Part shown: piece after piece, positions 1 through 64,000 of the stretch
Numbering within the stretch: the stretch's first letter is position 1
Layout of the letters: every line of letters begins with the position of its first letter
Source: an uncultured Acidobacteriaceae bacterium
Lineage (GTDB): Bacteria; Acidobacteriota; Terriglobia; Terriglobales; Acidobacteriaceae
NCBI GenBank assembly: GCA_963821215.1
Contig: CAWGDH010000019.1
Location: 130,858-194,857 of the forward strand
DNA length: 64,000 bases
Reading direction: 5' to 3'
Notes under the pieces: model-generated
The model's database searches: none
What the model was told of the DNA's origin: nothing
What the model saw: only the letters and a program-made list of their open reading frames with translations
Program-made: the position numbers and the translations under genes

Positions 1-1
1 G

Positions 2-496
2 TTGATCCGATCGATCGCAGAGGCATTGAGAGGTTGGCTCTACCTGCTGGCCTTTATCACCGGCGCCGGCTACTTGCGCAAGGCAAAGCTGCAAAGGCTG
101 GGCAAGGGAGTCAAGATCTCGCCGACCGTGATCTTCAAGTACCCGGAGATGATCCAGATCGGTGACCATTCCTTTATCAATCATCTTTGCTCCGTATGGG
201 CGTCTCCCGCGGGCCCGATCACGATAGGAAACAACGTGCTTCTCGGCCCGTGCGTATCGATCTTCTCCTCAAATCATGGAATAGCCCGTGGTGAGCTGAT
301 TCGTAATCAGCCCGGACGCGACGCGCCAATCCGGATCGGCAATGATGTGTGGCTGGGAGCCAACGCGGTAGTGACGGCGGGTGTCTCCATCGGCGATGGC
401 GCCGTGGTTGGCGCAGGAGCCGTGGTGACGACTGATCTGCCTGCCATGTCAATCTGCGCTGGTGTGCCTGCAAGGGTCATTAGTTATCGACACTAA
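2..496 (+). CDS. Hexapeptide-repeat (LbH) sugar O-acetyltransferase; may be 5'-partial at the window edge
   Basis: Translation shows tandem hexapeptide turns (IGNNVLLGPCVSI, IGNDVWLGANAVV, IGDGAVVGAGAVV) typical of WcaF/maltose-acetyltransferase-like enzymes. It heads a polysaccharide locus. Confidence 0.75.
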   Translation: MIRSIAEALRGWLYLLAFITGAGYLRKAKLQRLGKGVKISPTVIFKYPEMIQIGDHSFINHLCSVWASPAGPITIGNNVLLGPCVSIFSSNHGIARGELIRNQPGRDAPIRIGNDVWLGANAVVTAGVSIGDGAVVGAGAVVTTDLPAMSICAGVPARVISYRH

Positions 497-575
497 GCTG
501 AGAAATAATTAATCTTCACCTCCACTTTCGTTTAATCCCGTCGCACTAAGCTGCTCCTAATACAAGCGTGAAGCC

Positions 576-1541
576 ATGAGAAAACTTACTGTGGCAATAG
601 TGATTGTTTCGAGCGTGATCTCTATCGCCGCCACGGCGCAGCGTTTGTCTTCCCCCCAACCAGGGCCAGCTTCCTCTGCAGCGCCTGTCGCCATTGGAGG
701 CTCGAATCTGCCGTTTCAGCCGATTGGAGCCTCCGACCTTGTTCGCTTGGCAGTCGATGATTCGCCCGAGCTCTCGCAGACCTTCCGCGTCGACCAGCAG
801 GGAAATCTTAACCTGCCACTGCTCAGCAAACCCATCCCCGCCGCAGGTCTCATGCCGGATGCATTGCGCGACGAGATTACTGCCACTCTGAAGGCACAGC
901 ATCTGCTGGTAGATCCCGTCGTAGATGTCTCCGTGGTGGAGTATCGCAGCCGCGATGTCACCATTGCCGGGGCAGTCAAGACGCCCATGACGCTCCAGGA
1001 ATTGGGTAATCTGCGCGTGCTGGATGCGTTAAGCCAGGCGGGCGGGTTGCTGCCCGACGCCGGCCCGGAGATTATCGTCGAACAGGCCAATGGCAGTTCA
1101 CAACGAATCTCCGTGCGCGAGCTTTTCGACGGGCTTCACCCCCAGCTCAATATCCCAGTCCTCGCAGGCGCCCAGATCCGCGTGCCGGAATGCGAGCAGG
1201 TATTTGTCGTAGGTGACGTGAAGCGGCCGGGAGCGTTTCCCTTTCAAGATGCGCAAGACACCACCGTGCTCAAAATGCTGGCGCTCAGCGGCGGTCTTGA
1301 CTCATTCAGCCTTAAAAAGGCTTATATCTACAGGACGGACCCGGGGAGTACACAGAAAACCGAAATAGAGGTCCCGCTGCGACGCATTCTCGATCGAAAG
1401 TCCGAAGATGTAAAGCTCGCCCCCAACGACATTCTCTACGTTCCGATCAACGGAAAACTGAAGGCGAGCGCGAGCGTGCTAAACCATGTAACCGGCATGG
1501 GCAATGCTGCCGTATCGGCCGCCATTTGGAGCTCCCATTAA
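576..1541 (+). CDS. Polysaccharide export protein (Wza-like, Poly_export + SLBB)
   Basis: N-terminal signal peptide (MRKLTVAIVIVSSVISIAATAQ). Motifs such as DQQGNLNLPLL and IRVPE..VFVVGDVKRPG are typical of Wza/GumB-type exporters. It sits directly upstream of a Wzc-like gene. Confidence 0.8.
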   Translation: MRKLTVAIVIVSSVISIAATAQRLSSPQPGPASSAAPVAIGGSNLPFQPIGASDLVRLAVDDSPELSQTFRVDQQGNLNLPLLSKPIPAAGLMPDALRDEITATLKAQHLLVDPVVDVSVVEYRSRDVTIAGAVKTPMTLQELGNLRVLDALSQAGGLLPDAGPEIIVEQANGSSQRISVRELFDGLHPQLNIPVLAGAQIRVPECEQVFVVGDVKRPGAFPFQDAQDTTVLKMLALSGGLDSFSLKKAYIYRTDPGSTQKTEIEVPLRRILDRKSEDVKLAPNDILYVPINGKLKASASVLNHVTGMGNAAVSAAIWSSH

Positions 1542-1639
1542 CCACGCCACGTCCTGCGTGATGAACCATCTCTCGGCGATGCTGCCGCCCATACGTTGAT
1601 ACGAAAATCTAGATCTGCTGCCAGAACGGAGCCCAGTGT

Positions 1640-3781
1640 ATGCCCGATTCGATAGCGATACGGAAGCCGCATCCCAGGCTGAGCGATCCCGCTGATTTCC
1701 AGCGGCCACTCACCTTTTACGCGGAGATCGTGCGCCGCCATTGGGAAATGATCACAGTACTCAGCATCGCGCTCACTGCTCTGGTGGCGCTCGGGTGTGC
1801 CTTGCTGCCCGCTGTCAATGTGGGATCCGCGTTGATAGCGATTGACAGGCAGGAGGTGCCTGAAATCGTTGGATCCGGCCGCCCCATGACCACCGGGGAC
1901 GACCAGTTCATGGCGACGCAGCAAGGCCTTCTGCAGGCCGACTCCATCCTCCGTCCGGTAGCGGAACGCTACAACCTGTTGGAGCGTGAACACCAATTGC
2001 AGCGCTACTGGTTTTGGCCCGTTTCGCGGAACAAGCAAGCCGCGATCAGAAATGCGCCCATCGTCCTGAAACATCTGAAGGTCGATCGCAATCCCAACAC
2101 GTACTTATTGACCATTACCTATCGAGATGCAAATCCCCAGATCGCCGCCGATGTCGCCAACGCCATTGCCGATTCCTACCTGCGCGAGATTTTCGAGACG
2201 CGCACCAGGGAGGCAGGCCGCCTCACCTCCTCGATGGAGCGGCAACTGATTGACCTAAAGCAAAAGATGGAGTCGACACACAACGCGCTGATGGTCTACC
2301 AGCGCGACCTGGGAACCGCCGATCCGGAGCAGAAGACGAGTGTACTGGTGGCCAGGCTGCAAGCGCTGAATACTGAGAACAGCGTCGCCGAAGCGGATCG
2401 TATCGCCAAGGAGGCAGTGTACCGCGAAGCAAAAGATGGTTCCCTGCCCGAGGTCGAGGTTTCCGGCCAATCGAGCGATCTCTCCAAGGATGTAGAGAAG
2501 CTGCAGGTAGCCAAGGCAAACCTGGCTCTAGTGGGTGCAACTTACGGAGATCAGCATCCGGAGTACCGCAAGGCGGCGGCCCAGGTGGAGGAAGCCAGCG
2601 CCGCACTGGACGAGAGCCGCCGCAACGTCGCCTCCCGCATAGGCGTGGATTACCGCCAGACACTGGTGCGCGAGCGCATGTTATCGGCCGCTGTGGCCGA
2701 AACCAAACAACAGGTCGACGATCTGACCTCACAATCCTTCGATTATCTGGAGCTGAAGCACGAGGCGGACACCGCGGAACACGTTTACGAAGATCTGTTT
2801 GCCAAGATCAAGCAGTCAGGCATCAATTCCGAATTGCAAAACAACGTCATCCGGCTGGCGGATTCCGCTCGCCCTGCCGCCAGGCCGATCTTTCCCAATT
2901 GGCCGCTGATTGTAGGCGGCTGCATGGCCTTTTTCTCTCTCGTCTGTGCCGCATATTTTATCTCCGCGGAACTAACCGACGTGACTGCGAAAGAGATCGA
3001 GCCGATGGAAGAGGCGCTTGGCATTTCCGTGGTCTGCGCCTTGCCTCAAGTAATAGACATGCATCTCCGGCTGGCCATCGCCTCTGAAGGCATACGCTTC
3101 CCAGGAAGCCGCTTTCGCAGCCTGCAAGGCGGTTTTTTCGACGAGGGCGTACGCCACCTGCGGGGCTATCTGATGCTCTCTACCCAGGCGCATGTGCCCA
3201 AGAGCGTGTTGGTAACGAGCGCCTTCCCGGGCGAAGGAAAATCGACTCTCGCGCTCTCGCTGGCGATGGCCAACGCGGAACAAGGCAAACGCACGTTGTT
3301 AATCGACGGCGACCTGCGCCAACCGGCGATTGAAAGGCTGGTGCGCCTGGAGCCCGATGCCGGCTTGGCGGCGGTACTGGCGCAGACCACTGATTGGAAA
3401 ACAGCCACCCGCGCGGTCTCCGCGCGCCCCAATCTTTTCGTTCTCGGCTCCGGATTGCCCTTGCCTCTGGCACTAGCGTTGATCGGGCCGAAGATGCGCG
3501 AAATATTGGCCCAGGCCACCAAGGAGTTCGACCTGGTCGTCTTGGATTCACCGCCGTTGTTAGGTTGCGCGGAGACTCTGGAACTGGCCGCGGCCGCGGA
3601 CGTAACGGTCCTGGCAGTGCGCTGCGGGCATACTCCGATGAAGGCTCTGGGCGCAACAGTGGAAACTCTTCGCCGGGTCAATGTACCCATCGCCGGCATC
3701 GTCCTGAATGAATCGGCTATCGCGACGGACGCCACCTTTAAAGCCTATGCCCGTTACTACACCGCGCTAGGCAGCGCCTAG
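1640..3781 (+). CDS. Polysaccharide co-polymerase / tyrosine autokinase (Wzc/GumC/EpsG-like chain-length determinant)
   Basis: 713 aa. It has an N-terminal TM segment, a long coiled-coil periplasmic region, a second TM segment, and a C-terminal P-loop domain (SAFPGEGKSTLALSLA, LLIDGDLRQP, LVVLDSPP). Confidence 0.85.
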   Translation: MPDSIAIRKPHPRLSDPADFQRPLTFYAEIVRRHWEMITVLSIALTALVALGCALLPAVNVGSALIAIDRQEVPEIVGSGRPMTTGDDQFMATQQGLLQADSILRPVAERYNLLEREHQLQRYWFWPVSRNKQAAIRNAPIVLKHLKVDRNPNTYLLTITYRDANPQIAADVANAIADSYLREIFETRTREAGRLTSSMERQLIDLKQKMESTHNALMVYQRDLGTADPEQKTSVLVARLQALNTENSVAEADRIAKEAVYREAKDGSLPEVEVSGQSSDLSKDVEKLQVAKANLALVGATYGDQHPEYRKAAAQVEEASAALDESRRNVASRIGVDYRQTLVRERMLSAAVAETKQQVDDLTSQSFDYLELKHEADTAEHVYEDLFAKIKQSGINSELQNNVIRLADSARPAARPIFPNWPLIVGGCMAFFSLVCAAYFISAELTDVTAKEIEPMEEALGISVVCALPQVIDMHLRLAIASEGIRFPGSRFRSLQGGFFDEGVRHLRGYLMLSTQAHVPKSVLVTSAFPGEGKSTLALSLAMANAEQGKRTLLIDGDLRQPAIERLVRLEPDAGLAAVLAQTTDWKTATRAVSARPNLFVLGSGLPLPLALALIGPKMREILAQATKEFDLVVLDSPPLLGCAETLELAAAADVTVLAVRCGHTPMKALGATVETLRRVNVPIAGIVLNESAIATDATFKAYARYYTALGSA

Positions 3782-3888
3782 GCAAGACTCCACCCGATCG
3801 AGGAGAAGGGGCTGCACACCGTGTCAGATAAGCTAAAGAGCGTTGCGGAGTATCGGTGTCCCATCGTTGAACCCTGTTCAGTTCCAGG

Positions 3889-5256
3889 GTGGGATACCAC
3901 GACGGTGTCAATGGCCTTCCGGTTCTTGGCAAACACGACCCCCTTGCCGGAATCGGCGGGCGCGTGACGCTGCCGGTTACGGTTGCGCTACTCGCCCTTT
4001 GGAGTGCGGCCATGTACCGCTACGGGCGCTCCGTCCTCTTTCCCCCGGCATCTTTGGCAATCGTGTGGACAATCACGCTCCTTGCCATCTGGTTGTGCGG
4101 AGATCTGTATTTCCCTCTTACCACCAGGGCAAATGAAATCGTCCTCACCGGCGTTCTCGCCTTCTCTCTGGGAGGAATCTGCGCCGTGGTGGTTCCCTTG
4201 TGCAGAGGGCTAACACTTTCTGCGGTGAGTGCGAAGCGCCGCACCCAGGTCGACCGATGGCTGACCATCGCGGCGTTACTTTCACTGCTGAATATCCCCT
4301 TCTCTTACCTGTATTTCAAACAACTCAGTGAAACCATCGCTCCCCGGGCAAGTCTGTGGAGACAAATCCGCATCGCGTCCAACAAGGCGAACGTATCCGG
4401 CCACACTGCCCTTTCATTCGAGTCCTTCATCCTGCCCTTGCTGAGCATCGTCGCTCTGATTGCCGTGTACGAGTACGCCGACACCGGCAGGCGCAGGGGC
4501 CGCACACTCTTTCTCGTCCTGCTCGCGGCGGGATATCAACTACTGAACGGCGCCCGCTCCGAGGTGCTCCTTCTACTGATCAGCTCAGTGGTGATGCTGT
4601 GGCTCAAGAAGGGAGTTGCCCCCATCCGATTGCTGGGGATCGTGGGTCTTGTATTCCTGCTGGTCTTCTCCGCCGGACAGGTCGCCATGAACAAATATGG
4701 CGCGAATGCGGGAGCATCGTTGACCGATAATCTTCCCCACTTGGCCCAGGGTTTCGGCACGTATTGGCTGGGCGGAATCATTGCCTTCGACCAGAATCGG
4801 CAAAATCCCGAGCTGAGGTATGGTTGGGATCTGGGTAAGTTCGCCAAGCGGATAGCAAATCGATTCGGCGCAACCTATTCCGAGCGTGACCGCAATCTCG
4901 AATATACAAAAATCTCGCCCAGCCAGATAACCAACGTCTATACCGCGTTCCTGCCTTATTACATGGATCATGGCGGAATGGCCGGAGTTGCCGGGTTGAT
5001 GTTCCTGGTCGGCTTTCTCAGCGCTTATGTATATCGCTGTGCCATCCACGGCAGGTGCTGGGCGGTCTTCACCCTGGGAGCATTCGTCTACGCGACGGTC
5101 ATGACCGTCTTCTCCGAGGAGTACTTCGCCCAGATCATGTTTTTGGTCAAGGCGGGGGCGGTCCCCACCCTTGTTTATTTCGCTCCCAGCCTTACCCTGC
5201 TCGGTCATCCGCAATCGACGGAGAGCGACCTGCCGGAGCCCCAATCGTGCGCGTAG
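3889..5256 (+). CDS. Polytopic membrane protein, O-antigen/EPS polymerase (Wzy-like). Start codon uncertain.
   Basis: About 10 or more hydrophobic segments and no soluble domain. It lies between the Wzc-like gene and the glycosyltransferases. No sequence motif supports the call; it rests on context and topology. Confidence 0.55.
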   Translation: MGYHDGVNGLPVLGKHDPLAGIGGRVTLPVTVALLALWSAAMYRYGRSVLFPPASLAIVWTITLLAIWLCGDLYFPLTTRANEIVLTGVLAFSLGGICAVVVPLCRGLTLSAVSAKRRTQVDRWLTIAALLSLLNIPFSYLYFKQLSETIAPRASLWRQIRIASNKANVSGHTALSFESFILPLLSIVALIAVYEYADTGRRRGRTLFLVLLAAGYQLLNGARSEVLLLLISSVVMLWLKKGVAPIRLLGIVGLVFLLVFSAGQVAMNKYGANAGASLTDNLPHLAQGFGTYWLGGIIAFDQNRQNPELRYGWDLGKFAKRIANRFGATYSERDRNLEYTKISPSQITNVYTAFLPYYMDHGGMAGVAGLMFLVGFLSAYVYRCAIHGRCWAVFTLGAFVYATVMTVFSEEYFAQIMFLVKAGAVPTLVYFAPSLTLLGHPQSTESDLPEPQSCA

Positions 5257-6308
5257 CCGCGTATACCGGCGGCGTGATGGTGCCTAGCGCCAGGGCGCGG
5301 GTGCGCCAATACATCAATCCGCTGGGCAAGCTGGGCATTGCGGTGCGCGAATACCCTCTGCCCTGGGGCAACATACTGCCCCAGCAACGCAGCCTGCGCC
5401 CGCTATGGATGGCAGCAACCGCGGCAGCGCGTACCGCGGCTCTTGCCTGCTCCTGGAAGGCCGATGTGACCTGGATCTCGCGCCAGCTCCTCCCCGCCTT
5501 TGCCCCCCTCGAGGCCTTAGCGAAGCGGCCCATGGTCCTCGACGTCGATGACGCGGTTTGGCTCAACACCGGTGGACACCGCGCCCGGGATCTGGCCCGG
5601 GCCAGCGACCTGGTAGTGTGCGGCAACAGTTTTCTGGCCGACCAATTCTCCCGCTGGAATACCAACGTCACCATCATCCCCACGGCGGTGAATACCTCGT
5701 GGTATCGCCCGCGCCGTTTCCGTGTACCCGCGCCCGCACTGGTGCTGGGCTGGACCGGCACCAGCGGCAATTTTCCCTTCCTCTACTCGATTGAGGGAGC
5801 ATTGCTGCGTGTGTTTCAGCACTGCAGCCGGGCGAAGCTGCTCATCGTCGCCGATCGTCCACCCCAATTCAAACGCCTTCCGGAGTCTCGGATCGAGTTT
5901 GAACTCTGGACGCCACAAACCGAGTTAGGCGCCTTCGCGCATATGTCGATCGGGCTGATGCCGCTGGCCGACACCGCCTGGTGCAACGGCAAGTGCAGTT
6001 ACAAAATGCTCTGCTATATGGCGGCGGGGCTGCCGGTGGTGGTCACCGCCGCCGGCATGAATCGCGAAGTACTGGCGATGGGCGAAGTGGGCTTGAGCGC
6101 AAGTTGCGAGCAGCAGTGGGTCGATGCACTTACTGCGCTGCTCAGCGATGCGGACCTGCGCCAGCGTATGGGGGCTGCCGGCCGCGTTGTGGTTGAAGAG
6201 CACTTCAGCCTGCAGCGGCTGGCGCAACAATATGCAGCTGTATTTCAATCCCTGGGCGGAGAGTCGCCGCGGGTATCTGGATCCAGAGTTGTTGTCCAAA
6301 GCCGATGA
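5247..6308 (+). CDS. Glycosyltransferase, GT-B fold (GT4-like)
   Basis: An in-frame GTG at 5247 overlaps the upstream stop. The C-terminal half has the GT1/GT4 pattern (GWTGTSGNFPFL ... LPVVVTAAGMNREVL). The upstream part of the tracked ORF overlaps the Wzy-like gene and looks non-coding. Confidence 0.7.
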   Translation: MRVAAYTGGVMVPSARARVRQYINPLGKLGIAVREYPLPWGNILPQQRSLRPLWMAATAAARTAALACSWKADVTWISRQLLPAFAPLEALAKRPMVLDVDDAVWLNTGGHRARDLARASDLVVCGNSFLADQFSRWNTNVTIIPTAVNTSWYRPRRFRVPAPALVLGWTGTSGNFPFLYSIEGALLRVFQHCSRAKLLIVADRPPQFKRLPESRIEFELWTPQTELGAFAHMSIGLMPLADTAWCNGKCSYKMLCYMAAGLPVVVTAAGMNREVLAMGEVGLSASCEQQWVDALTALLSDADLRQRMGAAGRVVVEEHFSLQRLAQQYAAVFQSLGGESPRVSGSRVVVQSR

Positions 6309-7243
6309 CCAATCCTGTCATCACGATCGCGATGCCTTTCTTCAACAGCGCCGCTACCCTGGAGCTGGCCGTCCGCTCGCTCTTGAATCAGAGCTACTGC
6401 GACTTTGAGCTCTTACTCTGCGACGACGGTTCCGACGATAAGGGTCTGCTGATCGCACAGGGTTTCCGCGACCCGCGCGTGATCTGTTGGAGTGACGGAA
6501 GGCGGTTACGGCTCGCGGCCCGATTGAATGAATGTATCGACCGGGCGCGTGGCCGTTACCTGGCCAGAATGGATGCCGACGATATTGCCTATCCCCACCG
6601 GCTGGAAAGGCAGTTGGCTTTCCTGGTTGCTCATGCGGAGATAGACCTATGCGCGGCCGGCGCCATGGTCTTCGGCAAACGCGGCCGCCCGCTCTGGCGC
6701 TTCAACCCGGCAACGGACCATGCCGGCATCACCCACTCGCCTTTCCGGGGCTTCCCTTTGTGGCATCCGCTGTGGATGGGGCGCATTGAGTGGTTTCGCC
6801 GTTGGCGTTACGAGGAAACCGCGTGGCTCGCTCAGGATCAGGAGCTGCTGCTGCGCAGCTACCGGCTTAGCCGTTTTGCCAATCTCCCCCAGGTCTTGCT
6901 GGGCTACCGGCGGGAACGGATCACACTCAAGAAGCTCTTGCGCTACAAATTGCTCCACATACAGTATGTCTGCGAGCAGCCCGGCGTCAGCCGTGGCGTC
7001 TGGCGCAAGTTGCAGCTACTGGGTGTCTCCTCGGCGAGGTTTGCCGCCAACTGCGCCGCAGTGTCCGCCGGTTTCGAGCATCGCATCGGTCATCAGGCCG
7101 CGCAAGCGCCTTCCGTGGCAGAGCTCGCGGAGTGGCGCAGTCTGTGGAACCTCCTCGCTGCCTGGTACGGGCGGCCATCGAGCGAGACCTTCCGCCCTTC
7201 GTCGCTGCTCGCGGGCGAAAAGGATCGGCGGGGGCGGGCATGA
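6305..7243 (+). CDS. Glycosyltransferase family 2
   Basis: N-terminus ITIAMPFFNSAATLELAVRSLLNQSYCDFELLLCDDGSDD plus a later RMDADD (DxD) motif. The start overlaps the upstream stop (ATGA). Confidence 0.8.
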   Translation: MTNPVITIAMPFFNSAATLELAVRSLLNQSYCDFELLLCDDGSDDKGLLIAQGFRDPRVICWSDGRRLRLAARLNECIDRARGRYLARMDADDIAYPHRLERQLAFLVAHAEIDLCAAGAMVFGKRGRPLWRFNPATDHAGITHSPFRGFPLWHPLWMGRIEWFRRWRYEETAWLAQDQELLLRSYRLSRFANLPQVLLGYRRERITLKKLLRYKLLHIQYVCEQPGVSRGVWRKLQLLGVSSARFAANCAAVSAGFEHRIGHQAAQAPSVAELAEWRSLWNLLAAWYGRPSSETFRPSSLLAGEKDRRGRA

Positions 7244-8349
7244 AGATCGTTCATGTGCTCACCCGGGGCGACGTTCTTGGCGGAGCACAGAGCCATGTGC
7301 GCGAGCTTTCACTCGAGCTGCGCACCCTTGGCCACGACGTTACTGTGATCACGGGAGCGCCCGGCATTTTCACCGACCAGCTCCGCCAGGCAGGGATCCC
7401 ATGGTTGCCGGTGAGGAGCCTGGTCCGGCCGGTGAGACCACACCGCGATGTGGCGGCTTTGGTCGAGCTTTGGTGCGCCTTGCACCAGTTGAAACCGGAC
7501 CTGGTATGCGCTCACACCGCCAAGGCCGGCTCGCTGGCTCGCGCAGCCGCGCGGCTGCACCGCATCCCCAGTGTCTTTACTCCCCACGGGTGGTCGATCT
7601 TCGATCGCGCGTCGCTCCATACAAATCCACTCTTCTGCTGGGCAGAACGTCTGGCGGGCCGGCTCGGTACGCGCGTGATCAACGTGTGCGAGTACGAGCG
7701 GAGGCTGGCCCAGCAATTCCGCATCTGCCCGGCCAAGGCGCTGGAGGTGGTGCATAACGGCATAGCGGAGATCGCCTTTGATCGCCTGCAGCCAATCGAC
7801 GCCCAGCCCCCGGCGATCGTGATGGTAGCGCGCTTCGCATCGCAAAAGGATCACCGCACCCTGCTGCAGGCGCTTTCTGGCTTGTTATGCCTGGAATGGC
7901 GCTTGCTGTTGGTCGGGGCGGGCGAGCTGAGACCGGGCGTAGACGCGCAAGTGGAAGCACTTGGGCTCAACGGGCGAGTCAGCATATTGCCGCCGGAGAG
8001 CGATGTGAACCGTTTGCTCATGGAAGCGCAGGTCTTTGTGCTCTCTACCAACTTCGAAGCGTTGCCCATCAGCATCCTGGAGGCCATGCGCGCCGCGTTG
8101 CCGGTGGTGGCTACCGACGTGGGAGGCATTGCTGAGTCTGTGCGCCACGAGGAGACCGGCCTGTTGGTAAGCCGGGGAGACGTTGCCGGCCTGCGTGATG
8201 CGCTCGCCCGGCTGATCATCGGCCCGGCATTGCGCGTTGCGATGGGCGCCGCGGGACGGCGCCTCTGGAGCGCTCAGTTCACAGCCAGCGCCATGACCGC
8301 GCGCACCGTCGAGGTCTACAAGCGCGCGCTGGCCGCTTTTGAGAACTGA
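7240..8349 (+). CDS. Glycosyltransferase, GT-B fold (GT4-like)
   Basis: The ATG at 7240 forms an ATGA overlap with the upstream stop. N-terminus MKIVHVLTRGDVLGGAQSHV. The C-terminus has the E-x7-E-type region (EALPISILEAMRAALPVVATDVGGIAESV). Confidence 0.85.
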   Translation: MKIVHVLTRGDVLGGAQSHVRELSLELRTLGHDVTVITGAPGIFTDQLRQAGIPWLPVRSLVRPVRPHRDVAALVELWCALHQLKPDLVCAHTAKAGSLARAAARLHRIPSVFTPHGWSIFDRASLHTNPLFCWAERLAGRLGTRVINVCEYERRLAQQFRICPAKALEVVHNGIAEIAFDRLQPIDAQPPAIVMVARFASQKDHRTLLQALSGLLCLEWRLLLVGAGELRPGVDAQVEALGLNGRVSILPPESDVNRLLMEAQVFVLSTNFEALPISILEAMRAALPVVATDVGGIAESVRHEETGLLVSRGDVAGLRDALARLIIGPALRVAMGAAGRRLWSAQFTASAMTARTVEVYKRALAAFEN

Positions 8350-8414
8350 ATCGAATATTCTAGCCCCCGGCTTGAGATTGACCCGTCGCCAGAACAGGGA
8401 CAGGCTTGAGGTCT

Positions 8415-8639
8415 CTAAGCGTTCGGCGGAATTTCGTCGCAACGTTGCCCACATTGGATCGCGTAAGGCAAAGTTGTAATCATCGTAGCGCCATAGACCT
8501 CGGCGTGTTGACCCTCGAGATGAAGTATCAAAGCCCCTTTTGTCTGCTCGAACCTTTTCGCGTTCGTTGACAAAAGGGTCTCACCATTTGGTTTGTACAG
8601 TGTCACTCGCGGCATCGTGAATCCTCCCTGGCAGAACAT
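8415..8639 (-). CDS. Small hypothetical protein
   Basis: ORF only. Composition is not Arg/Pro-skewed, unlike the antisense ORFs nearby. No recognisable motif. The start may be the internal MPRVTLYK. Confidence 0.3.
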   Translation of the reverse strand: MFCQGGFTMPRVTLYKPNGETLLSTNAKRFEQTKGALILHLEGQHAEVYGATMITTLPYAIQCGQRCDEIPPNA

Positions 8640-8640
8640 T

Positions 8641-8954
8641 CTAGCCTGAATTTCTCACAGACCTGCCTCTCTCTACCGGTAACAAATGACGGGTGCCCCT
8701 CTGCCCGGTTTTGCCTGCCCCGGCGTGCCGTGGGGCAGATGTGGGATTCCACGGACCTCGACCGCCTGACTCTACAGGGTATAGAGGATCATGGACCCTG
8801 GGGATCGGTTGCAGTAGAGAAAGCTGCCGGATCAGCGCGGCGGAATCCCACATCTGCCCCACGGCACGCCGGGGCAGGCAAAACCGGGCAGATATGGGGC
8901 ACCCGTCATTTGTTACCGGTAGAGAGAGGCAGGTTTGTGAGAAATCCAGGCTAG
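8641..8954. repeat. Large inverted repeat: about 110-bp arms (8641-8750 and 8842-8954) around a 91-bp spacer
   Basis: The right arm is the reverse complement of the left arm, apart from a 3-nt indel and about 3 mismatches. Each arm also contains a small internal hairpin (CTGCCCC-N9-GGGGCAG). Confidence 0.9.
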
Positions 8955-8989
8955 ACCCTGGCCTGGAGAGTGTCGTCAGGTAGGAGTGG

Positions 8990-9502
8990 CTACTCGATTT
9001 CCTGCACCTTAACGATGAAATACTGGAAGGTGTCTCCCTTAGTCAGCAGCAATTGGTGGGGAATGTCGGCTGGTATGTGGACAATGTCGCCCTTCTTCAG
9101 CTTGGTTTCCTTGCCATCCTGTATCGAGTCACCCCGCACTTCGCCGGGCCCCGTGCTTTTGCCGTTGACCATTTTGCCGCCGCTGACCAGCGTTGCTTTG
9201 CCATCGACCACCACGTAAAAGTCGGCAAACTTCTCGTGCAGCTCGGCCTGTCCGCTTTTCGTGCGAAACGCCAGCATCGAGTAGTCGGTGGAATATTTCT
9301 TGACCGTCTCTGTGGCCAGTCCCGAAGCTTCGGCCTTCTCCTTCAGCTTCTTCTCCATACTCAGCAACTCATCTTGTGAATACACGTCCGGCGACGCCGC
9401 CGTCCCCGCTTCCTGCGCCAGCGAAACCCGCCCTGGAGCAGCCACTATGCCCATCGCCAACAAGATCACGGGAACTGCCCAACTCCTCTGTTTGCCTGTC
9501 AT
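8990..9502 (-). CDS. Secreted cupin-domain protein
   Basis: The internal ATG at 9502 gives a signal peptide (MTGKQRSWAVPVILLAMGIVAAPG). The C-terminal cupin-like motif is GDIVHIPADIPHQLL..GDTFQYFIVKV. Confidence 0.6.
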   Translation of the reverse strand: MTGKQRSWAVPVILLAMGIVAAPGRVSLAQEAGTAASPDVYSQDELLSMEKKLKEKAEASGLATETVKKYSTDYSMLAFRTKSGQAELHEKFADFYVVVDGKATLVSGGKMVNGKSTGPGEVRGDSIQDGKETKLKKGDIVHIPADIPHQLLLTKGDTFQYFIVKVQEIE

Positions 9503-9557
9503 TCGGTCTATACCTTGTTCTTTCCTGCCGCGATGCGGCATGGGTGAGAAAAGCAGT

Positions 9558-10214
9558 TTACGCTTTCGCTGTCGCGCGTGTTTTAGCAATCACGTCAAGA
9601 TACGCGCGAGCGGCGATGGTGATGACCTCCGGCTTGCCTTTCGCGATCGCCGCGACGTTGACCAGGTCCGCCCCCACGCCCAGCGCCGAGGCGCCGGCTT
9701 CCAGAAAGCTGGCGGCGGTCTCGAGCGTTACACCGCCCGTGGGCACCAAGCGCAAATAAGGAAACGGAGCTTTGAGCGATTTCAAATAGCTTGCCCCGCC
9801 CATCGCCGAGCAGGGAAATACCTTGACGAAATCGGCTCCTGCCCGCCACGCGGTGATCACTTCAGTGGGAGTCAATGCGCCGGGCAGCGAAACTTTGCCC
9901 CGCGCCTTAGACTCCTGAATCACGTCCATGTGGAGGCTTGGGCTCACCACAAATTCCGCACCGGCTTCGATGGTAGCGGCAGCCTCCGCACCATCCGTTA
10001 CGGTTCCCGACCCGAGCAGCAGCCGGTTGCCGTAGACACGCTTCAGCTCCTTCAATACATCGATCGCGCCGGGCACAGTCATGGTGACCTCTATGACCGT
10101 GATTCCCCCCGCAACCATCGCCTCAACTACAGCCATGGCTTCGCTCGCCGAGCGAGCCCGCAAAACAGGAATGATTCCTGCTTCCTCCAATTGCTGCTGC
10201 ACTTCCTTCGACAT
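9558..10214 (-). CDS. eda: 2-dehydro-3-deoxyphosphogluconate / 4-hydroxy-2-oxoglutarate aldolase
   Basis: 218 aa. GIIPVLRARSASEAMAVVEAMVAGGITVIEVTMTVPGA and FVKVFP..GG..YLK..KAPFP...LVPTGGV are characteristic of the Eda family. Confidence 0.85.
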   Translation of the reverse strand: MSKEVQQQLEEAGIIPVLRARSASEAMAVVEAMVAGGITVIEVTMTVPGAIDVLKELKRVYGNRLLLGSGTVTDGAEAAATIEAGAEFVVSPSLHMDVIQESKARGKVSLPGALTPTEVITAWRAGADFVKVFPCSAMGGASYLKSLKAPFPYLRLVPTGGVTLETAASFLEAGASALGVGADLVNVAAIAKGKPEVITIAARAYLDVIAKTRATAKA

Positions 10215-10244
10215 TCTCTTTTCCTTTGATCCCAGGGTCAGATG

Positions 10245-11345
10245 TTAACGGGCAATACGCGCGGAGCCACCCAGCATCACACGCTCCACTTCCGCGCGCG
10301 TAGCCATGCTGGTGTCTCCTGGGGTGGTCATGGCCAGCGCTCCGTGGGCCACTCCGCAGGCGACGGCCCATGCCGCGGGTTTTCCCATGAGCATTCCAAA
10401 CACCAGGCCAGAGGCGAATGAGTCTCCCCCTCCCACCCGGTCCAGGATGTCGATATCCCGCTGCGGCACGTACAAGATCTCACTCTTGTAAATCGCCATG
10501 GCTCCCCACGCATTGCGCGAAGCCGTTTGCGCGGTGCGCAGCGTAGTGGCCACCAGCTTCAGATTAGGGTACGAATCGGCGACTTCGCGCAGCATGGCCT
10601 CGTAGCTGGCGACCGGCAACTCATCGAAATCTTCTTTCACACCTTCCAGCTTGATCCCCAGCATGGCGGAAAAGTCTTCTTCATTGCCAAAGAGAACATC
10701 CAGCTTGCTCACCAGGGCTCGATTCACCTCTTGCGCCTTCGCCTTGCCTCCGATGGATTTCCAGAGAGAGTCGCGATAGTTCAGGTCAAACGAAGTAATC
10801 GTCCCATACCTGCGGGCTGTATCGATCGCCTCGACGGCAACCTCCGGGGTGGACGGCGAGAGCGCGGCGAAGATGCCTCCTGTATGCAGCCAGCGGGACC
10901 CATTGCGCGGCCCCAGGATAGCTTCCCAATCGAAGTCACCGCGCTTGGCCTGGGAGATAGCGGTGTTGCCCCGGTCGGAGCAGCCGACGGCTGCCCGTAC
11001 TCCATAACCGCGCTCAGTAAAGTTGAGGCCATTGCGCACCGTACGTCCAATGCCGTCGTAGGGAACCCAGCGAATCAGTGACGTATCGACCCCGCCCTGC
11101 AGGATGAAATCCTCCACCAGCCGGCCGATGGGGTTGTCGGCAAACGCGGTAGCGATGGCGGTGCGCAGGCCGAAGCAGCGGCGCAGTCCGCGGGCCACGT
11201 TGTATTCTCCCCCACCCTCCCAGGCTTGAAATTGCCGTGCGGTATGGATTCTGCCTTCGCCCGGATCGAGACGCAGCATGACCTCCCCTAAGCTCACACA
11301 GTCCCAACGGCTGGTCTCTGCGCCCTTGATTGATAACTCTTCCAT
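10245..11345 (-). CDS. PfkB-family sugar kinase (2-keto-3-deoxygluconate kinase-like)
   Basis: GEVMLRLDP near the N-terminus and DRVGGGDSFASGLVFG (the PfkB anion-hole motif) near the C-terminus. Adjacent to eda and an IclR regulator. Confidence 0.8.
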   Translation of the reverse strand: MEELSIKGAETSRWDCVSLGEVMLRLDPGEGRIHTARQFQAWEGGGEYNVARGLRRCFGLRTAIATAFADNPIGRLVEDFILQGGVDTSLIRWVPYDGIGRTVRNGLNFTERGYGVRAAVGCSDRGNTAISQAKRGDFDWEAILGPRNGSRWLHTGGIFAALSPSTPEVAVEAIDTARRYGTITSFDLNYRDSLWKSIGGKAKAQEVNRALVSKLDVLFGNEEDFSAMLGIKLEGVKEDFDELPVASYEAMLREVADSYPNLKLVATTLRTAQTASRNAWGAMAIYKSEILYVPQRDIDILDRVGGGDSFASGLVFGMLMGKPAAWAVACGVAHGALAMTTPGDTSMATRAEVERVMLGGSARIAR

Positions 11346-11381
11346 TGGCCTCTTTCCTTATTTGCGTCGATTCCGTTGCGC

Positions 11382-12182
11382 CTATCGCGCGAACGGTATG
11401 AATCCCAGATCGTGTTGAATTCCCTTCACACAAGTCATCAGCTTATCGGCGATGGACGGAATCTTTTGCATGGTCACGCGAAATGAGGGGCCGGAGATGC
11501 TAACCGCGGCGACGGCCTCGCCGCGCCCATCGAGGATAGCCATTCCGGCGCAACGCACGCCCTCTTCCCGCTCTTCGTCGTCGACAGCGTACCCGCGGCG
11601 GCTGGTTCGATCCAGTTCTTTGAGCAACGCTTCCCGGCTGGTCATGGTACGCCGGGTAAATCTTTCCAGTTGCACCGCCTGCAACATCTCCTCCACCCGC
11701 GGCCGCGACATAGTTGCCAGCATCGCCTTGCCCACAGCCGTGCAATGGATAGGGCTGCTGGCTCCCACGCGCGAGATCATGCGGATGGTGCGCTCCGGCT
11801 CCTGCTTGTCGATATACACCATGTGCGTCTTCTCCAGGATGCACAAGTGGGCGGTCTCCTCGACCTCGGCGACCAGGGTCTTCAGGTGGAGTTGGGCGCG
11901 GTCCCGCAGATCGTACTGCTCGATGGCGCGGCTGCCAAAGTCGCATAACCGCAAGCCGAGACGAAACTTCGCCGCGGGCGTGCGCTCCACGATACGGTGA
12001 CGCTCCAGCACCATGAGAAAGCGATGTGCGGTGCTCTTGTGCAGATCGAGGGCGGCGGCAATCTCGGCCAGCCCCATGGGAGCCGAGCTGGAGGAGAGTA
12101 GATCTAGCACCGCAAAGGCGCGATCGAGCGCCTGTAATTTGTAAACGCCGCTGCTTCCCTGTACCACATTGTGAGATGCCAT
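11382..12182 (-). CDS. IclR-family transcriptional regulator (KdgR-like)
   Basis: N-terminal wHTH (LDRAFAVLDLLSSSSAPMGLAEIAAALDLHKSTAHRFLMVLE) plus a C-terminal IclR effector domain. Confidence 0.85.
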   Translation of the reverse strand: MASHNVVQGSSGVYKLQALDRAFAVLDLLSSSSAPMGLAEIAAALDLHKSTAHRFLMVLERHRIVERTPAAKFRLGLRLCDFGSRAIEQYDLRDRAQLHLKTLVAEVEETAHLCILEKTHMVYIDKQEPERTIRMISRVGASSPIHCTAVGKAMLATMSRPRVEEMLQAVQLERFTRRTMTSREALLKELDRTSRRGYAVDDEEREEGVRCAGMAILDGRGEAVAAVSISGPSFRVTMQKIPSIADKLMTCVKGIQHDLGFIPFAR

Positions 12183-12212
12183 GCCGTTTATTGAAAAAGT
12201 GAATCAGCGGGC

Positions 12213-12241
12213 ATTCTGGCGTTCCGCTCCTGTTTTGTCAA
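12213..12241 (-). promoter_or_regulatory. Candidate sigma70-type promoter for the IclR gene (TTGACA-N17-CAGAAT on the minus strand)
   Basis: The reverse complement of 12236-12241 is TTGACA, and of 12213-12218 is CAGAAT, with a 17-nt spacer. It lies about 30 nt upstream of the ATG at 12182. Confidence 0.3.
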
Positions 12242-12293
12242 GGTGTCCGCGGGATCTGGAGCCGCCGGGCGCAGGATGGCTTCGAATCTCAGC

Positions 12294-12575
12294 TCAGCAG
12301 ATTTTGATCAGTCCTTCATCCGCCAATTGCGTCAGCAACTGGACGACATCACGCTCGATAACCCCGGGAGGAGCTTCGTAGCGACCGCTGAATTCCTCCA
12401 CCAGGTCCGATACCCGGACCGGGGATACCAGCTTGCTCCAGATTTCACTGCCAATTTCACCCAATCCGTAACAGCGACTGCGCTCCAGGCTCATCAGCAC
12501 GGTCTCACCGGCCACGTCCGCGGCCACGGGGTTGGGCATGTGACATACGATCGATGCCAGATTCAGCTCCGTCAT
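12294..12575 (-). CDS. PqqD-family protein (RiPP recognition element-like)
   Basis: The 93-aa version starting at MTELNLASIV has the PqqD pattern: VAADVAGETVLMSLERSRCYGLGEIGSEIWSKL...VSDLVEEFSGRYEAPPGVIERDVVQLLTQLADEGLI. Confidence 0.7.
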   Translation of the reverse strand: MTELNLASIVCHMPNPVAADVAGETVLMSLERSRCYGLGEIGSEIWSKLVSPVRVSDLVEEFSGRYEAPPGVIERDVVQLLTQLADEGLIKIC

Positions 12576-12645
12576 GCTTAGCAATATACCCGGGTTCCCA
12601 TGTTGACAATCTGCACCGCGGCGTGCCTCTGCTATTGTTTGAGGC

Positions 12646-14523
12646 ATGCCGGCCCCCCGCAGCGATTCCCCTGCCACTCCCCCCGGGCAGAGGACTCTCG
12701 CCGCGCTTTCCGCGGATCAGTTGGGCGCCTCCAAGCGCCCCATTCTGGAATATGCTTCCAGCCTGATCCGCATAGCGCGCTGGCAGCTGTTGGCTGCCGT
12801 GCTCATCATGACGTTTACCTCCCTGACAGAAGGCTTGGGCGTAGCTCTGCTCTTCCCCATCCTGCAGGTAGCCGGTTTCAACCTGGCCAACCAGGGGCAT
12901 GTTGGGCACTACACCGGCGAAGTTCGCGCCCTGCTGGTGCGAAGTGGACTGTCTCCGTCACTTTGGCTAGCCACCTTGCTGCTGATCTTCATGCTGCTCA
13001 TGGCGCTGCGGTCGCTGTTCAGCCGGGTGCAGTCGGTGCTCACCTTTCGCACCGTGCTCACCTATGAACTGGCCCTCGGCAGGCGCCTCTACCAGGCCAT
13101 CATCAACGCCGATTGGCCCTTCCTGGTCCGCCGCCGCTCCTCCGACTTTACCCATGCGCTTACCGCTGAGTTGGCCCGGGTGGCCACCTGCACCTACCTG
13201 CTCATCGGCACTATGTCCAACGCCATTCTCGCCCTGGTTTATATCGCCCTCGCGCTGAAACTCTCCGCAGGAATGACCTCCCTGGTGCTGGCCACCGGGG
13301 CAGTTCTGCTGCTGATCTCGCGCCGCTGGATGCGCGCTGTCCACGCCAGCGGGACCGCCGTTTCCGAGAGCGTGAGCGAAGTCTACGCGTCGGCAACGGA
13401 ACACCTGCAGAATCTCAAAGCGATGAAGTTCTACGACGCGCAGAGCAGCGACCTGGCGATGTTTTCTTCGCTCCAGTCCGCGGCCCTGCAACAAAGCCTG
13501 GAGAACACCAGGAGCCAGGCAGCTGCGGCCTTCTGGTTCGAAGCCGGGTCTCTCCTGGTACTGGGTGGGATCATCTTCGCTTCGCTGCAGATTCTCAACG
13601 TAGCCCCAGCCTCCATACTTCTGTTGCTGGCGGTCTTTACCCGCCTTATCCCTCGCCTTGCTGCAGGCCAAAATCAGTTGCAGGCCTTCCTCAGCGAGCT
13701 TCCCGCCTTCGAAAACGTAATGACCATCTACCGTGAATGCGTGGCCAATGCCGAAGTTCCTGGCGCTGCCGGCCTGGGGCCCTCCCTGGCCCACGAAATC
13801 CGCCTGGAGCGGGTGGGATTCCGCTACGACGCGCAACGGCCCATGGTGCTCAAGGATCTATCGCTGACCATTGCGGCGGGAAAAATCACCGCCATCGTTG
13901 GCTCGTCGGGTGCGGGGAAAAGCACCGTCGCCGACCTGGTCAACGGCCTGCTTTCCCCCCTTACTGGGAGGGTTCTGGTGGACGGCGTCGAACTCACGGC
14001 GCAGACCGCCCGCGCCTGGCGCCGGCACGTTGGCTACGTCGCCCAAGACACCGTGCTCTTTCACGATACCGTGCGGGCCAACCTGCGCTGGGCCAAGCCG
14101 GAAGCCTCGGAAGAGGAGATGAGAGAGAGTCTCAGCCTGGCCGCCGCCGAGTTCGTGTTTGCATTACCGCAGGGGTTGGATACGACTGTGGGCGACCGCG
14201 GAATGCTTCTGTCCTATGGGCAGCGGCAGCGCATCGCGCTGGCTCGCGCCTTGCTGCGCAAACCCGGGCTGCTCATTCTTGACGAGGCGACCAGCAGTCT
14301 CGATCTCGACAACGAGAAGCGAATCCTGGATGCGATCGAACATCTGCAAGGCCGCACCACGATTCTGTTGATCGCCCACCGGGTTTCCGCCATCCAGCGG
14401 GCAGAAATGATTTACGTCCTAGACAACGGAAGCGTAGCCGAATGGGGCGACTGGCGCAGCCTCAGCAACAGGCCATCCCATCGCGTCGGCTCGCTCTTCC
14501 GCCTTCAGGATGTGCTGGCCTGA
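12646..14523 (+). CDS. ABC exporter, fused permease/ATPase (type I exporter, MsbA/McjD-like architecture)
   Basis: Six predicted TM helices followed by an NBD. The NBD has Walker A GSSGAGKST, signature LSYGQRQR and Walker B LLILDEATSSLD. Confidence 0.85.
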   Translation: MPAPRSDSPATPPGQRTLAALSADQLGASKRPILEYASSLIRIARWQLLAAVLIMTFTSLTEGLGVALLFPILQVAGFNLANQGHVGHYTGEVRALLVRSGLSPSLWLATLLLIFMLLMALRSLFSRVQSVLTFRTVLTYELALGRRLYQAIINADWPFLVRRRSSDFTHALTAELARVATCTYLLIGTMSNAILALVYIALALKLSAGMTSLVLATGAVLLLISRRWMRAVHASGTAVSESVSEVYASATEHLQNLKAMKFYDAQSSDLAMFSSLQSAALQQSLENTRSQAAAAFWFEAGSLLVLGGIIFASLQILNVAPASILLLLAVFTRLIPRLAAGQNQLQAFLSELPAFENVMTIYRECVANAEVPGAAGLGPSLAHEIRLERVGFRYDAQRPMVLKDLSLTIAAGKITAIVGSSGAGKSTVADLVNGLLSPLTGRVLVDGVELTAQTARAWRRHVGYVAQDTVLFHDTVRANLRWAKPEASEEEMRESLSLAAAEFVFALPQGLDTTVGDRGMLLSYGQRQRIALARALLRKPGLLILDEATSSLDLDNEKRILDAIEHLQGRTTILLIAHRVSAIQRAEMIYVLDNGSVAEWGDWRSLSNRPSHRVGSLFRLQDVLA

Positions 14524-14550
14524 GCGACCCCCTACTCCTGGGCAAGACCC

Positions 14551-15915
14551 CTACTTTGGAGCGATCCAACCGCCAAACGGCGCGATGAGCTTGTCTGCTC
14601 CCTCGGGTCCCCACCCGCCAGGCTGATATTGGGTCACCTTCGAGTCGTCCAGTATCGGGTCCACGATGCGCCATGCCTCCTCGACGTAATCCTCGCGCGC
14701 AAACCAGGTCTGGTTCCCAGCCATGGCGTCGCCCAACAGCTCCTCGTAGGGCAGCATATTGTCTTCCCCGCATTCCTGGTCGGCAATTAGCTCGATCGGG
14801 CATCCCTGCAATTGGTCTCCCGCGGATTTGATTGAGGCTCCAATCGCGATCACCGGATCACCACTGATACGGAAGCGCACGTAATTGGCCGGCGGAGGCT
14901 CCGTGGAGAAGATCGCACACGGCGGGCGCAATTTAGCCACCACCTCGGTCTCCGTCTTGGGCATACACTTGCCCGCCCGGACGAAGAAGGGCACCCCTCT
15001 CCAGCGCCAGGAGTTGATGGACAGCCGCAGGGCCACATAGGTCTCGGTCTTTGAGTCCTTTTTGACTCCCGGCGTGTCGAGGTACCCGGTGTATTGCCCG
15101 CGAACCACATCCTCCGCGGTCAACGGCTGGATGCTCTTGAGCACCTTGACCCGTTCGTCGCGCAAGCTCTCGATGCTCAGCGTCGGCGGAGGCTCCATGG
15201 CAATGTTCGAGAGTATCTGCAGCAAATGGTTTTGCACCACATCGCGCACCGTCCCCACGGCGTCGTAAAAGCTTCCTCTATCCAGCACATCGAATTGCTC
15301 CGCCATCGTGATCTGCACGCTTTCCACGTAGAGGTTGTTCCAGATCGGCTCCAGAAAGGAGTTGGCAAAGCGAAAGAAGATCACGTTCTGCACCGTGTTC
15401 TTGCCCAGGTAGTGATCGATACGAAAAACATCTTCTTCGGGAAACACTTCGTGAACCGTCTTGTTGAGCGCGACCGCAGAAGGCAAGTCATTGCCAAACG
15501 GCTTTTCAATGACCACCCGCGCGCCCTGCGCCGAACCGGACGCCTTCAATTGTTTGAGAACCTCGCCGAAGAGGACGGGGGGAATGGCCAAATAGTGAAT
15601 GGGATGTTTTGCGTCGCCTAGTTGTTTGCGGACATTGGCAAAGGTCTCTGCATCTTTGTAATCCCCGTCCACGTAGCGCAGCTTGTCCAGCAGGATGGGA
15701 AAGCCGGCGGGATCAAGTCCCCCATGCTTTTCCACGCTGTCCTGGGCTCGCTGCTTCAACTGTTCAAGGTTCCAGCCCGCCTTGGCAACACCGATCACGG
15801 GGCCAGTCAGCTTCCCGCGCTTTGCCAGTTTTTGCAGGGATGGAAATATTTGTTTATAAGCAAGGTCGCCGGTGGCGCCAAAAAAAACTACAGCGTCGGA
15901 GTACGGTTGATCCAT
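14551..15915 (-). CDS. zwf: Glucose-6-phosphate 1-dehydrogenase
   Basis: [18 protein letters not shown] (NADP-binding site) and FRIDHYLGK (the active-site signature). Confidence 0.9.
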
Positions 15916-16261
15916 TCGACTACTCTAATGCCTTCCGCCAGTCCAACGCACCCCTCAAAGGGGGCGGCGCAGAACCCTTCTGCTCTAAGGATCCACGGCG
16001 ACGCAAAAACCTCGATTGGACTTTGTCCCCGCAAAAGTGGTTACGAAGTTGTTACTACTGGGTGCGCCCACACACGCGCAAAAGCCTGTATGGTTTGCCC
16101 AAACGGTGGTTTTCTGCAGAATGTTGATCTGGTTCCTCGGGGGAGGCTCCAGATGACGTTCTGGGAAAACCGCCGTTTGCCTTATTGGCCGCCGACGCGA
16201 CCAGTCCGTCGGCGGCGCGGCATTCACCTGGAGAATACCGCGCCACCCTTTCGGCAAATTG

Positions 16262-16408
16262 TCAGATGACTCGCAAGAGCAACAGAATGATCACGATTAG
16301 GATGATCAGGCTGATGCCGCCGCCGCCGTAATAGCCGATCCCGGGCCCCAGGCGATAACCACCGAATCCGAAAAGTAACAGCAAAATGATGAGAATGATC
16401 AGCAGCAT
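16262..16408 (-). CDS. 48-aa DUF3309-like small membrane protein (below the ORF-track cutoff)
   Basis: Hand translation: MLLIILIILLLLFGFGGYRLGPGIGYYGGGGISLIILIVIILLLLRVI. That is two TM helices around a Gly/Tyr loop. A GGAG Shine-Dalgarno sits 5-6 nt upstream of the ATG. Confidence 0.55.
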   Translation of the reverse strand: MLLIILIILLLLFGFGGYRLGPGIGYYGGGGISLIILIVIILLLLRVI

Positions 16409-16676
16409 ACTTTCTCCTTCGCGGCGAGGGATCCGCGTTCCACCTCGTAATAACCGCGTTGCGTGAAAGGCCTATTGCACGCGGGACTCCCAATCACCGT
16501 TTGCAATACAGCCCGATTTTGCAGCACCAAAACACTTAAAGAAGATTCAATCTTCTCCTTTTTGGATGTATGGGAGCCCCTCGGCTTGTGCCTTAAACGT
16601 GAGGCGATACTAAAATACCAGCTGACATACTGCGGGCTGCAGACGCAGTCGGCGATAAGGAAGGCGGACGACTGCG

Positions 16677-17684
16677 TTGAAAGCGCTCCTAAGTACAGGA
16701 TTTCTCTTGGTTTTATGCGCTCTATCTGCGGTGGCGGAAAACCCCTCGCCCGGGTGCTCCTCCCTACAGCAGGCTAACTATCCGAAAGCTTCTATCTCCA
16801 ACGGGCTGGTGCAAGCCGTACTTTACCTGCCGGACGCAAAGAATGGCTACTACCGCGCTTCGCGCTTCGATTGGTCCGGGGTTATCCCCTGCCTAGCCTA
16901 TAAAGGTCACACTTACTTTGGCATCTGGTTTCCCCATTACGACCCGCTGCTGGCCGACGCTATTGCCGGCCCGGTCGAAGAATTCAGATCGAGCGACGGC
17001 GCTCTGGACTACGACCAGGCAAAACCCGGCGAGCCGTTCGTGAAGATCGGGGTTGGCGTGCTGCGTAAGTTGGACAATTCCGCCTACCAATTCATGTACA
17101 CCTATCCGCTGATCGACGGTGGCAAGTGGACGGTCCGCGCCCGGCCCAGTGAGGTATCTTTCCGGCAACAGCTCCAATCGCCCATTGGCATCGCGTATGA
17201 CTATGAGAAGACCGTCAGGCTCGACCCCAAGGAGCCCGTTCTCATCCTGCAGCACAGCCTGAAAAACACCGGCGCCAAGACCATCGACACGGAAGTGTAC
17301 GACCACGACTTCTTCATGCTGGATGGCGCTCCGAGCGGGCCGGGAATGGTCGTTCGCTTTCCCTTTGCGCCCCAGGCGGAGAAATCGATGGAGCCGCTGG
17401 CTGGGATCGACGGTAAGGAAATCGTCTATCACCGGGAGTTGCAAGAGGGGCAGTACGTGGAAAGCTATCTGACTGGCTATTCCAGCAGCCCTTCGGATTA
17501 CGACATTACCGTCGAGAACCAAAAAACCGGCGTCGGAGTCGAGCAAACTGGGGATGTACCTATGTCGCGGTTCAATTTTTGGTCCCCTCGCACCACCATT
17601 TGCCCCGAGGCCTATATTCACCTGGTGATCGCTCCGGGACAAACGGCGCATTGGAACATCCGCTATCGTTTTTATGCCAAGTAG
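16677..17684 (+). CDS. Secreted hypothetical protein
   Basis: TTG start, signal peptide KALLSTGFLLVLCALSAVA, balanced composition. No motif I can name. Confidence 0.5.
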   Translation: MKALLSTGFLLVLCALSAVAENPSPGCSSLQQANYPKASISNGLVQAVLYLPDAKNGYYRASRFDWSGVIPCLAYKGHTYFGIWFPHYDPLLADAIAGPVEEFRSSDGALDYDQAKPGEPFVKIGVGVLRKLDNSAYQFMYTYPLIDGGKWTVRARPSEVSFRQQLQSPIGIAYDYEKTVRLDPKEPVLILQHSLKNTGAKTIDTEVYDHDFFMLDGAPSGPGMVVRFPFAPQAEKSMEPLAGIDGKEIVYHRELQEGQYVESYLTGYSSSPSDYDITVENQKTGVGVEQTGDVPMSRFNFWSPRTTICPEAYIHLVIAPGQTAHWNIRYRFYAK

Positions 17685-17720
17685 CCGCGGAGACGTGGAG
17701 AACATGAGTCCAGGGAGGAG

Positions 17721-18500
17721 ATGCAATTGAGCACGGATCTCGCAGGAAAAGGCGGTGGACAGGGCAAGGTAGCGATCATAACCGGGGCGGGCAGCGGCAT
17801 CGGCCGCGCGGTCGCACTGGAGATGGCTGCGGCCGGATTTTCGCTAGCGTTGGCTGGGCGGCGCCTGGCGGAACTGGAAAAAACAGCAGCCATGGCAGGC
17901 GGCGACAATATGCACGTCGTATCCACGGACGTGCGCCAACCCGATTCCGTCCGTGCCTTGTTCGCCAGCACCCGGGAGAGATTCGGCCGGTTAGATGTTC
18001 TCTTCAACAATGCGGGTGTGAACACGGCAACTCCGTTCGAGGAGTTGAGCTACGAGCAATGGTGCGAAGTGGTGAACGTGAATCTTACTGGCTCCTTCCT
18101 CTGCGCCCAGGAAGCCTTCCGCGTGATGAAGGCCCAGCAGCCGCGAGGAGGGCGCATTATCAACAACGGTTCGCTTTCGGCCTATGTGCCGCGGCCGAAC
18201 TCAGCTCCCTACACGGCTACCAAACATGCCATCAGCGGGCTCACCCGGTCCATCTCCCTCGACGGCCGGGCGTACAACATTGCCTGCGGTCAAATTGACA
18301 TCGGCAATGCAGGCACGGAAATGAGCGGTAAACCAGGCACTCCCTCTCTACAGGCGAACGGAGAGATGATGGCAGAACCAAGAATGGATGCAAAGCGCAT
18401 TGGGGAAGCTGTTGTGTACATGGCGAGCCTGCCCTTGGACGCGAATGTTCAGTTCATGACCGTAATGGCGACGAATATGCCATACATCGGGCGGGGTTAA
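17721..18500 (+). CDS. Short-chain dehydrogenase/reductase (SDR)
   Basis: [10 protein letters not shown] cofactor motif, NNAG, and the Y-x3-K motif (YTATKHA). Confidence 0.85.
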
Positions 18501-18569
18501 CGGGCCGCTGTGGCGCTAACTTTTGCAGGCTGCCGCCCGTGCATGAGAGGGCAAAAGAGTTTGCCGTGC

Positions 18570-18860
18570 GAAGCGGAAGAGAAACCGCAGGTCCCTCCAC
18601 TGCGCTACGCTCCGGTCGGGATGACAATTCTGTGGGACCACAAATATCCATTCGTTTGACCGTCATTGGGGGCCATTTCCACGCAACAGAATTGTCATCC
18701 CGACCGGAGCGTACCCGGATTTCCTGTTACGCCGCACTCACCAACGCCCGCGTGTGCGGCTTTCTGTAAGGAAAGCCGCATGAAGTTCGCCAACGCCACC
18801 GAGCTCGACAGGAAATCCGGGGTAGCGCAGTGGAGGGACCTGCTGTTTCTCTTCCGCTTC
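18570..18860. repeat. Nested-inverted-repeat element, copy 1 (about 290 bp, MITE/REP-like)
   Basis: The outer 39-bp IR is GAAGCGGAAGAGAAACCGCAGGTCCCTCCACTGCGCTAC, with its complement at 18822-18860. Inside are three further IR pairs: GTCGGGATGACAATTC/GAATTGTCATCCCGAC, CCGGATTTCCTGT/ACAGGAAATCCGG and GCGGCTTTC/GAAAGCCGC. Confidence 0.85.
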
Positions 18861-18958
18861 TCACGGCTCATGTACGGGCTGAAGCCCGTACCCTTCACGG
18901 CCGAGCAGTCCCGCAACCTGTTTATGCCCTGGGAAACCGTAATGTGGAGAGGAAAGCG

Positions 18959-20464
18959 ATGTCGCACTGCCGTTTGAAGCTTGGTCTGTTCCCTTTTCTG
19001 CTCTTGAGCCTTGTGCAGGGCGCTCACCCTCAAGACAGTGCCAAGATAACCGGGCCGCTGGTGGTCTCCAGCAACCCTCACTACTTTAAAGACGCAAACG
19101 GCAAGGCTCTCATCCTGGCCGGCTCGCAGACCTGGAACACGCTTCAGGATTGGGGCACCGGCGGATCCGCCCAGACCCTGGACTTCCCTGCCTTCGTAAA
19201 GTTCCTCACCGCCCACGGGCAGAACTTCACCCTGCTGTGGCGCGTGGAAATGCCGAAATTCTGCTCTCTGCCCTCCACCAGCAGCGCGCCCCCGGAGTTT
19301 ACCGTGAGCCCGCAACCGTGGCAGAGGACAGGTCCTGGCAAGGCGACCGACGGTGGCTTGAAATTCGACCTTACCAAGTTCAACCAGGCCTACTTCGATC
19401 GCCTGCGGGCCAGGACCAAGGCGCTAAACGACGCCGGCATCTATGCCGGTATCTATCTCTTTACCGGAGAGTTCATCAACCTGTTCCGCTGCGCCAGCGA
19501 TGGCTACCCTTTCACCGGCGCGAACAACATCAATGGCATCGACGATGGCTACACCAGCGGTCCCAAAGGCATGGCGTCGATGACCATGACGGCGCCCAAC
19601 GACATCACCCGCTACCAGGATGCCTTTGTGGAGAAAGTAATCGACACCCTGAACGATTTGCCAAATGTGCTGTGGATCGTTTCCGAGGAAGCTCCGAGCA
19701 ATACGAAATGGTTTAACTATTATGAGATCGCGCACATTCGAAAATACGAGGCTCAGAAGCCGCACCAACATCCGATCGGGTTGGCTGGACTTTTACCCTC
19801 GGGAGCGGCCACCGATGCGATTCTCTACAACTCCAATGCGGACTGGGTGGCGCCAAACAGCACCATTTCCCCAATCACCTCCTGCGGAAGCGGCACTCCG
19901 GCCTGCAAGGTGAACGTCAACGACAGCGATCACTCCTACTTCGGCGGCGCGTGGAAGGATACTCCACAGCAGGTTCGCAACTACGTGTGGAAGAACTTCG
20001 CCAACGGCAGCCAGGTGCTGTTCATGGACCCCTACCTGGTCTACTACCCGCGGGAGAACAGGAACCTGTGTATCTCTCCCACCAGGGGAATTTGCTCCGC
20101 TCCGGCCACGCGCTATGAAAACTTCAGAGATAATCTCGGGTACACGGTGAAATATTCCCGCAAGTTGAACCTGGTGAACGTGAACCCCCATCCAGCTCTC
20201 AGTTCCACCGGATATTGTTTAGTGCAAACCCCGCCGGCCGGCGCGGAGTACCTGGTGTACGCTCCTTCCGGCGGATCGTTTACCGTCAATCTGTCAGCCA
20301 TGCCGCGGGCGAGAAGCCTGAAGGTGGAGTGGTTCAACCCGGCAACCGGTAAGACGATGGTCAAGCCTCCGATCCACTCCGGCTCCTCTGCCCAGCCATT
20401 CACCGCGCCGTTCAGCGGCGATGCAGTGCTCTACCTGGTGGATACAACCGGACATGCAAACTAA
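18959..20464 (+). CDS. Secreted TIM-barrel-type glycoside-hydrolase-like protein (family uncertain)
   Basis: ATG at 18959 with a GGAGAGGAAAG SD. Signal peptide MSHCRLKLGLFPFLLLSLVQGAHP. The N-terminal pattern PLVVSSNPHYFKDANGKALILAGSQTWN resembles DUF4038/GH5-like proteins; this is from memory. Confidence 0.45.
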   Translation: MSHCRLKLGLFPFLLLSLVQGAHPQDSAKITGPLVVSSNPHYFKDANGKALILAGSQTWNTLQDWGTGGSAQTLDFPAFVKFLTAHGQNFTLLWRVEMPKFCSLPSTSSAPPEFTVSPQPWQRTGPGKATDGGLKFDLTKFNQAYFDRLRARTKALNDAGIYAGIYLFTGEFINLFRCASDGYPFTGANNINGIDDGYTSGPKGMASMTMTAPNDITRYQDAFVEKVIDTLNDLPNVLWIVSEEAPSNTKWFNYYEIAHIRKYEAQKPHQHPIGLAGLLPSGAATDAILYNSNADWVAPNSTISPITSCGSGTPACKVNVNDSDHSYFGGAWKDTPQQVRNYVWKNFANGSQVLFMDPYLVYYPRENRNLCISPTRGICSAPATRYENFRDNLGYTVKYSRKLNLVNVNPHPALSSTGYCLVQTPPAGAEYLVYAPSGGSFTVNLSAMPRARSLKVEWFNPATGKTMVKPPIHSGSSAQPFTAPFSGDAVLYLVDTTGHAN

Positions 20465-21560
20465 GATAGACATTCAATCCTCACCAGAAAGCAGGGCAAT
20501 TCCTTTGTTGAAAGCGCAGATAAAAACACCGGCTCTCGTGGTCGATATGGACGCGATGGAAGGCAACATCAAGAAGATGGCGGCCTTTTTCGCCGAGGGT
20601 CCGACCCGGTTGCGCCCGCACTATAAGAACCACAAGTGCGTGGCCCTGGCCCGGCGGCAGTTGGCCGCGGGCGCCATCGGCATCACCTGCGCCACGCTGG
20701 GCGAGGCGGAGGCCCTGGCCAGGAACGGGATCACGGGCATCCTGCTGGCCAATGAGATCGCCGGCGCCACCGCGATCGAACGCCTGGTGCAGATCGCGCG
20801 CCTCACCGACATCATGGTGGGGGTCGACAATGAGCGGACCATCGCGGCGCTCTCCGCGGCATCGGCGCGCGCCAAGGTGCCGCTCAATGTGGTGGTCGAC
20901 GTGAACACCGGGATGGGCCGTTGTGGAGTGCTCCCCGGGGAACCGGTCCTGGCTCTGGCCCAGCTTGCAGTGGCGCAGGGTTTGCGCTTGCGCGGCCTGA
21001 TCGGTTATGAAGGGCATTGCGTCCGCTTGAAGCCTGGACCGGACAAGGTCAAGGCTGTACACGAGGCGATGGGCAAGCTGGTCGACTCGGCCAATCTGGT
21101 CCGTGCGCACGGCCTCCCGCTGGAAATTGTCAGCGCCGGCGGAACAGGAACCCATACCATTTCTGGCAGGTTTCCCGGGGTCACCGAGATCCAGGGAGGA
21201 TCGTACATGCTGTGGGATACCGACTACCAAACCGTATGCCCAGAGTTCGAACTGGCCCTCAGTGTGCTGGGAACCGTGATTAGCAGAAGCGGCAACGAGC
21301 GGCTGATTCTCGACATCGGCTTGAAGGAGATCAGCGGCGAGCGCGGAGTTCCGGTGCTGAAAAATGCCGACGGCGCACGTCTGCGCAAGCTGAACGCGGA
21401 GCATGCCGTCGTCGATATCGTCGATCCCAACTTTCCCGCGCAGGTAGGCGACCAGTTGGAGATTTGGGCCCACTACAGCGATGCCACAGTCAATCTCCAT
21501 CGCCATATGTATGGTCTGCGCGATGGGCGAGTGGAAGAGACGTTCCTCCTCGAGAGTTGA
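20454..21560 (+). CDS. DSD1-family PLP enzyme (D-serine dehydratase / D-threonine aldolase-like, alanine-racemase N-domain fold)
   Basis: TPALVVDMDAMEGNIKKM, then RPHYKNHKC (the PLP lysine context), then a C-terminal D-serine-dehydratase-like domain. Confidence 0.7.
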   Translation: MQTKIDIQSSPESRAIPLLKAQIKTPALVVDMDAMEGNIKKMAAFFAEGPTRLRPHYKNHKCVALARRQLAAGAIGITCATLGEAEALARNGITGILLANEIAGATAIERLVQIARLTDIMVGVDNERTIAALSAASARAKVPLNVVVDVNTGMGRCGVLPGEPVLALAQLAVAQGLRLRGLIGYEGHCVRLKPGPDKVKAVHEAMGKLVDSANLVRAHGLPLEIVSAGGTGTHTISGRFPGVTEIQGGSYMLWDTDYQTVCPEFELALSVLGTVISRSGNERLILDIGLKEISGERGVPVLKNADGARLRKLNAEHAVVDIVDPNFPAQVGDQLEIWAHYSDATVNLHRHMYGLRDGRVEETFLLES

Positions 21561-21567
21561 GCAGCTA

Positions 21568-22416
21568 ATGAATGTTTTGCCCGATTTCCTCGAAGACGCC
21601 ATCGATCTGCACGTGCACAGTGCTCCGGACGTGGACGTGCGGCGCTTCAACGATCTGGATCTGGCGCGCGAGGCGGAGCGCGCCGGTATGGGCGCCATCC
21701 TTATCAAGTCTCATCAGAACTCCACGGTGGAGCGCGCCTGGCTGGTCTCGAAGGTGGTCACCGGCATTGAGGTCTTCGGGGGGCTGGTTCTGAACGAGAC
21801 GGTGGGCGGGCTGAACGTTGCCGCGGTGAAGCTCGCGCTTGCCATGGGCGCGAAGGAGATCTGGATGCCCACGCGGTCCGCGCTGAATCACCGTTTGTTT
21901 CACGGGGATTCGGGCGGCATTACCGTTCTCGATGCCGGCGGCGGCCTGGTTCCGGCAGCGCAAGCCATTCTGGAAGCAGTGGCGCAGACCGATTGCATCC
22001 TTAGCACGGGACACTTAAGTCCGCGCGAGGCGGTCGTGCTGATCCACCAGGCGCGTCAATGCGGGGTGAAGAAAGTGCTGGTGACTCATCCCGAATGGGC
22101 GCCTACCTTCTATCCTTTCCAACAACAAAAGGAATTGGCAGCGATGGGCCATGTCTGGTTCGAACGCTGCTTTGTTTCTACCACCCATCTTTGCGGATGC
22201 GTGCCCTTCGCGGTGATTGAACAAGCGATTATCGAAGCCGGTGTGGAGACCACCATCCTCTCCACCGACCTCGGCCAGCCACAGACACCTCCGCCGGCGG
22301 AAGGCTTGCGGCTCTACGCAGAGCGGTTGCGCAGTTCGGGTTTTTCTGTCGATCACATCCGTCAGATGATGTGCGACAATCCGGCTCACCTCCTATCCGC
22401 GAAGGGGCCAGTTTGA
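21568..22416 (+). CDS. Metal-dependent hydrolase-like TIM-barrel protein (amidohydrolase/PHP-like; DUF-type)
   Basis: N-terminal AIDLHVHSAPD metal-binding motif. Tightly packed within the operon. Confidence 0.5.
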   Translation: MNVLPDFLEDAIDLHVHSAPDVDVRRFNDLDLAREAERAGMGAILIKSHQNSTVERAWLVSKVVTGIEVFGGLVLNETVGGLNVAAVKLALAMGAKEIWMPTRSALNHRLFHGDSGGITVLDAGGGLVPAAQAILEAVAQTDCILSTGHLSPREAVVLIHQARQCGVKKVLVTHPEWAPTFYPFQQQKELAAMGHVWFERCFVSTTHLCGCVPFAVIEQAIIEAGVETTILSTDLGQPQTPPPAEGLRLYAERLRSSGFSVDHIRQMMCDNPAHLLSAKGPV

Positions 22417-23414
22417 AAAAATTCAAGGGTGCCTTGATCGGGTGCGGGTTCTTCTCCCAGCATCACCAGGCGGCCTGGCCCCGCATACCCAATGCCGAAA
22501 TCGTAGCCGCTTGCGATCTATCGATCGAAAGGGCCCGGGCCGCGGCCCCGCGAGCTTATACCTCAGTCGAAGAGATGCTGCAGGTGGAAGAGCTGGACTT
22601 CGTCGATATTGCCACTCGTTCGACCACGCACCTGGAGCTGGTCTCGATGGCGGCGGAGCAAGGGCTGGCGATCATTTGTCAAAAGCCCATGGCGCCGGAC
22701 TGGGATACTGCTCGCCGCATGGTCGAGATCTCTGAGAGGCGTGGCGTCCGGTTCATGATTCACGACAACTGGCGGTGGCAATCCTGGTATCGCGCTGCCG
22801 CCGCATTCATTGCCCGGGGCGATATTGGAACCCCGCTGGCTTATGGATTCCGCACCCGGGTCAGCCATGGCGCGGGCGATGAGCCTTATCCGAAACAGGC
22901 ATATTTTCGTCAGCTACAGCGTTTCATGATCGATGAGGTGCTGGTGCACCACATCGACACTGCACGTTTCCTCTTCGGAGACATTGCTTCCGTCTATGCG
23001 GAGGGCGCACGAAGAAACCCTCGCATCGCCGGCGAGGACCATGTGATCCTGACGCTGCGGCACCTGCATGGTGCGCTGGGGTGGGTTGAGGGTCACAGCT
23101 TCATGAAGCACGACGACACCCGGTCGACCCTTGACGAGGCTACCTTCGAGGGAGACGCAGGATCAATCCGAATCAACAGTCTGGGCGAGATCTGGTCTGG
23201 AGAAGAGAGAATCTGGCGCGATTCCGGCGTCGGATACCGTGGTGACAGCGTTTATGCCACGCAGCTCCACTTCATCAAATGCCTGGAGAGCGGGCATCCT
23301 TTCGAAACCGAAGCCCATGACTACGTGAAGAAGACATTTGCCGTAGTCGAAGCAGCCTACTTGAGTATGGCTTCGCATCGCGCGGTCGAAGTCGCCGAAA
23401 TCCTCCAGCGCTGA
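22413..23414 (+). CDS. Gfo/Idh/MocA-family oxidoreductase
   Basis: Rossmann N-terminus KGALIGCGFFSQHH and the EKP-like motif ICQKPMA. The probable TTG start overlaps the upstream TGA. Confidence 0.75.
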   Translation: MKKFKGALIGCGFFSQHHQAAWPRIPNAEIVAACDLSIERARAAAPRAYTSVEEMLQVEELDFVDIATRSTTHLELVSMAAEQGLAIICQKPMAPDWDTARRMVEISERRGVRFMIHDNWRWQSWYRAAAAFIARGDIGTPLAYGFRTRVSHGAGDEPYPKQAYFRQLQRFMIDEVLVHHIDTARFLFGDIASVYAEGARRNPRIAGEDHVILTLRHLHGALGWVEGHSFMKHDDTRSTLDEATFEGDAGSIRINSLGEIWSGEERIWRDSGVGYRGDSVYATQLHFIKCLESGHPFETEAHDYVKKTFAVVEAAYLSMASHRAVEVAEILQR

Positions 23415-23423
23415 CTCCCATTT

Positions 23424-24695
23424 ATGACTCGGATTCCGCAGCTTCGCTGGTGGATTGCCGGCCTTCTGGCTTGCGCCGCCGCGCTCAGCTATCTCGACCG
23501 GCAGAGTTTTCCCGTCGCCAGCATTGAGATTCAAAAGCATATTGCGGTTTCTGACCAGCAATACTCAGTGCTGCAGATGCTTTTTCTTCTTGCTTACTCC
23601 GTGATGTATGCAGGTGGGGGCAAGATCGCGGATTGGCTGGGGACCCGTAAGGGCTACTCGATCCTGATCTTATTTTGGTCCGTTGCCACTGGCTTGCACG
23701 GGCTGGTGAGCAGTGTCTTTGGGCTGGGGATTGCGCGGTTTCTGCTGGGGCTGGGTGAAGGCGGCGGATTTCCCTGTTCGTCCAAAGCTATCTCCGAATG
23801 GTTTCCGGCGGAGGACCGGGCACTCGCTTTCGGCATTTTGAATACTGGATCAAGTCTAGGAGCCGTGATTGCGCCTCCTCTCATTGCGCTGATTATCATT
23901 ACGCTCAACTGGCGGTGGATCTTCTTTTTGACCAGCGCAGCGGGCCTGGTCTGGGCTCTCGTCTGGTGGCTCTTCTACAATCCTCCGGCGGAAGAGAGCT
24001 TCATTACTCCGGAGGAGCTGGAGCATATTCAGCAGTCGCTAGCGAGCGCTCGTCTCGCCGATGAGGCCGCGGCGAAAGACCGCCTCTCCTGGATTGATTT
24101 ATTCAAATACCGGCAATTGTGGGTCTTGCTGGCGGCGAAGTTTCTCACCGATGCGGTATGGTTCTTCTTCATCTTCTGGCTGCCCAAGTATCTCGGCGAC
24201 GTGCGCCACCTGAACATAAAGCAGATTGGTTACTACGCCTGGATCCCCTATGCCCTGGCCGGCGCTGGGAGTTTTACTGGTGGCTGGCTAAGCAGCATGC
24301 TGGTCCGGCGTCACCTGACAGTCAATCTGTCGCGCAAGATATGCCTGGGGCTGAGCGCTGCGATGATGCCGATATCGCTACTGATCGCAAAATCTCCTCT
24401 GGGCTGGGCTCTGGTTATCTTCAGCATGGCTCTCTTTGCACACCAGTTTTGGTCCACTATCCTGCAGACTCTCGCAGCCGATATCTTTCCTTCCGCAGTC
24501 GTCGGTTCGGTCGCCGGGCTGATGGGCGCAGTGGGCTCCTTCGGAGCCATGCTCTTCGACCTGATGGTGGGCTCGGCTCTCACTCATACCCATAGTTATT
24601 CGCTGGTGCTGCTCTCCGCGGGCTTACTGCATCCCATCGCATTCCTGCTCGTTTTGTTTTTGATTCCCAGAATCGAGCCTGCCGCGACCGCGTGA
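23424..24695 (+). CDS. MFS transporter (ACS/hexuronate ExuT-like)
   Basis: 12 TM segments. LSYLDRQSFPVA and G.IADWLGTRKG motifs are typical of the anion:cation symporter subfamily. Confidence 0.8.
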   Translation: MTRIPQLRWWIAGLLACAAALSYLDRQSFPVASIEIQKHIAVSDQQYSVLQMLFLLAYSVMYAGGGKIADWLGTRKGYSILILFWSVATGLHGLVSSVFGLGIARFLLGLGEGGGFPCSSKAISEWFPAEDRALAFGILNTGSSLGAVIAPPLIALIIITLNWRWIFFLTSAAGLVWALVWWLFYNPPAEESFITPEELEHIQQSLASARLADEAAAKDRLSWIDLFKYRQLWVLLAAKFLTDAVWFFFIFWLPKYLGDVRHLNIKQIGYYAWIPYALAGAGSFTGGWLSSMLVRRHLTVNLSRKICLGLSAAMMPISLLIAKSPLGWALVIFSMALFAHQFWSTILQTLAADIFPSAVVGSVAGLMGAVGSFGAMLFDLMVGSALTHTHSYSLVLLSAGLLHPIAFLLVLFLIPRIEPAATA

Positions 24696-24716
24696 AATTC
24701 TGTCCTGACCACAACC

Positions 24717-25004
24717 GAAAGAAACCGCAGGTCCCTCCACTACGCTTCCACGGCTCGCCGGGACAGGTCGCTCCGGTCGGGATGACAATTCTTTTGCAGG
24801 GTCAAGATTTTTCGTTGAAGGCACTTGCGGACACAACAAAATTGTCATCCCGACCGGAGCGTACCCGGATTTCCTACTAAGTGGCACTCATCAACAACCA
24901 CGTATGCGGCTTTCCTTAGGGAAAGCCGCATTCACTCCGCCAACGCCACCAGTCGCAACAGGAGATCCGGGGGAGCGGAGTGGAGGGACCTGCGTTTTTT
25001 TCGG
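24717..25004. repeat. Nested-inverted-repeat element, copy 2
   Basis: Same architecture and core motifs as 18570-18860 (GGTCCCTCCACT...GTCGGGATGACAATTC...GAATTGTCATCCCGAC...AGTGGAGGGACC). It begins right after the MFS stop codon. Confidence 0.85.
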
Positions 25005-25145
25005 TTTGACCGTCCCGCTGTTTGGCACATGGGTAGTTATTCTGGTTTGTCACCAAACTCTGGAGACCAAACTCTAATTCGCATTGCGAAGTGAGCTCCT
25101 AGTGGCGGCCATGTGCTCCTTTAACCACTGGAAGGAGGAAACAGG

Positions 25146-25290
25146 TGAGCACGCCATTTACATGTGGAAGGACTCGCATGCAGAATTTGCCGACTGTCTG
25201 ATCAACGCGCGCAACCGCCGACTAGGGTGTCGCGCCACCGCGACATTCGATCGCAGGGCGCTGAAGCTTCCCGGATTCATAGAAGCTTGA
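25146..25290 (+). pseudogene. vapC 3' remnant (C-terminal ~45 codons of the PIN toxin)
   Basis: It encodes HAIYMWKDSHAEFADCLINARNRRLGCRATATFDRRALKLPGFIEA, nearly identical to the C-terminus of the intact VapC at 35072-35467. vapB and the PIN N-terminus are missing. Confidence 0.75.
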
Positions 25291-25918
25291 CGCACAGCGA
25301 GGCGCTATCGTCTGTCATCTCGCCGCCTGTCCCGCCTTGCCGTGGAGCGTGCCGACTCGCCATGGCGCGTTAAAGAGAAATGAACGACGTTAGCTCGGTT
25401 TGGGGGTTGGCTGTCATTTCGTCTACCGCCTTCCCGGGTTGCCACCAAGCCTTGCCCCCTGGACGGGTGCCCCTCGAGAAGTCAGACTGGATTGGCCTTA
25501 TGAAATGCGCTGGCAATACCAACGCGCTTCATGAGTGTCAATCCAGTCTCTGCCGTTTTTTGAGATGAGAAAGATCGATTGATCCGCCCCTTGGGGCGTG
25601 CCCGGGCAACGGCTCTGGTTGCGGTTTGATTTCAGGAATGCGGTGTTCCCGTCTTGGTTTCCCCTTGAGGTGCCGGCTAAGTCCTTTGTTTTACGAAGAT
25701 GGTCAAATTTTAATTTTTCCCGCCCCCATAAGCTGTTTAGGAGACCGATATTTGCCGCACGATGTGCCGCGGCTCATTCGAGGAGCAGAATCTCAAATCA
25801 TCGGAGTCCTGGTTGGGACGGTATTACAGCTCGGTTTTACCGTCCAGCGTTCTGGGAAAAAAAGATGTGGAAGAAGGGTAGGGGAACTACGGAAATGAAG
25901 AGTTTCGGGGACAACGAC

Positions 25919-26050
25919 CTAGTTTTCGGTGGGGGTCTCATCAATGTGATCGATGACCAGGGCCGGGTAAGAACGTTTGGTCTTTTCAGTTTGAGACCTA
26001 GCTGTCTGTTGACGGCGTCGAAGACGGAGAGGGCGCCATTGGGGTCGGAG
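25919..26050 (-). pseudogene. 3' fragment of a TIGR03435-family gene
   Basis: It encodes ...SDPNGALSVFDAVNRQLGLKLK..., matching the C-terminus of the ORF at 36095-36937. Homology stops at 26050. Confidence 0.7.
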
Positions 26051-26115
26051 GCGTTAGCCCTTTCGGTGTACAGATTCTTGTTCACATGAAAGGAGGATTG
26101 AGCCACAGCTGACGA

Positions 26116-26700
26116 TACGGTGTTGATGCTAGCCAGATCAATTTTCCCAATGGCAACGTAGACTATACCAAGGTTCATGACCAAGTGGTGGCCATCGATC
26201 CCACCAACATGACCGTTACCTTGAATCTGATCAACGGCTTCAGCTTCGGCCGCCCGGTTTGGTACCTATCCATGGATGCCAGCAACACCCTAGCAGCAAC
26301 AATCGAGCACAACACCTATGCACCACTGATGAATATGCTTCTCCTTGGATGACGACAGCTTCGGCAGCCCGATCGAGCGCATATTTATCGCCACCAATGG
26401 CACGGAAGGGTGCGACAATCCTCAGCGTCAAGGGCTGTCAGCTGACCTGGCGGATGGCCACAGGCCGAACAATACTCTAGGCGGGATTCCCACGCTCGCT
26501 CTCGACTATAGTCCCGCATGGAACGCACAGTTGTATACCTGGACCGACGATGCTATTTCTAAGGGCTACCGCCAGCAACTTCGCGAGGAGTTCCAGATTC
26601 TCACCTACGCACAAGACGGTCTAATCACCGGATTTCGTGCTGGAACAGCATTCGGCAGCTCTGGTTTCTCAATCAACTGCCCGAGCCAGGGAAAACGGTG
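26116..26700 (+). pseudogene. Frameshifted remnant of an unidentified gene
   Basis: A protein-like reading (..VVAIDPTNMTVTLNLINGFSFGRPVWYLSMDASNTLAATIEHNTYAPLM) hits a stop at about 26350. It then continues in another frame (DDDSFGSPIERIFIATNGTEGCDNPQRQGL...). There is no start codon or N-terminus. Confidence 0.4.
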
Positions 26701-26851
26701 TTCGAGCAGCGCGAGAACCATTTCGACAAAGCTTTGGGGTTGGGTTTCGTTGTTGTCCATCAAGGCTCCCGCGTGCAAGCGAGCATGCGCCTGAGTTGCG
26801 TCCTTTTTCCAGAACTCGACTCGTCGGGCATCCCGTCCTCCGCCCTGTGGA

Positions 26852-27760
26852 CTACATGACGAGAGCCGATGGATTCTCTGTATTTTCAAGGCTCGGGCAT
26901 AACCAGCTCAACTCCGAGGCGTGAGCAAAGCTCTCGCGGAGTAGTTCGGCCTGCCCTTCGGCTGTTAGCGTGGTTTTTTTAAAGGCTTGCGTCACTGCTT
27001 CTGCTACAGGGGCGCCGGCACGCAACGCCCTCAACAGCAGGAAGGTTTCTCGTGCGATCCGGCGATAGTACACCGAATCCTCGAAGCGATGAACGGCAAG
27101 GTAAACGCGCTGCCGCTTCATTGCTGGGAGTCTCATCCGAGTACACATTCCACGCTGAGTCGCCGCACTGCTTACAATGTCGGTCTCAGGCGTTCCTTTT
27201 TTTACCGCAAGCACGAGAGTGTCCACCGGATAGCTCAGTTCAAGCAGCTGAAGATGGGGTTGCAGGAGAAGCCTTGAGTCTGGCCCGACCGAGCCGGCAT
27301 ATTCAGCCGTAACCGGGTCCAAATGTTTCCCATCAAAGGCTTCGACGTACGCCCACTCAAGCCTCGCAACATCGACCGCGAGACGGTGACGCCTTCCGGT
27401 GAACTCGGGATGCGCATCGAGGAATGCCGGGAGCGTCGAACCGAGATCCCGCAGGGTCCAGGACATGGAAGGGTTCTCGGCGAGGTAAGCCAGGATCAAC
27501 GCGTCGAACCGCTTCGGCCCCAGTAAAGCATTGAGGGTTGGGAAATCCTCGGAAACCGCCCTGATGAGGCGGAACCAGTACTGACGGTTGTAGATCTCCA
27601 GGCGCTCGAAAGAGGAGAGGCGCGGGTTCGGTGCAATGTAGCTCGTCGCGATCTCCTCTGTCGATCCACCATTCTCGGTGGTCTTCTGCATCTCGTAATC
27701 CGCAGTCAATGGCCTACGGACATCTTCGGCCATACGCCGCTGTAATTCGAGCAGGGTCAT
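26852..27760 (-). CDS. DUF2063-family protein (BufC/MbnC-like partner of the MNIO enzyme)
   Basis: 302 aa. Its start overlaps the upstream DUF692 stop by 4 nt. The N-terminal pattern LQRRMAEDVRRPL...RLEIYNRQYWFRL is typical of DUF2063. Confidence 0.8.
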   Translation of the reverse strand: MTLLELQRRMAEDVRRPLTADYEMQKTTENGGSTEEIATSYIAPNPRLSSFERLEIYNRQYWFRLIRAVSEDFPTLNALLGPKRFDALILAYLAENPSMSWTLRDLGSTLPAFLDAHPEFTGRRHRLAVDVARLEWAYVEAFDGKHLDPVTAEYAGSVGPDSRLLLQPHLQLLELSYPVDTLVLAVKKGTPETDIVSSAATQRGMCTRMRLPAMKRQRVYLAVHRFEDSVYYRRIARETFLLLRALRAGAPVAEAVTQAFKKTTLTAEGQAELLRESFAHASELSWLCPSLENTENPSALVM

Positions 27761-28638
27761 AGGTAGGCCTCCTTGGCCAGCGTAAATTCCTGCGGAATAG
27801 GGGATTCTCTCGCGAGAAGAAAGCGGTTGGCCTTGAGCGCCTCGGCATGCACCTCTTCAAAAGAGGGGATATTATCATCCCACTCAAGCAGTGTGGCGGT
27901 TGGACCGCAACGCTCAATGGCGCGCTGGTAGAGCTTCCAGACGGGATCGAGGACCGGGTGATCGTGCGTATCGAGGATGTACTTCTCGAACTTCGAGTGG
28001 CCTGCGATATGGATCTGTGCAACACGTTCCGCAGGGATGCTGTTAACGTACACCATTGGGTCGAAATCGTGATTCTGGGAAGAGACATAGATATTGTTGA
28101 CGTCAAGAAGAATCCCGCAATCGGCCGCATGAACGACCTCACTCAGGAACTCCCACTCGGTCATCTCCGAGTCGTGGTACTCGGCATAGCTGCTGACGTT
28201 CTCCACGGCTACAGGAATCTCAAGGTAATCCTGAACCATGCACACGCGTTCAGCAGTAGTACGGATGGCTTCAAACGTGTAAGGAAGAGGAAGGAGATCA
28301 TGCGTGTAGCGGCCGTCCACGCTGCCCCAGCAAAGATGGTCGGACAGCCAAGGGGTCTTGGTCCGCTTCGTCAGTTCCTTGACCCGCCTTAGATGGTCAC
28401 GGTTCAACGGCTGCGCACTGCCAAAGTACATGGACACGCCATGTTGAACGACTCGATATTGATCGAGAGTCTGGTCAAGAATTCTCAGTGGCCGCCCACC
28501 ATCGACCATGTAGTTCTCCGAGATAATCTCGAACCAATCGACTATCGGTTTCTTTGAGAAGATGTGGTCATAATGCGGCACTCTCAGACCGATGCCGACG
28601 CCATAGTCGGTATATCCATTGAAACGATTGGCTGGCAT
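27757..28638 (-). CDS. DUF692 multinuclear non-heme iron oxidase (MNIO; BufB/MbnB-like)
   Basis: YGVGIGLRVPHYDHIF...VDWFEIISENYM at the N-terminus, with His/Asp/Glu-rich TIM-barrel motifs (HGVSMYFGS, LSDHLCW, VENVSSY, LLDVNNIYVS, IHIAGH). ATG at 28638 with a GGAG SD; a TTG at 28662 is an alternative. Confidence 0.85.
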   Translation of the reverse strand: MPANRFNGYTDYGVGIGLRVPHYDHIFSKKPIVDWFEIISENYMVDGGRPLRILDQTLDQYRVVQHGVSMYFGSAQPLNRDHLRRVKELTKRTKTPWLSDHLCWGSVDGRYTHDLLPLPYTFEAIRTTAERVCMVQDYLEIPVAVENVSSYAEYHDSEMTEWEFLSEVVHAADCGILLDVNNIYVSSQNHDFDPMVYVNSIPAERVAQIHIAGHSKFEKYILDTHDHPVLDPVWKLYQRAIERCGPTATLLEWDDNIPSFEEVHAEALKANRFLLARESPIPQEFTLAKEAYL

Positions 28639-28671
28639 GTATGCTCCGCGGACGATGATCAAGAAGAAGGG

Positions 28672-28701
28672 TAGGAGGTCTGTGAGGAGCCAGACCTCCT
28701 A
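28672..28701 (-). terminator. Perfect 11-bp stem / 8-nt loop hairpin between the precursor and MNIO genes (candidate attenuator or mRNA-stabilising element)
   Basis: TAGGAGGTCTG-TGAGGAGC-CAGACCTCCTA. On the mRNA strand it is followed by a pyrimidine-rich CCCUUCUUCUU tract. Confidence 0.5.
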
Positions 28702-28714
28702 GGCGGGGTTGAGG

Positions 28715-29011
28715 TTAGCTCTTGGGGGGCTTGGAGCCGTCTGTCGCGCAAGCGCCTTGCCCCTTGCAGGAATTCTTCCCCCGATGCGCCTTGTCGCCGC
28801 CGCCCTGGCCTTTGCAATCGTTTTGCCCCTTGCAGGAGTGCTTGGGAAGCTCCTTCTCCGAGGCAACCATCACACCGGCGACTGCCGAGGAGCTTGCGGT
28901 TGCTTGCGATTGGCCGGAAATGGGTTGGGCGTTGAGGCGCGCGGTCGTGCCGCCGAGGAGGCCGGCGAAAGCGGCGGCCAGAGCGAGGTTGCTTACTGTA
29001 GTGGTTTTCAT
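28715..29011 (-). CDS. RiPP precursor candidate: 98-aa Sec-signal peptide with a four-Cys core (bufferin-like)
   Basis: Hand translation: MKTTTVSNLALAAAFAGLLGGTTARLNAQPISGQSQATASSSAVAGVMVASEKELPKHSCKGQNDCKGQGGGDKAHRGKNSCKGQGACATDGSKPPKS. An AAGGAA SD lies upstream. It sits immediately 5' of the DUF692/DUF2063 genes. Confidence 0.7.
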   Translation of the reverse strand: MKTTTVSNLALAAAFAGLLGGTTARLNAQPISGQSQATASSSAVAGVMVASEKELPKHSCKGQNDCKGQGGGDKAHRGKNSCKGQGACATDGSKPPKS

Positions 29012-29129
29012 GAAGAGTTCCTTTTTTCGGTTGGTCCAGGCGGTGTGCCTGGAAGTTGAGTTTGACCCGCTATAGCTGGCCGGAAACTGGTGTCGAGGTT
29101 CTCTTTCCCCGCCGCATGTTTGAGGCTTG

Positions 29130-29144
29130 AACCAACGGTTGGTT
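29130..29144. promoter_or_regulatory. 7-1-7 palindrome AACCAAC-G-GTTGGTT upstream of the precursor gene, next to a GTAACC (-35-like) motif on the minus strand
   Basis: Read directly from the sequence. It lies about 120 nt upstream of the precursor ATG. The 1-nt spacer rules out a hairpin, so an operator is more likely. Confidence 0.25.
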
Positions 29145-29162
29145 ACAGACCGCCCTGTAAAT

Positions 29163-29942
29163 TCAGAGAGGCATCGTGGCGGCGCCAACGATTGCTCCCT
29201 GCAGCGGCTCCTGCGCAAACAGGATTAGGTGATGCCCTGATCCACCGCCAAGTTGAAAGCCATCAGGCAGGGGAACATGAATGGACTCTTCTGCGTCGTC
29301 CTTAACTTTTGCCACGCGCGTCAGCGAACGAGCGACAGACACATGCTGAAGGAGCCTGCCGCTATTTTCTCCGCGTAGAACATTCGATCGGTCGGTGTCA
29401 TCCGTAAGAACCGCGACGATATCGAGAGGCTTCGACTGATGGCCCGTAAATGCAAACCTCACATCCACTCCAGAGTCGGAGGCAGTGGAGGAAATAATAC
29501 GCAGAGCGAGATGGTCTCGCCGAGCATCGTCACGGAGAGCGCGCTCAAGAGCCCCGCGGTTGCTGCCTACGAACTGATCACGTCCATTCACGACCATTTG
29601 TGGCGTGTAGGGCCCTTCGGGGGAAAGCCGTGAGGTGTACACACTCTGCCTGTCCGTAAACACTGGAGCGGAATACGGATCTTTCCAGCCGAGATTGTTC
29701 CAGTACGTTACGTGCTCGCTGATGCCCAAAATCAACTGGCCGGCGCTCGTTTGCTTCAAGTTGATCTCGCGCAGCAGAGCATCGGCCGGAGGGCAGCTTG
29801 AACATCCTTCTGATGTGAAGAGCTCCACGACCGCTACGGAAGCAGGCCTTTCTGGGCCTGCCCCGCCAGGCGCAGCGAAACACGTAACCGCGCTGATCCC
29901 GAGGAGTGTAAACGAAAGAGCAAGTAAGGAACGAAGCTGCAT
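29163..29942 (-). CDS. DUF1223-family secreted thioredoxin-fold protein
   Basis: ATG at 29942 with a GGAGG SD. Signal peptide MQLRSLLALSFTLLGISAVTCFA. Hallmark motif VELFTSEGCSSCPPAD. Confidence 0.75.
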   Translation of the reverse strand: MQLRSLLALSFTLLGISAVTCFAAPGGAGPERPASVAVVELFTSEGCSSCPPADALLREINLKQTSAGQLILGISEHVTYWNNLGWKDPYSAPVFTDRQSVYTSRLSPEGPYTPQMVVNGRDQFVGSNRGALERALRDDARRDHLALRIISSTASDSGVDVRFAFTGHQSKPLDIVAVLTDDTDRSNVLRGENSGRLLQHVSVARSLTRVAKVKDDAEESIHVPLPDGFQLGGGSGHHLILFAQEPLQGAIVGAATMPL

Positions 29943-30108
29943 GGATCTGCCTCCAACTGAACGTTTCTTATCTGACACAGCGACTCTCAGACGGTTACAG
30001 AGGTGATTTTCGAAGATGAGACTGTAACCGAACTGAGCCGTAGGTCTCTAACCATGAGACAAGAGGTCCTCGCGCTGAGGAGCGAGGCGCCATACCAAGG
30101 AAGAAATC

Positions 30109-30639
30109 ATGAGTCAGCTTCTACATGCCTATCGCCGAATCATTTCAGTATTCTCCTCACTGCAGTCTGCCATGCTGCTGGCCGTCAGGCTCTATTGGGG
30201 ATTTCAGTTTGCCCAGACAGGCTGGGGCAAGCTTCACAACCTACCCAGGATCACGGCATTTTTCGCGAGCCTCAATATTCCCTTTCCAGGCTTCAACGCT
30301 CCTTTCATCGCTATGCTGGAGTTCACGGGCGGCATCCTCCTTATGCTCGGATTGTTCTCGCGTCCGATCGCATTTCTTCTCGCCTGCAATATGTTCGCGG
30401 CCTACTGGACAGCCGATCACGAGGCACTCGTCTCGATCTTTTCCGATCCAGGTAAGTTCTACGCTGCCGACCCGTACACGTTCCTGTTTGCCTCGCTCAT
30501 GGTTCTGATCCTTGGTGCGGGTCTATATTCGGTTGATACTCTCGTCGCCAGATATCTAACGCGTCGAAGTAACGCGTGCCTAGGGTGCTGCGTGCCCCAG
30601 ACCGACAAAAGGGTAGGTGCGGAGTTCCTGGCTCGATGA
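30109..30639 (+). CDS. DoxX-family membrane protein
   Basis: LLAVRLYWGFQFAQTGWGKL ... EFTGGILLMLGLFSRP is the typical DoxX helix pattern. Four TM segments. Confidence 0.8.
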   Translation: MSQLLHAYRRIISVFSSLQSAMLLAVRLYWGFQFAQTGWGKLHNLPRITAFFASLNIPFPGFNAPFIAMLEFTGGILLMLGLFSRPIAFLLACNMFAAYWTADHEALVSIFSDPGKFYAADPYTFLFASLMVLILGAGLYSVDTLVARYLTRRSNACLGCCVPQTDKRVGAEFLAR

Positions 30640-30695
30640 GCGAGTCAGTTTTCATCATTTCCGAACTTCCAAAGCGGACGAGAAGGAGAGTAGAG

Positions 30696-31427
30696 ATGGG
30701 CAAGTTAGATGGTAAAGTGGCGGTGATTACCGGAGCAACCTCCGGAATGGCGCTGGCGTCGGCCAAACTGTTTGTCGAAGAGGGTGCACACGTCTTCATC
30801 ACGGGCCGGAGGCAAGACAATCTGGACAAAGCGGTCAAAGCGATCGGACGCGATGTGACCGGAGTGCAGGGCGATTCGGCGAAGTTGGCTGATCTCGATC
30901 GACTCTACGAGACGGTCAGGCGGGAGAAGGGCTATATCGATGTTGTGTTTGCCAGCGCCGGTCATGGCGGCCGCGCGCCGCTGGGGGAGATCACAGAAGA
31001 GCAGTTTGACAGCATCTTTTCCCTGAATACCCGCGGAACAGTCTTCACGGTGCAGAAGGCGCTTCCCATGATGCGGAATGGCGGATCGATCATCATGAAC
31101 GGATCGATAGCTCACCTCAAGGGCATGCCGGGGCTTGGCGTTTATGCGGGAAGCAAGGCGGCTCTGCGGTCATTCGCGCGATCGTGGGCGGTGGAACTCG
31201 CAGAGAGCAGGATTCGCGTGAACGTGCTCAGCCCGGGACCGATCGCTACCAACGCTCTCGCGAACGCCCCTGCAGAAGCGAAGGAGTACTTTCTGTCAGC
31301 CATTCCTCGCAAGGAGTTCGGACGCTCGGAGGAGATCGCAACGACGGCTCTGTTTCTCGCTTCCGACGACTCCAGCTTCGTGAACGGCAGCGAGATCTGT
31401 GTTGATGGCGGATTAGCACAGATCTGA
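30696..31427 (+). CDS. Short-chain dehydrogenase/reductase (SDR)
   Basis: ATG at 30696 after a GAAGGAG SD. LDGKVAVITGATSGMALASAKLF, and the Y-x3-K motif (YAGSKAA). Confidence 0.85.
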   Translation: MGKLDGKVAVITGATSGMALASAKLFVEEGAHVFITGRRQDNLDKAVKAIGRDVTGVQGDSAKLADLDRLYETVRREKGYIDVVFASAGHGGRAPLGEITEEQFDSIFSLNTRGTVFTVQKALPMMRNGGSIIMNGSIAHLKGMPGLGVYAGSKAALRSFARSWAVELAESRIRVNVLSPGPIATNALANAPAEAKEYFLSAIPRKEFGRSEEIATTALFLASDDSSFVNGSEICVDGGLAQI

Positions 31428-31491
31428 TTATCGACAAAACGACAAACAGGTATAGCCGAAACGCCACGTTCTGACTGGCTATAACGAACTA

Positions 31492-31755
31492 ATGATCGGG
31501 TTGGGACTTGTAGTTGGCGTTCTGACCTGCACCGCGAGCGGGTTCGGCATCACGGTGACGGCGCTCCTGCTGGCGCTAGCCGGTTACTCTGGGCCGCATG
31601 TCGCCCTATGGCGGTTTTTGGGCGCCTCGCGCCAGTGGTTCGTTCTTATCACGTGTTTCGCTGCATTCATCATCGGCGAACCCGAACCGCGGTGGTCGCT
31701 CATGTCGCGCCTGCGCCGTTGGTTGCAACAATGCCTTGGGGGGACATTAGTGTAA
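31492..31755 (+). CDS. Small hypothetical membrane protein
   Basis: ORF with two hydrophobic segments. No other support. Confidence 0.25.
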   Translation: MIGLGLVVGVLTCTASGFGITVTALLLALAGYSGPHVALWRFLGASRQWFVLITCFAAFIIGEPEPRWSLMSRLRRWLQQCLGGTLV

Positions 31756-31867
31756 CCAAATTCACTTCCGGTTCTCTAACGATTCGAGGCGGGAGTGCCG
31801 TTCCCGGCTCAGCCTTCTGCCAAAGAGACACTCATATCTCGAGGACGGTGAGTACAGCCCGGTAACC

Positions 31868-32347
31868 ATGGAACGGCACTCCTCAACTCGAACCGAAGCC
31901 GAAATGATTGCCGCCATTTTGGCTGGGGATACGCAGCTTTACCACGAATTGATCCATCCCCACGAGCGCTGCGTGTATTTAATGGCCTTGTCTCTTATGA
32001 AGAACGAGGCGGATGCGGAGGATGTCGCACAGGAGGCATTCCTGAAGGCCTTTCGTAACCTATCCACATTTAGGGCGGAATCCAAGTTCGGCACCTGGCT
32101 CATCAGCATTACACTCAATGAGGCGAGAAGCCGACTTCGGCGACAGAGGATCGTTCGCATGGAATCGCTTGACGATCCTCCCGATGGCGGAGGAGTTGTG
32201 TCTCCGGCTTTGCTCCGGGACTGGCGCGAAATTCCTTCGGAAGTTGTGGAGCGGCAGGAGATTCGTCAGATGCTTCGTGCCAGTTGTAACCTTTTCTCTT
32301 TCCCTCAATCATATGAGGGCTTTCGCTCAATCAAGCCGATGCTCTGA
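31868..32347 (+). pseudogene. ECF (group IV) sigma-70 factor, truncated within region 4
   Basis: Region 2 is intact (EDVAQEAFLKAFRNLSTFR...FGTWLISITLNEARSRLRRQ). The ORF stops about 29 aa after the start of region 4 (EIRQMLRA...FPQSYEGF), so the 4.2 HTH is absent. Confidence 0.55.
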
Positions 32348-32437
32348 AGATTGAGACCAGGGCCAGCAATGGACCGAAGAGGGCCAGAGGAAGTATCTCT
32401 GGTCCACACCACATGAACCAATAAATTGGGAGAAGAC

Positions 32438-32737
32438 ATGGACCTTTTTGCAATATCAGCCACACTGGAAGCACGACCGGGTAAAGAAGGTGAAGTCGAA
32501 GAGTTCCTGAAATCCGCGCAACCATTGGTTATGGAAGAAGGAGGAACGACGACATGGTTTGCCTTTCGCATCGGACAGGCCACGTTCGGTATCTTCGATA
32601 CATTCGCGAATGAAGCCGGACTGCAAGCGCATCTGAACGGCGCGATTGCCAAGTCACTCTTCGCCAAAGCTGAAGAATTATTTGCTAAATCACCGCAGAT
32701 TCAGCAGGTAGAGATCTTTGCGGCCAAGCCGCTTTAG
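32438..32737 (+). CDS. ABM-domain (antibiotic biosynthesis monooxygenase-like) protein
   Basis: About 100 aa with a ferredoxin-like pattern (ATLEARPGKEGEVEEFL...WFAFR...FGIFDTF..EAGLQAHLNG). ATG at 32438 after a GGGAGA SD. Confidence 0.65.
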   Translation: MDLFAISATLEARPGKEGEVEEFLKSAQPLVMEEGGTTTWFAFRIGQATFGIFDTFANEAGLQAHLNGAIAKSLFAKAEELFAKSPQIQQVEIFAAKPL

Positions 32738-32950
32738 GTCGTTTGGATGATCACCACAGCGCATCAGATCGCGCCCCGTCTTCAAGATCATCGGAGTGAT
32801 GAAACAGAATTCATGCACGAGCCTGTAACCTTTCCTCCCGTGGCCTCTCGAATAGCTGCGCACAAAGCGGATTGTGCTCCAGCGCTGCCTTCGCCGGCAG
32901 CGTCTGGATCTTTTTTGAGCGCAAATCCTCACCCTTCCAAGGAGTAGCAA

Positions 32951-34081
32951 ATGTTGAAAGCAATTCGTGGCCTGTTGACCATCGCGCTCAGCGTTGGAGC
33001 AATTACCTCAACCATGTATGCCGCTGAGAACGTCGCCGGTTCCTCTTCAACCGTCTTCGTCATGACGAATGACACTGTCAAAAACGAGGTGCTCGCCTAT
33101 CAGCGTCAACGGGATAATAGTTTCGCTTTGAGGGGGAGCTTTGCAACTGGTGGCCGCGGGAGCGGAGGTACCACTGATCCATTGCAGTCGCAAGGTTCAC
33201 TCACTCTCAGCGGTAATCACAACCTGCTGTTCGCTGTCAACGCAGGCAGCGGCACCATCTCCAGCTTCCATCTCCTCGGCGGTCTGCCCATCCTCGTCGA
33301 TCAGGAGACCACTGGCGGCGCCTTCCCCGTCGCGGTCGCAGAACACAACGGCACAGTCTACGTCCTCAATGCGGGCGGAAATGGAGCCATCGTAGCCTTC
33401 CGCGCCGATGGGCTCGGTCACCTCTCCCAGATTTCCAACTCCACCGCGCTTCTCACTGCCACGAACTCTGGCGGCTCTTCCATCTCCGTTAGCCCGAACG
33501 GCCGGACACTCGTCGTCATCGAAAAGGCTCCCGAAAACATCGACATATTTCCCATCAACCCAGACGGAACCCTTGGGACAGTGGTCACCACTCACAGCGT
33601 AACCGCCGGTATCTTTGCTACCGTCTTCACACCGGGTGGCCAACTGATCGTCTCTGAAGACCAGCCTAACGGAACGGACGTTTCCAGCATCTCCTCCTAC
33701 ACCATCAACGCCAACGGCACCATTACCGCGATCAGCCAGAGCATTCCTTCTTTTGGTGACGGTAACTGCTGGAACGCCATCACTCCGAATGGCAAGTTCG
33801 TCTACGCTGACAACTCCGCCACTTCCACGATCGCTGGCTTTTCTGTCGGCTCCAACGGTGCCCTCACTCCGATCGGCGGAACGATTGTCGCTTCCTACCC
33901 CGCAGCCACTATTAATCTCGATATGGTCGTCAGCGGCGACGGCAATTACCTCTACACGCTCAACTCCGGCACAGGTTCTGTCGGCATCTACAGCATCAAT
34001 TCCGATGGCACCCTCAGCAACCCAGGTGACATCGAAGGCTTACCAAAGACCGTAGGCTTCAACGGTATCGCTGCACTGTGA
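32951..34081 (+). CDS. Secreted beta-propeller protein (lactonase / 3-carboxymuconate cyclase-like)
   Basis: Signal peptide, then repeated blades of about 45 aa (..G.G.ISSF.., ..NGAIVAFR.., ..IDIFPINPDGTL.., ..GSVGIYSINSDGTL..). Confidence 0.65.
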   Translation: MLKAIRGLLTIALSVGAITSTMYAAENVAGSSSTVFVMTNDTVKNEVLAYQRQRDNSFALRGSFATGGRGSGGTTDPLQSQGSLTLSGNHNLLFAVNAGSGTISSFHLLGGLPILVDQETTGGAFPVAVAEHNGTVYVLNAGGNGAIVAFRADGLGHLSQISNSTALLTATNSGGSSISVSPNGRTLVVIEKAPENIDIFPINPDGTLGTVVTTHSVTAGIFATVFTPGGQLIVSEDQPNGTDVSSISSYTINANGTITAISQSIPSFGDGNCWNAITPNGKFVYADNSATSTIAGFSVGSNGALTPIGGTIVASYPAATINLDMVVSGDGNYLYTLNSGTGSVGIYSINSDGTLSNPGDIEGLPKTVGFNGIAAL

Positions 34082-34107
34082 TTGCAATGGGCTTAGGCCC
34101 GTTGGCG

Positions 34108-34141
34108 GCCCACGCAGGTAAGTTCCCTTGCCTGCGTGGGC
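34108..34141 (+). terminator. GC-rich hairpin 27 nt after the lactonase-like stop (11-bp stem, 12-nt loop, no U-tract)
   Basis: GCCCACGCAGG-N12-CCTGCGTGGGC read directly from the sequence. Confidence 0.4.
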
Positions 34142-34426
34142 TGCGTCTCCTCAACGAGCGTCTCCCTCGATATTTCTATAGCGCTCAGGAAGAATCATGT
34201 ATCCGGACTGACACAATCGAGTCCCCGGAGTACAGGCGTTTTCGTTTACCTTCGGATGACTGCCCGAGCGTGCAACATCTGGCTAAGACAGGTTCCCGGA
34301 TTACTTGATAGCACGTCAAGCGGCACTTCAGCTCACCCCCCATAGGGTAGTCCAGAGTTTTTATCACTATCGTGCCACTGGAGGAAATGATGGTTGCGAT
34401 TGAGGTGGAATATCAAGGAGAGCTGC

Positions 34427-34625
34427 ATTTTTCGTTGAGGGCACTTGCGGACACAACAAAATTGTCATCCCGACCGGAGCGTACCCGGATTTCCTACTAA
34501 GTGGCACTCATCAACAACCACGTATGCGGCTTTCCGTAGAGAAAGCCGCATACACTCCGCCAACGCCACCAGTCGCAACAGGAAATCCGGGGGAGCGGAG
34601 TGGAGGGGCCTGCGTTTCTTTTCGG
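34427..34625. repeat. Nested-inverted-repeat element, copy 3 (right two-thirds only)
   Basis: It contains GAATTGTCATCCCGACCGGAGCGTACCCGGATTTCC...GCGGCTTTC..GAAAGCCGC...GGAGTGGAGGGGCC. It lacks the left outer arm. Confidence 0.8.
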
Positions 34626-34853
34626 TTTGACCGTCCCGCTGTTTGGCACATGGGTAGTTATTCTGGTTTGTCACCAAACTCTGGAGACCAAACTCTAATT
34701 CGTATTGCGAAGTGAGCTCCTGGTGGCGGCCATGTGCTCCTTTAACCACTGTAAGGAGGAAACAGGTGAGCAAACAATAGGCGATTGCTTCCCAATTTGC
34801 CTGGGCATTCGTTCCTTACTACAATGATGTAAGTAAGGATTCGGGGGATCGCC

Positions 34854-35072
34854 ATGAGCACGGAGGCAACACTCACGAGCAAAGGGCAGACGACAATTCC
34901 GAAGCCGATCCGCGACCGTCTTGGGATGAAGGCCGGAGACAGAATGACGTTCACGTTGATGCCGGACGGCGTTGTGGTCATGCGAGTGAAGAACAAGCAC
35001 GTGTCGGACCTGGCAGGACTTCTCCGTAAGAAGGGCAGGAAGGCCGTGCCCATTGGGCAACTGTCGCGCTGA
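34854..35072 (+). CDS. vapB: AbrB/MazE/SpoVT-family antitoxin
   Basis: LTSKGQTTIPKPIRDRLGMKAGDRMTF is a swapped-hairpin SpoVT/AbrB motif. The stop overlaps the vapC start (TGATG). Confidence 0.8.
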   Translation: MSTEATLTSKGQTTIPKPIRDRLGMKAGDRMTFTLMPDGVVVMRVKNKHVSDLAGLLRKKGRKAVPIGQLSR

Positions 35073-35467
35073 TGCTCGGCATTGACACCAACATCCTCGT
35101 TCGATACCTGGTCGGTGATGACCGGTCCCAGTATGAACGAGCCCGGCGATTGATCCATCGCGAAGAAAACATCGGCGAACCGGTCTTGGTGAGCTTGTTG
35201 GTGTTGTTGGAGATGGAGTGGGTATTGCGCAGCCGGTACGAATTGACAAAGCCCGACATCGTCGCGGCACTTTCTTCCTTACTGCAGACGGCTGAAGTCG
35301 TCTTTGAGGATGAGCCCTCTGTTGAGCACGCCATTTACATGTGGAAGGACTCGCATGCAGAATTTGCCGACTGTCTGATCAACGCGCGCAACCGACGATT
35401 AGGGTGCCGCGCCACCGCGACATTCGATCGCAGGGCGCTGAAGCTTCCCGGATTCATGGAAGCTTGA
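35072..35467 (+). CDS. vapC: PIN-domain ribonuclease toxin
   Basis: MLGIDTNILVRYL (first acidic residue), LLEMEWVL, FADCLI. About 130 aa. Confidence 0.85.
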   Translation: MLGIDTNILVRYLVGDDRSQYERARRLIHREENIGEPVLVSLLVLLEMEWVLRSRYELTKPDIVAALSSLLQTAEVVFEDEPSVEHAIYMWKDSHAEFADCLINARNRRLGCRATATFDRRALKLPGFMEA

Positions 35468-36094
35468 CGCACAGCGAGGCGCTATCGTCTGCCATCTCGC
35501 CTGTCCCGCCTTGCCGTGGAGCGTGCCGACTGGCGATGGCGGGTTAAAGAGAAATGAACGACGTTAGCTCGGTTTGGGGGTTGGCTGTCATTTCGTCTAC
35601 CGCCTTCCCGGCTTGCCACCAAGCCTTGCCCCCTGGACGGGTGCCCCATGTTCGAGAAGTCAGACTGGATTGGCCTTATGAAATGCGCCGGCAATACCAA
35701 CGCTTCATGAGAGTCAATCCAGTCTCTCCCGTTTTTTGAGATGAGAAAGATCGATTGATCCGCCCCTTGGGGCGTGCCCGGGCGACGGCCCTAGTTGCGG
35801 TTTGGTTTCAGGAATGCGATGTTCCCGTCTTGGTTTCCCCTTGAGGTGCCGGCTAAGTCCTTTGTTTTACGAAGATGGTCAAATTTTAATTTTTCCCGCC
35901 CCCATAAGCTGTTTAGGAGACCGATATTTGCCGCACGATGTGCCGCGACTCATTCGAGGAGCAGAATCTCAAATCATCGGAGTCCTGGTTAGGACGGTAT
36001 TACAGCTCGGTTTTACCGTCCAGAGTTCTGGGAAAAAAAGATGTGGAAGAAGGGTAGGGGAACTACGGGAATGAAGAGTTTTGGGGACAACGAC

Positions 36095-36937
36095 CTAGTT
36101 TTCGGTGGGGGTCTCATCAATGTGATCGATGACCAGGACCGGGTAAGAACGTTTGGTCTTTTCCAGTTTGAGACCTAGCTGCCTGTTGACGGCGTCGAAG
36201 ACGGAAAGGGCGCCATTGGGGTCGGAGCTGTTGGCGGCATCTCCGGCGGTGGGAAGCATCTTATCGGCGGAGCTGAAGCTGAGCGTGAAATCATAGGAGC
36301 CCTTCAGACCTGTGCCGTCTATCACCGTGTTGTAGATATAACCGTTGGCTACGTGCTGGAGCTCGTCGCCGATCTGGGCGATGGTCATGTTCTGGCAGGA
36401 GAGGAGCCGGTTGAGGACGGGGTTGGCGGTGCGGGGATCTTTGCCGTCCGGACCCGGGCCTTCCTTGCATTTGGTGCGTTCGGTGGGGTCGGTCGTGGGC
36501 TTAAGTTTGGGGTTGGCCGCTACTAGAGTGTAAGCGGTGACGGGGCGGTCCTCCATATGCCACTTCATCTGAAAACGCTCGGTGATCATGGCCCGCATCA
36601 TGCTGCGGAGGTCTTCGTAGTTGATGAGGCGGGCGGAGGAAAACCTGTCCACCCGAACATTGGCTCCAGCCTTGGCGGTGATGTCGAACTTGCTGTCATC
36701 GAGCCATTTGGGCGCGTTGGCGATCCCTTCCTTATTGTTGGGGTTGATGTCCCAGGCGAAGTTAATGAGGAACCTGAGGGGAATGGCGCGGGTCTCGACC
36801 TGGTCACCGGTGATGCGCCCGTAGCCCTTCTCACCAGGGGCGCTGGGCTTGATGACGGTGACCTCGAACGAAGCCGGAGGCGGCTCGGGAAGGGCTTGGC
36901 CGATGTTGGCGACGTTGGGGGTCGGGAGTTTCGTCAA
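36095..36937 (-). CDS. TIGR03435-type domain ORF lacking a signal peptide (possible second domain of a fused protein)
   Basis: The family-like N-terminus FEVTVIKPS and C-terminus LSVFDAVNRQLGLKLEKTKRSYPVLVIDHIDETPTEN are both present. The only possible start is a TTG with an AGGTGG SD. It overlaps the upstream ORF by 107 nt. Confidence 0.65.
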   Translation of the reverse strand: MTKLPTPNVANIGQALPEPPPASFEVTVIKPSAPGEKGYGRITGDQVETRAIPLRFLINFAWDINPNNKEGIANAPKWLDDSKFDITAKAGANVRVDRFSSARLINYEDLRSMMRAMITERFQMKWHMEDRPVTAYTLVAANPKLKPTTDPTERTKCKEGPGPDGKDPRTANPVLNRLLSCQNMTIAQIGDELQHVANGYIYNTVIDGTGLKGSYDFTLSFSSADKMLPTAGDAANSSDPNGALSVFDAVNRQLGLKLEKTKRSYPVLVIDHIDETPTEN

Positions 36938-37694
36938 CGCTCGCCACCTGGAAGACGGGGCGGGGAGCGGTTTTGAGTTCGAGCTTGAGTCCTAGTTGCT
37001 TTTCTACGGCGGCGAAGATGGAGATGCCATCGGCACCCTGCTTTTCAAGCAGGTTGCGAGGGGTCCATTTGATGGTGAAGTCCCAGGCGCCTGCAAGGTT
37101 GGTTTCGTCGACAACCGGTTGATCGAGATATCCTCTAGCGAAGTTGTGGAGAGTGTCGGCGAGTGCGGGCATGGTGAGATGCTTGCAGCTGGCGCTGATG
37201 TAGAGCGGTGCGCCGGGAGGATTGTTTGCTGGCGGAGGAAGAGGGATGCAGGAGCTATCGCCCGAACCTTCCGACTCGGTCATCTTCGGCTTTCCGGAGG
37301 CGGCAGAGAGGATGTAGGTTGGCATAGGAGCGGTAGCAGTTTTGACAACGAGGTGAAAGCGGTCGGCGAGGAGAGCGCGAAGCATGAGCTTGACGTCCTC
37401 CGGTGTGGTATTGGGCGGCACTTTCGCGCGGATGTCGTAGTGATCGCGCTCGAGCCACGTGGGACCTCCGTGCACATTGGCTACATCGACGCCGTAGGCG
37501 GTGGCGATGAGTTCGGCCATGGTGGCCTGGGTAAGGAAATATCGGTCGCCCTGGATGGAGTTGCCGTGCATAAAGGGATTGGACGTGAATGGGCTGGTGT
37601 GGACGTCGGCGATGATGAAGGACTTGGGGGCGCTCGTGGTCTGAGCCTGCGACGAGATGGAGAGAATCGCGAAAAGAACGAGAACCGTTCGCAT
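36831..37694 (-). CDS. TIGR03435-family secreted protein (the last ~30 codons look out of frame)
   Basis: Signal peptide MRTVLVLFAILSISSQAQ. Family-like ...AAVEKQLGLKLELKTAPRPVFQVASVDETP, then an Arg/Pro-rich tail. Confidence 0.7.
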   Translation of the reverse strand: MRTVLVLFAILSISSQAQTTSAPKSFIIADVHTSPFTSNPFMHGNSIQGDRYFLTQATMAELIATAYGVDVANVHGGPTWLERDHYDIRAKVPPNTTPEDVKLMLRALLADRFHLVVKTATAPMPTYILSAASGKPKMTESEGSGDSSCIPLPPPANNPPGAPLYISASCKHLTMPALADTLHNFARGYLDQPVVDETNLAGAWDFTIKWTPRNLLEKQGADGISIFAAVEKQLGLKLELKTAPRPVFQVASVDETPDPQRRQHRPSPSRAASGFVRGHRHQAQRPW

Positions 37695-37982
37695 CCGGTA
37701 GCCTCAGGGTGGGGCGGATCGCGTGCTGAATGGTACTTAGGTTAACGCGAAAATGAGGGTGGCGCCAGACGGAGCCTTTGGGAAAGCATCAGTCGCTTGT
37801 CTGTAATTTTCGTTCCTCGGCTACTCCGAAATCATCCCAATCGTTCTGAGCCATGTTTCTACCAACTCAGGCCGTCCCGAGACCCCCGAAACCCAAGCTA
37901 TCTTCTCCTTCGATTCCTTCTAACCCTCAGCTGGGCGACTCTTGGTAGTCCGGGGTAATTTCGTCCCGAAACACTCGGACGG

Positions 37983-39614
37983 CTACTCTGCCGGAAGTAC
38001 CCGTATAATCGCCATCATTCCGGAGTCCTCATGACCGAGGATGTGGCAGTGGTAAACGAAATCCCCAACTACCGGCCCGCGGAAGTCCAAACGAAGCTTT
38101 ACGCTCGGATAGGGACCGGTTCCGCTCCAGTACGGAACCTGCACTGTATCTAAGTACTGTCCCTTATCCACCGACCTGCCATTTTCTTCCAGAACCAGGA
38201 AATGGATCTGGTGAATATGGAACTCGTGGTTTTCAAGAGAGCGGTTTTCTATCGTCCAGTCTTCCACGGCGCCTTGCCTGGTTACGATCGCCGGAGGATT
38301 GGACGGATCGAAGAGAACGGGTGTCTGTCCATCGACCGTAATGTAGAAGTTGGTGGGACTATTGGGATTACTCGGATCGCTTAGAACCTCAGAGAAATAG
38401 AGCTTGCGCCGGGTCGTCGGCACCGTATTGGCAAGCCCAAAGAAGCGCTCGGTAGGTGGGAGCGAGGAAGTGTTCGGGATCCGCAGCGACGGTTCGGCCG
38501 CGCCGTTGCTCGCCTTGATCGCCAGGATCGGGCGTGTCGGATCGTTGTCGCCGTCGGGCCCGGTGTCGATATTCCGCGTATACAAAACCGCGGTTTTGAC
38601 CTTCAAGGATGGGCCGCAGATGATGAACTCAGCGCGCGAGGCCGGCGGGAGCAGAATGTGCTTCGTGACCACGGCGACGCCCTGACGCAACCCGTCCTGG
38701 GATCCGGTGGGTACTCCGTCAAGCGCTATTACAGTAAGCGGCTGGGCCACATGGTCGTACTGCAGCTGTAAATCGACGATCGTATCCGCCGACGCGTTCA
38801 ACACCCGCCAGAACTCTTTCTGCCCTGGCTTCATGGGTACGATTGCCGGGGTAAAGCTCGGGTAAGGAACTGGAATGTAATTTAACGAAATATCCCAGGA
38901 GGGGATCGCGCCGCCCGGGGTCGGATTCCCCGGGACCAGGTTGTCGCGAATGATGAGGGTGCGTGCAGGAAGGCCGGCCACCTCCGGGTTTACGTTCTCG
39001 ATCCCGTCGACGACGATGGCGCCGGAACCACCGCCCAGCACTGCCGGCTCTGAGATGCCGTGGATATGAGGGTGATACCAGTAAAGCCCGGGCGGTTCAT
39101 CGTTTGGAAAGTGGACGTCGTAGTCGTAGCTGTCTCCGGAGTTCACCACGGTCGTGATCACCTCGTCCTGATGGCAGGCGGGTGGTACGTTTGTGCCGTG
39201 ATAGTGGATATTCACGGATGAGCTGTTCATTGGCTTGGAAGAGCAGTCGCTGGAGTGCCACTGAGTGACTGCCATGCCTGGCATCGCTGCGGTGGCGCTG
39301 GATGGCGGGAGCTCATTCTTCAGGTGAATGATGAGCTGATCGCCTGGATGGACATGCAGAGTGGGCGACTCCACTCCGTCTTCTGTGCTGAAGCAGTAGA
39401 GCGTATTGCCAAACTGATCGACGCGCGTCTGGTAGGTCAAGGTGACCTGCAGCTTGCCGCCCGCACTGTAAAGATTCTTAGGCTCACTGACTGTGCTGCC
39501 CGCTTGATAGCGAGGGCACGGAGCATTCTGGCCCAATGCGCAAAGCTGAAACAGGGAAAGCGCCAAGACGGCAAGAAGAAGCCCGCGGCAAATTACAAGC
39601 GAACGGATGGTCAT
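37983..39614 (-). CDS. Multicopper oxidase (laccase/CotA/CueO-like), secreted
   Basis: Copper-ligand motifs NIHYHG, WYHPHIHG, and HCHILGHEDSGMM near the C-terminus. N-terminal signal peptide. Confidence 0.85.
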   Translation of the reverse strand: MTIRSLVICRGLLLAVLALSLFQLCALGQNAPCPRYQAGSTVSEPKNLYSAGGKLQVTLTYQTRVDQFGNTLYCFSTEDGVESPTLHVHPGDQLIIHLKNELPPSSATAAMPGMAVTQWHSSDCSSKPMNSSSVNIHYHGTNVPPACHQDEVITTVVNSGDSYDYDVHFPNDEPPGLYWYHPHIHGISEPAVLGGGSGAIVVDGIENVNPEVAGLPARTLIIRDNLVPGNPTPGGAIPSWDISLNYIPVPYPSFTPAIVPMKPGQKEFWRVLNASADTIVDLQLQYDHVAQPLTVIALDGVPTGSQDGLRQGVAVVTKHILLPPASRAEFIICGPSLKVKTAVLYTRNIDTGPDGDNDPTRPILAIKASNGAAEPSLRIPNTSSLPPTERFFGLANTVPTTRRKLYFSEVLSDPSNPNSPTNFYITVDGQTPVLFDPSNPPAIVTRQGAVEDWTIENRSLENHEFHIHQIHFLVLEENGRSVDKGQYLDTVQVPYWSGTGPYPSVKLRLDFRGPVVGDFVYHCHILGHEDSGMMAIIRVLPAE

Positions 39615-39712
39615 TGTTTATTTCCTTGCTATCGAGATTCGGGGAGGGGCAGATCAAGCAAATCAATGGGGAGTGTAACGGCCCACAAGTCTAAGCGGTC
39701 ACCTGCTTTAGG

Positions 39713-39787
39713 TGGAGGCGCGGGATGGAATTGAACCATCAAATAAGGCTTTGCAGACCCTTCCCTTTTCGTTTTGGGTTCCGCGCC
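39713..39787 (-). tRNA. tRNA-Cys (anticodon GCA), CCA-encoded, with a non-canonical D-arm
   Basis: Hand-folded cloverleaf. Acceptor GGCGCGG/CCGCGCC, discriminator U73 + CCA, anticodon loop CUGCAAA, T-arm GAUGG-UUCAAUU-CCAUC. D-arm is CCC(A)-AAACGAAA-(A)GGG, with A8 and no G19. Confidence 0.7.
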
Positions 39788-40399
39788 GTCTTTCACAACG
39801 TCGATATCGTGTCACTTACAAGCAGAGCGTTACAGAGAGCCCTGTTCAAAACGTACACTCGTTATTTACGAGCCGCGATCCTCATCGTCCCACTTCATCA
39901 GTACCCTCCCCCAGAGAATTGACAAAAAGGGTCCGGCAGAAGATCGCGACCTGCAAAGGATGGTAATTGACCCGCCTCATATTCTGCCAGCAACCTCGGT
40001 AATATCAGGGGTTCAAAACGGTACCCAAAAGGTAACCGTAATTGATCTTAATGTGTTAAGAGACGAGTCGCGAATCGGATAGAAGCTGATAGCGGTTGAA
40101 TTGCCGGCTTCTGCGTCGTCTCCTGGGACAAAAAAAAGACTGAACAGAATGGCCCGCATAGGAATAGTCAAACGCAGGAGAGCGGGGCTCCCATGGCTAA
40201 CTACCTTTTGACCGTCGACCTCGGAGACGCCACGGATTCCATCCAGTACCAAGCTCTGGCTCGTTGATGCACGACTTCGGCAAAAGCAGGCCTGTCCTGG
40301 TTTTCTTGGTTGCGTTGCAGAAAGGTGGCGGCCGCGAAAGCTAGCAAGGATACACGACAGGGTGAGTTAGGATTCAGCGGGTAGCAAATCGCCAGGGTA

Positions 40400-40447
40400 C
40401 CTTTCGTCTGTTCACTGATTTTCCCTTTCGTCTGTTCACTGATTTTC
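40400..40447. repeat. Perfect tandem duplication of a 24-mer (CCTTTCGTCTGTTCACTGATTTTC x2)
   Basis: Read directly from the sequence. It lies in the ~800-bp non-coding stretch between tRNA-Cys and the GT39 gene. Confidence 0.9.
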
Positions 40448-40587
40448 AGAAAGGTCGAATATCAGTGTTTCTGTGATGTGCGGAGCGAACGTGTTGAACG
40501 AGAAATCTGGGTGCGTACGAACGCACAGGATGAGTTCCAACGCGACGCATAACGACCTGGATTCGCGGGCGAAGGGCTGAGGATCGC

Positions 40588-42180
40588 TCAGTAGTAATGG
40601 CGCTCGTCGGCCCAGTTGAAGGGCGCGGAGGGGCGTCTGCCGCGAAGCAGGTAGATGTTGCCGTGCTCGAAAGGCATGGCGTAGGGTGTGTCGCGCACGC
40701 CGACGATGGTGACGGACTCGTATTTCTTCGAGACATCGTCCGGAGAGTCATCAATGACAGCGATCACAAGGTCGGGATCGCAGCCATGCATGCCCCAGAG
40801 CCAGTAGTTGTTGTGTGCGCTGAGGGCAGGTGGAAGGTGGAGCTGATCGCGGCGGTTGAAGAAGTCGATGGCGCCGGCCTCGCCGTAGTTGCCGGCGAAG
40901 ATGCAGACGCGGCGCTGGTCTGCAGGTGAAAGGGAGTTAAAGGCGCGAGCGACGATTGCCACCTGTTGCTGCCAGCCGAAGCGGTCGGCGTAGAACTGCG
41001 GGAGCTCACCGCTGGCGGCGGTTTCGGTCTTGCTGCTCTTCAGGTGCAGCGCGGTGGTGTAACGGACCCAGGCGGCGGGGCGAAGTATGGGAGAGGACAT
41101 CGGAAGGACGAGAAGGCCGGTGAGGATGAGCGCGCATTCAAAGATGGGGAAGGCGAAGACGCGGTTTGCGGCGACGAGGGGCTTTACAGGGACGCGGCGC
41201 TCCCAGGCGATGGCCCCGGCGGCGAAGAGCACTGGATAGATGGGGGCGAGATAGTAGTCCTTGGCGTGCAGGACGAACATGAGCATGTAGAAGATGAGGA
41301 AGGTCAAGCCGATCCAGCGGCCGTGGGGGATAGAGCGTGCGCGCAGAAGAGAGATGACGCCGGTGATCCAGAGCAGAGCGTTGGTGGGGTGCATCTGCGA
41401 GAGTTGGGCGAGGAAGAAGCCCACAGGGCCGAGGATGACGTTCTTGTTTCCGACCTTGCCGTTGTGAAAGAACTCGAGAGTGGGCCAGTGGTTGTGAATC
41501 TGCCAGAAACCGTAGGGCAGGGCGATGACGATGATTAATGCGATTCCGACTGCGGCCCAGCGAGTGAAGAGGATGCGGCGTTGCTGCGTGAGGAGCAGGC
41601 CGATGCCGGCGGCGATGAGAAAGAAGAGCATCGAGGGTTTGTTGAGCAGGCCGATGCCGGCGGAGAGGCTGAAGATGCTCCACCAGAATGGCTGCGGAGC
41701 GCCGTCGATGAGACGAATGAGCGCGAGCGCGCAGAGCATCCAGAAGACGGGCTCGAAGGAGTTCATGGAGAGAAAGCCGTCGAGGGCGATGTAGACAGGA
41801 ACAACGAGGACGCCGAGCATCGCTAGCGCCTGTGCGGGGCGGCGGCCGCCGAGGGCCCAGGCGAGCAGGCCGGTGAGGAAAACGGTGGCGGCCCCGGCGA
41901 GTGCGGAGAGAATGCGGATGGCGAATAGAGAGTCGCCGAAGAGGAGCTCGCCGAGGCGTGCTTGCAGGGCGACGATGGGGCCGTGATCGACGAAGCCCCA
42001 TGCGAGATGACGGCCGCAGGCGATGTAGTAGAACTCGTCGCGGAAGTAGCTGTAGCCGATGTGTTGGGTCCAGAGTGTCAGAGTGAACTGCAGGAGGAGC
42101 TTGATGGCGGCGAAGAGGAGGGCGAGCCGCAGGGCCACACGCAGGGAAGGGTTAGATCGGCGGACGGCGGTTGAGCTCAT
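40588..42180 (-). CDS. Glycosyltransferase family 39 (ArnT/PMT-like) polytopic membrane protein
   Basis: ATG at 42180. YFRDEFYYIACGRHLAWGFVDHGP near the N-terminus is typical of PMT_2/GT39. It has about 11 TM segments and a soluble C-terminal domain. Confidence 0.75.
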   Translation of the reverse strand: MSSTAVRRSNPSLRVALRLALLFAAIKLLLQFTLTLWTQHIGYSYFRDEFYYIACGRHLAWGFVDHGPIVALQARLGELLFGDSLFAIRILSALAGAATVFLTGLLAWALGGRRPAQALAMLGVLVVPVYIALDGFLSMNSFEPVFWMLCALALIRLIDGAPQPFWWSIFSLSAGIGLLNKPSMLFFLIAAGIGLLLTQQRRILFTRWAAVGIALIIVIALPYGFWQIHNHWPTLEFFHNGKVGNKNVILGPVGFFLAQLSQMHPTNALLWITGVISLLRARSIPHGRWIGLTFLIFYMLMFVLHAKDYYLAPIYPVLFAAGAIAWERRVPVKPLVAANRVFAFPIFECALILTGLLVLPMSSPILRPAAWVRYTTALHLKSSKTETAASGELPQFYADRFGWQQQVAIVARAFNSLSPADQRRVCIFAGNYGEAGAIDFFNRRDQLHLPPALSAHNNYWLWGMHGCDPDLVIAVIDDSPDDVSKKYESVTIVGVRDTPYAMPFEHGNIYLLRGRRPSAPFNWADERHYY

Positions 42181-42466
42181 AAGGGTCAAAGAAAATGTAC
42201 CAAACCTAACACAGCGGTTGCCACGCAAGGCCTTTTCCCCGATTTCGACCACGGGGATCAGGGTTAGAGATCACACTCAATGGTCAAACGGACGACCGCA
42301 AGAGATACATAACTTGTGAGACAGCTCTCGCGCTTGACAGCCGGCGCCGGGCCATGATCATCAACGGTGTTCGCTGACAGATGGCGCCTCATCGGACCAC
42401 AGCGGTAAGGCCTCATCCTTCGACCTATTGTTGTGGTATCTTGAGCGGTAGAAGGTTGAGGTATTG

Positions 42467-42808
42467 ATGCCATCTTCTCGATTTCCTATTCCTCAAGGCA
42501 CGCTCGACATGCTGATTCTCCAAATCCTCTCTTTGGAGCCGGCGCACGGGTACGGGATTGCCCAGCGGCTCGAACAGATCTCGAAATCCGTTGTCCAGGT
42601 GAATCAGGGATCTCTGTATCCTGCGCTCCACAGGCTGGAACAGAAAGGCTGGTTGAAAGCCGATTGGAAGCAATCGGAAACTGGACGCGAAGCCAAGTTC
42701 TATTCATTGACACGCTCCGGGCAAAAGCAGCTCCGCTCTGAGAAAGACAGCTGGGCTCGTCTGACGGGCGCGGTGCAACTGATTTTTGACGAGGGAGCAG
42801 CGCAATGA
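42467..42808 (+). CDS. PadR-family transcriptional regulator
   Basis: GTLDMLILQILSLEPAHGYGIAQRLEQ...QGSLYPALHRLEQKGWL is the canonical PadR wHTH. Confidence 0.85.
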   Translation: MPSSRFPIPQGTLDMLILQILSLEPAHGYGIAQRLEQISKSVVQVNQGSLYPALHRLEQKGWLKADWKQSETGREAKFYSLTRSGQKQLRSEKDSWARLTGAVQLIFDEGAAQ

Positions 42809-45531
42809 AAAGAATTCTCAACTGGTTCCGGCAGAGAAGGCTCGAAGGCGACCTGGATCGCGAGTTGCAGTATCACATCGACCGCCACGTGACTGACCTG
42901 ATTCATTCAGGTTTGCCAGAACCCGAAGCGAGAAGGCGGGTAGCGCTGGAACTCGGGGGCGCAACGCGGCTTCGGGAAGAAGTGCGCGACGTCTGGCTGA
43001 ATCGATGGCTCCGGGATTTCGTGCACGACCTGCGTTTCTCGGCGCGATCTATCCTCCGGAGCCCGTCGTTTACGGCGACGGCAGTACTTTCCCTCGCGCT
43101 CGGAATTGGACCGACCACCGCCCTTTACTCTCTCATCGATCAGATCGTTCTTCGCGCCCTCCCGGTCGACCACCCAGAGCGCCTGGTTCTCTTCGACTGG
43201 AATGGCGAACAGTTGGCGGAGACCTTCGGCAGTAGCAACTTGATGTCCTACCCGATCTGCCGCGATCTCCAGCAGCAGAAGCAATTCTTCGATGGCGTAT
43301 TCTGCCGCGCGGCGACAACTATCAGCTTCTCGACGGGCGGAGAACCCAGGCTGACCGCCGCGGAACTTGTGTCGGGTACATACTTTTCGGTACTGGGAGT
43401 GAGCCCTGCTCTAGGCAGGCTGTTGACGATCGACGATGACCAGGTGCCGGGATCAAGTCCGGCGGTTGTACTCTCCTACGATTTTTGGAAGAACCAATTC
43501 GGAGGCGCCCAGGACATTGTGGGCCGAAAGGTGCTCGTGAATCAACACCCGATGACGGTTGTCGGCGTGGCTGCGCCGACGTTTCATGGCATCGACGTGG
43601 GCGAGGTCCCGTCTGTTTGGATTCCAGCCGTCATGTCGGCTCAGTCCATTCCCGGATTTAAGACAATGCTCGATCGTCGCACGCGTTGGATGCAGATTCT
43701 CGGGAGGCTGAAGCAGAACGTCTCTTTGGCGGAAGCCAAGACAGGATTGCAACCCTGGTTCAAAGCGATGTTGGACGAAGACACGCGCCGCACGGACTTT
43801 TCAAGATTCAGCGCCGAGCAGCGGCGGCAGTTCCTTCGATCGACACTGGACCTCACAGCCGCTCCTGACGGCTATTCTGTTCTGCGCAATGACCTTTCGC
43901 GGTCGCTGTGGATCTTGTTCGTGGCGACGGCAGTGCTCTTGGCTCTGACTTGCCTGAATGTTGCCGGACTTTTTTTAGCGCGCGGCTCGGCTCGCCATCG
44001 GGAAATCAGTACCAAATTGGCATTGGGAGCATCACGGGGGCGAATTGGACGCCAGCTTCTAGCTGACAGCGTGCTTCTCGCATTTGCCGGTGGACTACTC
44101 GGTGTAGCGATGGCGCCGATTGCGATACGGGCGCTCATCGCATTCCTGCCGCACAACACCGCTGCGACCGGCTTGCGAGCCAACATCGATGCGCGTTTGT
44201 TGCTTTTTGCGTTCCTTGTAAGCCTGGTCACCGGCTTCCTCGCCGGGTCTGCACCAGCTTTGCAGGCCGGCCGGAAACCGCTGGATTCCTCGCTCCGGGA
44301 GCGGGGTGGCACACCTTCCGGCGGCTTGGCGCTGCGCAGGGCGCTTGTGACGGCTCAGATCGCGTTCACGTTGATTCTGGTAATCGCCGCAGGTTTGTTT
44401 GTTAGAACCCTCTCTGGGCTGCTGGTAAAAGGTCCGGGGTTTGACACATCCAGCCTGATCTCGTTCGGCATCAGGCCGTCTCTTAACGGCTACTCTGGAG
44501 CAAAGGAAGCCGGGCTCATTCGACGAATTACTGAAGGACTCCGCGATTCAAGCAGCATTCAAGCCTCGGCGATTGCGCACGACCAGTTACTCCTCGGGGG
44601 AGCCTGGAGTAATTCTCTGACCATCCAGGCTCGTGAACGATACGTTACCGACCGCGAGGTCCAGATGAATGCCGTGAGTCCTGGGTTCTTCGCAACCCTC
44701 GGAGTCAGAATTGTCGCTGGACGAGACTTCAACGAACGCGATTCACTGGACGTCGCCCGGGAGGATCTACCGCTGCCTGTGAGTAAGAGCGGGCAGCGCG
44801 CGGTGATTGTCAACCAAGCCTTTGTAAAACGATATTTCGGAGGACGCAATCCCCTCGGCGCCCGTGTCGCTATGGGATCCGCACCCGACGCCAAACCGGA
44901 CAGCGAGATCGTCGGCGTCGTGGAAAACATTAGCTACCGAAATGTTCGCGAACAGTGGGAACAGGCCTATTTTCCCCTTGGTACCGAGTTTTCTGGCTCG
45001 AATTTTTATGTCAGGTTTCGGGGAACGCCTGAGTCGGCTTTTCGATCGATTCGGGCGATCCTTCACAACGCCGATCCAACATTGCCAATCAGCTATTTCC
45101 GCACGTTGGACGAACAAATCGACCGATCCTTGAACACAGAGCGTATGCTGGCGGCACTTTGCAGCAGTTTCGGCACGCTGGCGCTACTGCTCTCGTTGGT
45201 TGGCCTATACGGAGTGATGTCTTTCGTTGTGAACCAGCGTACGCGCGAGATCGGTATTCGATTGGCGCTGGGAGCGACGCGCGTTTCTACAGTCTGGCTC
45301 GTCCTACGCGATGCGATGGTGATGATCGCTGGGGGAACAACGATTGCGCTGCCTTGCGTCTGGGCATTGGGCCGTCTTGTTCAATCGCAGCTTTACAACG
45401 TCAAGCCAACAGATCCAGCAACAATTCTCGTGGCAGCTCTGGTTCTATGCTCGACGACACTAGGTGCAGCGCTCATTCCCGCCCGCCGTGCTTCGGCTGT
45501 GAGCCCTACTGAAGCACTTCGATTCGAGTAG
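42805..45531 (+). CDS. ADOP-family duplicated permease (two MacB_PCD + FtsX units)
   Basis: 908 aa. The N-terminus (RRLEGDLDRELQYHID) is typical of TIGR03434 proteins. Two FtsX-like 4-TM modules. ATGA overlap with the PadR stop. Confidence 0.85.
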   Translation: MKRILNWFRQRRLEGDLDRELQYHIDRHVTDLIHSGLPEPEARRRVALELGGATRLREEVRDVWLNRWLRDFVHDLRFSARSILRSPSFTATAVLSLALGIGPTTALYSLIDQIVLRALPVDHPERLVLFDWNGEQLAETFGSSNLMSYPICRDLQQQKQFFDGVFCRAATTISFSTGGEPRLTAAELVSGTYFSVLGVSPALGRLLTIDDDQVPGSSPAVVLSYDFWKNQFGGAQDIVGRKVLVNQHPMTVVGVAAPTFHGIDVGEVPSVWIPAVMSAQSIPGFKTMLDRRTRWMQILGRLKQNVSLAEAKTGLQPWFKAMLDEDTRRTDFSRFSAEQRRQFLRSTLDLTAAPDGYSVLRNDLSRSLWILFVATAVLLALTCLNVAGLFLARGSARHREISTKLALGASRGRIGRQLLADSVLLAFAGGLLGVAMAPIAIRALIAFLPHNTAATGLRANIDARLLLFAFLVSLVTGFLAGSAPALQAGRKPLDSSLRERGGTPSGGLALRRALVTAQIAFTLILVIAAGLFVRTLSGLLVKGPGFDTSSLISFGIRPSLNGYSGAKEAGLIRRITEGLRDSSSIQASAIAHDQLLLGGAWSNSLTIQARERYVTDREVQMNAVSPGFFATLGVRIVAGRDFNERDSLDVAREDLPLPVSKSGQRAVIVNQAFVKRYFGGRNPLGARVAMGSAPDAKPDSEIVGVVENISYRNVREQWEQAYFPLGTEFSGSNFYVRFRGTPESAFRSIRAILHNADPTLPISYFRTLDEQIDRSLNTERMLAALCSSFGTLALLLSLVGLYGVMSFVVNQRTREIGIRLALGATRVSTVWLVLRDAMVMIAGGTTIALPCVWALGRLVQSQLYNVKPTDPATILVAALVLCSTTLGAALIPARRASAVSPTEALRFE

Positions 45532-45553
45532 TTAGGGAAAAGCAGGAGAGGGG

Positions 45554-45576
45554 AAAAGCAGGACAGTCCTGCTTTT
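45554..45576. terminator. Bidirectional intrinsic-terminator-like palindrome AAAAGCAGGAC-A-GTCCTGCTTTT
   Basis: A perfect palindrome 23 nt after the ADOP stop, with an A-tract 5' and a T-tract 3'. Confidence 0.55.
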
Positions 45577-45813
45577 GCCTCAAAGTGCCAGCTCCGCTGT
45601 CCACGAAACTTCATGAATCGGCGTGCTCGTCATCAGAAGGAATGGATTTAGCAATCCCAGCCTTCTCCCTGAAGTACGCTCCGCACAGAAGCGGACAAAC
45701 CGGCTTGGCGTCCGCCTCGATCCAACCCTTTGCGAGGCATCGTCCGCTGTCGAGGCAGACCAAGTGACAGACAGGACGTGCCCCATACGCGCACAACTGG
45801 GGTTCGTCCTGTC

Positions 45814-45862
45814 AGTCACCGCTTTTAGTAGTCACCGCTTTTAGTGAGTCACCGCTTTTAGT
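45814..45862. repeat. Three tandem copies of the 16-mer AGTCACCGCTTTTAGT
   Basis: Copies at 45814-45829, 45830-45845 and 45847-45862. The third copy contains the stop codon of the beta-helix gene. Confidence 0.9.
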
Positions 45863-47042
45863 GCGGCGTGGAGAGGCGTCCAGGATTGTCGCGGACCACC
45901 ACGCCATCGCCGTGCCCTCCCAGATCGACGATGAGGCGGCGCAGCGCGCCGTTGTGGAGCACGTTATTGGCGATCACGCAGTCTGCCAGACCGCTGTAGA
46001 CGATGCCTTCCGACGGGCTCCAGATCCCCTTGTGGCCATCGTCCTGCCCGGACTGCAGAACATTGCCCGTGCACGTGACCCCGGTTGACGCTTCCAGAAG
46101 AATCTGCGCCGAGTCGTGCGTGCCGGCGTTGGCGAACTTGCCGCTGCGCTTGACGAAATTGCCGGAGATCGTCACCTGCGTGCACGGGCCCTTGTTCCAG
46201 GACTCGCTCTGCGGATTCTGCCGCAGCGCAATGCCCACCGTGCCCGCGCGATCGAAGAAGTTGCCGGTGATCTGATAGCCATCGCCGCCCACAATCACCA
46301 TGTTCTCGTCGTGGTTCCACTCGACGCGATTGGCAGTGAAGGTCACGGAGGCATTTTCGCTGCGCGCCGCGAAGCCGGCGCGGCCATTGCCGGAGAGCCA
46401 GTTGTCGAGAATGAAGCCGTCCCATCCGCGCAGGCTGAGACCATCGCCGCGGTTGGCCATCATCTCGCAGTGCCGGACGCTGAAACACCACGCGTGGTCC
46501 AGGTGAATGCCATCGCCGCTGAAGCGCGCGACCTGGCTGCGCTCGATGCGGAATCCATCTTCGTGCGGTCCGAACGCGCTGCGCGCGGTAAAGATGCCGT
46601 GGATGCTCTGGCCCAGCTCGCGGCCGTCAAGCGAAAGACCGTCGACAGTGGCGCCTCGCGCGTCCGTCAAGTTCAGTAGGCCCGGGGAAGAGGCGTCAGC
46701 CAGGCGCAGCACGCTGCCGCCGCCGAAGCTGTAATTCCACCCGGGCACGCCGATGAGGGCGATGCCGGGCCGCACGTGCAACTCGCGTGAAAGGTAAACA
46801 CCGGGCGGCAGAAAGACGCCGCCGCTCTTCTCCGCGGCGCCATCGATGGCGCGCTGCAGTGCGGCTGTGTCGTCGGCCTTGCCGTCGCCGGCAGCGCCAA
46901 GATGGCGGGCGTCCAGGAGTTCGGAAGCGGAGGGATGCTGCGCGGCGAGGGTGGATGCGGAGAGCAGTGCGGAGGCCCCGCCGAAGAGGGCGGTGCGCGC
47001 AAGATGGCGGCGATTGAAGGAGGGTGAACCGGATTCCAGCAT
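45858..47042 (-). CDS. Tat-secreted right-handed parallel beta-helix protein (pectate-lyase-superfamily / GH28-like)
   Basis: Twin-arginine-like N-terminus SFNRRHLARTALFGGASALL. HLGAAGDGKADDTAALQRAID..GGVFLPPGVY is typical of the Pectate_lyase_3 family. Repetitive beta-helix turns follow. Confidence 0.65.
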   Translation of the reverse strand: MLESGSPSFNRRHLARTALFGGASALLSASTLAAQHPSASELLDARHLGAAGDGKADDTAALQRAIDGAAEKSGGVFLPPGVYLSRELHVRPGIALIGVPGWNYSFGGGSVLRLADASSPGLLNLTDARGATVDGLSLDGRELGQSIHGIFTARSAFGPHEDGFRIERSQVARFSGDGIHLDHAWCFSVRHCEMMANRGDGLSLRGWDGFILDNWLSGNGRAGFAARSENASVTFTANRVEWNHDENMVIVGGDGYQITGNFFDRAGTVGIALRQNPQSESWNKGPCTQVTISGNFVKRSGKFANAGTHDSAQILLEASTGVTCTGNVLQSGQDDGHKGIWSPSEGIVYSGLADCVIANNVLHNGALRRLIVDLGGHGDGVVVRDNPGRLSTPH

Positions 47043-47263
47043 GACCTACCAGCTTAACGGGTGCACCGCCGCCGACAAAATGACTCAGCTTTCTCGTGGC
47101 ACCTGTTGAGGTTCAATGCTGACCGCACGCCGTAGAGGAACGACCATCGCACTGAACCACGGCGAGCTTTGAGCTCTCTGGTCCGCGAAACATGAGTCTC
47201 AGCTTAGGAGAACACAAGGCGAACCTGATCCACAGATCGAGATTATCCCCTTGATACAAGGGT

Positions 47264-48433
47264 ATGCTGAAATGCGTGGTCAAAGAGATAGTCAAATTTG
47301 TCACGGAATTAGTTCTGATCGCCGTTGCTGTGGCGCTCGCCGTGACTAAATATTTTGAGGTTTTAGCGCCAGTTCTCCCGTGGACCATTTTTGCGGTCTT
47401 GGTCTACATGACGTGGAATCACGTGTTATCAAATGACCATGTCAAGAGATTCCTGAGCCAAGGATTAAAGAGGACTTCTATGACTTACCTCTACGTTTTC
47501 TTGGGGGCTGGGCTGCTGAGTGTCTTGTACCTGTATGGAATTCGCAGAGGTCTGGGAGCTCTAGATAGCCTAGAAGCGGTCGCTAAGGCAAGGGCAGAAG
47601 TGCATCCAAAGGCATCCGCCGAGGAAACGGCCACGAATCATCCTGCTCCAGCTGATGCCGCCAATCTTGACAAACCTCCAGCCGGCCCTCCAGCCAATCC
47701 CCCGCCACCGCCTAATCCGGTGCTCCGGCACAGGCCATCGGGAAATATACCAGCACCGCCTGCTCCTTCACGTTTGCTGGTGTATGGAGTCCCTACTGAG
47801 CGGCACGATGAATATCTAAAGCTATTAAAACCCCCGAAGGAGGCCAACAAGATAAGAATAGGATGTCTCGGGCGGAGCGAGCGAGCGTGCGTGGTCGCCG
47901 GTCAATTCCTTCTGCTTCTCTCTGAGGCTGGCTGGAACATCGACGAAAATAAAGTCTTTAGGCTGGATTCACCGATTCCGGTCGATGGCGTGTCTATCGT
48001 TACCCAGCCTGAACCTGGCCCTCCACAGCCCCCACACCTTGGGCGGTGGCACGCGATGAATCTTACTGAAACCACGTTGTTTTTGGCATTCGCGGAGATG
48101 GGGTTAAAGCCTAATAGTTCTGGGGATCCAACGTTGGTAAACACAACGACTGGGGTTTATTTTGGCCCGGAACCTGCTGAACTCAAAATAGATAAACAGC
48201 TGGTACTATCCCTGCAAATTTCAAAATTTGTGCTCGAGGAGAATGCCTTAGGGGATCCGTCAACCCCGAAATCATCAGAAGAAGCAGAGTGGGCCATAAT
48301 GGTCGCTAATTGGTTGCGAATCAATATTGGCGAATCTAAAGCCACTCAGTTCAGCAACATTAAAGACACCGGCGAGCAGAAGAAATACCTGCTTTCGCTT
48401 GTTCCCGAACTGATTAAGCCTAAGCCGCAGTGA
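47264..48433 (+). CDS. Hypothetical membrane protein with a Pro-rich linker (orphan)
   Basis: 3 N-terminal TM segments, a PPAGPPANPPPPPNP linker, and a ~230-aa C-terminal domain with no motif I recognise. GC content is visibly lower than in the neighbours. Confidence 0.5.
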   Translation: MLKCVVKEIVKFVTELVLIAVAVALAVTKYFEVLAPVLPWTIFAVLVYMTWNHVLSNDHVKRFLSQGLKRTSMTYLYVFLGAGLLSVLYLYGIRRGLGALDSLEAVAKARAEVHPKASAEETATNHPAPADAANLDKPPAGPPANPPPPPNPVLRHRPSGNIPAPPAPSRLLVYGVPTERHDEYLKLLKPPKEANKIRIGCLGRSERACVVAGQFLLLLSEAGWNIDENKVFRLDSPIPVDGVSIVTQPEPGPPQPPHLGRWHAMNLTETTLFLAFAEMGLKPNSSGDPTLVNTTTGVYFGPEPAELKIDKQLVLSLQISKFVLEENALGDPSTPKSSEEAEWAIMVANWLRINIGESKATQFSNIKDTGEQKKYLLSLVPELIKPKPQ

Positions 48434-48464
48434 GCTTCTTATATTCCAATGCGTCGGACCGATG

Positions 48465-48491
48465 CAGGACAGAAGGCTGTCCTGGTTTTCT
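48465..48491. terminator. Intrinsic-terminator-like hairpin CAGGACAG-AAGG-CTGTCCTG followed by GTTTTCT
   Basis: 32 nt after the stop of 47264-48433. It lies between convergent genes. Confidence 0.55.
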
Positions 48492-48542
48492 GTCCCAGTC
48501 TGTCCTGGTTTTCTCTGGTTTTCTGTCCTGGTTTTCTTCAAT

Positions 48543-51191
48543 TTACTCACGCCGCAGCGCGATCAGCGGATCGACTTTCGTTGCCCGCCGTGCTGGAATG
48601 TAGCTTGCCAGCATGGCAACCGCCCCTAAAAGCAGAGCCGTTGAACTGAACGCAACGGGGTCGGTTGGTTGCACCCGATATAAGTAGCTCTCCAGCAATC
48701 GTGTGAGTGCTAGCGCCCCGGTAATGCCCAGTCCAACACCGAAACCAGTTAGAACAATACCCTGGCGCAGCACCAGCCGCAGGACATCTCCGTGTTTCGC
48801 GCCGAGCGCCATACGCACGCCAATTTCATGTGTGCGCTGCGTGACGCTATAGGCGATCACGCCATAAATGCCAATAGAGGCCAGCAGCAATGCCAGTGCA
48901 GCGAAGATGCTGAGTAATGTCATATTGAATCGGCGCATCGCGACGGCGGCAGAGCGGACTTGCTCCATGGTGCGGACGTGGCCTATGCCAACCGAAGGAT
49001 CAATCGCTTGGAGTTGCTGCTCGACGGTTCGACCCAGCGCCAGCGGGTCAGCCGATGTGCGGACGACGATGTATTCAGGAAACCAGATGGAAACAAGGTT
49101 CAGTACTGGATAAGGTGTTTGTGCTAGCTGAATGTAAACGCCGGCCTCCGCTGGCTTGTCGAGATAAGACTTCACATCTCCGACCACGCCAACAACTTGC
49201 CAATCGAGCCGCGCAAACTGAAACCGTTGGCCGATTGGGTTTTGCCCCGGAAAGAGCAACCGCGCCGCTTCTTGACTAATGACGGAAACGGAAGGGGAGT
49301 TTTCGTCGTCGGCTGCGGTCAAAGGTCGCCCCAGCACCAGCGGAACACCCATCGTCCGAAAATAGCCGGACATAACCATGCGAATCCCGAATGTGCGCGG
49401 TATTTGCTTGCCCGCGACCGAGAGACCGAAATTTGCACCTCGTCGTAAAGGCAGCCCGGCCGTGATCGCGGATGCCGACTGTATGCCCGGCAGCCGTTCG
49501 ACTCGTTGCACAGCTTCCTCGTAGTAGCGCGATACCGCTGCGGTGGAGTTGTAACGCGAGCCGGAGAGATAGACTTCGATCGAGACCACATGACTGGGAT
49601 TGAATCCGGGATCGGTATTCAACACGTGCCAGAACGTCTCGATGAGCAATGCGGCGCCGGTCAGCAGAATCAGGCACATCGCTACTTCACTGACCACAAG
49701 CACTGCGCGAAAGCGTCCGTGCTTTCTTCCGCCGCTCATGCGGGCCGCAGCTTCACCGAGTTTTTCGTAAATTTCCCCGAAAGATGCACGGAAGGCAGGA
49801 ACCAGACCAAATAAAATCCCAGTGATCACCGCAACAGCCAAAGTGAATGCAAATGCCCAAGCGTCCAGGTGAATGTCATTCGCGCGCGGGAGGTCGGATG
49901 GGCTGAGCGCTAGCAGCGATTGCATTCCAATGCGCGCCAGCAGCAGCGCCAGCAAAGCAGCCATAATTGAAAGCAGAACGCTTTCCGTGAGCACTTGCCG
50001 AACCAGCCGCGTACGCGAAGCCCCTAGCGCCGCGCGAACTGCAAACTCGCGGCCGCGCGCGGTGGCGCGGCCGAGCAGAAGATTAGCAACATTGGCACAG
50101 GCAATCAGCAAAACGAGCCCAACTGCGCCAAACAGCACCAGCAAAATCATCCGAACATCGCTCGAAAGCATCGTCTGATAAGGCTGAATACTTAGGGTAG
50201 TTGTGGGGTCAAGATCGTGTGGAAACGCCTTGCGGAATGCAGTGGTAATGCTCCGCATCTGCGCTTGGGCTTGTGCCAGCGCTAGACCTGGCCGGAGCCG
50301 GCCAAGAACTTCGATATTCTGCCCGGAGCCCGCGGTTTGGCCCACCAGGGCCAGGGGCGTCCATACATCGGTATCGCCAGGCAAAATGGGATCAACACTG
50401 CCCTCCAACCCTGGTGGCATTACGCCGATTACGGTGAACGGCTCGCCATCGAGTGTGATGGTTCGCCCAATGGTTTCTCGATCACCGCCCATCTGTGTCT
50501 GCCAGATTCCGTAGCTGAGGATGGCGACATGAGCGCCGTCGCCGGTATCTTCTTCAGCAAGAAAATCGCGCCCCAGCAGCGGCTGAGTCCCCAGCACATG
50601 AAAGTAATCGGTGGAAACCGGTTGCCCTTTCACACGCTCAGTTTTGTTGCCCACGCTGAGGTTGTATCCCTGGACCGTGTAGCCCGTAAGGAATTGAAAT
50701 GGAGAACCGTGCTCTTGCAAGAATTGCAATTCCTGATAGGTGACGTCCTTTTCGTCGCTGCCGCGAGGCGAAGATTCCGTAAGCTCGATGATCCGCTGCG
50801 GGTGCGGATACGGCAGCGGACGAAATACTACTCCATAAACTATGCTGAAAATCGCGGTATTAGCCCCGATCCCCAGCGCCAGTGTGATCACCACTGTGAC
50901 TGCAAATCCGGGCGACTTCCGCAGAACCCGGAAAGCAAACCGAAGATCCTGAAGAAGCGTTTCCAGGAAAGGTAATCCTTCCTCCGCGTGAAACTGCTCG
51001 CGGATCGTTTCCACTCCTCCCAACTTTAGCCGCGCTTGCCGCTTGGCCTCATCCGGCGGCATGCCCGCGTGAATGCTTTCTTCCGTCTGCATCGCGAGAT
51101 GCTGTTCCATCTCCTCGCGGAGCCGCTCATCGCCGCGACGGCCGGTCATGAAATTTCGGATACGCGCAAACCAGCGATTCACGGATCTCAC
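48543..51191 (-). CDS. ADOP-family duplicated permease
   Basis: 882 aa with the same architecture as 42805-45531, and N-terminus RRGDERLREEMEQHL. 4-nt overlap with the PadR gene. Confidence 0.85.
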   Translation of the reverse strand: MRSVNRWFARIRNFMTGRRGDERLREEMEQHLAMQTEESIHAGMPPDEAKRQARLKLGGVETIREQFHAEEGLPFLETLLQDLRFAFRVLRKSPGFAVTVVITLALGIGANTAIFSIVYGVVFRPLPYPHPQRIIELTESSPRGSDEKDVTYQELQFLQEHGSPFQFLTGYTVQGYNLSVGNKTERVKGQPVSTDYFHVLGTQPLLGRDFLAEEDTGDGAHVAILSYGIWQTQMGGDRETIGRTITLDGEPFTVIGVMPPGLEGSVDPILPGDTDVWTPLALVGQTAGSGQNIEVLGRLRPGLALAQAQAQMRSITTAFRKAFPHDLDPTTTLSIQPYQTMLSSDVRMILLVLFGAVGLVLLIACANVANLLLGRATARGREFAVRAALGASRTRLVRQVLTESVLLSIMAALLALLLARIGMQSLLALSPSDLPRANDIHLDAWAFAFTLAVAVITGILFGLVPAFRASFGEIYEKLGEAAARMSGGRKHGRFRAVLVVSEVAMCLILLTGAALLIETFWHVLNTDPGFNPSHVVSIEVYLSGSRYNSTAAVSRYYEEAVQRVERLPGIQSASAITAGLPLRRGANFGLSVAGKQIPRTFGIRMVMSGYFRTMGVPLVLGRPLTAADDENSPSVSVISQEAARLLFPGQNPIGQRFQFARLDWQVVGVVGDVKSYLDKPAEAGVYIQLAQTPYPVLNLVSIWFPEYIVVRTSADPLALGRTVEQQLQAIDPSVGIGHVRTMEQVRSAAVAMRRFNMTLLSIFAALALLLASIGIYGVIAYSVTQRTHEIGVRMALGAKHGDVLRLVLRQGIVLTGFGVGLGITGALALTRLLESYLYRVQPTDPVAFSSTALLLGAVAMLASYIPARRATKVDPLIALRRE

Positions 51192-51535
51192 GCCAGGTCC
51201 TCCGCCTTCACTTCAAAGAACCGGGCAATGATGGCTGAAGTTTGTTCCCAATCGCGCTTTTCGGTTTCGAGCAGCTTGTGTCCCTCCCGCGTCAGCCGAT
51301 AAAAGCGAGCCCTACGATTGTTCTCCGAAGTGGCCCAGTCAGAAGTAATTGCCCCTTCCTGTTCCAGCCTCAGCAGAACGGGGTAGAGGGTTCCCTGGTT
51401 CACAGAAAACAAGCCGCCGCTGATCTGCTCAATCCGTCGCGCGACGGCATAGCCGTGTAACGGTCCGAGCACATCAAGAGTTTTGAGTACCATGAGGGCG
51501 AGAGTCCCCTGCGGAACATCCTTCTTCTGTTTCAT
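51188..51535 (-). CDS. PadR-family transcriptional regulator
   Basis: GTLALMVLKTLDVLGPLHGYAVARRIEQ...QGTLYPVLLRLEQEGAI. Confidence 0.85.
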   Translation of the reverse strand: MKQKKDVPQGTLALMVLKTLDVLGPLHGYAVARRIEQISGGLFSVNQGTLYPVLLRLEQEGAITSDWATSENNRRARFYRLTREGHKLLETEKRDWEQTSAIIARFFEVKAEDLA

Positions 51536-51865
51536 TTGATTCAGCAGGCTCCCATCTCCATTGGGTTACCCACAAGGAGAATGCCACAACTTCAGTGGGA
51601 AAGCAACAGGAGTTGGATGCTCCGGGGAACGCAGGACAGCAGACGGAAGAAACCCTAATGAAAGCGCGTCTGCCCGACCCACCATGCGATCGCTTAGGCG
51701 AAATCCAAAGTATTTGAGGTAGAGCTTGACGTCACTGTATTCAGCCAGAAAATCCCCGAGTGTGGGGCAAAAGCAGGGGGCAAAAGCATGACAGACCGGC
51801 CTGCTTTTCCTGGGTCTATTTTAGGGATGTTGGGATTGGTGAGTTTGACACGGAAGCGCTTCGCT

Positions 51866-51996
51866 TCCGGCCGGTTCAGGCCATGCGATGAATGGATGTT
51901 GGGAGTCAATTTCCGACAAGCCGGTTATCGCATCGACTGTTTGTTTTTGGTCAGCGAGTTTCGATTCCGGACAAAGATCGCGTTGCCGATTCGCCA
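51866..51996. repeat. ~130-bp dispersed repeat, copy 1 (partner at 54791-54920)
   Basis: Near identical, with about 3 differences. It starts TCCGGCCGGTTCAGGCCATGCGATGAATGG and ends GATCGCGTTGCCGAT(T)CGCCA. Confidence 0.9.
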
Positions 51997-52969
51997 TACA
52001 TCACCAGGGGATTGCTCGATGTCCAGGCGCCGCCAGAGCCTTCAAAATTGGTATTGAGCAAAGGATGCTGGCTGCCGTCGCTGTAAAGGCCAATCGGTGT
52101 GAACTGTACTACCGAGCCCGGGTGTACGGTATTGACATTGGGGGTTGGGCCATCATCCTCGTTGGCGTTTGCTTGTTGGACGTTTTGCAGCCAGCCTGAC
52201 TTCAGCGTCAAGTTCAGGGTGTCGATGGTTGCTTCCGCCATCTGGGTCATCAGGGCATACCCAGCAGTGGTAGGGATAAGTCCGTAGTTATCCGGAAATG
52301 GCAAACTGGTGGTGGCTGGCGCTATGTACGGCCCTCCGCCATACTGCTGGAAGATGTCGCTTCCGATACCGGAGGACTGCAGGGGTTGCAGCCTCGAACC
52401 AATAGAACCGGATAAGGCATCCGCGTAGTTGATAACCGGGATGTTATTTGCTGCACCGTAACTGGCGATGACGGAGTTGATTGATTCAAGCTGCCCGAAA
52501 GAGGCTAAGGCGTTCGGCTCCATTCCCAGCGCCACTTTGATGTTGGCGGCGTTGGCCTGCTCGACAATGGCCTCAAGACTGCTTAGAAAGCCTGGGACGG
52601 CGAGTTGAAAGCTGGCGTCATCTGTCTCATCCGCATCGCCCATCCCAATCAGGATGTGAACCGCGGCGGGATGGAGGCTCACTACTTCCGATTGAAATGC
52701 GGCCCTCACGCCTGCAGAGGTTGAGGTTGCTCCAAACTGGGCGACCCCCGTACTGCCTTTATTGACCCAGTTGGGATTGGCGGCAAATGCGCTGGCCCAG
52801 AAATACGTGATGTAGTCCCCGATGAACACTACCTTGGGGGCGGGGTTTCGTTGGGAGTGCGTGGACGGACGAAGTTGGGAACGAGTTGAGCGTTGGCGAC
52901 TGTGGCTGAAGCGAAGGCAGAGAGAACCAGGACTAACGCGGCTAACGTTAGCTTGTAGTGCTTGGTCAT
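51951..52969 (-). pseudogene. SGNH/GDSL hydrolase with a C-terminal Big_2-like domain; frameshifted near the signal peptide and 3'-truncated by a repeat
   Basis: The signal peptide MTKHYKLTLAALVLVLSAFASATVANA (start 52969) is in a different frame from the catalytic body (KVVFIGDYITYFW...). The C-terminal WTSSNPLVMY runs into repeat 51866-51996. Confidence 0.55.
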
Positions 52970-53125
52970 TTCGCGCTGCCTCCTGGGCAGCTTGTGGAGG
53001 CCCAGGATCAAGCTGGTTGTATTTACTACGGGGTCCTGTGAAAAGGCAACGTATCTTTCGGTGTTGCATTAACCTCAATCCGACGCCAGCTTCAGGATGG
53101 ACGGCAAAAGCAGGGCAAAAGCAGG

Positions 53126-53500
53126 ATGGATCTGCTCCTGTTTACCGTCGTCCTGGTTATCCGTCCTGGTTTTCCTGGTTTCCCCCGGAACGTAAACGAC
53201 ATCATCAAGAGCCTGTCGGCCACCCGCCGCCGCAAGATCGAAAAGCGCGCCAGCCAGCTGATCGCCGAGGAGATGACCTTGCAGGGATTGCGCCGTGCGC
53301 GCGAGATGACACAGATTCGCACGGCGAAAACTCTCGGGGTCGCGCAGAAACAGATTTCCGAGATCGAAAAGCGCACCGACATGCACATCTCGACGCTCCG
53401 GCGCTCGATTGAAGCGATGGGCGGGAAACTCTCCCTCATAGCGGAGTTTCCCGATCGCGATCCTGTAATCCTCGCCGGCATCGAGGTCCGGGATCTCTGA
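53126..53500 (+). CDS. XRE-family HTH antitoxin-like protein (HigA/RelE-partner type), with no adjacent toxin
   Basis: NVNDIIKSLSATRRRKIEKRASQLIAEEMTLQGLRRAREMTQIRTAKTLGVAQKQISEIE. The only available start codon lies inside repeat-derived sequence. Confidence 0.6.
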   Translation: MDLLLFTVVLVIRPGFPGFPRNVNDIIKSLSATRRRKIEKRASQLIAEEMTLQGLRRAREMTQIRTAKTLGVAQKQISEIEKRTDMHISTLRRSIEAMGGKLSLIAEFPDRDPVILAGIEVRDL

Positions 53501-53788
53501 AAATTCGTGGCCAGACGAAAATTTGCGGCAAACGATGCCGAAGCTCCGTCCACGAAGACCTAGTGAGGGTAAACCGGCCACATCGGTAATCACTTCCCTG
53601 CGCGATGACGAAGAAACACTTCAGCAATGTTCTGGGAGGAAAAGAAGACGTCGTCCCCCTGCCGGATCAGACGTGCAGACCTAAACCGGGACCGGACGGA
53701 AATCGCCCCAATAGAAACACGTCGCTGACCGCGCTGCACGCCGAAGAAAACGAAGAATAACAACTCTGAAAGGAACAGCGGTATCATC

Positions 53789-54067
53789 GTGTGTATGGCG
53801 AGGATCCACATCTCGGTAGCCGAGGCCGCGCGAGATTTCACCGCCCTGCTGGCTCACGTGCGCGCCGGTGCTGAGGTTATCATCGAGGATGGTTCGCTCA
53901 CCGTGGCCGTGTTGCACACCCCAGCCCCGCCGCGCCGGTCCATCGAGGAGTGCATCGCCCTGTTGCCGGAGGGCTCCCCGGCGACGATCGATGAGGACTT
54001 CGCCCGCGATGTCGCAGAGGCGGTGGCCACCCATCGCGAGCCGCTGAACCCCCCGGCATGGGACTAA
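53789..54067 (+). CDS. vapB: Type II antitoxin (Phd/YefM-like N-terminus) paired with VapC
   Basis: ISVAEAARDFTALLAHVRAGAEVIIEDGSLTVAVL is an antitoxin-type N-terminus. It overlaps the PIN gene by 10 nt. Confidence 0.65.
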   Translation: MCMARIHISVAEAARDFTALLAHVRAGAEVIIEDGSLTVAVLHTPAPPRRSIEECIALLPEGSPATIDEDFARDVAEAVATHREPLNPPAWD

Positions 54068-54471
54068 TACTCGACTCCAGCGTGCTCATCGCGGCAGAGC
54101 GCAAGGGCAGCAATGCACGGCAGGTATTGAGCGAAATCGCCGAGCGTGCAGCCGGTGAAGATGTGGCCTTCTCGGTCGTGACGCTGATCGAGCTGGCACA
54201 CGGTGCAGCCCGTGGCGATACGGCGGAGAGAAAGACCATGCGGCGGCAATTCCTGCAAGAGCTGACGACGGCCCTCCCGGTGCATCCGGTGACGGTTCCA
54301 GTTGCTCTGCGCGCCGGACAGATCGACGGCGAGAGCACGGCAAAGGGCGTGCGTATCGCCCTCTCCGACCTGTTGATCGGGGTTACAGCTCTGGAGCTTG
54401 GCTACCGCGTGGCCACCGCAAATGTGCGTCATTTCCAGATGGTTCCAGGGCTCGAAATCGTCCCCTTCTGA
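54058..54471 (+). CDS. vapC: PIN-domain toxin
   Basis: MGLILDSSVLIAAER, TLIELAHG, LSDLLIGVTALELGYRVATANVRHF. These give the PIN acidic quartet context. Confidence 0.85.
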   Translation: MGLILDSSVLIAAERKGSNARQVLSEIAERAAGEDVAFSVVTLIELAHGAARGDTAERKTMRRQFLQELTTALPVHPVTVPVALRAGQIDGESTAKGVRIALSDLLIGVTALELGYRVATANVRHFQMVPGLEIVPF

Positions 54472-54790
54472 GCGCGCGTCTCACCTCGTCGACACCACTA
54501 CCGCGACCGATCCCCTTGGCTTTGTCATGGAAGCTTCGTGGACAGGCGGAGCTGGCACTTTGGGAAAACAGAACCACGCTGAGGTGCAAAGGTGGGTTCG
54601 CCTTGACTACGATCTTTTATCGATGCCCTCGCTCTTGTGGAGCTAACCGCCACTGCGCCATTTTCTCCATGCCATGGGAATTGGTGACCAGACGAAATGT
54701 TCCCTGCTCGTGACCTTCGTCTCAGGGTTGTTCTCGCTGGGGCTAAAGCTGCGAGGGCAAAAGCAGGACAGTCTGTCCTGGTTCTCCCCC

Positions 54791-54920
54791 TCCGGCCGGT
54801 TCAGGCCATGCGATGAATGGATGTTGGGAGCGAATTTCCGACAAGCCGGTTATCGCATCGACTGTTTGTTTTTGGTCAGCGAGTTTCGATTCCGGACAAA
54901 GATCGCGTTGCCGATCGCCA
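54791..54920. repeat. ~130-bp dispersed repeat, copy 2
   Basis: See 51866-51996. Confidence 0.9.
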
Positions 54921-55087
54921 CCCCGGGGACTGAACTTACTTATGAATCAGTGACTTGAAATTGGAGCGTTTTGGCTGGCTGCGTGCACAGCTCCAAGCAG
55001 ATCGCGCCTCGTGCAGAGACCAGTTAAACCAGACCTGTGAATCTCAAAGCCTTTTCCGGCGCACCCGGAGATATTGGAGGATTCTTT

Positions 55088-55642
55088 ATGTTCCGATCCA
55101 TTGCTCGCGTCGTGGTTTCTGTAGGCATGGTATCTGCTTTCGTCCTGGCGTCCTTGGCCAACGCCCAAATAGTCATGCCCAATCCGATCAAGGCGCCGAA
55201 TCCGCTGACGACGACGCTATCGATTTTTCGTAGCAATATGCAGGACAAGATCATGAAGTCGGCGGACGCGATGCCAGAGTCCAAGTACAGCTACCGGCCG
55301 ACAAAGGAGGTTCGCTCGTTTGCCGAGATCCTGAATCATGTGGCGGATATCTCCTACATATTGTGTTCAAACGCCAAGGGTGAGGCGAACCCTGATCCGG
55401 ATTCCGCGAAGGTTTCGAAGGCCGAGATCATGGCCCGTCTCAAAGGTGGGTTCGATTACTGCGATGGGGTGTACTCCGGGTTCACCGATGCGCACCTCAA
55501 TGACCCGGCGGACTTCTTTGGCGCCAAGACGAACAAGATGTTCCTCTTGACGCAAGTCGGAAATCATGACGCCTTGCATTATGGCAATCTCGTCACGTAT
55601 CTGCGCATCAATGGCCTCGTGCCGACCGGGGGCTGGTTTTGA
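55088..55642 (+). CDS. DinB-family (four-helix-bundle) protein with a signal peptide
   Basis: ATG at 55088 after a GGAGG SD. SFAEILNHVAD and HDALHYGNLVTYLR are DinB-like His motifs. Confidence 0.65.
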   Translation: MFRSIARVVVSVGMVSAFVLASLANAQIVMPNPIKAPNPLTTTLSIFRSNMQDKIMKSADAMPESKYSYRPTKEVRSFAEILNHVADISYILCSNAKGEANPDPDSAKVSKAEIMARLKGGFDYCDGVYSGFTDAHLNDPADFFGAKTNKMFLLTQVGNHDALHYGNLVTYLRINGLVPTGGWF

Positions 55643-55696
55643 TGGCCCAGCGGCGAATCCGGGGTACACGCCACCTCTCTTTTTGAAAGGGACGCC

Positions 55697-56815
55697 ATGC
55701 AAACGCTGGGCAAACTTTCTCTTGTCATTCTCGGCTTCACCGCAGGCTGCACGATCTGCGCTCCGCTCCTGGCCCAGAACCCCCAGCCGACGCCCGCTGA
55801 CCTCAGGACGCAAGTCGTCCAGAACCTGCCCAAATGGCTCAAACAATACAACGTGCCCAGTGTAGCCGTCGCCTATATCGCGAACGGCAAACTCGCCTGG
55901 ACGGCGGTTGCCGGCGAGCAAAGCCCTGGTGTTCCGGCGAACGATAAGACGCTCTACAACATCGCCTCGCTCACCAAACCCATCGTCGCAGAGACCATCC
56001 TGCGCATGGCCTCGCAAGGGAAACTCCAGCTCGACGAGCCCATCTATCCCTACTGGGTTGATCCAGACGTCAAGGACAATCCCTGGAACAAGCTCCTTAC
56101 GCCACGCCTCTGCCTCTCCCACCAGACAGGGTTTGCCAACTGGCGTCGCATGACCAACCAGGTTCTCACCTTCAACTTCCAGCCCGGCACCCAGAGCAGG
56201 TACTCCGGAGAGGGATATTTCTATGTCGCCCGTTTCGCGCAAAGCAAAGTGCAAAAGCCCTTCGATCAGCTGGCGCAGCAATATGTCCTCGTCCCTGTCG
56301 GCATGAAAGACACGTCGTTCACAACACAGGACTGGTTCAGCGGGCGCCTCGCCGAGCCATACGACAAGAACGGCTTCATTGAGCCGCAGCTCACCTCCAC
56401 CTGGAACGCCGCTGATCTCGTCCATAGCACCGTCGCGGACTACGCTCGCTTCGTGATCAGCGTTATGAACAATGAGGCTCTCAGCCCAGCTATCGCTGAG
56501 CAACGGCTGGTGATGACCCGTGACTGGGTCCCAGATGACGCGCGCAAGCAAGTGTGCGCTTATGAGCCGCACGGTACTCCCTGCCATATCTCAGCAGGTA
56601 TGGGACTCGGCTGGCAGATCATCGTCCACAACGGTGTCACCATAGTCGACCACTCCGGGTCTGACACCGGTGCATATGCCCATGCCTTCTTTGTTCCCGC
56701 CAAGCACTTCGGCGCGGTTATCTTCACCAATGGTGAAAATGGTCCGAAGGTTATTGGAGAAATCGTCCGCGTGTTCTATCCAGACCCAGTCTATGTGGAG
56801 ACAGCTCCTCACTAA
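55697..56815 (+). CDS. Beta-lactamase-fold serine hydrolase (class C / esterase family)
   Basis: Signal peptide. S-x-x-K motif in YNIASLTKPIVAETIL, and a YSGEGY (Y-x-N-like) region. Confidence 0.8.
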   Translation: MQTLGKLSLVILGFTAGCTICAPLLAQNPQPTPADLRTQVVQNLPKWLKQYNVPSVAVAYIANGKLAWTAVAGEQSPGVPANDKTLYNIASLTKPIVAETILRMASQGKLQLDEPIYPYWVDPDVKDNPWNKLLTPRLCLSHQTGFANWRRMTNQVLTFNFQPGTQSRYSGEGYFYVARFAQSKVQKPFDQLAQQYVLVPVGMKDTSFTTQDWFSGRLAEPYDKNGFIEPQLTSTWNAADLVHSTVADYARFVISVMNNEALSPAIAEQRLVMTRDWVPDDARKQVCAYEPHGTPCHISAGMGLGWQIIVHNGVTIVDHSGSDTGAYAHAFFVPAKHFGAVIFTNGENGPKVIGEIVRVFYPDPVYVETAPH

Positions 56816-57002
56816 TCTCCGCCACGGCTCCTGGGGAAATCGGTTTTCGCTGCGAGTAGGCAAAAGCAGGACAGACCGGAAGTGACCCTGAAGCAAATTC
56901 GGCTGTGCGCGAGACCGTCGGACCACCGCAGGAATCGGTGACCAGACGGAAGGTTCCCTCTTCGTGACCTTCGTCTCCAGGGGAGATTTAGGAACAGCAT
57001 AC

Positions 57003-57143
57003 CTATCCCGAGAAATGCCGTGATGAGCGCTGTTCCAGCGCTATCCTGCGCCTACTCTCTGGCAGCGCTGAGTATCCTTGCTTCCAGAGGCGCAGCGATA
57101 AAGCTAGATTCGAAATCGGAGAAGTATTACTGACCGCCAGCAT
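57003..57143 (-). pseudogene. Truncated DUF3368-type PIN toxin remnant (46 codons)
   Basis: Hand translation MLAVSNTSPISNLALSLRLW... matches the conserved N-terminus (V.(D/N)TSP(L/I)..LA) of the PIN partners of UPF0175 antitoxins, then degenerates. It overlaps the antitoxin stop. Confidence 0.35.
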
Positions 57144-57381
57144 ACGCAAGGTCTTGGGTCAGCTCCTCGTCGGTATAGTGCCGAGGCAGCCTCCGTTCGT
57201 CAACGAGGCCGGCAAATGCATATCGAGAAATGCCGGCGAGATCGGAGGCTTTCCCAAAGGACAGAATGCATTGAGAGTAGAGGGCAATGGCGAGTTCAGT
57301 GCGCAGTCTCGGCTCGATTTCCGGAGGAGGCAGACGCAGGCTGCTGACCACGGCTTCCGGAATATCGAGGTGGATTGCCAT
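57127..57381 (-). CDS. UPF0175-family antitoxin-like protein
   Basis: 84 aa: MAIHLDIPEAVVSSLRLPPPEIEPRLRTELAIALYSQCILSFGKASDLAGISRYAF. This is typical of UPF0175. Confidence 0.6.
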   Translation of the reverse strand: MAIHLDIPEAVVSSLRLPPPEIEPRLRTELAIALYSQCILSFGKASDLAGISRYAFAGLVDERRLPRHYTDEELTQDLAYAGGQ

Positions 57382-57690
57382 GTCGCAGGAGATTTCCCTT
57401 CAAGATCGCCAGGCCTTAAAGTACTGCCAAATCAGCTATTTGGCAAGAACGACCCGCGAAAAGGTGGCCAAGAAACTATGAAAGAATCGGGTTAGAGTTT
57501 CAAACAGAGAGTTTCGTGGACAGAGCTGCCCTTGTTTTCCTGGTTTTCTCGTCGAACAGGGCCAGCTTGTACTCAGCCAGCCCATCTTGTTTCTGGCCGT
57601 CTTAGACATCGTCGGATCTGGATCTCCCCGGAGGGTGTATGTGCCCTTAATAGCAAGCTTGTCGCCGAAGCCGGGCTACTCCCGCAGTGG

Positions 57691-58233
57691 TCAGTTCCTC
57701 GCTGAAGGGTCCTGATTGCCCGCGACTCTCGAACGGAAGAACAGACCGTAGAATTTGTCTTCGCCCAGCATCCGCCGCAGATCCATGAATGCAAAGAGGG
57801 GAATGAAAGTACAAAATACGACGAGACTCCGGGCGATCAAATCATTGATGCGGATTTCGTGCAAAACACTCCCAGGCCCTCCTCCATGAATCAGCCGTTT
57901 GACGAATTCCTCGACAAAGTGAAAGGCGAGCACAAGCAGAGTAAACATGAATGCCTTGTAAAGAGCAGTCTGATAGAGCGGTCTGTTATCAAGCTCCCTG
58001 CCAAAGTGCACCATTTCTCCCATCAGAATGACTTTGCCGATTACAAGGGCATTGATGATCGCAAAACCATAGCTCACGGAACTACTGGTGTTGTAATCCT
58101 TCAGCAGCAGTATGGTGTAGGCCGCGAGTGCGCAAAAGAAGAGAGCCAGGTACAGCGAAATGACAACAAAGTCCTGAAGTTCATGCGTGGCTTTCTGCTT
58201 GAGACTCGGTTGTGCCGGATTCTTGCTATCCAT
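57691..58233 (-). CDS. Hypothetical 4-TM membrane protein
   Basis: ATG at 58233. Four hydrophobic helices, lower GC than the surroundings, no recognisable motif. Confidence 0.45.
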   Translation of the reverse strand: MDSKNPAQPSLKQKATHELQDFVVISLYLALFFCALAAYTILLLKDYNTSSSVSYGFAIINALVIGKVILMGEMVHFGRELDNRPLYQTALYKAFMFTLLVLAFHFVEEFVKRLIHGGGPGSVLHEIRINDLIARSLVVFCTFIPLFAFMDLRRMLGEDKFYGLFFRSRVAGNQDPSARN

Positions 58234-58352
58234 AAATGGCTCTCCAAATTCTTTACCGATACTGAGGCGTGCGGGTTGGCAATACGCAACTGCATCGCGG
58301 TTCCGCTCCGCCACCTGAATTAAAAGGGGGCCTTTTCGACCCCCTTGCCTCT

Positions 58353-59885
58353 TTATTTACGTCCTGCCACAACAGCCTGCGTTTGATGCAATGACGCCAT
58401 CACCGCGTCGAGGTTAAAGGAAGCCGCCTTCTGGCGAGGCGGATACTTCATAAAGTTTTCAATTTGGCGCGCCACAATTGCCTGACATTGATAAAGCTGA
58501 GGGATGTGATTCATGACCCAATCCCCATAGACATTGGAGTTGAAATCGGCACGCTCGAACGGATCGCGACGCAGGTGGTAGATATTCGGGAGGCGCAACT
58601 TCACCAGCGGCTCCTGCCAAACCGCCGTTGAAGTCGCACGCTGCACTTCAAACACAAGTTTGTAGTCGCCGACCCGGACCGCCATGATGCCGCCGTCGTC
58701 GCTGACATAGAAGAAGAATTTTCTAGGACTCTCCTTCACCTGGCCTGTGAGATAGGGCAACATGTTAAGCCCGTCGATATGGACCGTGAACGTCTTCTCC
58801 CCGGCTTTGTAGCCGGTGAGGAGCTTGGTGCTGATGTTCGGATCGCCTGCCGCAGCTAGCAACGTGGGCAGCATGTCCTGGTGGGAAACGATGCCGTTCA
58901 GCACCGAGCCCGCCGGAATCTTTCCCGGCCAGCGGAGGAACGCCGGCACGCGCCATGCACCCTCCCAGTTGGTGTCCTTTTGCCCGCGGAATGGTGTGTT
59001 GGCGCCATCGGGCCAGGTATCGTTCTCCGGACCGTTGTCGGTGGAGTACATGACGATCGTGTTGTCGGCGATGCCCAACTCATCAAGCTTGTTAAGCATC
59101 TCGCCGATTTGCTCATCGTGCGTGACCATGCGATCGCTGTAGTCATCCTGCCCGCTCTTACCGCGATTTTTATCGGCGAGATGAGTTCTGAAGTGCATGG
59201 CAGTCGAGTTGTACCAGAGGAAGAAGGGCTTATTCGCGTTGACCTGCTTTTCCATCCAGCCAAGCGCGCCTGCCGTGATTTCCTCATCGATGGTTTCCAT
59301 CCGCTTCTTGGTCAAGGGACCGGTATCTTCAATGGTTTGCTTGCCTACTCGGCCCCAGCGAGGGTCTACCGTTGGATCGTCTTTGTCCGTGGCGTGGCAG
59401 TGGAGCACGCCTCTGGGTCCGAATTGCGCCTTGAACTCCGGATCCTTGGGGTAGTCGGGTAGCTCCGGCTCTTCTTCCGCGTTCAGGTGATAGAGGTTGC
59501 CGAAGAACTCGTCGAACCCGTGCACGGTCGGTAAGTATTCATTACGATCGCCGAGATGATTTTTGCCGAACTGACCAGTGGCATAGCCGAGCGGTTTAAG
59601 CAATTCGGCGATGGTCGGGTCCTCCGCCTGAAGTCCGACCGTAGCGCCGGGCATGCCGACCTTGGTCAAGCCGGTGCGGAGTGGGTTCTGACCACAGACG
59701 AAGGCCGCGCGCCCGGCGGTGCAACTCTGCTGTCCGTAATAGTCGGTAAATTTCACTCCTTCTTTTGCGACGCGATCGATGTTGGGGGTTCGGTAGCCCA
59801 TCATGCCATCGCTGAAGTGACTGATATTCCAGATTCCGATGTCATCGCCCCAGAGGATCAGAATATTGGGTTGTTTTGTAGCCAT
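58353..59885 (-). CDS. Arylsulfatase (Cys-type, formylglycine-dependent)
   Basis: ATG at 59885 after an AAGGAG SD. PNILILWGDDIG and the sulfatase signature SCTAGRAAFVCG (C-x-A-x-R). Confidence 0.85.
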   Translation of the reverse strand: MATKQPNILILWGDDIGIWNISHFSDGMMGYRTPNIDRVAKEGVKFTDYYGQQSCTAGRAAFVCGQNPLRTGLTKVGMPGATVGLQAEDPTIAELLKPLGYATGQFGKNHLGDRNEYLPTVHGFDEFFGNLYHLNAEEEPELPDYPKDPEFKAQFGPRGVLHCHATDKDDPTVDPRWGRVGKQTIEDTGPLTKKRMETIDEEITAGALGWMEKQVNANKPFFLWYNSTAMHFRTHLADKNRGKSGQDDYSDRMVTHDEQIGEMLNKLDELGIADNTIVMYSTDNGPENDTWPDGANTPFRGQKDTNWEGAWRVPAFLRWPGKIPAGSVLNGIVSHQDMLPTLLAAAGDPNISTKLLTGYKAGEKTFTVHIDGLNMLPYLTGQVKESPRKFFFYVSDDGGIMAVRVGDYKLVFEVQRATSTAVWQEPLVKLRLPNIYHLRRDPFERADFNSNVYGDWVMNHIPQLYQCQAIVARQIENFMKYPPRQKAASFNLDAVMASLHQTQAVVAGRK

Positions 59886-60214
59886 CGACTTGCTCCTTTT
59901 CTTCGGTTTATTTCTGTTGACGTGGACCTCTCGCGCTCGAAGCCACACAAAGCCATACGCGTGGTTGCACTCGAGGTATTGACTGCCCTTGTCCGTTACC
60001 GCTCGGCAGGACCTGATTGCAAATACATCTCTCGTTGCCGTCTGCTTCTGATTAACCGGCCGTAATCCATTCGGTCTGCCTGATCGCAGAAATGCGCAAG
60101 AGATGGCGGCTCGTCGGTGTTTGAGCTGGAACCTCCGCATTTTGAGCTGTAGCTATACATCCCGGCAACAGTGCTCCTAGCCATACGGCGCGGTTGCGGC
60201 GGTTGATTGACAGC

Positions 60215-61078
60215 TCACTGAATAGGCGGTTGTTTGCCGTATTTGTAAAGTAAAGTTAGGGTTAGTCCACTTTGGTGGGTGTCGAAGATGAACCGATTGC
60301 TATTACGATAGTCAACGTCCAGGTAGCGATACCCGATGCCTATTCCCCACTTCGGCTTTATCTGATAGTTGGCGATGCCCGCAACCTGATAGTCCACGTT
60401 GGCCTCTCCAACACCAGCATCGCCCAGTACCATGACTGCGATTCTTTTGGAGAGCGGAACCACGACATTTGCGCCGGATACGAAGTCGACCCAGTTCTGC
60501 GAAGCCTCAACGCTGACGACGGGTGCGTTGGGCGCGGTCAACTGAAGGTCCTGCCCTAAGTGCCAGTAGCGAAGGCCCCCTGTGGCGTTGATTTTTGCCA
60601 TCTTGCTATTCAGAACGAGGTAGTTTACTTTTGGCGTCCAGAAGCCCTCATTGACAGTGGCTTTTGCGGAATAGCCGGAAGACTCGGGCAGCGCTTTCTT
60701 ATCGGAAAGCCTGACCCAAACATAGTCGAACGGCACACTCCAGCGGTTGTAGCGTGCTTCAAAGGCTCCCATGATACCGATATTGATATCCTTTACAAGG
60801 CCGGTAGGACTGACGGATGCGCTGGTATTATGACCGCGAGCCCCAACGGTTCCGCTCATCCCGGGAAGCCACAAATAAGACAGGCTCACAAACTGCCACT
60901 TATCTGTTGAGGCGGATGCCGGGATGGCACCGCTCGATGCCACAGCGTTATTCTCTGCCGTCTGAATTTCGGCATGCTCTCCTGGCGCCTGCTGCTCCTG
61001 CGCCATCAAGGCCGCAGAAACGGACAACGCGAATATCGACCAAAGGACGACGCATTTAGATGCTTTCCGGTACCTCAT
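60215..61078 (-). CDS. Outer-membrane beta-barrel protein
   Basis: Signal peptide, alternating amphipathic strands, and a C-terminal aromatic-rich strand (LTLTLLYKYG). Confidence 0.6.
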   Translation of the reverse strand: MRYRKASKCVVLWSIFALSVSAALMAQEQQAPGEHAEIQTAENNAVASSGAIPASASTDKWQFVSLSYLWLPGMSGTVGARGHNTSASVSPTGLVKDINIGIMGAFEARYNRWSVPFDYVWVRLSDKKALPESSGYSAKATVNEGFWTPKVNYLVLNSKMAKINATGGLRYWHLGQDLQLTAPNAPVVSVEASQNWVDFVSGANVVVPLSKRIAVMVLGDAGVGEANVDYQVAGIANYQIKPKWGIGIGYRYLDVDYRNSNRFIFDTHQSGLTLTLLYKYGKQPPIQ

Positions 61079-61185
61079 ACTTCACCTCACATTCGATATA
61101 TGTAACTTATGGACAACGTCAACGTATCTGTGACTAAGACATGTATGGGTAGCCATTGACTGCGACATGCTAGTCGCCCGGTTCC

Positions 61186-61515
61186 CTACTTATTGCGGGA
61201 GCTATGGCGGTGTTTCCCGGATTTGTCATAGCTGATATCCCAATCTATGTGTTCAAGCAAGGGCATAAAGTGCGCCAACTTGAAATGGCCGCGTTCACGA
61301 AACCAGTCAGCACTGCCAAGGTCAGGGCTGTCGGACTTGGACAACGGAACCGGCTTTCGCGTGTGTGACTCCTGCCGCTTAACGGCCGCCCGTGGCGCAA
61401 TGGGTAGCTCCTGCGAATACATCACTGTGGCAAAGAGCAGAATGTAGATAATCAGCAGGGCCAACAGGGCCACATAGGCGCTTGTGCAACGGGGTTCAAT
61501 GGTTGTGCGCAGCAT
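61186..61515 (-). CDS. Small hypothetical single-TM protein
   Basis: ORF from MLRTTIEPR with one TM segment (YVALLALLIIYILLFATVM). Low GC. Confidence 0.3.
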   Translation of the reverse strand: MLRTTIEPRCTSAYVALLALLIIYILLFATVMYSQELPIAPRAAVKRQESHTRKPVPLSKSDSPDLGSADWFRERGHFKLAHFMPLLEHIDWDISYDKSGKHRHSSRNK

Positions 61516-61632
61516 TGCCAGTTCCTCAGAAAAACATAGGTATCTTTGTCTATCCTTAGCCCTAGCCTTCTCGCCGGCACGCAGGTTATGGCTGCCAGCC
61601 GCCACCAAGAGCCGCGAGACTTCCGGGAGTGA

Positions 61633-62931
61633 TTACTCACCCGATAGAGTTGTGGACTTGTATGCATAAACTTCTTCCTTTCTGGTAGCCATCAAGCTGA
61701 GTGTCCCCAGCGGGCTGAGTTCTGAAGAGACACGAAGGGTGTCGTCGAGCCAGTCGAAAACGCGCTGATGGTAGAGACTTCTGCTCAGCGATTCGCAATG
61801 GCCGCCGGCTCCTTCGGCGGCGGTGAAATGGACAAGATGCTTGGGGCAGCGGAGGGCCGAGTAGAGTCTCTTCGCTTGCGCCGATTGCGGATCGCTTTCC
61901 CACGTGGTGATCAGCGTTGGGCACGAAATTCTGTCAGCGACTCCGCTGATTGCGAACTCCCTCAACTTGAGCGTCAGGTCATACATTGAGTCCACTCCGT
62001 GGACCCAGAAACTGCGCTGCAGAATGCGCCACCGTGTCATTGGGTCGACGTTCGGAGATCGGAGTTGTTTCTCGAGCGATGTAAAAAGCGCCGGTTCGAT
62101 TTTCGGAAACCTGGCGATGATCTCGGGGGATAGGTGAAACGTTTTAAGATCGACTTCCTGGTCCCACAGCCCGGGGGCGGCAATCAGCGCCGCTATCCTT
62201 TTCTCGAATGCCGCGGCCCGGGGCGCAAGAAATCCCCCAAAGCCCCAGCCAGCCAGAACGATCTGTTTCGGATTGACTTCAGGCCGGGTAAGAAGATAAT
62301 CCACGGCCGCGCGCACTACGGTTTCCCAGTCGGGGCGAAGGGAGGAGTTATCCCGTATAAGGTTGCGCCCTTGCCCCGGGCCATCGAGCAGGAGGCAGTT
62401 GTATCCTCTGCGAACGGCGGCGGGGCCGTGTCCAAAGTACATCTCCTGAATATTCGAGTCGTCGCTGTTGACGTGAAGCAGGGTTGGGCGCGTTAAACGA
62501 TACTGAGACGGGCATAGAAAATAACCGGGAAGCGAAGCTGTTTCGAAGGGCACCTCAACGGACTCGATGGGGAATTCTCCAAGCTTCGCAGCGCAATGGA
62601 AGGCGTCCGTCTCCCGCTCAAACGCGTCCGCCAGCCATGGGTCTACGGGGTAACCAAAGAGCGGGAAGTAGGAGACATGATAGTAAGTGGAGGCGCGGAA
62701 ATAAGCCTCGCGCGCACTGATGAGGTGACCGGCCTGTTCACAGGTTCGGGCGATTGCAAAGACCCGTTCGGCGGTGTTGGTCCATTCTCGATACCAATTC
62801 TCGGCAGTGCCGTTGCTGATCCGCTCGAAGGTCGAGAAGCACTCGGCGATATCTGCTCCGCCATAGATCACGCGGGCCAGCGCTCTTGCTCCAAACGCCT
62901 GCCATGCCGGATTGTTGCTTGGGATGGGCAC
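61633..62931 (-). CDS. Alpha/beta-hydrolase-fold protein (DUF1100 / dienelactone-hydrolase-like)
   Basis: Nucleophile-elbow-like LAGWGFGG, in a 432-aa protein with an N-terminal helical cap. Confidence 0.7.
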   Translation of the reverse strand: MPIPSNNPAWQAFGARALARVIYGGADIAECFSTFERISNGTAENWYREWTNTAERVFAIARTCEQAGHLISAREAYFRASTYYHVSYFPLFGYPVDPWLADAFERETDAFHCAAKLGEFPIESVEVPFETASLPGYFLCPSQYRLTRPTLLHVNSDDSNIQEMYFGHGPAAVRRGYNCLLLDGPGQGRNLIRDNSSLRPDWETVVRAAVDYLLTRPEVNPKQIVLAGWGFGGFLAPRAAAFEKRIAALIAAPGLWDQEVDLKTFHLSPEIIARFPKIEPALFTSLEKQLRSPNVDPMTRWRILQRSFWVHGVDSMYDLTLKLREFAISGVADRISCPTLITTWESDPQSAQAKRLYSALRCPKHLVHFTAAEGAGGHCESLSRSLYHQRVFDWLDDTLRVSSELSPLGTLSLMATRKEEVYAYKSTTLSGE

Positions 62932-63168
62932 TATTTTTACCTTTCAGAAACATTCCGGAACGCCGATCGCCGCGGTGTGACTGCCTGACTTTCGGCTTTC
63001 TGTTGATGGAATCTTGCCTGGTCAGGAGGGCGAAGACCATGGACTGGCGCTGAATTGGAGGTGAACCGGCAAGCTTCTGATTTACAATGGCTTACACGCG
63101 CAGATCACCAGCCATGCAAATCCGAAAACTTCGCCTGCCTCACCTGCGCGAACCTGGGGGTGGACCGT

Positions 63169-64000
63169 ATGAAGGGCCCTATTTCGCAATGGACCTCAGC
63201 GGGGAGAGCGACCATCGGGGCGCCGCACAAAGCTCCGGCGCATGAGTTTGTCCGCTTCGGGATATTCGAACTTGATCTGCGCTCCAGCGAGTTGCGCCGC
63301 AAAGGCGTCAAGGTGAAGCTGCAACAGCAACCCTTCGAGATACTTCGCCTACTCGTGGCGCGTCCGGGGCAGTTCGTATCACGAGAATCGATTCAGAAGA
63401 CTCTGTGGCCCGATAATTACTTCGTCGATTTCGAGGGAAGCATCAACACAGCCGTCATGAAGCTCCGGCGTGCGCTTCGAGAGGACGCCAATTCACCTAC
63501 CTATATCGAAACGGTGGCACGGAACGGCTACAGGTGGATCGCGCCCATCATTGAGGAAGCCCCGCCGCAGAACACAGGAATCCGAGCGATTGCTATTCTG
63601 CCGCTTCAGGATCTCTCCGGTATTCCGGACAGTGAATATTTCGTGGATGGGCTGACGGACGCGCTGATAACAGAAATGGCGCAACGCTCAGAGCTGCATG
63701 TTTTATCTCGGATGACGACCGTGCGATACAAGCACTCGCAGCTGAGCATGCAGCAAATTGCCAAGGAATTGAACGTGCAAGCAGTGGTTGAGGGATCCAT
63801 TCTTCGCTCTGGAGATCGCATCCGAGTTTCAGCACGGCTCCTTGACGCGATCGAAGACAGGCATCTCTGGGCGCAGACGTACGACCGTAATCTCCAGGAC
63901 ATCCTCATTCTTCAACAGGATGTCGTAACAGCGATCGTTACTTCCGCGGCGCTTGCTCTGAAGCAGGACGTTTTGTCATCTGCTCCAAGGCAAATTAACC
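63169..64000 (+). CDS. CadC/OmpR-type winged-helix regulator fused to a TolB-N-like domain (3'-partial; runs off the window)
   Basis: Not in the ORF track because there is no stop in the window. Hand translation: FGIFELDLRSSELRRKGVKVKLQQQPFEILRLLVARPGQFVSRESIQKTLWPD...YIETVARNGYRW, then IAILPLQDLSG..EYFVDGLTDALITEM. The start at ATG 63169 is tentative. Confidence 0.75.
   Translation, partial: MKGPISQWTSAGRATIGAPHKAPAHEFVRFGIFELDLRSSELRRKGVKVKLQQQPFEILRLLVARPGQFVSRESIQKTLWPDNYFVDFEGSINTAVMKLRRALREDANSPTYIETVARNGYRWIAPIIEEAPPQNTGIRAIAILPLQDLSGIPDSEYFVDGLTDALITEMAQRSELHVLSRMTTVRYKHSQLSMQQIAKELNVQAVVEGSILRSGDRIRVSARLLDAIEDRHLWAQTYDRNLQDILILQQDVVTAIVTSAALALKQDVLSSAPRQIN

Follow-up and report, generated by a model that had tools for sequence, protein, structure and literature searches.

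A probable duplication-insertion scar carrying the only bufferin operon of an uncultured Acidobacteriaceae genome

In Campbell-type (single-crossover) integration of circular DNA and in homology-facilitated illegitimate recombination, as occurs in natural transformation, the homologous anchor is duplicated and its two direct copies come to flank the foreign DNA. No dedicated recombinase is involved, one illegitimate microhomology joint is formed, and the repeats may be diverged from the start. Tandem and segmental duplications with insertions at the join point are accounted for by template-switch or break-induced replication models.

The 11.4-kb locus described here lies in a window of 64,000 nucleotides from contig CAWGDH010000019.1 of an uncultured Acidobacteriaceae bacterium. 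As in Campbell-type and homology-facilitated events, it comprises foreign DNA within a direct anchor duplication, an illegitimate joint with microhomology and no recombinase. In contrast to Campbell-type integration, neither a circular intermediate nor a donor allele was observed, and the anchor is not a cloned homology arm but a composite of 1.8 kb in which part of a mobile element, a toxin-antitoxin (TA) cassette, non-coding DNA and the tail of a gene are combined. With the join-point-insertion duplications it shares the direct duplication, foreign filler at the join, a microhomology joint and a palindrome breakpoint. However, the filler is xenologous and 8.4 kb long, not a short stretch of local template, and the event is ancient and fixed, whereas such duplications are transient. 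Like integrase islands and ICEs, the locus exhibits horizontally acquired accessory genes between direct repeats, a reused slot and a TA module aboard; unlike them, it has kilobase segmental repeats instead of short att sites, no integrase, joints away from any tRNA or gene 3' end, and no known excised form.

The gene content resembles bufferin clusters (bufABC with DoxX; PMC11626156, PMC12452194) in a BufB above the equivalog cut-off, a DUF2063 partner, a Cys-rich precursor with a signal peptide, adjacent DoxX and ECF sigma genes and a multicopper oxidase nearby. It differs from these clusters in that the precursor falls under the cut-off of the BufA2 model, in its truncated sigma factor and in being, as a whole, xenologous, ectopic and marked by several internal deletions. 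An intact vapBC at the accessory edge, which would be lost in most repeat-mediated deletions, is reminiscent of island-stabilising type II TA modules (PMC8978831, PMC5006074, PMC12548467). Crossovers in the 346 bp left of vapBC would remove the insert and keep the TA module, so that any protection is partial.

The repeat copies R1 (24807-26050, plus strand, 1,244 bp) and R2 (34427-36227, plus strand, 1,801 bp) flank the insert X (26051-34426, plus strand). Alignment of 24807-26058 with 34427-36235 shows a direct orientation and 37 substitutions in 1,247 aligned bases (97.0% identity), spread evenly along the alignment. The final 8 bases of the R1 alignment are inserted DNA, and the true right edges are therefore 26050 and 36227, exactly as in the preliminary description, whose near-identical direct repeats are thus upheld. 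Only one other difference of any size separates the copies, a gap of 556 bp in R1 (R2 34773-35328) flanked by TGAGCA on both sides, which removes vapB and most of vapC (its first two thirds). The resulting TGAGCA joint (25146-25151, plus strand; alignment and junction read-out) is found verbatim at seven strain-contig loci from four ENA assemblies. Each repeat had been described as containing part of a palindromic element, vapBC, about 620 bp of non-coding DNA and the 3' end of a TIGR03435 gene; this content was recovered, except that vapBC is intact in R2 only.

The 8.1-Mb genome has no copies of the full repeat unit besides these two, and the unique core of the unit was not detected in any of the genus's 67 genomes. 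The unit is thus private to the present lineage. R1 and R2 are mutual closest relatives with common derived states missing in nine outgroup species, that is, direct sister copies such as a segmental duplication leaves. R1 is decaying: it carries additional derived changes and a disproportionate share of the strain-level differences. R2 is intact and runs on into a full DUF3738 gene.

Each repeat begins with only the right part of a palindromic (MITE-like) dispersed element, truncated and non-autonomous. The full-length element with its nested inverted repeats (24717-25001) is represented in the genome by more than 100 complete or fragmentary copies and is predicted to fold as a single long hairpin; R1 starts within the loop of its inner hairpin. 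R2 keeps 25 nt of the copy-specific hairpin loop of the very palindromic element in which R1 begins. Another copy, at 18547-18865, is missing at the matching site in one locus of the related genome G005.

In R2, vapB (34854-35072, plus strand; 72 aa, MazE/AbrB type, Pfam MazE_antitoxin/PrlF) and vapC (35072-35467, plus strand; intact 131-aa PIN-domain toxin, Pfam PIN) share a 1-nt overlap of stop and start, the gene layout of a putative VapBC type II TA system. The ~675-bp vapBC cassette recurs with identical edges in six species. R1 retains the final 45 codons of vapC (25153-25290, plus strand), recognised from a translation that matches the VapC C-terminus and from a tblastn hit. The ~620-bp non-coding part is a patchwork made up of small dispersed repeats. 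The DUF3738/TIGR03435 tandem gene (36095-37694, minus strand; Pfam, NCBIfam, comparison with ENA contigs) is a single 532-aa ORF in strain contigs, whereas in the window an additional C at 36923 splits it. Its 1.68-kb module is 85-94% identical across nine species, where it lies in different contexts. In R1 only a 3'-tail pseudogene fragment is present (25919-26050, minus strand; alignment with R2 and nine outgroup species, weak Pfam DUF3738 match), with a 1-bp frameshift and derived substitutions.

The insert carries bufB (27757-28662, minus strand), encoding an MNIO bufferin maturase identified with NCBIfam NF050167 MNIO_BufB (349.4 bits, cut-off 310) and Pfam MbnB_TglH_ChrH. Adjacent, co-directional and overlapping by 4 nt is a bufC-like gene for a DUF2063 partner protein (26852-27760, minus strand; Pfam DUF2063, E = 3.8e-17). 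These are the only copies of bufB and bufC in the genome. A candidate 98-aa precursor peptide (28715-29011, minus strand) has, in translation, a signal peptide and four Cys in repeated CKGQ..C units, and scores 25.4 bits with the BufA2 model (cut-off 60). Further genes, in Pfam searches, encode a DUF1223 protein (29163-29978, minus strand; E = 4e-55), a DoxX membrane protein (30109-30639, plus strand), a short-chain dehydrogenase (SDR; 30576-31427, plus strand) that is missing from the copy of the locus in genome G004, an ECF sigma factor truncated to region 2 (31868-32347, plus strand; also NCBIfam) and a lactonase-like beta-propeller protein (32951-34081, plus strand) with 91% identity to a G012 sequence (contig C1). 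Compared with G004 and G012, the sigma factor region has lost ~1 kb at 32275, and the lactonase-like gene of G007 has a deletion that kept the 3' end alone. Profile searches agree with the interior gene list given previously, save for its ABM monooxygenase, a weak sub-threshold Pfam match (E = 0.021).

Comparison with relatives supports the view that X is a degraded, xenologous and ectopic copy of the bufferin locus of the genus, placed elsewhere in relatives. Positions 26116-32276 are 94.6-97.5% identical to contigs G004:C8 and G005:C18, as opposed to 86-90% for the flanking core genes, and 32274-34326 are 97% identical to G007:C23. The source locus in G004 and G005 is orthologous to 74.6-79.6 kb of contig C5 in the present genome, a locus without the operon. 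Gene debris at 26115-26684 (plus strand) is the 3' 570 bp of a 478-aa source-locus gene, matching positions 7413-7983 of G004 locus L035 within ORF 6567-8003; identity to the native paralog, at C5:78139-77568, is 89%. The GC content, suggested earlier as a test, is only mildly low (0.558 versus a genome mean of 0.583, 7th percentile). The duplication-insertion origin proposed in the preliminary description is supported.

The R1-X joint, J1 (26044-26058, plus strand; breakpoint 26050/26051), lies inside the DUF3738 tail at an imperfect microhomology, CGGAG/CGGCG. The 64 bp at 26051-26114 are 96% identical to ~5067-5130 of G005 locus L036, and three apparently R1-specific bases at the repeat end agree with the source-like sequence. 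At the level of sequence, J1 shows illegitimate joining at imperfect microhomology, free of any site-specific motif. J2 (34426/34427) is positioned in the loop of the inner hairpin of the palindromic element; no clear microhomology was seen there, and the loop is a plausible break site. It is preceded by an orphan 100-bp filler (34327-34426, plus strand), which begins where the G007 homology ends, at 34326, and has no match in the present genome or any compared locus. There is no target-site duplication at 24807 or 36227. A composite transposon was rejected on this ground and because R holds no transposase, only the truncated non-autonomous element.

The last conserved gene on the left encodes an MFS transporter (23424-24695, plus strand; Pfam MFS_1), and synteny with G005 (two loci), G009, G012 and G004 stops at 24684-24712. 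The 11.4-kb unit is nested in a ~41-kb hypervariable slot extending from this gene to the window-equivalent ~65.7 kb. It is accessory DNA, as had been proposed, but not a self-contained island. In G004 the entire slot is nearly empty (~1 kb). At the same border, G012 carries an independent 681-bp duplication (95.7% identity) around 15.4 kb, without an integrase, making two independent cases of a slot-border duplication that brackets accessory DNA. IS110 and IS4-type elements vary in presence among sister strains.

The R1-X-R2 structure was found in five ENA metagenome assemblies at 99.9% identity with every joint verbatim, these being independent samples but perhaps one study and one assembler, and hence not independent methods. 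Three ENA contigs of 98-799 kb span the whole structure and two further contigs cover it in part. Mis-assembly had been named as a possible refutation, and this reproduction answers it. No single-copy, X-less or deletion allele was found in the relatives' genomes or ENA assemblies, and no relative was found with the same gene order minus the repeats, the second refutation that had been envisaged. Neither the inferred ancestral order nor the inferred donor order was found in the genomes and assemblies searched. The structure is old, fixed across the sampled populations and decaying.

Taken together, the locus is probably the fixed, decaying scar of a one-off duplication-insertion by host recombination and not a mobile element. 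The ancestral order would have been MFS gene, palindromic element, vapBC, non-coding DNA and DUF3738 gene, and 8.4 kb of bufferin locus from a related species would have come to lie between two copies of the local segment of 1.8 kb. Two routes may be envisaged. In route (a), a chromosomal fragment of a close relative, with R already joined to X, would have circularised at J2 and integrated in the Campbell manner by a single homologous crossover in R; the 3% divergence of R1 and R2 would then be the divergence of donor and recipient. In route (b), a break at the hairpin would have been followed by copying of R from the sister chromosome, a template switch into imported X and rejoining. Both routes give the same product and are inseparable on the present data. 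Subsequently, R1 would have decayed through TGAGCA-mediated loss of vapBC and through the frameshift in the gene tail, while R2 would have kept vapBC and the DUF3738 gene intact. As X is the genome's sole source of bufB and bufC, selection for its bufferin operon probably holds the interval in place. Retention may also be helped by the single surviving vapBC, which would be lost in ~72% of the possible R1 x R2 crossovers.

The alternative that survives best, although it is unlikely, is a recombination-prone island that undergoes RecA-dependent excision or tandem amplification through the 1.2-kb repeats often enough to matter biologically. In principle, direct homology over about 1.25 kb with 97% identity suffices as a substrate, and the blocks of mixed R1-type and R2-type variants on a 2-kb MAG contig (L051) could reflect gene conversion between the copies. 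However, a repeat collapsed during short-read assembly is the simpler explanation of that mosaic. The five sampled populations (5/5) carry the identical structure and a deletion allele was not assembled, the 37 differences are evenly spread with no converted tracts in the long ENA contigs, and the 3% divergence implies that the copies have persisted for a long time or that recombination between them is lowered. The earlier suggestion that the interval is excisable or amplifiable is thus possible in principle but unsupported.

Still less probable is a remnant of an integrase-driven island, targeted for example to a tRNA-Cys gene or the MFS gene 3' end, that has since lost its integrase, the long repeats being incidental. 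A tRNA-Cys gene does lie in the slot (39716-39787; Rfam, 51 bits), the border has been reused repeatedly in the genus, and the variable IS110 and IS4-type elements would fit. Yet the oxidase-tRNA pair is also present as a unit elsewhere, the slot borders have no att-like short repeat, and the edges lie in a hairpin loop and in a gene tail with microhomology rather than at a tRNA or gene 3' end. Pfam scans (ORF minimum 50-120 aa) found no integrase or transposase in R, X or the 41-kb slot, in line with the preliminary reading of the island, and slot ORFs of at least 120 aa include no integrase fragment. Finally, concatenation of two strain variants of one locus is scarcely credible despite the MAG-like assembly (26 contigs, 8.1 Mb, 4.3% estimated contamination), as R1 and R2 differ by 3% and a 556-bp indel, both joints are unique sequence and the three other assemblies with 98-799 kb contigs cover the entire structure.

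The preferred reading, a one-off duplication-insertion, provides a base-resolved case in which a lost gene cluster, here the genome's only operon for bufferin, a copper-chelating peptide, would have been replaced by a relative's copy at another chromosomal site without mobile-element machinery. What remains as a scar is a long, diverged direct repeat with one joint at a microhomology and the other in a hairpin loop. Accessory genes flanked by long direct repeats are therefore not automatically to be taken for an excisable element. Taken as a single locus, this is ordinary genome-plasticity biology; the independent duplication found at this border in a second species, G012, is a hint that the mechanism may recur in uncultured soil Acidobacteriaceae. 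It is conceivable, though rather doubtful, that the slot is a recombinase-free capture site, in which xenologous segments have lodged repeatedly via palindrome breaks or single crossovers with circularised fragments from relatives, each leaving a kilobase-scale, already-diverged direct duplication. If so, a vapBC left asymmetrically in one repeat would retain the captured DNA, and such capture would be a general way in which soil Acidobacteriaceae exchange gene clusters.

A repeat search and pairwise alignment delineate two direct repeats, R1 and R2, at 24807-26058 and 34427-36235. The refined alignment gives 97.0% identity, with 37 substitutions over 1,247 aligned bases that are evenly distributed (2-4% per sub-segment) and are accompanied by a few 1-4 bp indels. 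The one large gap in R1 corresponds to 556 bp of R2 (34773-35328), comprising vapB and the first two thirds of vapC. The hexamer TGAGCA flanks this piece at both ends in R2 and occurs singly in R1 at 25146-25151. R2 carries vapB, of the MazE/PrlF type (34854-35072), and the PIN gene vapC (35072-35467); of the latter, R1 retains the last 45 codons only. The full 1.8-kb unit occupies just two sites in the 8.1-Mb genome, its unique core (34622-34782) was found in none of 67 genus genomes, and a 24-mer from this core had no match in a metagenome scan. The alignment and the restriction to two sites therefore uphold the coordinates and composition given for the repeats in the preliminary description.

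The repeat unit is a mosaic of part of a palindromic element, a vapBC cassette, a non-coding stretch and the tail of a DUF3738 gene. Its left end derives from a ~285-bp palindromic nested-inverted-repeat element, of which it holds the right two thirds; this element is present as a full copy at 24717-25001 and in more than 100 copies or fragments genome-wide. A further copy (18547-18865) is missing from the same site in one locus of the related genome G005 and is shorter in the other, which shows the element to be mobile or, at the least, unstable; no transposase partner was identified for it. Members of the family occur across the genus at ~80% identity and are polymorphic, in presence as well as in length, between orthologous sites. 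The start of R2 corresponds to 24807, within the inner-hairpin loop of the element, and R2 keeps 25 nt of loop sequence peculiar to the 24717-25001 copy. Because both repeats have this copy-specific loop, the R2 element is a truncation of R1's own copy and not a second insertion, and the notion that the elements acted as paired transposon ends was rejected.

The vapBC cassette (operator, vapB and vapC; 34795-35469, ~675 bp) has counterparts of 88-92% identity in six other species; these have matching edges, from operator to stop codon, and unrelated flanks (loci L040, L011, L041, L012 and L042). Given identical edges in unrelated flanks across species, the cassette travels as a minimal module without a visible mobility gene. 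The non-coding stretch (~620 bp) consists of several low-copy dispersed repeats, and the right end of the unit is the final ~130 bp of a DUF3738/TIGR03435 gene.

Nine species served as outgroups for the DUF3738 gene tail. R1 and R2 have states in common that none of these species displays; the repeats are therefore sister copies formed in this lineage or a very close relative. The gene tail in R1 has, in addition, derived substitutions and a 1-bp frameshift. R1 is the decaying copy, and R2 is continuous with the full DUF3738 gene. In comparisons with 99.9%-identical sister strains, 12.7 kb contain 9-13 differences, of which 3-4 fall in R1, a portion expected for unconstrained DNA. R1 and R2 have diverged by 3%, which far exceeds the strain-level value (0.04-0.07%) and amounts to about one quarter of the distance to the nearest species (10-13%). 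The DUF3738 module (36087-37764; 1.68 kb of promoter and coding sequence) recurs at 85-94% identity in at least nine species, each time with different neighbours. For this reason the DUF3738 pair was rejected as an orthologous-locus marker; it provided the polarity outgroups and no ancestral site. Compared with two sister-strain contigs, the window contains an additional C at 36923 that splits a 532-aa tandem DUF3738 gene into two overlapping ORFs (36095-36937 and 36831-37694). Either the frameshift is genuine or the C is a homopolymer error of a long-read assembly.

The insert between the repeats, X (26051-34426), encodes a DUF2063 protein, an MNIO enzyme (NCBIfam BufB equivalog, 349 bits against a cut-off of 310) and a 98-aa precursor with a signal peptide and CKGQ..C units, which is weakly BufA2-like (25 bits, below the cut-off). 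These are accompanied by DUF1223, DoxX and SDR genes, an ECF sigma factor represented by region 2 only, an ABM-like ORF and a lactonase-like propeller. Profile matches thus bear out the gene content previously listed for the interior, weakly so for the ABM-like ORF (E = 0.021), and X is a bufferin-type cluster (cf. PMC11626156, PMC12452194). Between 26116 and 32276, X is 94.6-97.5% identical to contig C8 of the related genome G004 and, in part, to G005:C18, whereas the core genes beside the variable slot that contains X reach only 86-90% identity with these two genomes. The bufferin locus of G004 and G005 sits in sequence orthologous (88-89%) to 74.6-79.6 kb of contig C5 in the present genome. 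At this native locus the operon slot (C5:75183-76863) is filled by an unrelated 352-aa ORF, and bufB and bufC are single copy in the genome. The excess of X identity over core identity, the orthologous home on C5 and the sole copy therefore define X as an ectopic, xenologous bufferin locus; with another ORF in the C5 slot, the ectopic copy supplies the only bufB and bufC. The locus is thus an instance of xenologous replacement at a different site.

Internal deletions have reduced X at several points relative to the versions in G004, G005 and G012. One 163-aa gene survives as a 64-bp fragment and a 478-aa gene as its 3' 570 bp, ~1.5 kb is missing before bufC, and a ~1-kb deletion truncates the sigma factor. 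X also keeps pieces lost in G004 (part of DUF1223 and the SDR gene) and the lactonase gene lost in G007. Compositional foreignness was rejected as a hallmark of X: the GC content of 0.558 ranks no lower than the 7th percentile among genomic windows of the same size, as expected for a same-genus donor.

The 56 bp past the apparent end of R1 are 96% identical to the source-like locus of G005, and three differences at the end of R1 (equivalent to 36228, 36229 and 36233) match that locus and not R2. The true breakpoint between R1 and X, J1, is therefore 26050|26051. J1 lies within an imperfect microhomology, CGGAG in the repeat and CGGCG in the source, and is an illegitimate joining. The joint between X and R2, J2 (34426|34427), is situated in the inner-hairpin loop of the palindromic element. 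Homology to G007 stops at 34326, and the 100 bp before J2 have no detectable source.

Misassembly was assessed using contigs of other assemblies, retrieved via exact-protein look-ups. The complete arrangement, from the MFS gene through R1, X and R2 to the DUF3738 gene, is spanned at 99.93-99.96% identity in three ENA metagenome assemblies: ERZ25039518 (contig_4074, 799 kb), ERZ25039522 (contig_4200, 98 kb) and ERZ25039482 (contig_26641, 193 kb). ERZ25039493 and ERZ25039470 cover the left and right halves, respectively. Six diagnostic joints (core|element, R1 start, the TGAGCA deletion joint, J1, J2 and R2|gene) are verbatim in every contig covering them. The ENA contigs represent different strains, told apart by structural differences (L047, L048, L049): a 4.3-kb insertion between the DUF3738 and oxidase genes (DUF1059, DinB_2 and IS110 transposase; two strains), an IS4-type insertion accompanied by deletion of 42441-47656 (5.2 kb; one strain), and a 216-bp insertion in the non-coding part of R2 with a 10-bp target duplication at 35631-35640 (one strain). 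Verbatim joints in separate strains therefore indicate that the structure, which withstands the misassembly test, is real and fixed in all sampled populations. Look-up of the MFS protein returned only short contigs, broken at the palindromic element, and the exact BufB sequence had no match, since the called protein has another start codon. A 2-kb NCBI MAG contig, L051, connects J1 with an intact vapBC, as would be expected of an undeleted R1. It was rejected as proof of such a copy and treated as a collapsed repeat, most likely, because its variants change blockwise from R1 type to R2 type and back (3, 5, 3, 8 and 9 sites per block); it also ends at a paralog boundary.

Judging by its named relatives, the host is an uncultured Acidobacteriaceae bacterium of soil. 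Synteny with five relatives stops at the MFS stop codon (24684-24712). In G004, ~1 kb after the MFS gene leads into the ortholog of C19:196515 onward in the present genome (window ~65665), and 24.7-65.7 kb therefore constitutes a ~41-kb variable slot. The 11.4-kb unit is thus accessory DNA, as originally proposed, nested in this slot rather than an island of its own. The reported absence of an integrase or transposase extends, by Pfam, to the whole ~41-kb slot. Its accessory genes are typically acidobacterial (MacB-like permeases, multicopper oxidase, sulfatase and a beta-lactamase-fold protein), 1-5 kb modules of it turn up in other contexts in other species, and the same slot of G007 contains the DUF3738 pair in inverted orientation. 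A segment of a PMT_2 glycosyltransferase gene (40457-41500) is 96-98% identical in G004, G008, G012 and G014, well above the core, and may be another recently exchanged module. A tRNA-Cys with anticodon GCA (39716-39787, minus strand) scores 51.3 bits in Rfam against a gathering threshold of 29, and ARAGORN reports no tRNA in the window. Many relatives have these ~77 bp at 96-97% identity, and the oxidase-tRNA pair occurs a second time in the present genome, at C6:446568-448395 (83% identity). A tRNA-targeted island was rejected, as the tRNA-Cys is accompanied by neither an integrase nor an att site and bears no relation to the repeat edges.

A 681-bp direct duplication (95.7% identity), independent of the present repeat, occurs at the same slot border in G012:C10 (L032 4651-5331 and L033 196-875). 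It comprises the MFS 3' end plus 250 bp and brackets 15.4 kb encoding haem proteins, sigma factors and a group II intron reverse transcriptase, with no integrase in this interior.

The direct observations comprise direct repeats that are sister copies, an insert of xenologous origin, one joint in a microhomology and another in a hairpin loop, together with the lack of a recombinase, fixation and decay. They probably reflect a single duplication-insertion by host recombination, for which two routes fit with roughly equal weight. In a Campbell-type route, a fragment from a close relative, in which the repeat was already joined to X at J1, would have circularised, with closure of the circle producing J2, and integrated via one crossover in the repeat. 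This would account for the diverged repeats, the right end of homology being where donor and recipient differ, and the G012 duplication fits the same pattern. Alternatively, in situ, a break at the hairpin would have been repaired by copying the repeat from the sister chromosome, with a template switch into imported X DNA and subsequent rejoining, a route that needs no intermediate lineage.

The duplication-insertion of accessory DNA that had been suggested for this unit is thus supported, given the sister repeats and xenologous X. The proposal that it is excisable or amplifiable finds no support; no retrieved contig has a single repeat copy or lacks X. X is plausibly retained through selection for the sole bufferin operon. 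The single remaining vapBC may contribute to retention, since recombination anywhere in the 907 bp on the right-hand side of the deletion point, 72% of the length common to both repeats, would delete vapBC along with X (cf. toxin-antitoxin-stabilised islands, PMC8978831, PMC5006074). The event is of a known kind, and the locus is a new, well-resolved instance with clean joints and a recurrence in G012.

Follow-up and report, generated by a model that had tools for sequence, protein, structure and literature searches.

A four-cysteine Buf2-type bufferin locus in an Acidobacteriaceae bacterium, predicted to make a thiooxazole copper peptide

Bufferins and captophorins form the largest group of peptides made by MNIO enzymes and represent a widespread copper defence. 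Work on these peptides has so far centred on Pseudomonadota. The system closest to the locus described here is bufferin 2 of Caulobacter vibrioides (BufA2B2C2, CCNA_02999-03001), in which a precursor with a Sec signal peptide, six Cys residues and C-K-G motifs is encoded in the order bufA-bufB-bufC with a BufB-type MNIO carrying the Cys-Lys Asp marker and a DUF2063 partner. CysI and CysVI of this peptide are unmodified and proposed to be disulfide-bonded, and its central Cys residues carry -4 Da shifts (PMC11626156). Both buf1 and buf2 are controlled by sigma-F, with the -35/-10 elements GTAACC-N16-CGAA (PMC3511200, PMC11626156). Caulobacter bufferin 1 (BufA1, DUF2282) has four Cys residues, and its system also includes DoxX and an ECF sigma factor. 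In the oxazolin/fontiphorin/gonophorin group (EGKCG "Lys-Cys" captophorins; HvfABC, FonABC), an MNIO and a DUF2063 protein install 5-thiooxazoles on an exported peptide linked to copper. Methanobactin (MbnABC) shares the MNIO fold and iron ligands, and its Cys residues are also modified into a copper chelator, but it differs in its MbnC partner, its oxazolone-thioamide product and a leader that is not a Sec signal.

We analysed a 64,000-nt stretch of DNA (the window) from an Acidobacteriaceae bacterium and consider it likely that the locus in Table 1 is a Buf2-type bufferin system ("Cys-Lys" captophorin) making a thiooxazole copper peptide by the mechanism proposed below. The ORF listing contained the precursor, MNIO and DUF2063 genes on the minus strand. 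It agreed with the preliminary description on these three co-directional genes, on the 76-nt gap between the precursor stop and the bufB ATG, on the 4-nt overlap of bufB and bufC (27757-27760) and on the Cys spacing. The overlap has the sequence ATGA, through which bufC appears to be translationally coupled to bufB. That description had read the three genes as an MNIO/DUF2063 RiPP operon of the bufferin type whose precursor bears a signal peptide, and the matches of BufB and DUF2063 models supported this reading, the signal peptide being judged by eye. It had also made adjacency of precursor homologues and MNIO genes a test of the reading; MNIO neighbours were found in 78 of 80 reference-genome loci, with the order bufA-bufB-bufC retained.

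Table 1. Features of the bufferin locus, in positions of the window.
Feature	Position	Strand	Basis or description
bufC, DUF2063 partner (PME1/RRE-type), 302 aa	26852..27760	(-)	PF09836 match
bufB, MNIO (DUF692), 293 aa	27757..28638	(-)	ORF 27757-28662; ATG at 28638; NF050167 and PF05114 matches
GC-rich stem-loop	28672..28701	(-)	Directly 3' of bufA stop, then C/T-rich tract
bufA, precursor, 98 aa	28715..29011	(-)	ORF and homologues; start is an internal ATG within a longer TTG ORF
Core peptide, residues 57-98	28718..28843	(-)	KH-SC(I)KGQNDC(II)KGQGGG-DKAHR-GKNSC(V)KGQGAC(VI)ATDGSKPPKS
Short hairpin in bufA 5' leader	29035..29053	(-)	Just 5' of conserved AACC...GAAAGG ribosome-binding region
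Promoter-like site of bufA, ~100 nt upstream	29118..29147	(-)	TGTAAC-N18-TCAAAC
DUF1223 thioredoxin-fold protein, 259 aa from ATG	29163..29942	(-)	PF06764 at 187 bits
Promoter-like site of DUF1223	29970..29999	(-)	TGTAAC-N18-TCAGAT
Promoter-like site of DoxX, divergent from DUF1223 site	30023..30052	(+)	TGTAAC-N18-TCTAAC
DoxX (BufD-like) membrane protein	30109..30639	(+)	PF07681 at 65.6 bits
SDR oxidoreductase	30696..31427	(+)	PF13561 at 203 bits
Promoter-like site of sigma gene	31751..31780	(+)	TGTAAC-N18-TCTAAC
ECF sigma factor gene, truncated	31868..32347	(+)	Pfam: Sigma70_r2 only

In the precursor, a Sec-type N-terminus is joined by a Ser/Ala-rich linker to a Lys/Gly-rich core with four Cys residues; the sequence ends in ...KHSCKGQNDCKGQGGGDKAHRGKNSCKGQGACATDGSKPPKS. 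Its N-terminus is Sec-like by inspection only (Lys2, hydrophobic residues 9-21, then ARLNA/QP); the basic n-region, the hydrophobic stretch and the ARLNA/QP site are conserved family-wide. In an alignment of 118 family members, K57, H58, C60, C66, C82 and C88 were invariant or nearly so, and the dN/dS of bufA against locus L007 was 0.07. C-K-G motifs occur at C60, C66 and C82, C88 is followed by A-T, and the EGKCG motif is absent. The Cys residues are spaced 5-15-5 (C-x5-C / 15 / C-x5-C) instead of the canonical 5-5-6-5-5, and there are four of them instead of the six (or twelve) expected of the family.

Phmmer comparison with six-Cys representatives gave E-values down to 1e-29. The precursor aligned with six-Cys Buf2-like peptides over its full length, sharing the scaffold KHxCKGxNxCKGxGG...GKNxCKGxGxCATDGSKPP and differing by the missing CysIII and CysIV. 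By its sequence, the precursor is thus a Cys-reduced Buf2 peptide (BUF_6/12Cys, Cys-Lys captophorin) that has lost CysIII and CysIV, and its core reads as two degenerate C-x5-C-x5-C repeats without them. The NCBIfam BufA2 model NF050166 gave the precursor 27.8 bits, under the cut-off of 60, a difference from Caulobacter bufferin 2; six-Cys acidobacterial relatives (34-47 bits) missed the same cut-off, indicating that the model is narrow. No Pfam match to DUF2282 was found at E <= 1, as anticipated from the Cys spacing in the preliminary description, which had suggested an uncharacterised bufferin subfamily. The mismatch to DUF2282 (Buf1) stood, but the separate subfamily did not: sharing the Buf2 scaffold minus CysIII and CysIV, the peptide is homologous to the described Buf2 and is a variant of that known family. 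The precursor resembles bufferin 1 in Cys count and predicted chemistry, on another scaffold and not by homology. AlphaFold2, run with the 118-sequence alignment, gave no confident fold (pLDDT 50.7, pTM 0.14; too low for comparing folds), so that a CysI-CysVI disulfide draws no structural support from the model.

BufB scored 349.4 bits against the NCBIfam BufB model NF050167 (cut-off 310) and 358 bits against PF05114. Other MNIO models remained below their cut-offs, including those for MbnB (TIGR04159, 40.3 bits, cut-off 325), HvfB (NF003818, 257.7 bits, cut-off 360), ApyH and ChrH. Loss of iron ligands from the DUF692 protein had been set as a further test of the preliminary description, and every ligand position proved to be conserved: H66, H101, E146, D179, N182, H210, D223, H225 and E252 match MbnB 7FC0, 3BWW and 8HCI, with ligand roles assigned from published studies of MbnB and FonB. 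At the catalytic-base site, D254 is aligned to the ERDF Asp of 3BWW, and D255 in LLEWDDN corresponds to F in LLERDFN of 3BWW. Asp versus Phe at this position, the FonB-Phe250 site, is a marker for Cys-Lys MNIOs (PMC13097082), and D254-D255 fill the catalytic-base and Cys-Lys-marker sites. In contrast, the MNIOs of Lys-Cys captophorins have Phe where BufB has Asp, and their peptides carry K-C-G where this one carries C-K-G. BufC matched PF09836 (DUF2063) with 62.8 bits, above the gathering score of 27.2, gave a weak HvfC match and was collinear with BufC of 66 loci. The domain matches of BufB, BufC, DUF1223 and DoxX all lie well above what chance would give. A clade-specific insertion in BufC of the four-Cys clade was considered and discarded; only a short C-terminal extension was seen in the closest relatives.

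Homologues of the precursor numbered 1,281, all of them unnamed. The four-Cys form of Buf2 is common; it marks a monophyletic clade in Acidobacteriaceae, with like losses in other lineages. The pair retained in every independent four-Cys lineage is CysI and CysVI. In the four-Cys clade, DoxX has moved upstream in divergent orientation, followed by the ECF sigma gene, with DUF1223 often preceding bufA. Caulobacter bufferin 2 differs from the present locus in both respects; here DoxX lies upstream and divergent and shares an operon with the sigma gene. The preliminary description had correctly placed DoxX on the other strand, 1.1 kb upstream of the bufA start and beyond DUF1223. It was also right that no DoxX gene lies downstream of the DUF2063 gene, which is not unusual in itself: bufD is likewise missing from the buf2 operon of Caulobacter (PMC11626156). 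The upstream-divergent placement recurred in 31 loci. DoxX itself gave a sub-threshold match to the HvfX model NF050144, and its C-terminus is altered or replaced past about residue 148. This genome alone has the SDR insertion that separates DoxX from the sigma gene; SDR genes 88-93% identical to the inserted one lie divergently beside DUF1223 paralogues on other contigs.

The DUF1223 protein combines a putative signal peptide with a CSSC motif, and its gene lies upstream of bufA on the same strand. To our knowledge, DUF1223 is a thioredoxin-fold family without a known role. DUF1223 adjoined bufA in 12 of 45 four-Cys loci versus 0 of 38 six-Cys loci, and bufA was the next gene after DUF1223 in 42 of the 64 close DUF1223 homologues that could be assessed. 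The supplement to the MNIO landscape paper contains no mention of DUF1223 or of the four-Cys core motif.

Of the full ECF-type promoter motif, 0.08 copies were expected in the window; four were found, each of them at the bufferin locus. A related motif was found 5' of bufA in 30 of 42 four-Cys loci, and TGTAAC was found 5' of 67 of 70 close DUF1223 homologues. The TGTAAC -35 element matches that of Caulobacter sigma-F, the known bufferin regulator, suggesting that, as for bufferin 2, an ECF sigma factor recognising a GTAACC -35 element is in control. A conserved AACGTCC motif by the leader hairpin had been taken as a -10 element and was abandoned once the upstream TGTAAC-N18-TCTAAC was found. 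The sigma gene of the locus covered only residues 1-128 when aligned with the 197-aa L002 sigma factor, which has Sigma70 regions r2 and r4. Region 4, an anti-sigma gene of the zf-HC2 type and TauE were all missing in the window. With a truncated sigma factor and no anti-sigma gene, regulation here must use a paralogue or may be lost. Sister loci encode a small ZAS-type zf-HC2 anti-sigma carrying an HxxxCxxC motif, unlike the NrsF/DUF1109 protein of Caulobacter.

The stem-loop after bufA is a terminator-like match with 11 pairs. RNAalifold on 22 loci recovered a hairpin of 12 pairs at this position, of which 11 showed compensatory changes. The hairpin probably either acts as a partial terminator or stabilises the mRNA, which would raise precursor mRNA over enzyme mRNA. 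The leader hairpin was found at a fixed position in 28 loci by single-sequence folds anchored on the ribosome-binding region, with differing stem sequences; we regard this as weak evidence. A MAFFT/RNAalifold consensus of the bufA 5' leader gave no structure, two sub-clades being misaligned, and an Rfam search found no known RNA families at the locus.

We propose that a cytoplasmic complex of BufB, a multi-iron MNIO, and its DUF2063 partner BufC binds the 98-aa precursor and uses O2 to turn selected Cys residues preceding Lys-Gly into 5-thiooxazoles. The Sec system would then export the peptide and the signal peptide would be removed, leaving a mature peptide of about 70 residues that would chelate periplasmic copper and shield the cell from copper stress. 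The modified and unmodified Cys residues of Caulobacter Buf2 were mapped onto this peptide by order only, not by sequence alignment. Given the loss of the central pair CysIII/CysIV relative to canonical Buf2, the likeliest product would have CysII (C66) and CysV (C82) converted to thiooxazoles and CysI (C60) bonded to CysVI (C88) by a disulfide. This predicted inventory, two central thiooxazoles and an outer disulfide, equals that of bufferin 1, placed on a Buf2 scaffold. An ECF sigma factor would drive DUF1223, bufA, DoxX and the sigma gene through TGTAAC-N18-TCTAAC-type promoters, and the secreted DUF1223 CxxC protein and DoxX would act as co-regulated accessory proteins. The data themselves show the gene identities, the Buf2 homology, the conserved ligands, synteny across the clade, the promoter motifs and the hairpin covariation; the choice of modified Cys residues, the disulfide, binding of copper, dependence on a sigma factor and what DUF1223 does are inferred from them.

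CysI also precedes Lys-Gly and is a possible third modification site. The same enzyme and chemistry could thus yield thiooxazoles at C60, C66 and C82, all in C-K-G, leaving C88, which precedes A-T, as a free thiol or metal ligand and no structural disulfide. The contact between Cys-Lys and the BufB Asp, present here, is the proposed selectivity determinant (PMC13097082) and would fit such a product. We nevertheless find it unlikely, as the first and last Cys of Caulobacter Buf2 are unmodified and proposed to be disulfide-bonded (PMC11626156), and the retention of CysI and CysVI across independent four-Cys lineages is what is expected of a structural pair. A different modification by the MNIO, either a methanobactin-type oxazolone-thioamide or a carbon excision, seems very improbable. 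MNIO reactions are diverse and a weak MbnB match was obtained, but BufB passed the BufB equivalog cut-off alone among the MNIO models named above, and related oxazolone-thioamide assignments have since been revised to 5-thiooxazole (PMC13097082).

The two-thiooxazole reading also has to be weighed against decay of the locus and against a different inducing cue. The operon might be a regulatory orphan whose peptide is poorly made or not made, as suggested by the sigma factor reduced to region 2, the absence of zf-HC2 and TauE, the replaced DoxX C-terminus, the region 3' of bufC (~25000-26850), which holds gene fragments only, and degraded cluster copies elsewhere, e.g. locus L001. Against this, bufA, bufB, bufC, DUF1223 and DoxX are all intact with dN/dS of 0.07-0.23, and the four promoter motifs are intact. 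Moreover, there are several paralogous clusters and sigma genes in related genomes (L012 and L061 share one contig) that could act in trans, and we give decay a low probability. It is similarly doubtful that the peptide and its regulon answer chiefly to a non-copper cue such as another thiophilic metal or thiol/oxidative stress. Every characterised bufferin and captophorin binds copper and confers protection from it (PMC11626156, PMC13097082), and no sequence feature argues for a different metal, even though the anti-sigma of sister loci is of the ZAS type and not NrsF, and the regulon extends to a thioredoxin-fold CxxC protein, an SDR, and ABM-like and lactonase-like proteins. Chromium and cadmium also trigger Caulobacter sigma-F (PMC3511200), and MerC-bufferin fusions hint at mercury (PMC12452194).

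Enzyme chemistry and general biology of these systems were already known, making the gain incremental and the four-Cys form a modest variant. Abundant soil Acidobacteriaceae nevertheless carry a streamlined four-Cys Buf2 that public annotation lists only as "hypothetical protein". On one scaffold, the number of modifiable Cys residues would have been trimmed more than once, with accessory genes regrouped around a common ECF-type promoter. We tentatively suggest that repeated loss of the central Cys pair of Buf2 gave a minimal copper site of two thiooxazoles and one disulfide, converging on the bufferin-1 design, and that DUF1223 is perhaps a dedicated, previously unrecognised periplasmic bufferin partner. 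If so, DUF1223 could act on the bufferin disulfide, forming or reducing it, or pass copper on. It would belong to an acidobacterial regulon whose sigma factor uses promoters with a sigma-F-like -35 element and whose anti-sigma is cytoplasmic and of the ZAS type, together with DoxX, SDR, ABM-like and lactonase-like proteins. The locus provides a first functional lead for DUF1223 and a natural experiment on the number of thiooxazoles that a copper site needs.

The window operon is a bufferin/captophorin system of the Buf2 or Cys-Lys type, a real and well-supported variant within a known kind. Published surveys assign the Buf2 family 6 or 12 cysteines and a gene core comprising precursor, MNIO, DUF2063 and DoxX (PMC12452194), and count acidobacterial members as Buf2; the window peptide differs in having four cysteines, with a 5-15-5 spacing and the C-terminus KHSCKGQNDCKGQGGGDKAHRGKNSCKGQGACATDGSKPPKS. 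The ORF listing returned the three co-directional minus-strand genes with exactly the gap and overlap of the preliminary description, and coordinates and domain matches bore out its placement of DoxX upstream on the opposite strand, beyond DUF1223.

Features of the bufferin locus (window positions)
Feature	Position	Strand	Remark
bufC (DUF2063)	26852-27760	-	4-nt overlap with MNIO gene
bufB (MNIO)	28638 (ATG) to 27757	-	76 nt between precursor stop codon and start
GC-rich hairpin	28701-28672	-	directly after bufA stop; position conserved
bufA (precursor)	28715-29011	-	98 aa from ATG inside longer TTG-initiated ORF
Motif copy before bufA	29147-29118	-	
DUF1223 gene	29163-29942 (from ATG)	-	upstream of bufA, same strand
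Motif copy before DUF1223	29999-29970	-	
Motif copy before DoxX	30023-30052	+	
DoxX gene	30109-30639	+	divergent from DUF1223 gene
SDR gene	30696-31427	+	inserted between DoxX and sigma gene
Motif copy before sigma gene	31751-31780	+	
ECF sigma gene	31868-32347	+	truncated, region 2 only
7-bladed beta-propeller lactonase-like gene	32951-34081	+	downstream of CTGTAACC site

As anticipated earlier, the Pfam search gave no DUF2282 match to the precursor. Its NCBIfam BufA2 match was sub-threshold (27.8 bits against a cut-off of 60), and we consider this model narrow because clearly six-Cys soil relatives score only 34-47 bits. When the precursor was aligned with six-Cys relatives (alignment A2), the scaffold KHxCKGxNxCKGxGGCKxxDNGCKGKNSCKGKGGCATDGSKPP matched the window peptide over its whole length, except for the segment carrying the third and fourth cysteines (CysIII/CysIV), which reads GGG-DKAHR-G instead. 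The canonical Buf2 core consists of two C-x5-C-x5-C repeats; the window peptide lacks the last Cys of repeat 1 and the first Cys of repeat 2. Since the cysteines are lost from the inner ends of both repeats, the "two-unit" description (two C-x5-C units) was accurate, but the suspicion of a new subfamily did not hold: alignment A2 identifies the precursor as a member of the Buf2 (BUF_6/12Cys) family and not of a new one.

A database of 5.8 billion proteins contained 1,281 precursor homologues, all unnamed or "hypothetical"; those with a source name came from Acidobacteriaceae. Exhaustive phmmer searching of 50%-identity representatives gave 622 matches. Among the best 150 of these, the canonical six-Cys spacing 5-5-6-5-5 was found in 93, 5-15-5 in 10, 5-13-5 in 8, 5-10-5 in 6 and 5-5-8-5 in 3, together with several 12-Cys duplications. 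Small variations, namely a third repeat unit in one relative (P0063) and a Cys regained at position IV in the precursor of locus L011, support a modular core.

The MNIO scored 349.4 bits on NCBIfam NF050167 "MNIO family bufferin maturase" (cut-off 310) and 358 bits on Pfam PF05114; in the NCBIfam search it reached none of the HvfB, ApyH, ChrH and MbnB cut-offs. Alignment to solved MNIOs (3BWW, 8HCI and MbnB 7FC0/7DZ9) showed that the conserved iron ligands, on which the preliminary description had made its reading depend, are kept in full: H66, H101, E146, D179, N182, H210, D223, H225 and E252 (numbered from the ATG) are all present. Where 3BWW has LLERDFN, the window enzyme has the aligned motif LLEWDDN, whose first Asp falls at the position of the proposed catalytic base. 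MNIOs acting on "Cys-Lys" substrates carry Asp at a site where "Lys-Cys" enzymes have Phe (PMC13097082); the second Asp of LLEWDDN occupies this marker site, in agreement with the precursor's C-K-G motifs. The DUF2063 domain of the partner scored 62.8 bits (Pfam), and the bufC product is collinear with BufC from 66 related loci.

GTDB representative genomes, when scanned, yielded 80 loci, which were annotated by BLAST with the window proteins; all came from Acidobacteriota, among them cultured Granulicella, Bryocella and Tunturiibacter. The canonical order bufA-bufB-bufC-DoxX was found in 35 of 38 loci with a six-Cys precursor, none of which had DUF1223 within 6 kb by this annotation. For the 45 loci with four-Cys and derived variants, DoxX was upstream and divergent in 31, generally with an ECF sigma gene after it; DUF1223 directly preceded bufA in 12 and lay within 6 kb in 5 more. 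Neighbour-joining trees built from BufB and from BufC placed the upstream-DoxX four-Cys loci of Acidobacteriaceae in a single clade surrounded by six-Cys loci. Further four-Cys lineages, namely the Bryobacterales type GGGSKKEFGKN, the L043/L065 pair and the 5-10-5 type, lay elsewhere with DoxX still downstream, so the central Cys pair appears to have been lost several times. With L007, the closest reference locus, as comparison, dN/dS values of 0.07 (bufA), 0.13 (bufB), 0.18 (bufC), 0.23 (DUF1223) and 0.19 (DoxX) indicate purifying selection on all five genes.

Some relatives (P0048, P0067, L001, L006, L015 and L048) had frameshifted precursor C-termini or fragmented bufB/bufC; as most come from long-read metagenome assemblies, this damage may reflect assembly errors rather than real decay. 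Locus L012 carried an orphan pair (475-1684, minus strand), a DUF1223 gene missing its N-terminal part with the CxxC and, after it, a second 4-Cys bufA (94 aa); no MNIO gene adjoined the pair, and a complete bufABC cluster lay 5 kb away; a further cluster, L061, lay on the same contig.

DUF1223 proteins have a thioredoxin fold (PDB 2AXO; PMC3091736), and the window protein combines a putative signal peptide with a CSSC motif. Among its 80 closest homologues in metagenome contigs, bufA followed in 42 of 64 assessable cases, the remainder being paralogues paired divergently with an SDR or sigma gene. TGTAAC preceded 67 of 70 close homologues, with or without bufA after them; together with the frequent bufA adjacency, this puts DUF1223 into one putative regulon with the bufferin genes.

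The motif TGTAAC-N18-TCTAAC upstream of DoxX was common to all clade members. The window contained 5 copies of CTGTAACC (0.72 expected) and 4 of the full motif TGTAAC-N17-19-TC[ACT][AG]A[CT] (0.08 expected; maximum 2 in 300 simulations), all four at the bufferin locus. A looser motif lay 70-200 nt upstream of bufA in 30/42 four-Cys loci versus 7/38 six-Cys loci. The Caulobacter sigma-F site, GTAACC-N16-CGAA, has the same -35 element (PMC3511200), and sigma-F controls buf1 and buf2 (PMC11626156). CTGTAACC with a CGAA-like -10 element behind it was also present at 32823-32830 (plus strand) upstream of the lactonase-like gene, and the motif recurred between an ABM-like gene and a lactonase gene in the sister locus L002; both kinds of gene may likewise belong to this sigma regulon. 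The hairpin after bufA showed compensatory changes in 11 of 12 pairs (22 loci) and probably serves as an attenuator or stabilises the precursor mRNA. Evidence was weaker for a shorter leader hairpin ahead of the bufA ribosome-binding site.

Region 4, an anti-sigma gene and TauE were absent at the window sigma gene, whose dS against L007 was about 2.2 versus 0.3-0.6 for neighbouring genes; rearrangement probably brought it in from a paralogous copy. The altered region at 30550-31427 (plus strand) comprises the DoxX C-terminus, replaced after about residue 148, and the inserted SDR gene. SDR genes 88-93% identical to it occurred on other soil contigs (L117, L128, L151), in divergent orientation next to DUF1223 paralogues, with the same promoter pair. 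The truncated high-dS sigma gene, the replaced DoxX end and the inserted SDR gene suggest that two loci of the regulon have recombined; the bufferin genes are intact. In L002 the sigma gene is followed by zf-HC2 anti-sigma and TauE genes. This anti-sigma of the sister loci (L002 5559-5804, minus strand) is an 81-aa protein with HLEHCEIC, a motif of the ZAS type, the redox- or metal-sensing kind, whereas Caulobacter bufferin operons use the membrane protein NrsF.

Downstream of bufC, 25000-26850 held no intact gene, only fragments including a weak DUF7482-like piece (26185-26352) and a 149-aa ORF (26345-26794), and is probably a decayed gene. Between this gene-poor stretch and an MFS transporter gene, a nested palindromic element of ~300 bp (24712-25008; 48-nt arms 79% complementary, inner 28-nt arms 93%) resembles a MITE- or REP-type repeat. 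Rfam found a tRNA at 39716-39787 (minus strand; 51.3 bits, gathering score 29); ARAGORN found none window-wide.

In the literature searched, we found no description of a four-Cys form of Buf2, its recurrence in separate lineages, the relocation of DoxX to a divergent sigma operon across a whole clade, an association of DUF1223 with bufferin genes, a ZAS-type anti-sigma at bufferin loci or any connection of DUF1223 to MNIO systems. For the window system, the chemistry, the route of export and the likely function are predictions by analogy. In Caulobacter Buf2, CysI and CysVI are unmodified and proposed to form a disulfide pair, and the central cysteines bear a -4 Da thiooxazole modification (PMC11626156). 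With cysteines matched by order only, the window peptide would still have both cysteines of the proposed disulfide, together with two of the four sites that are modified.
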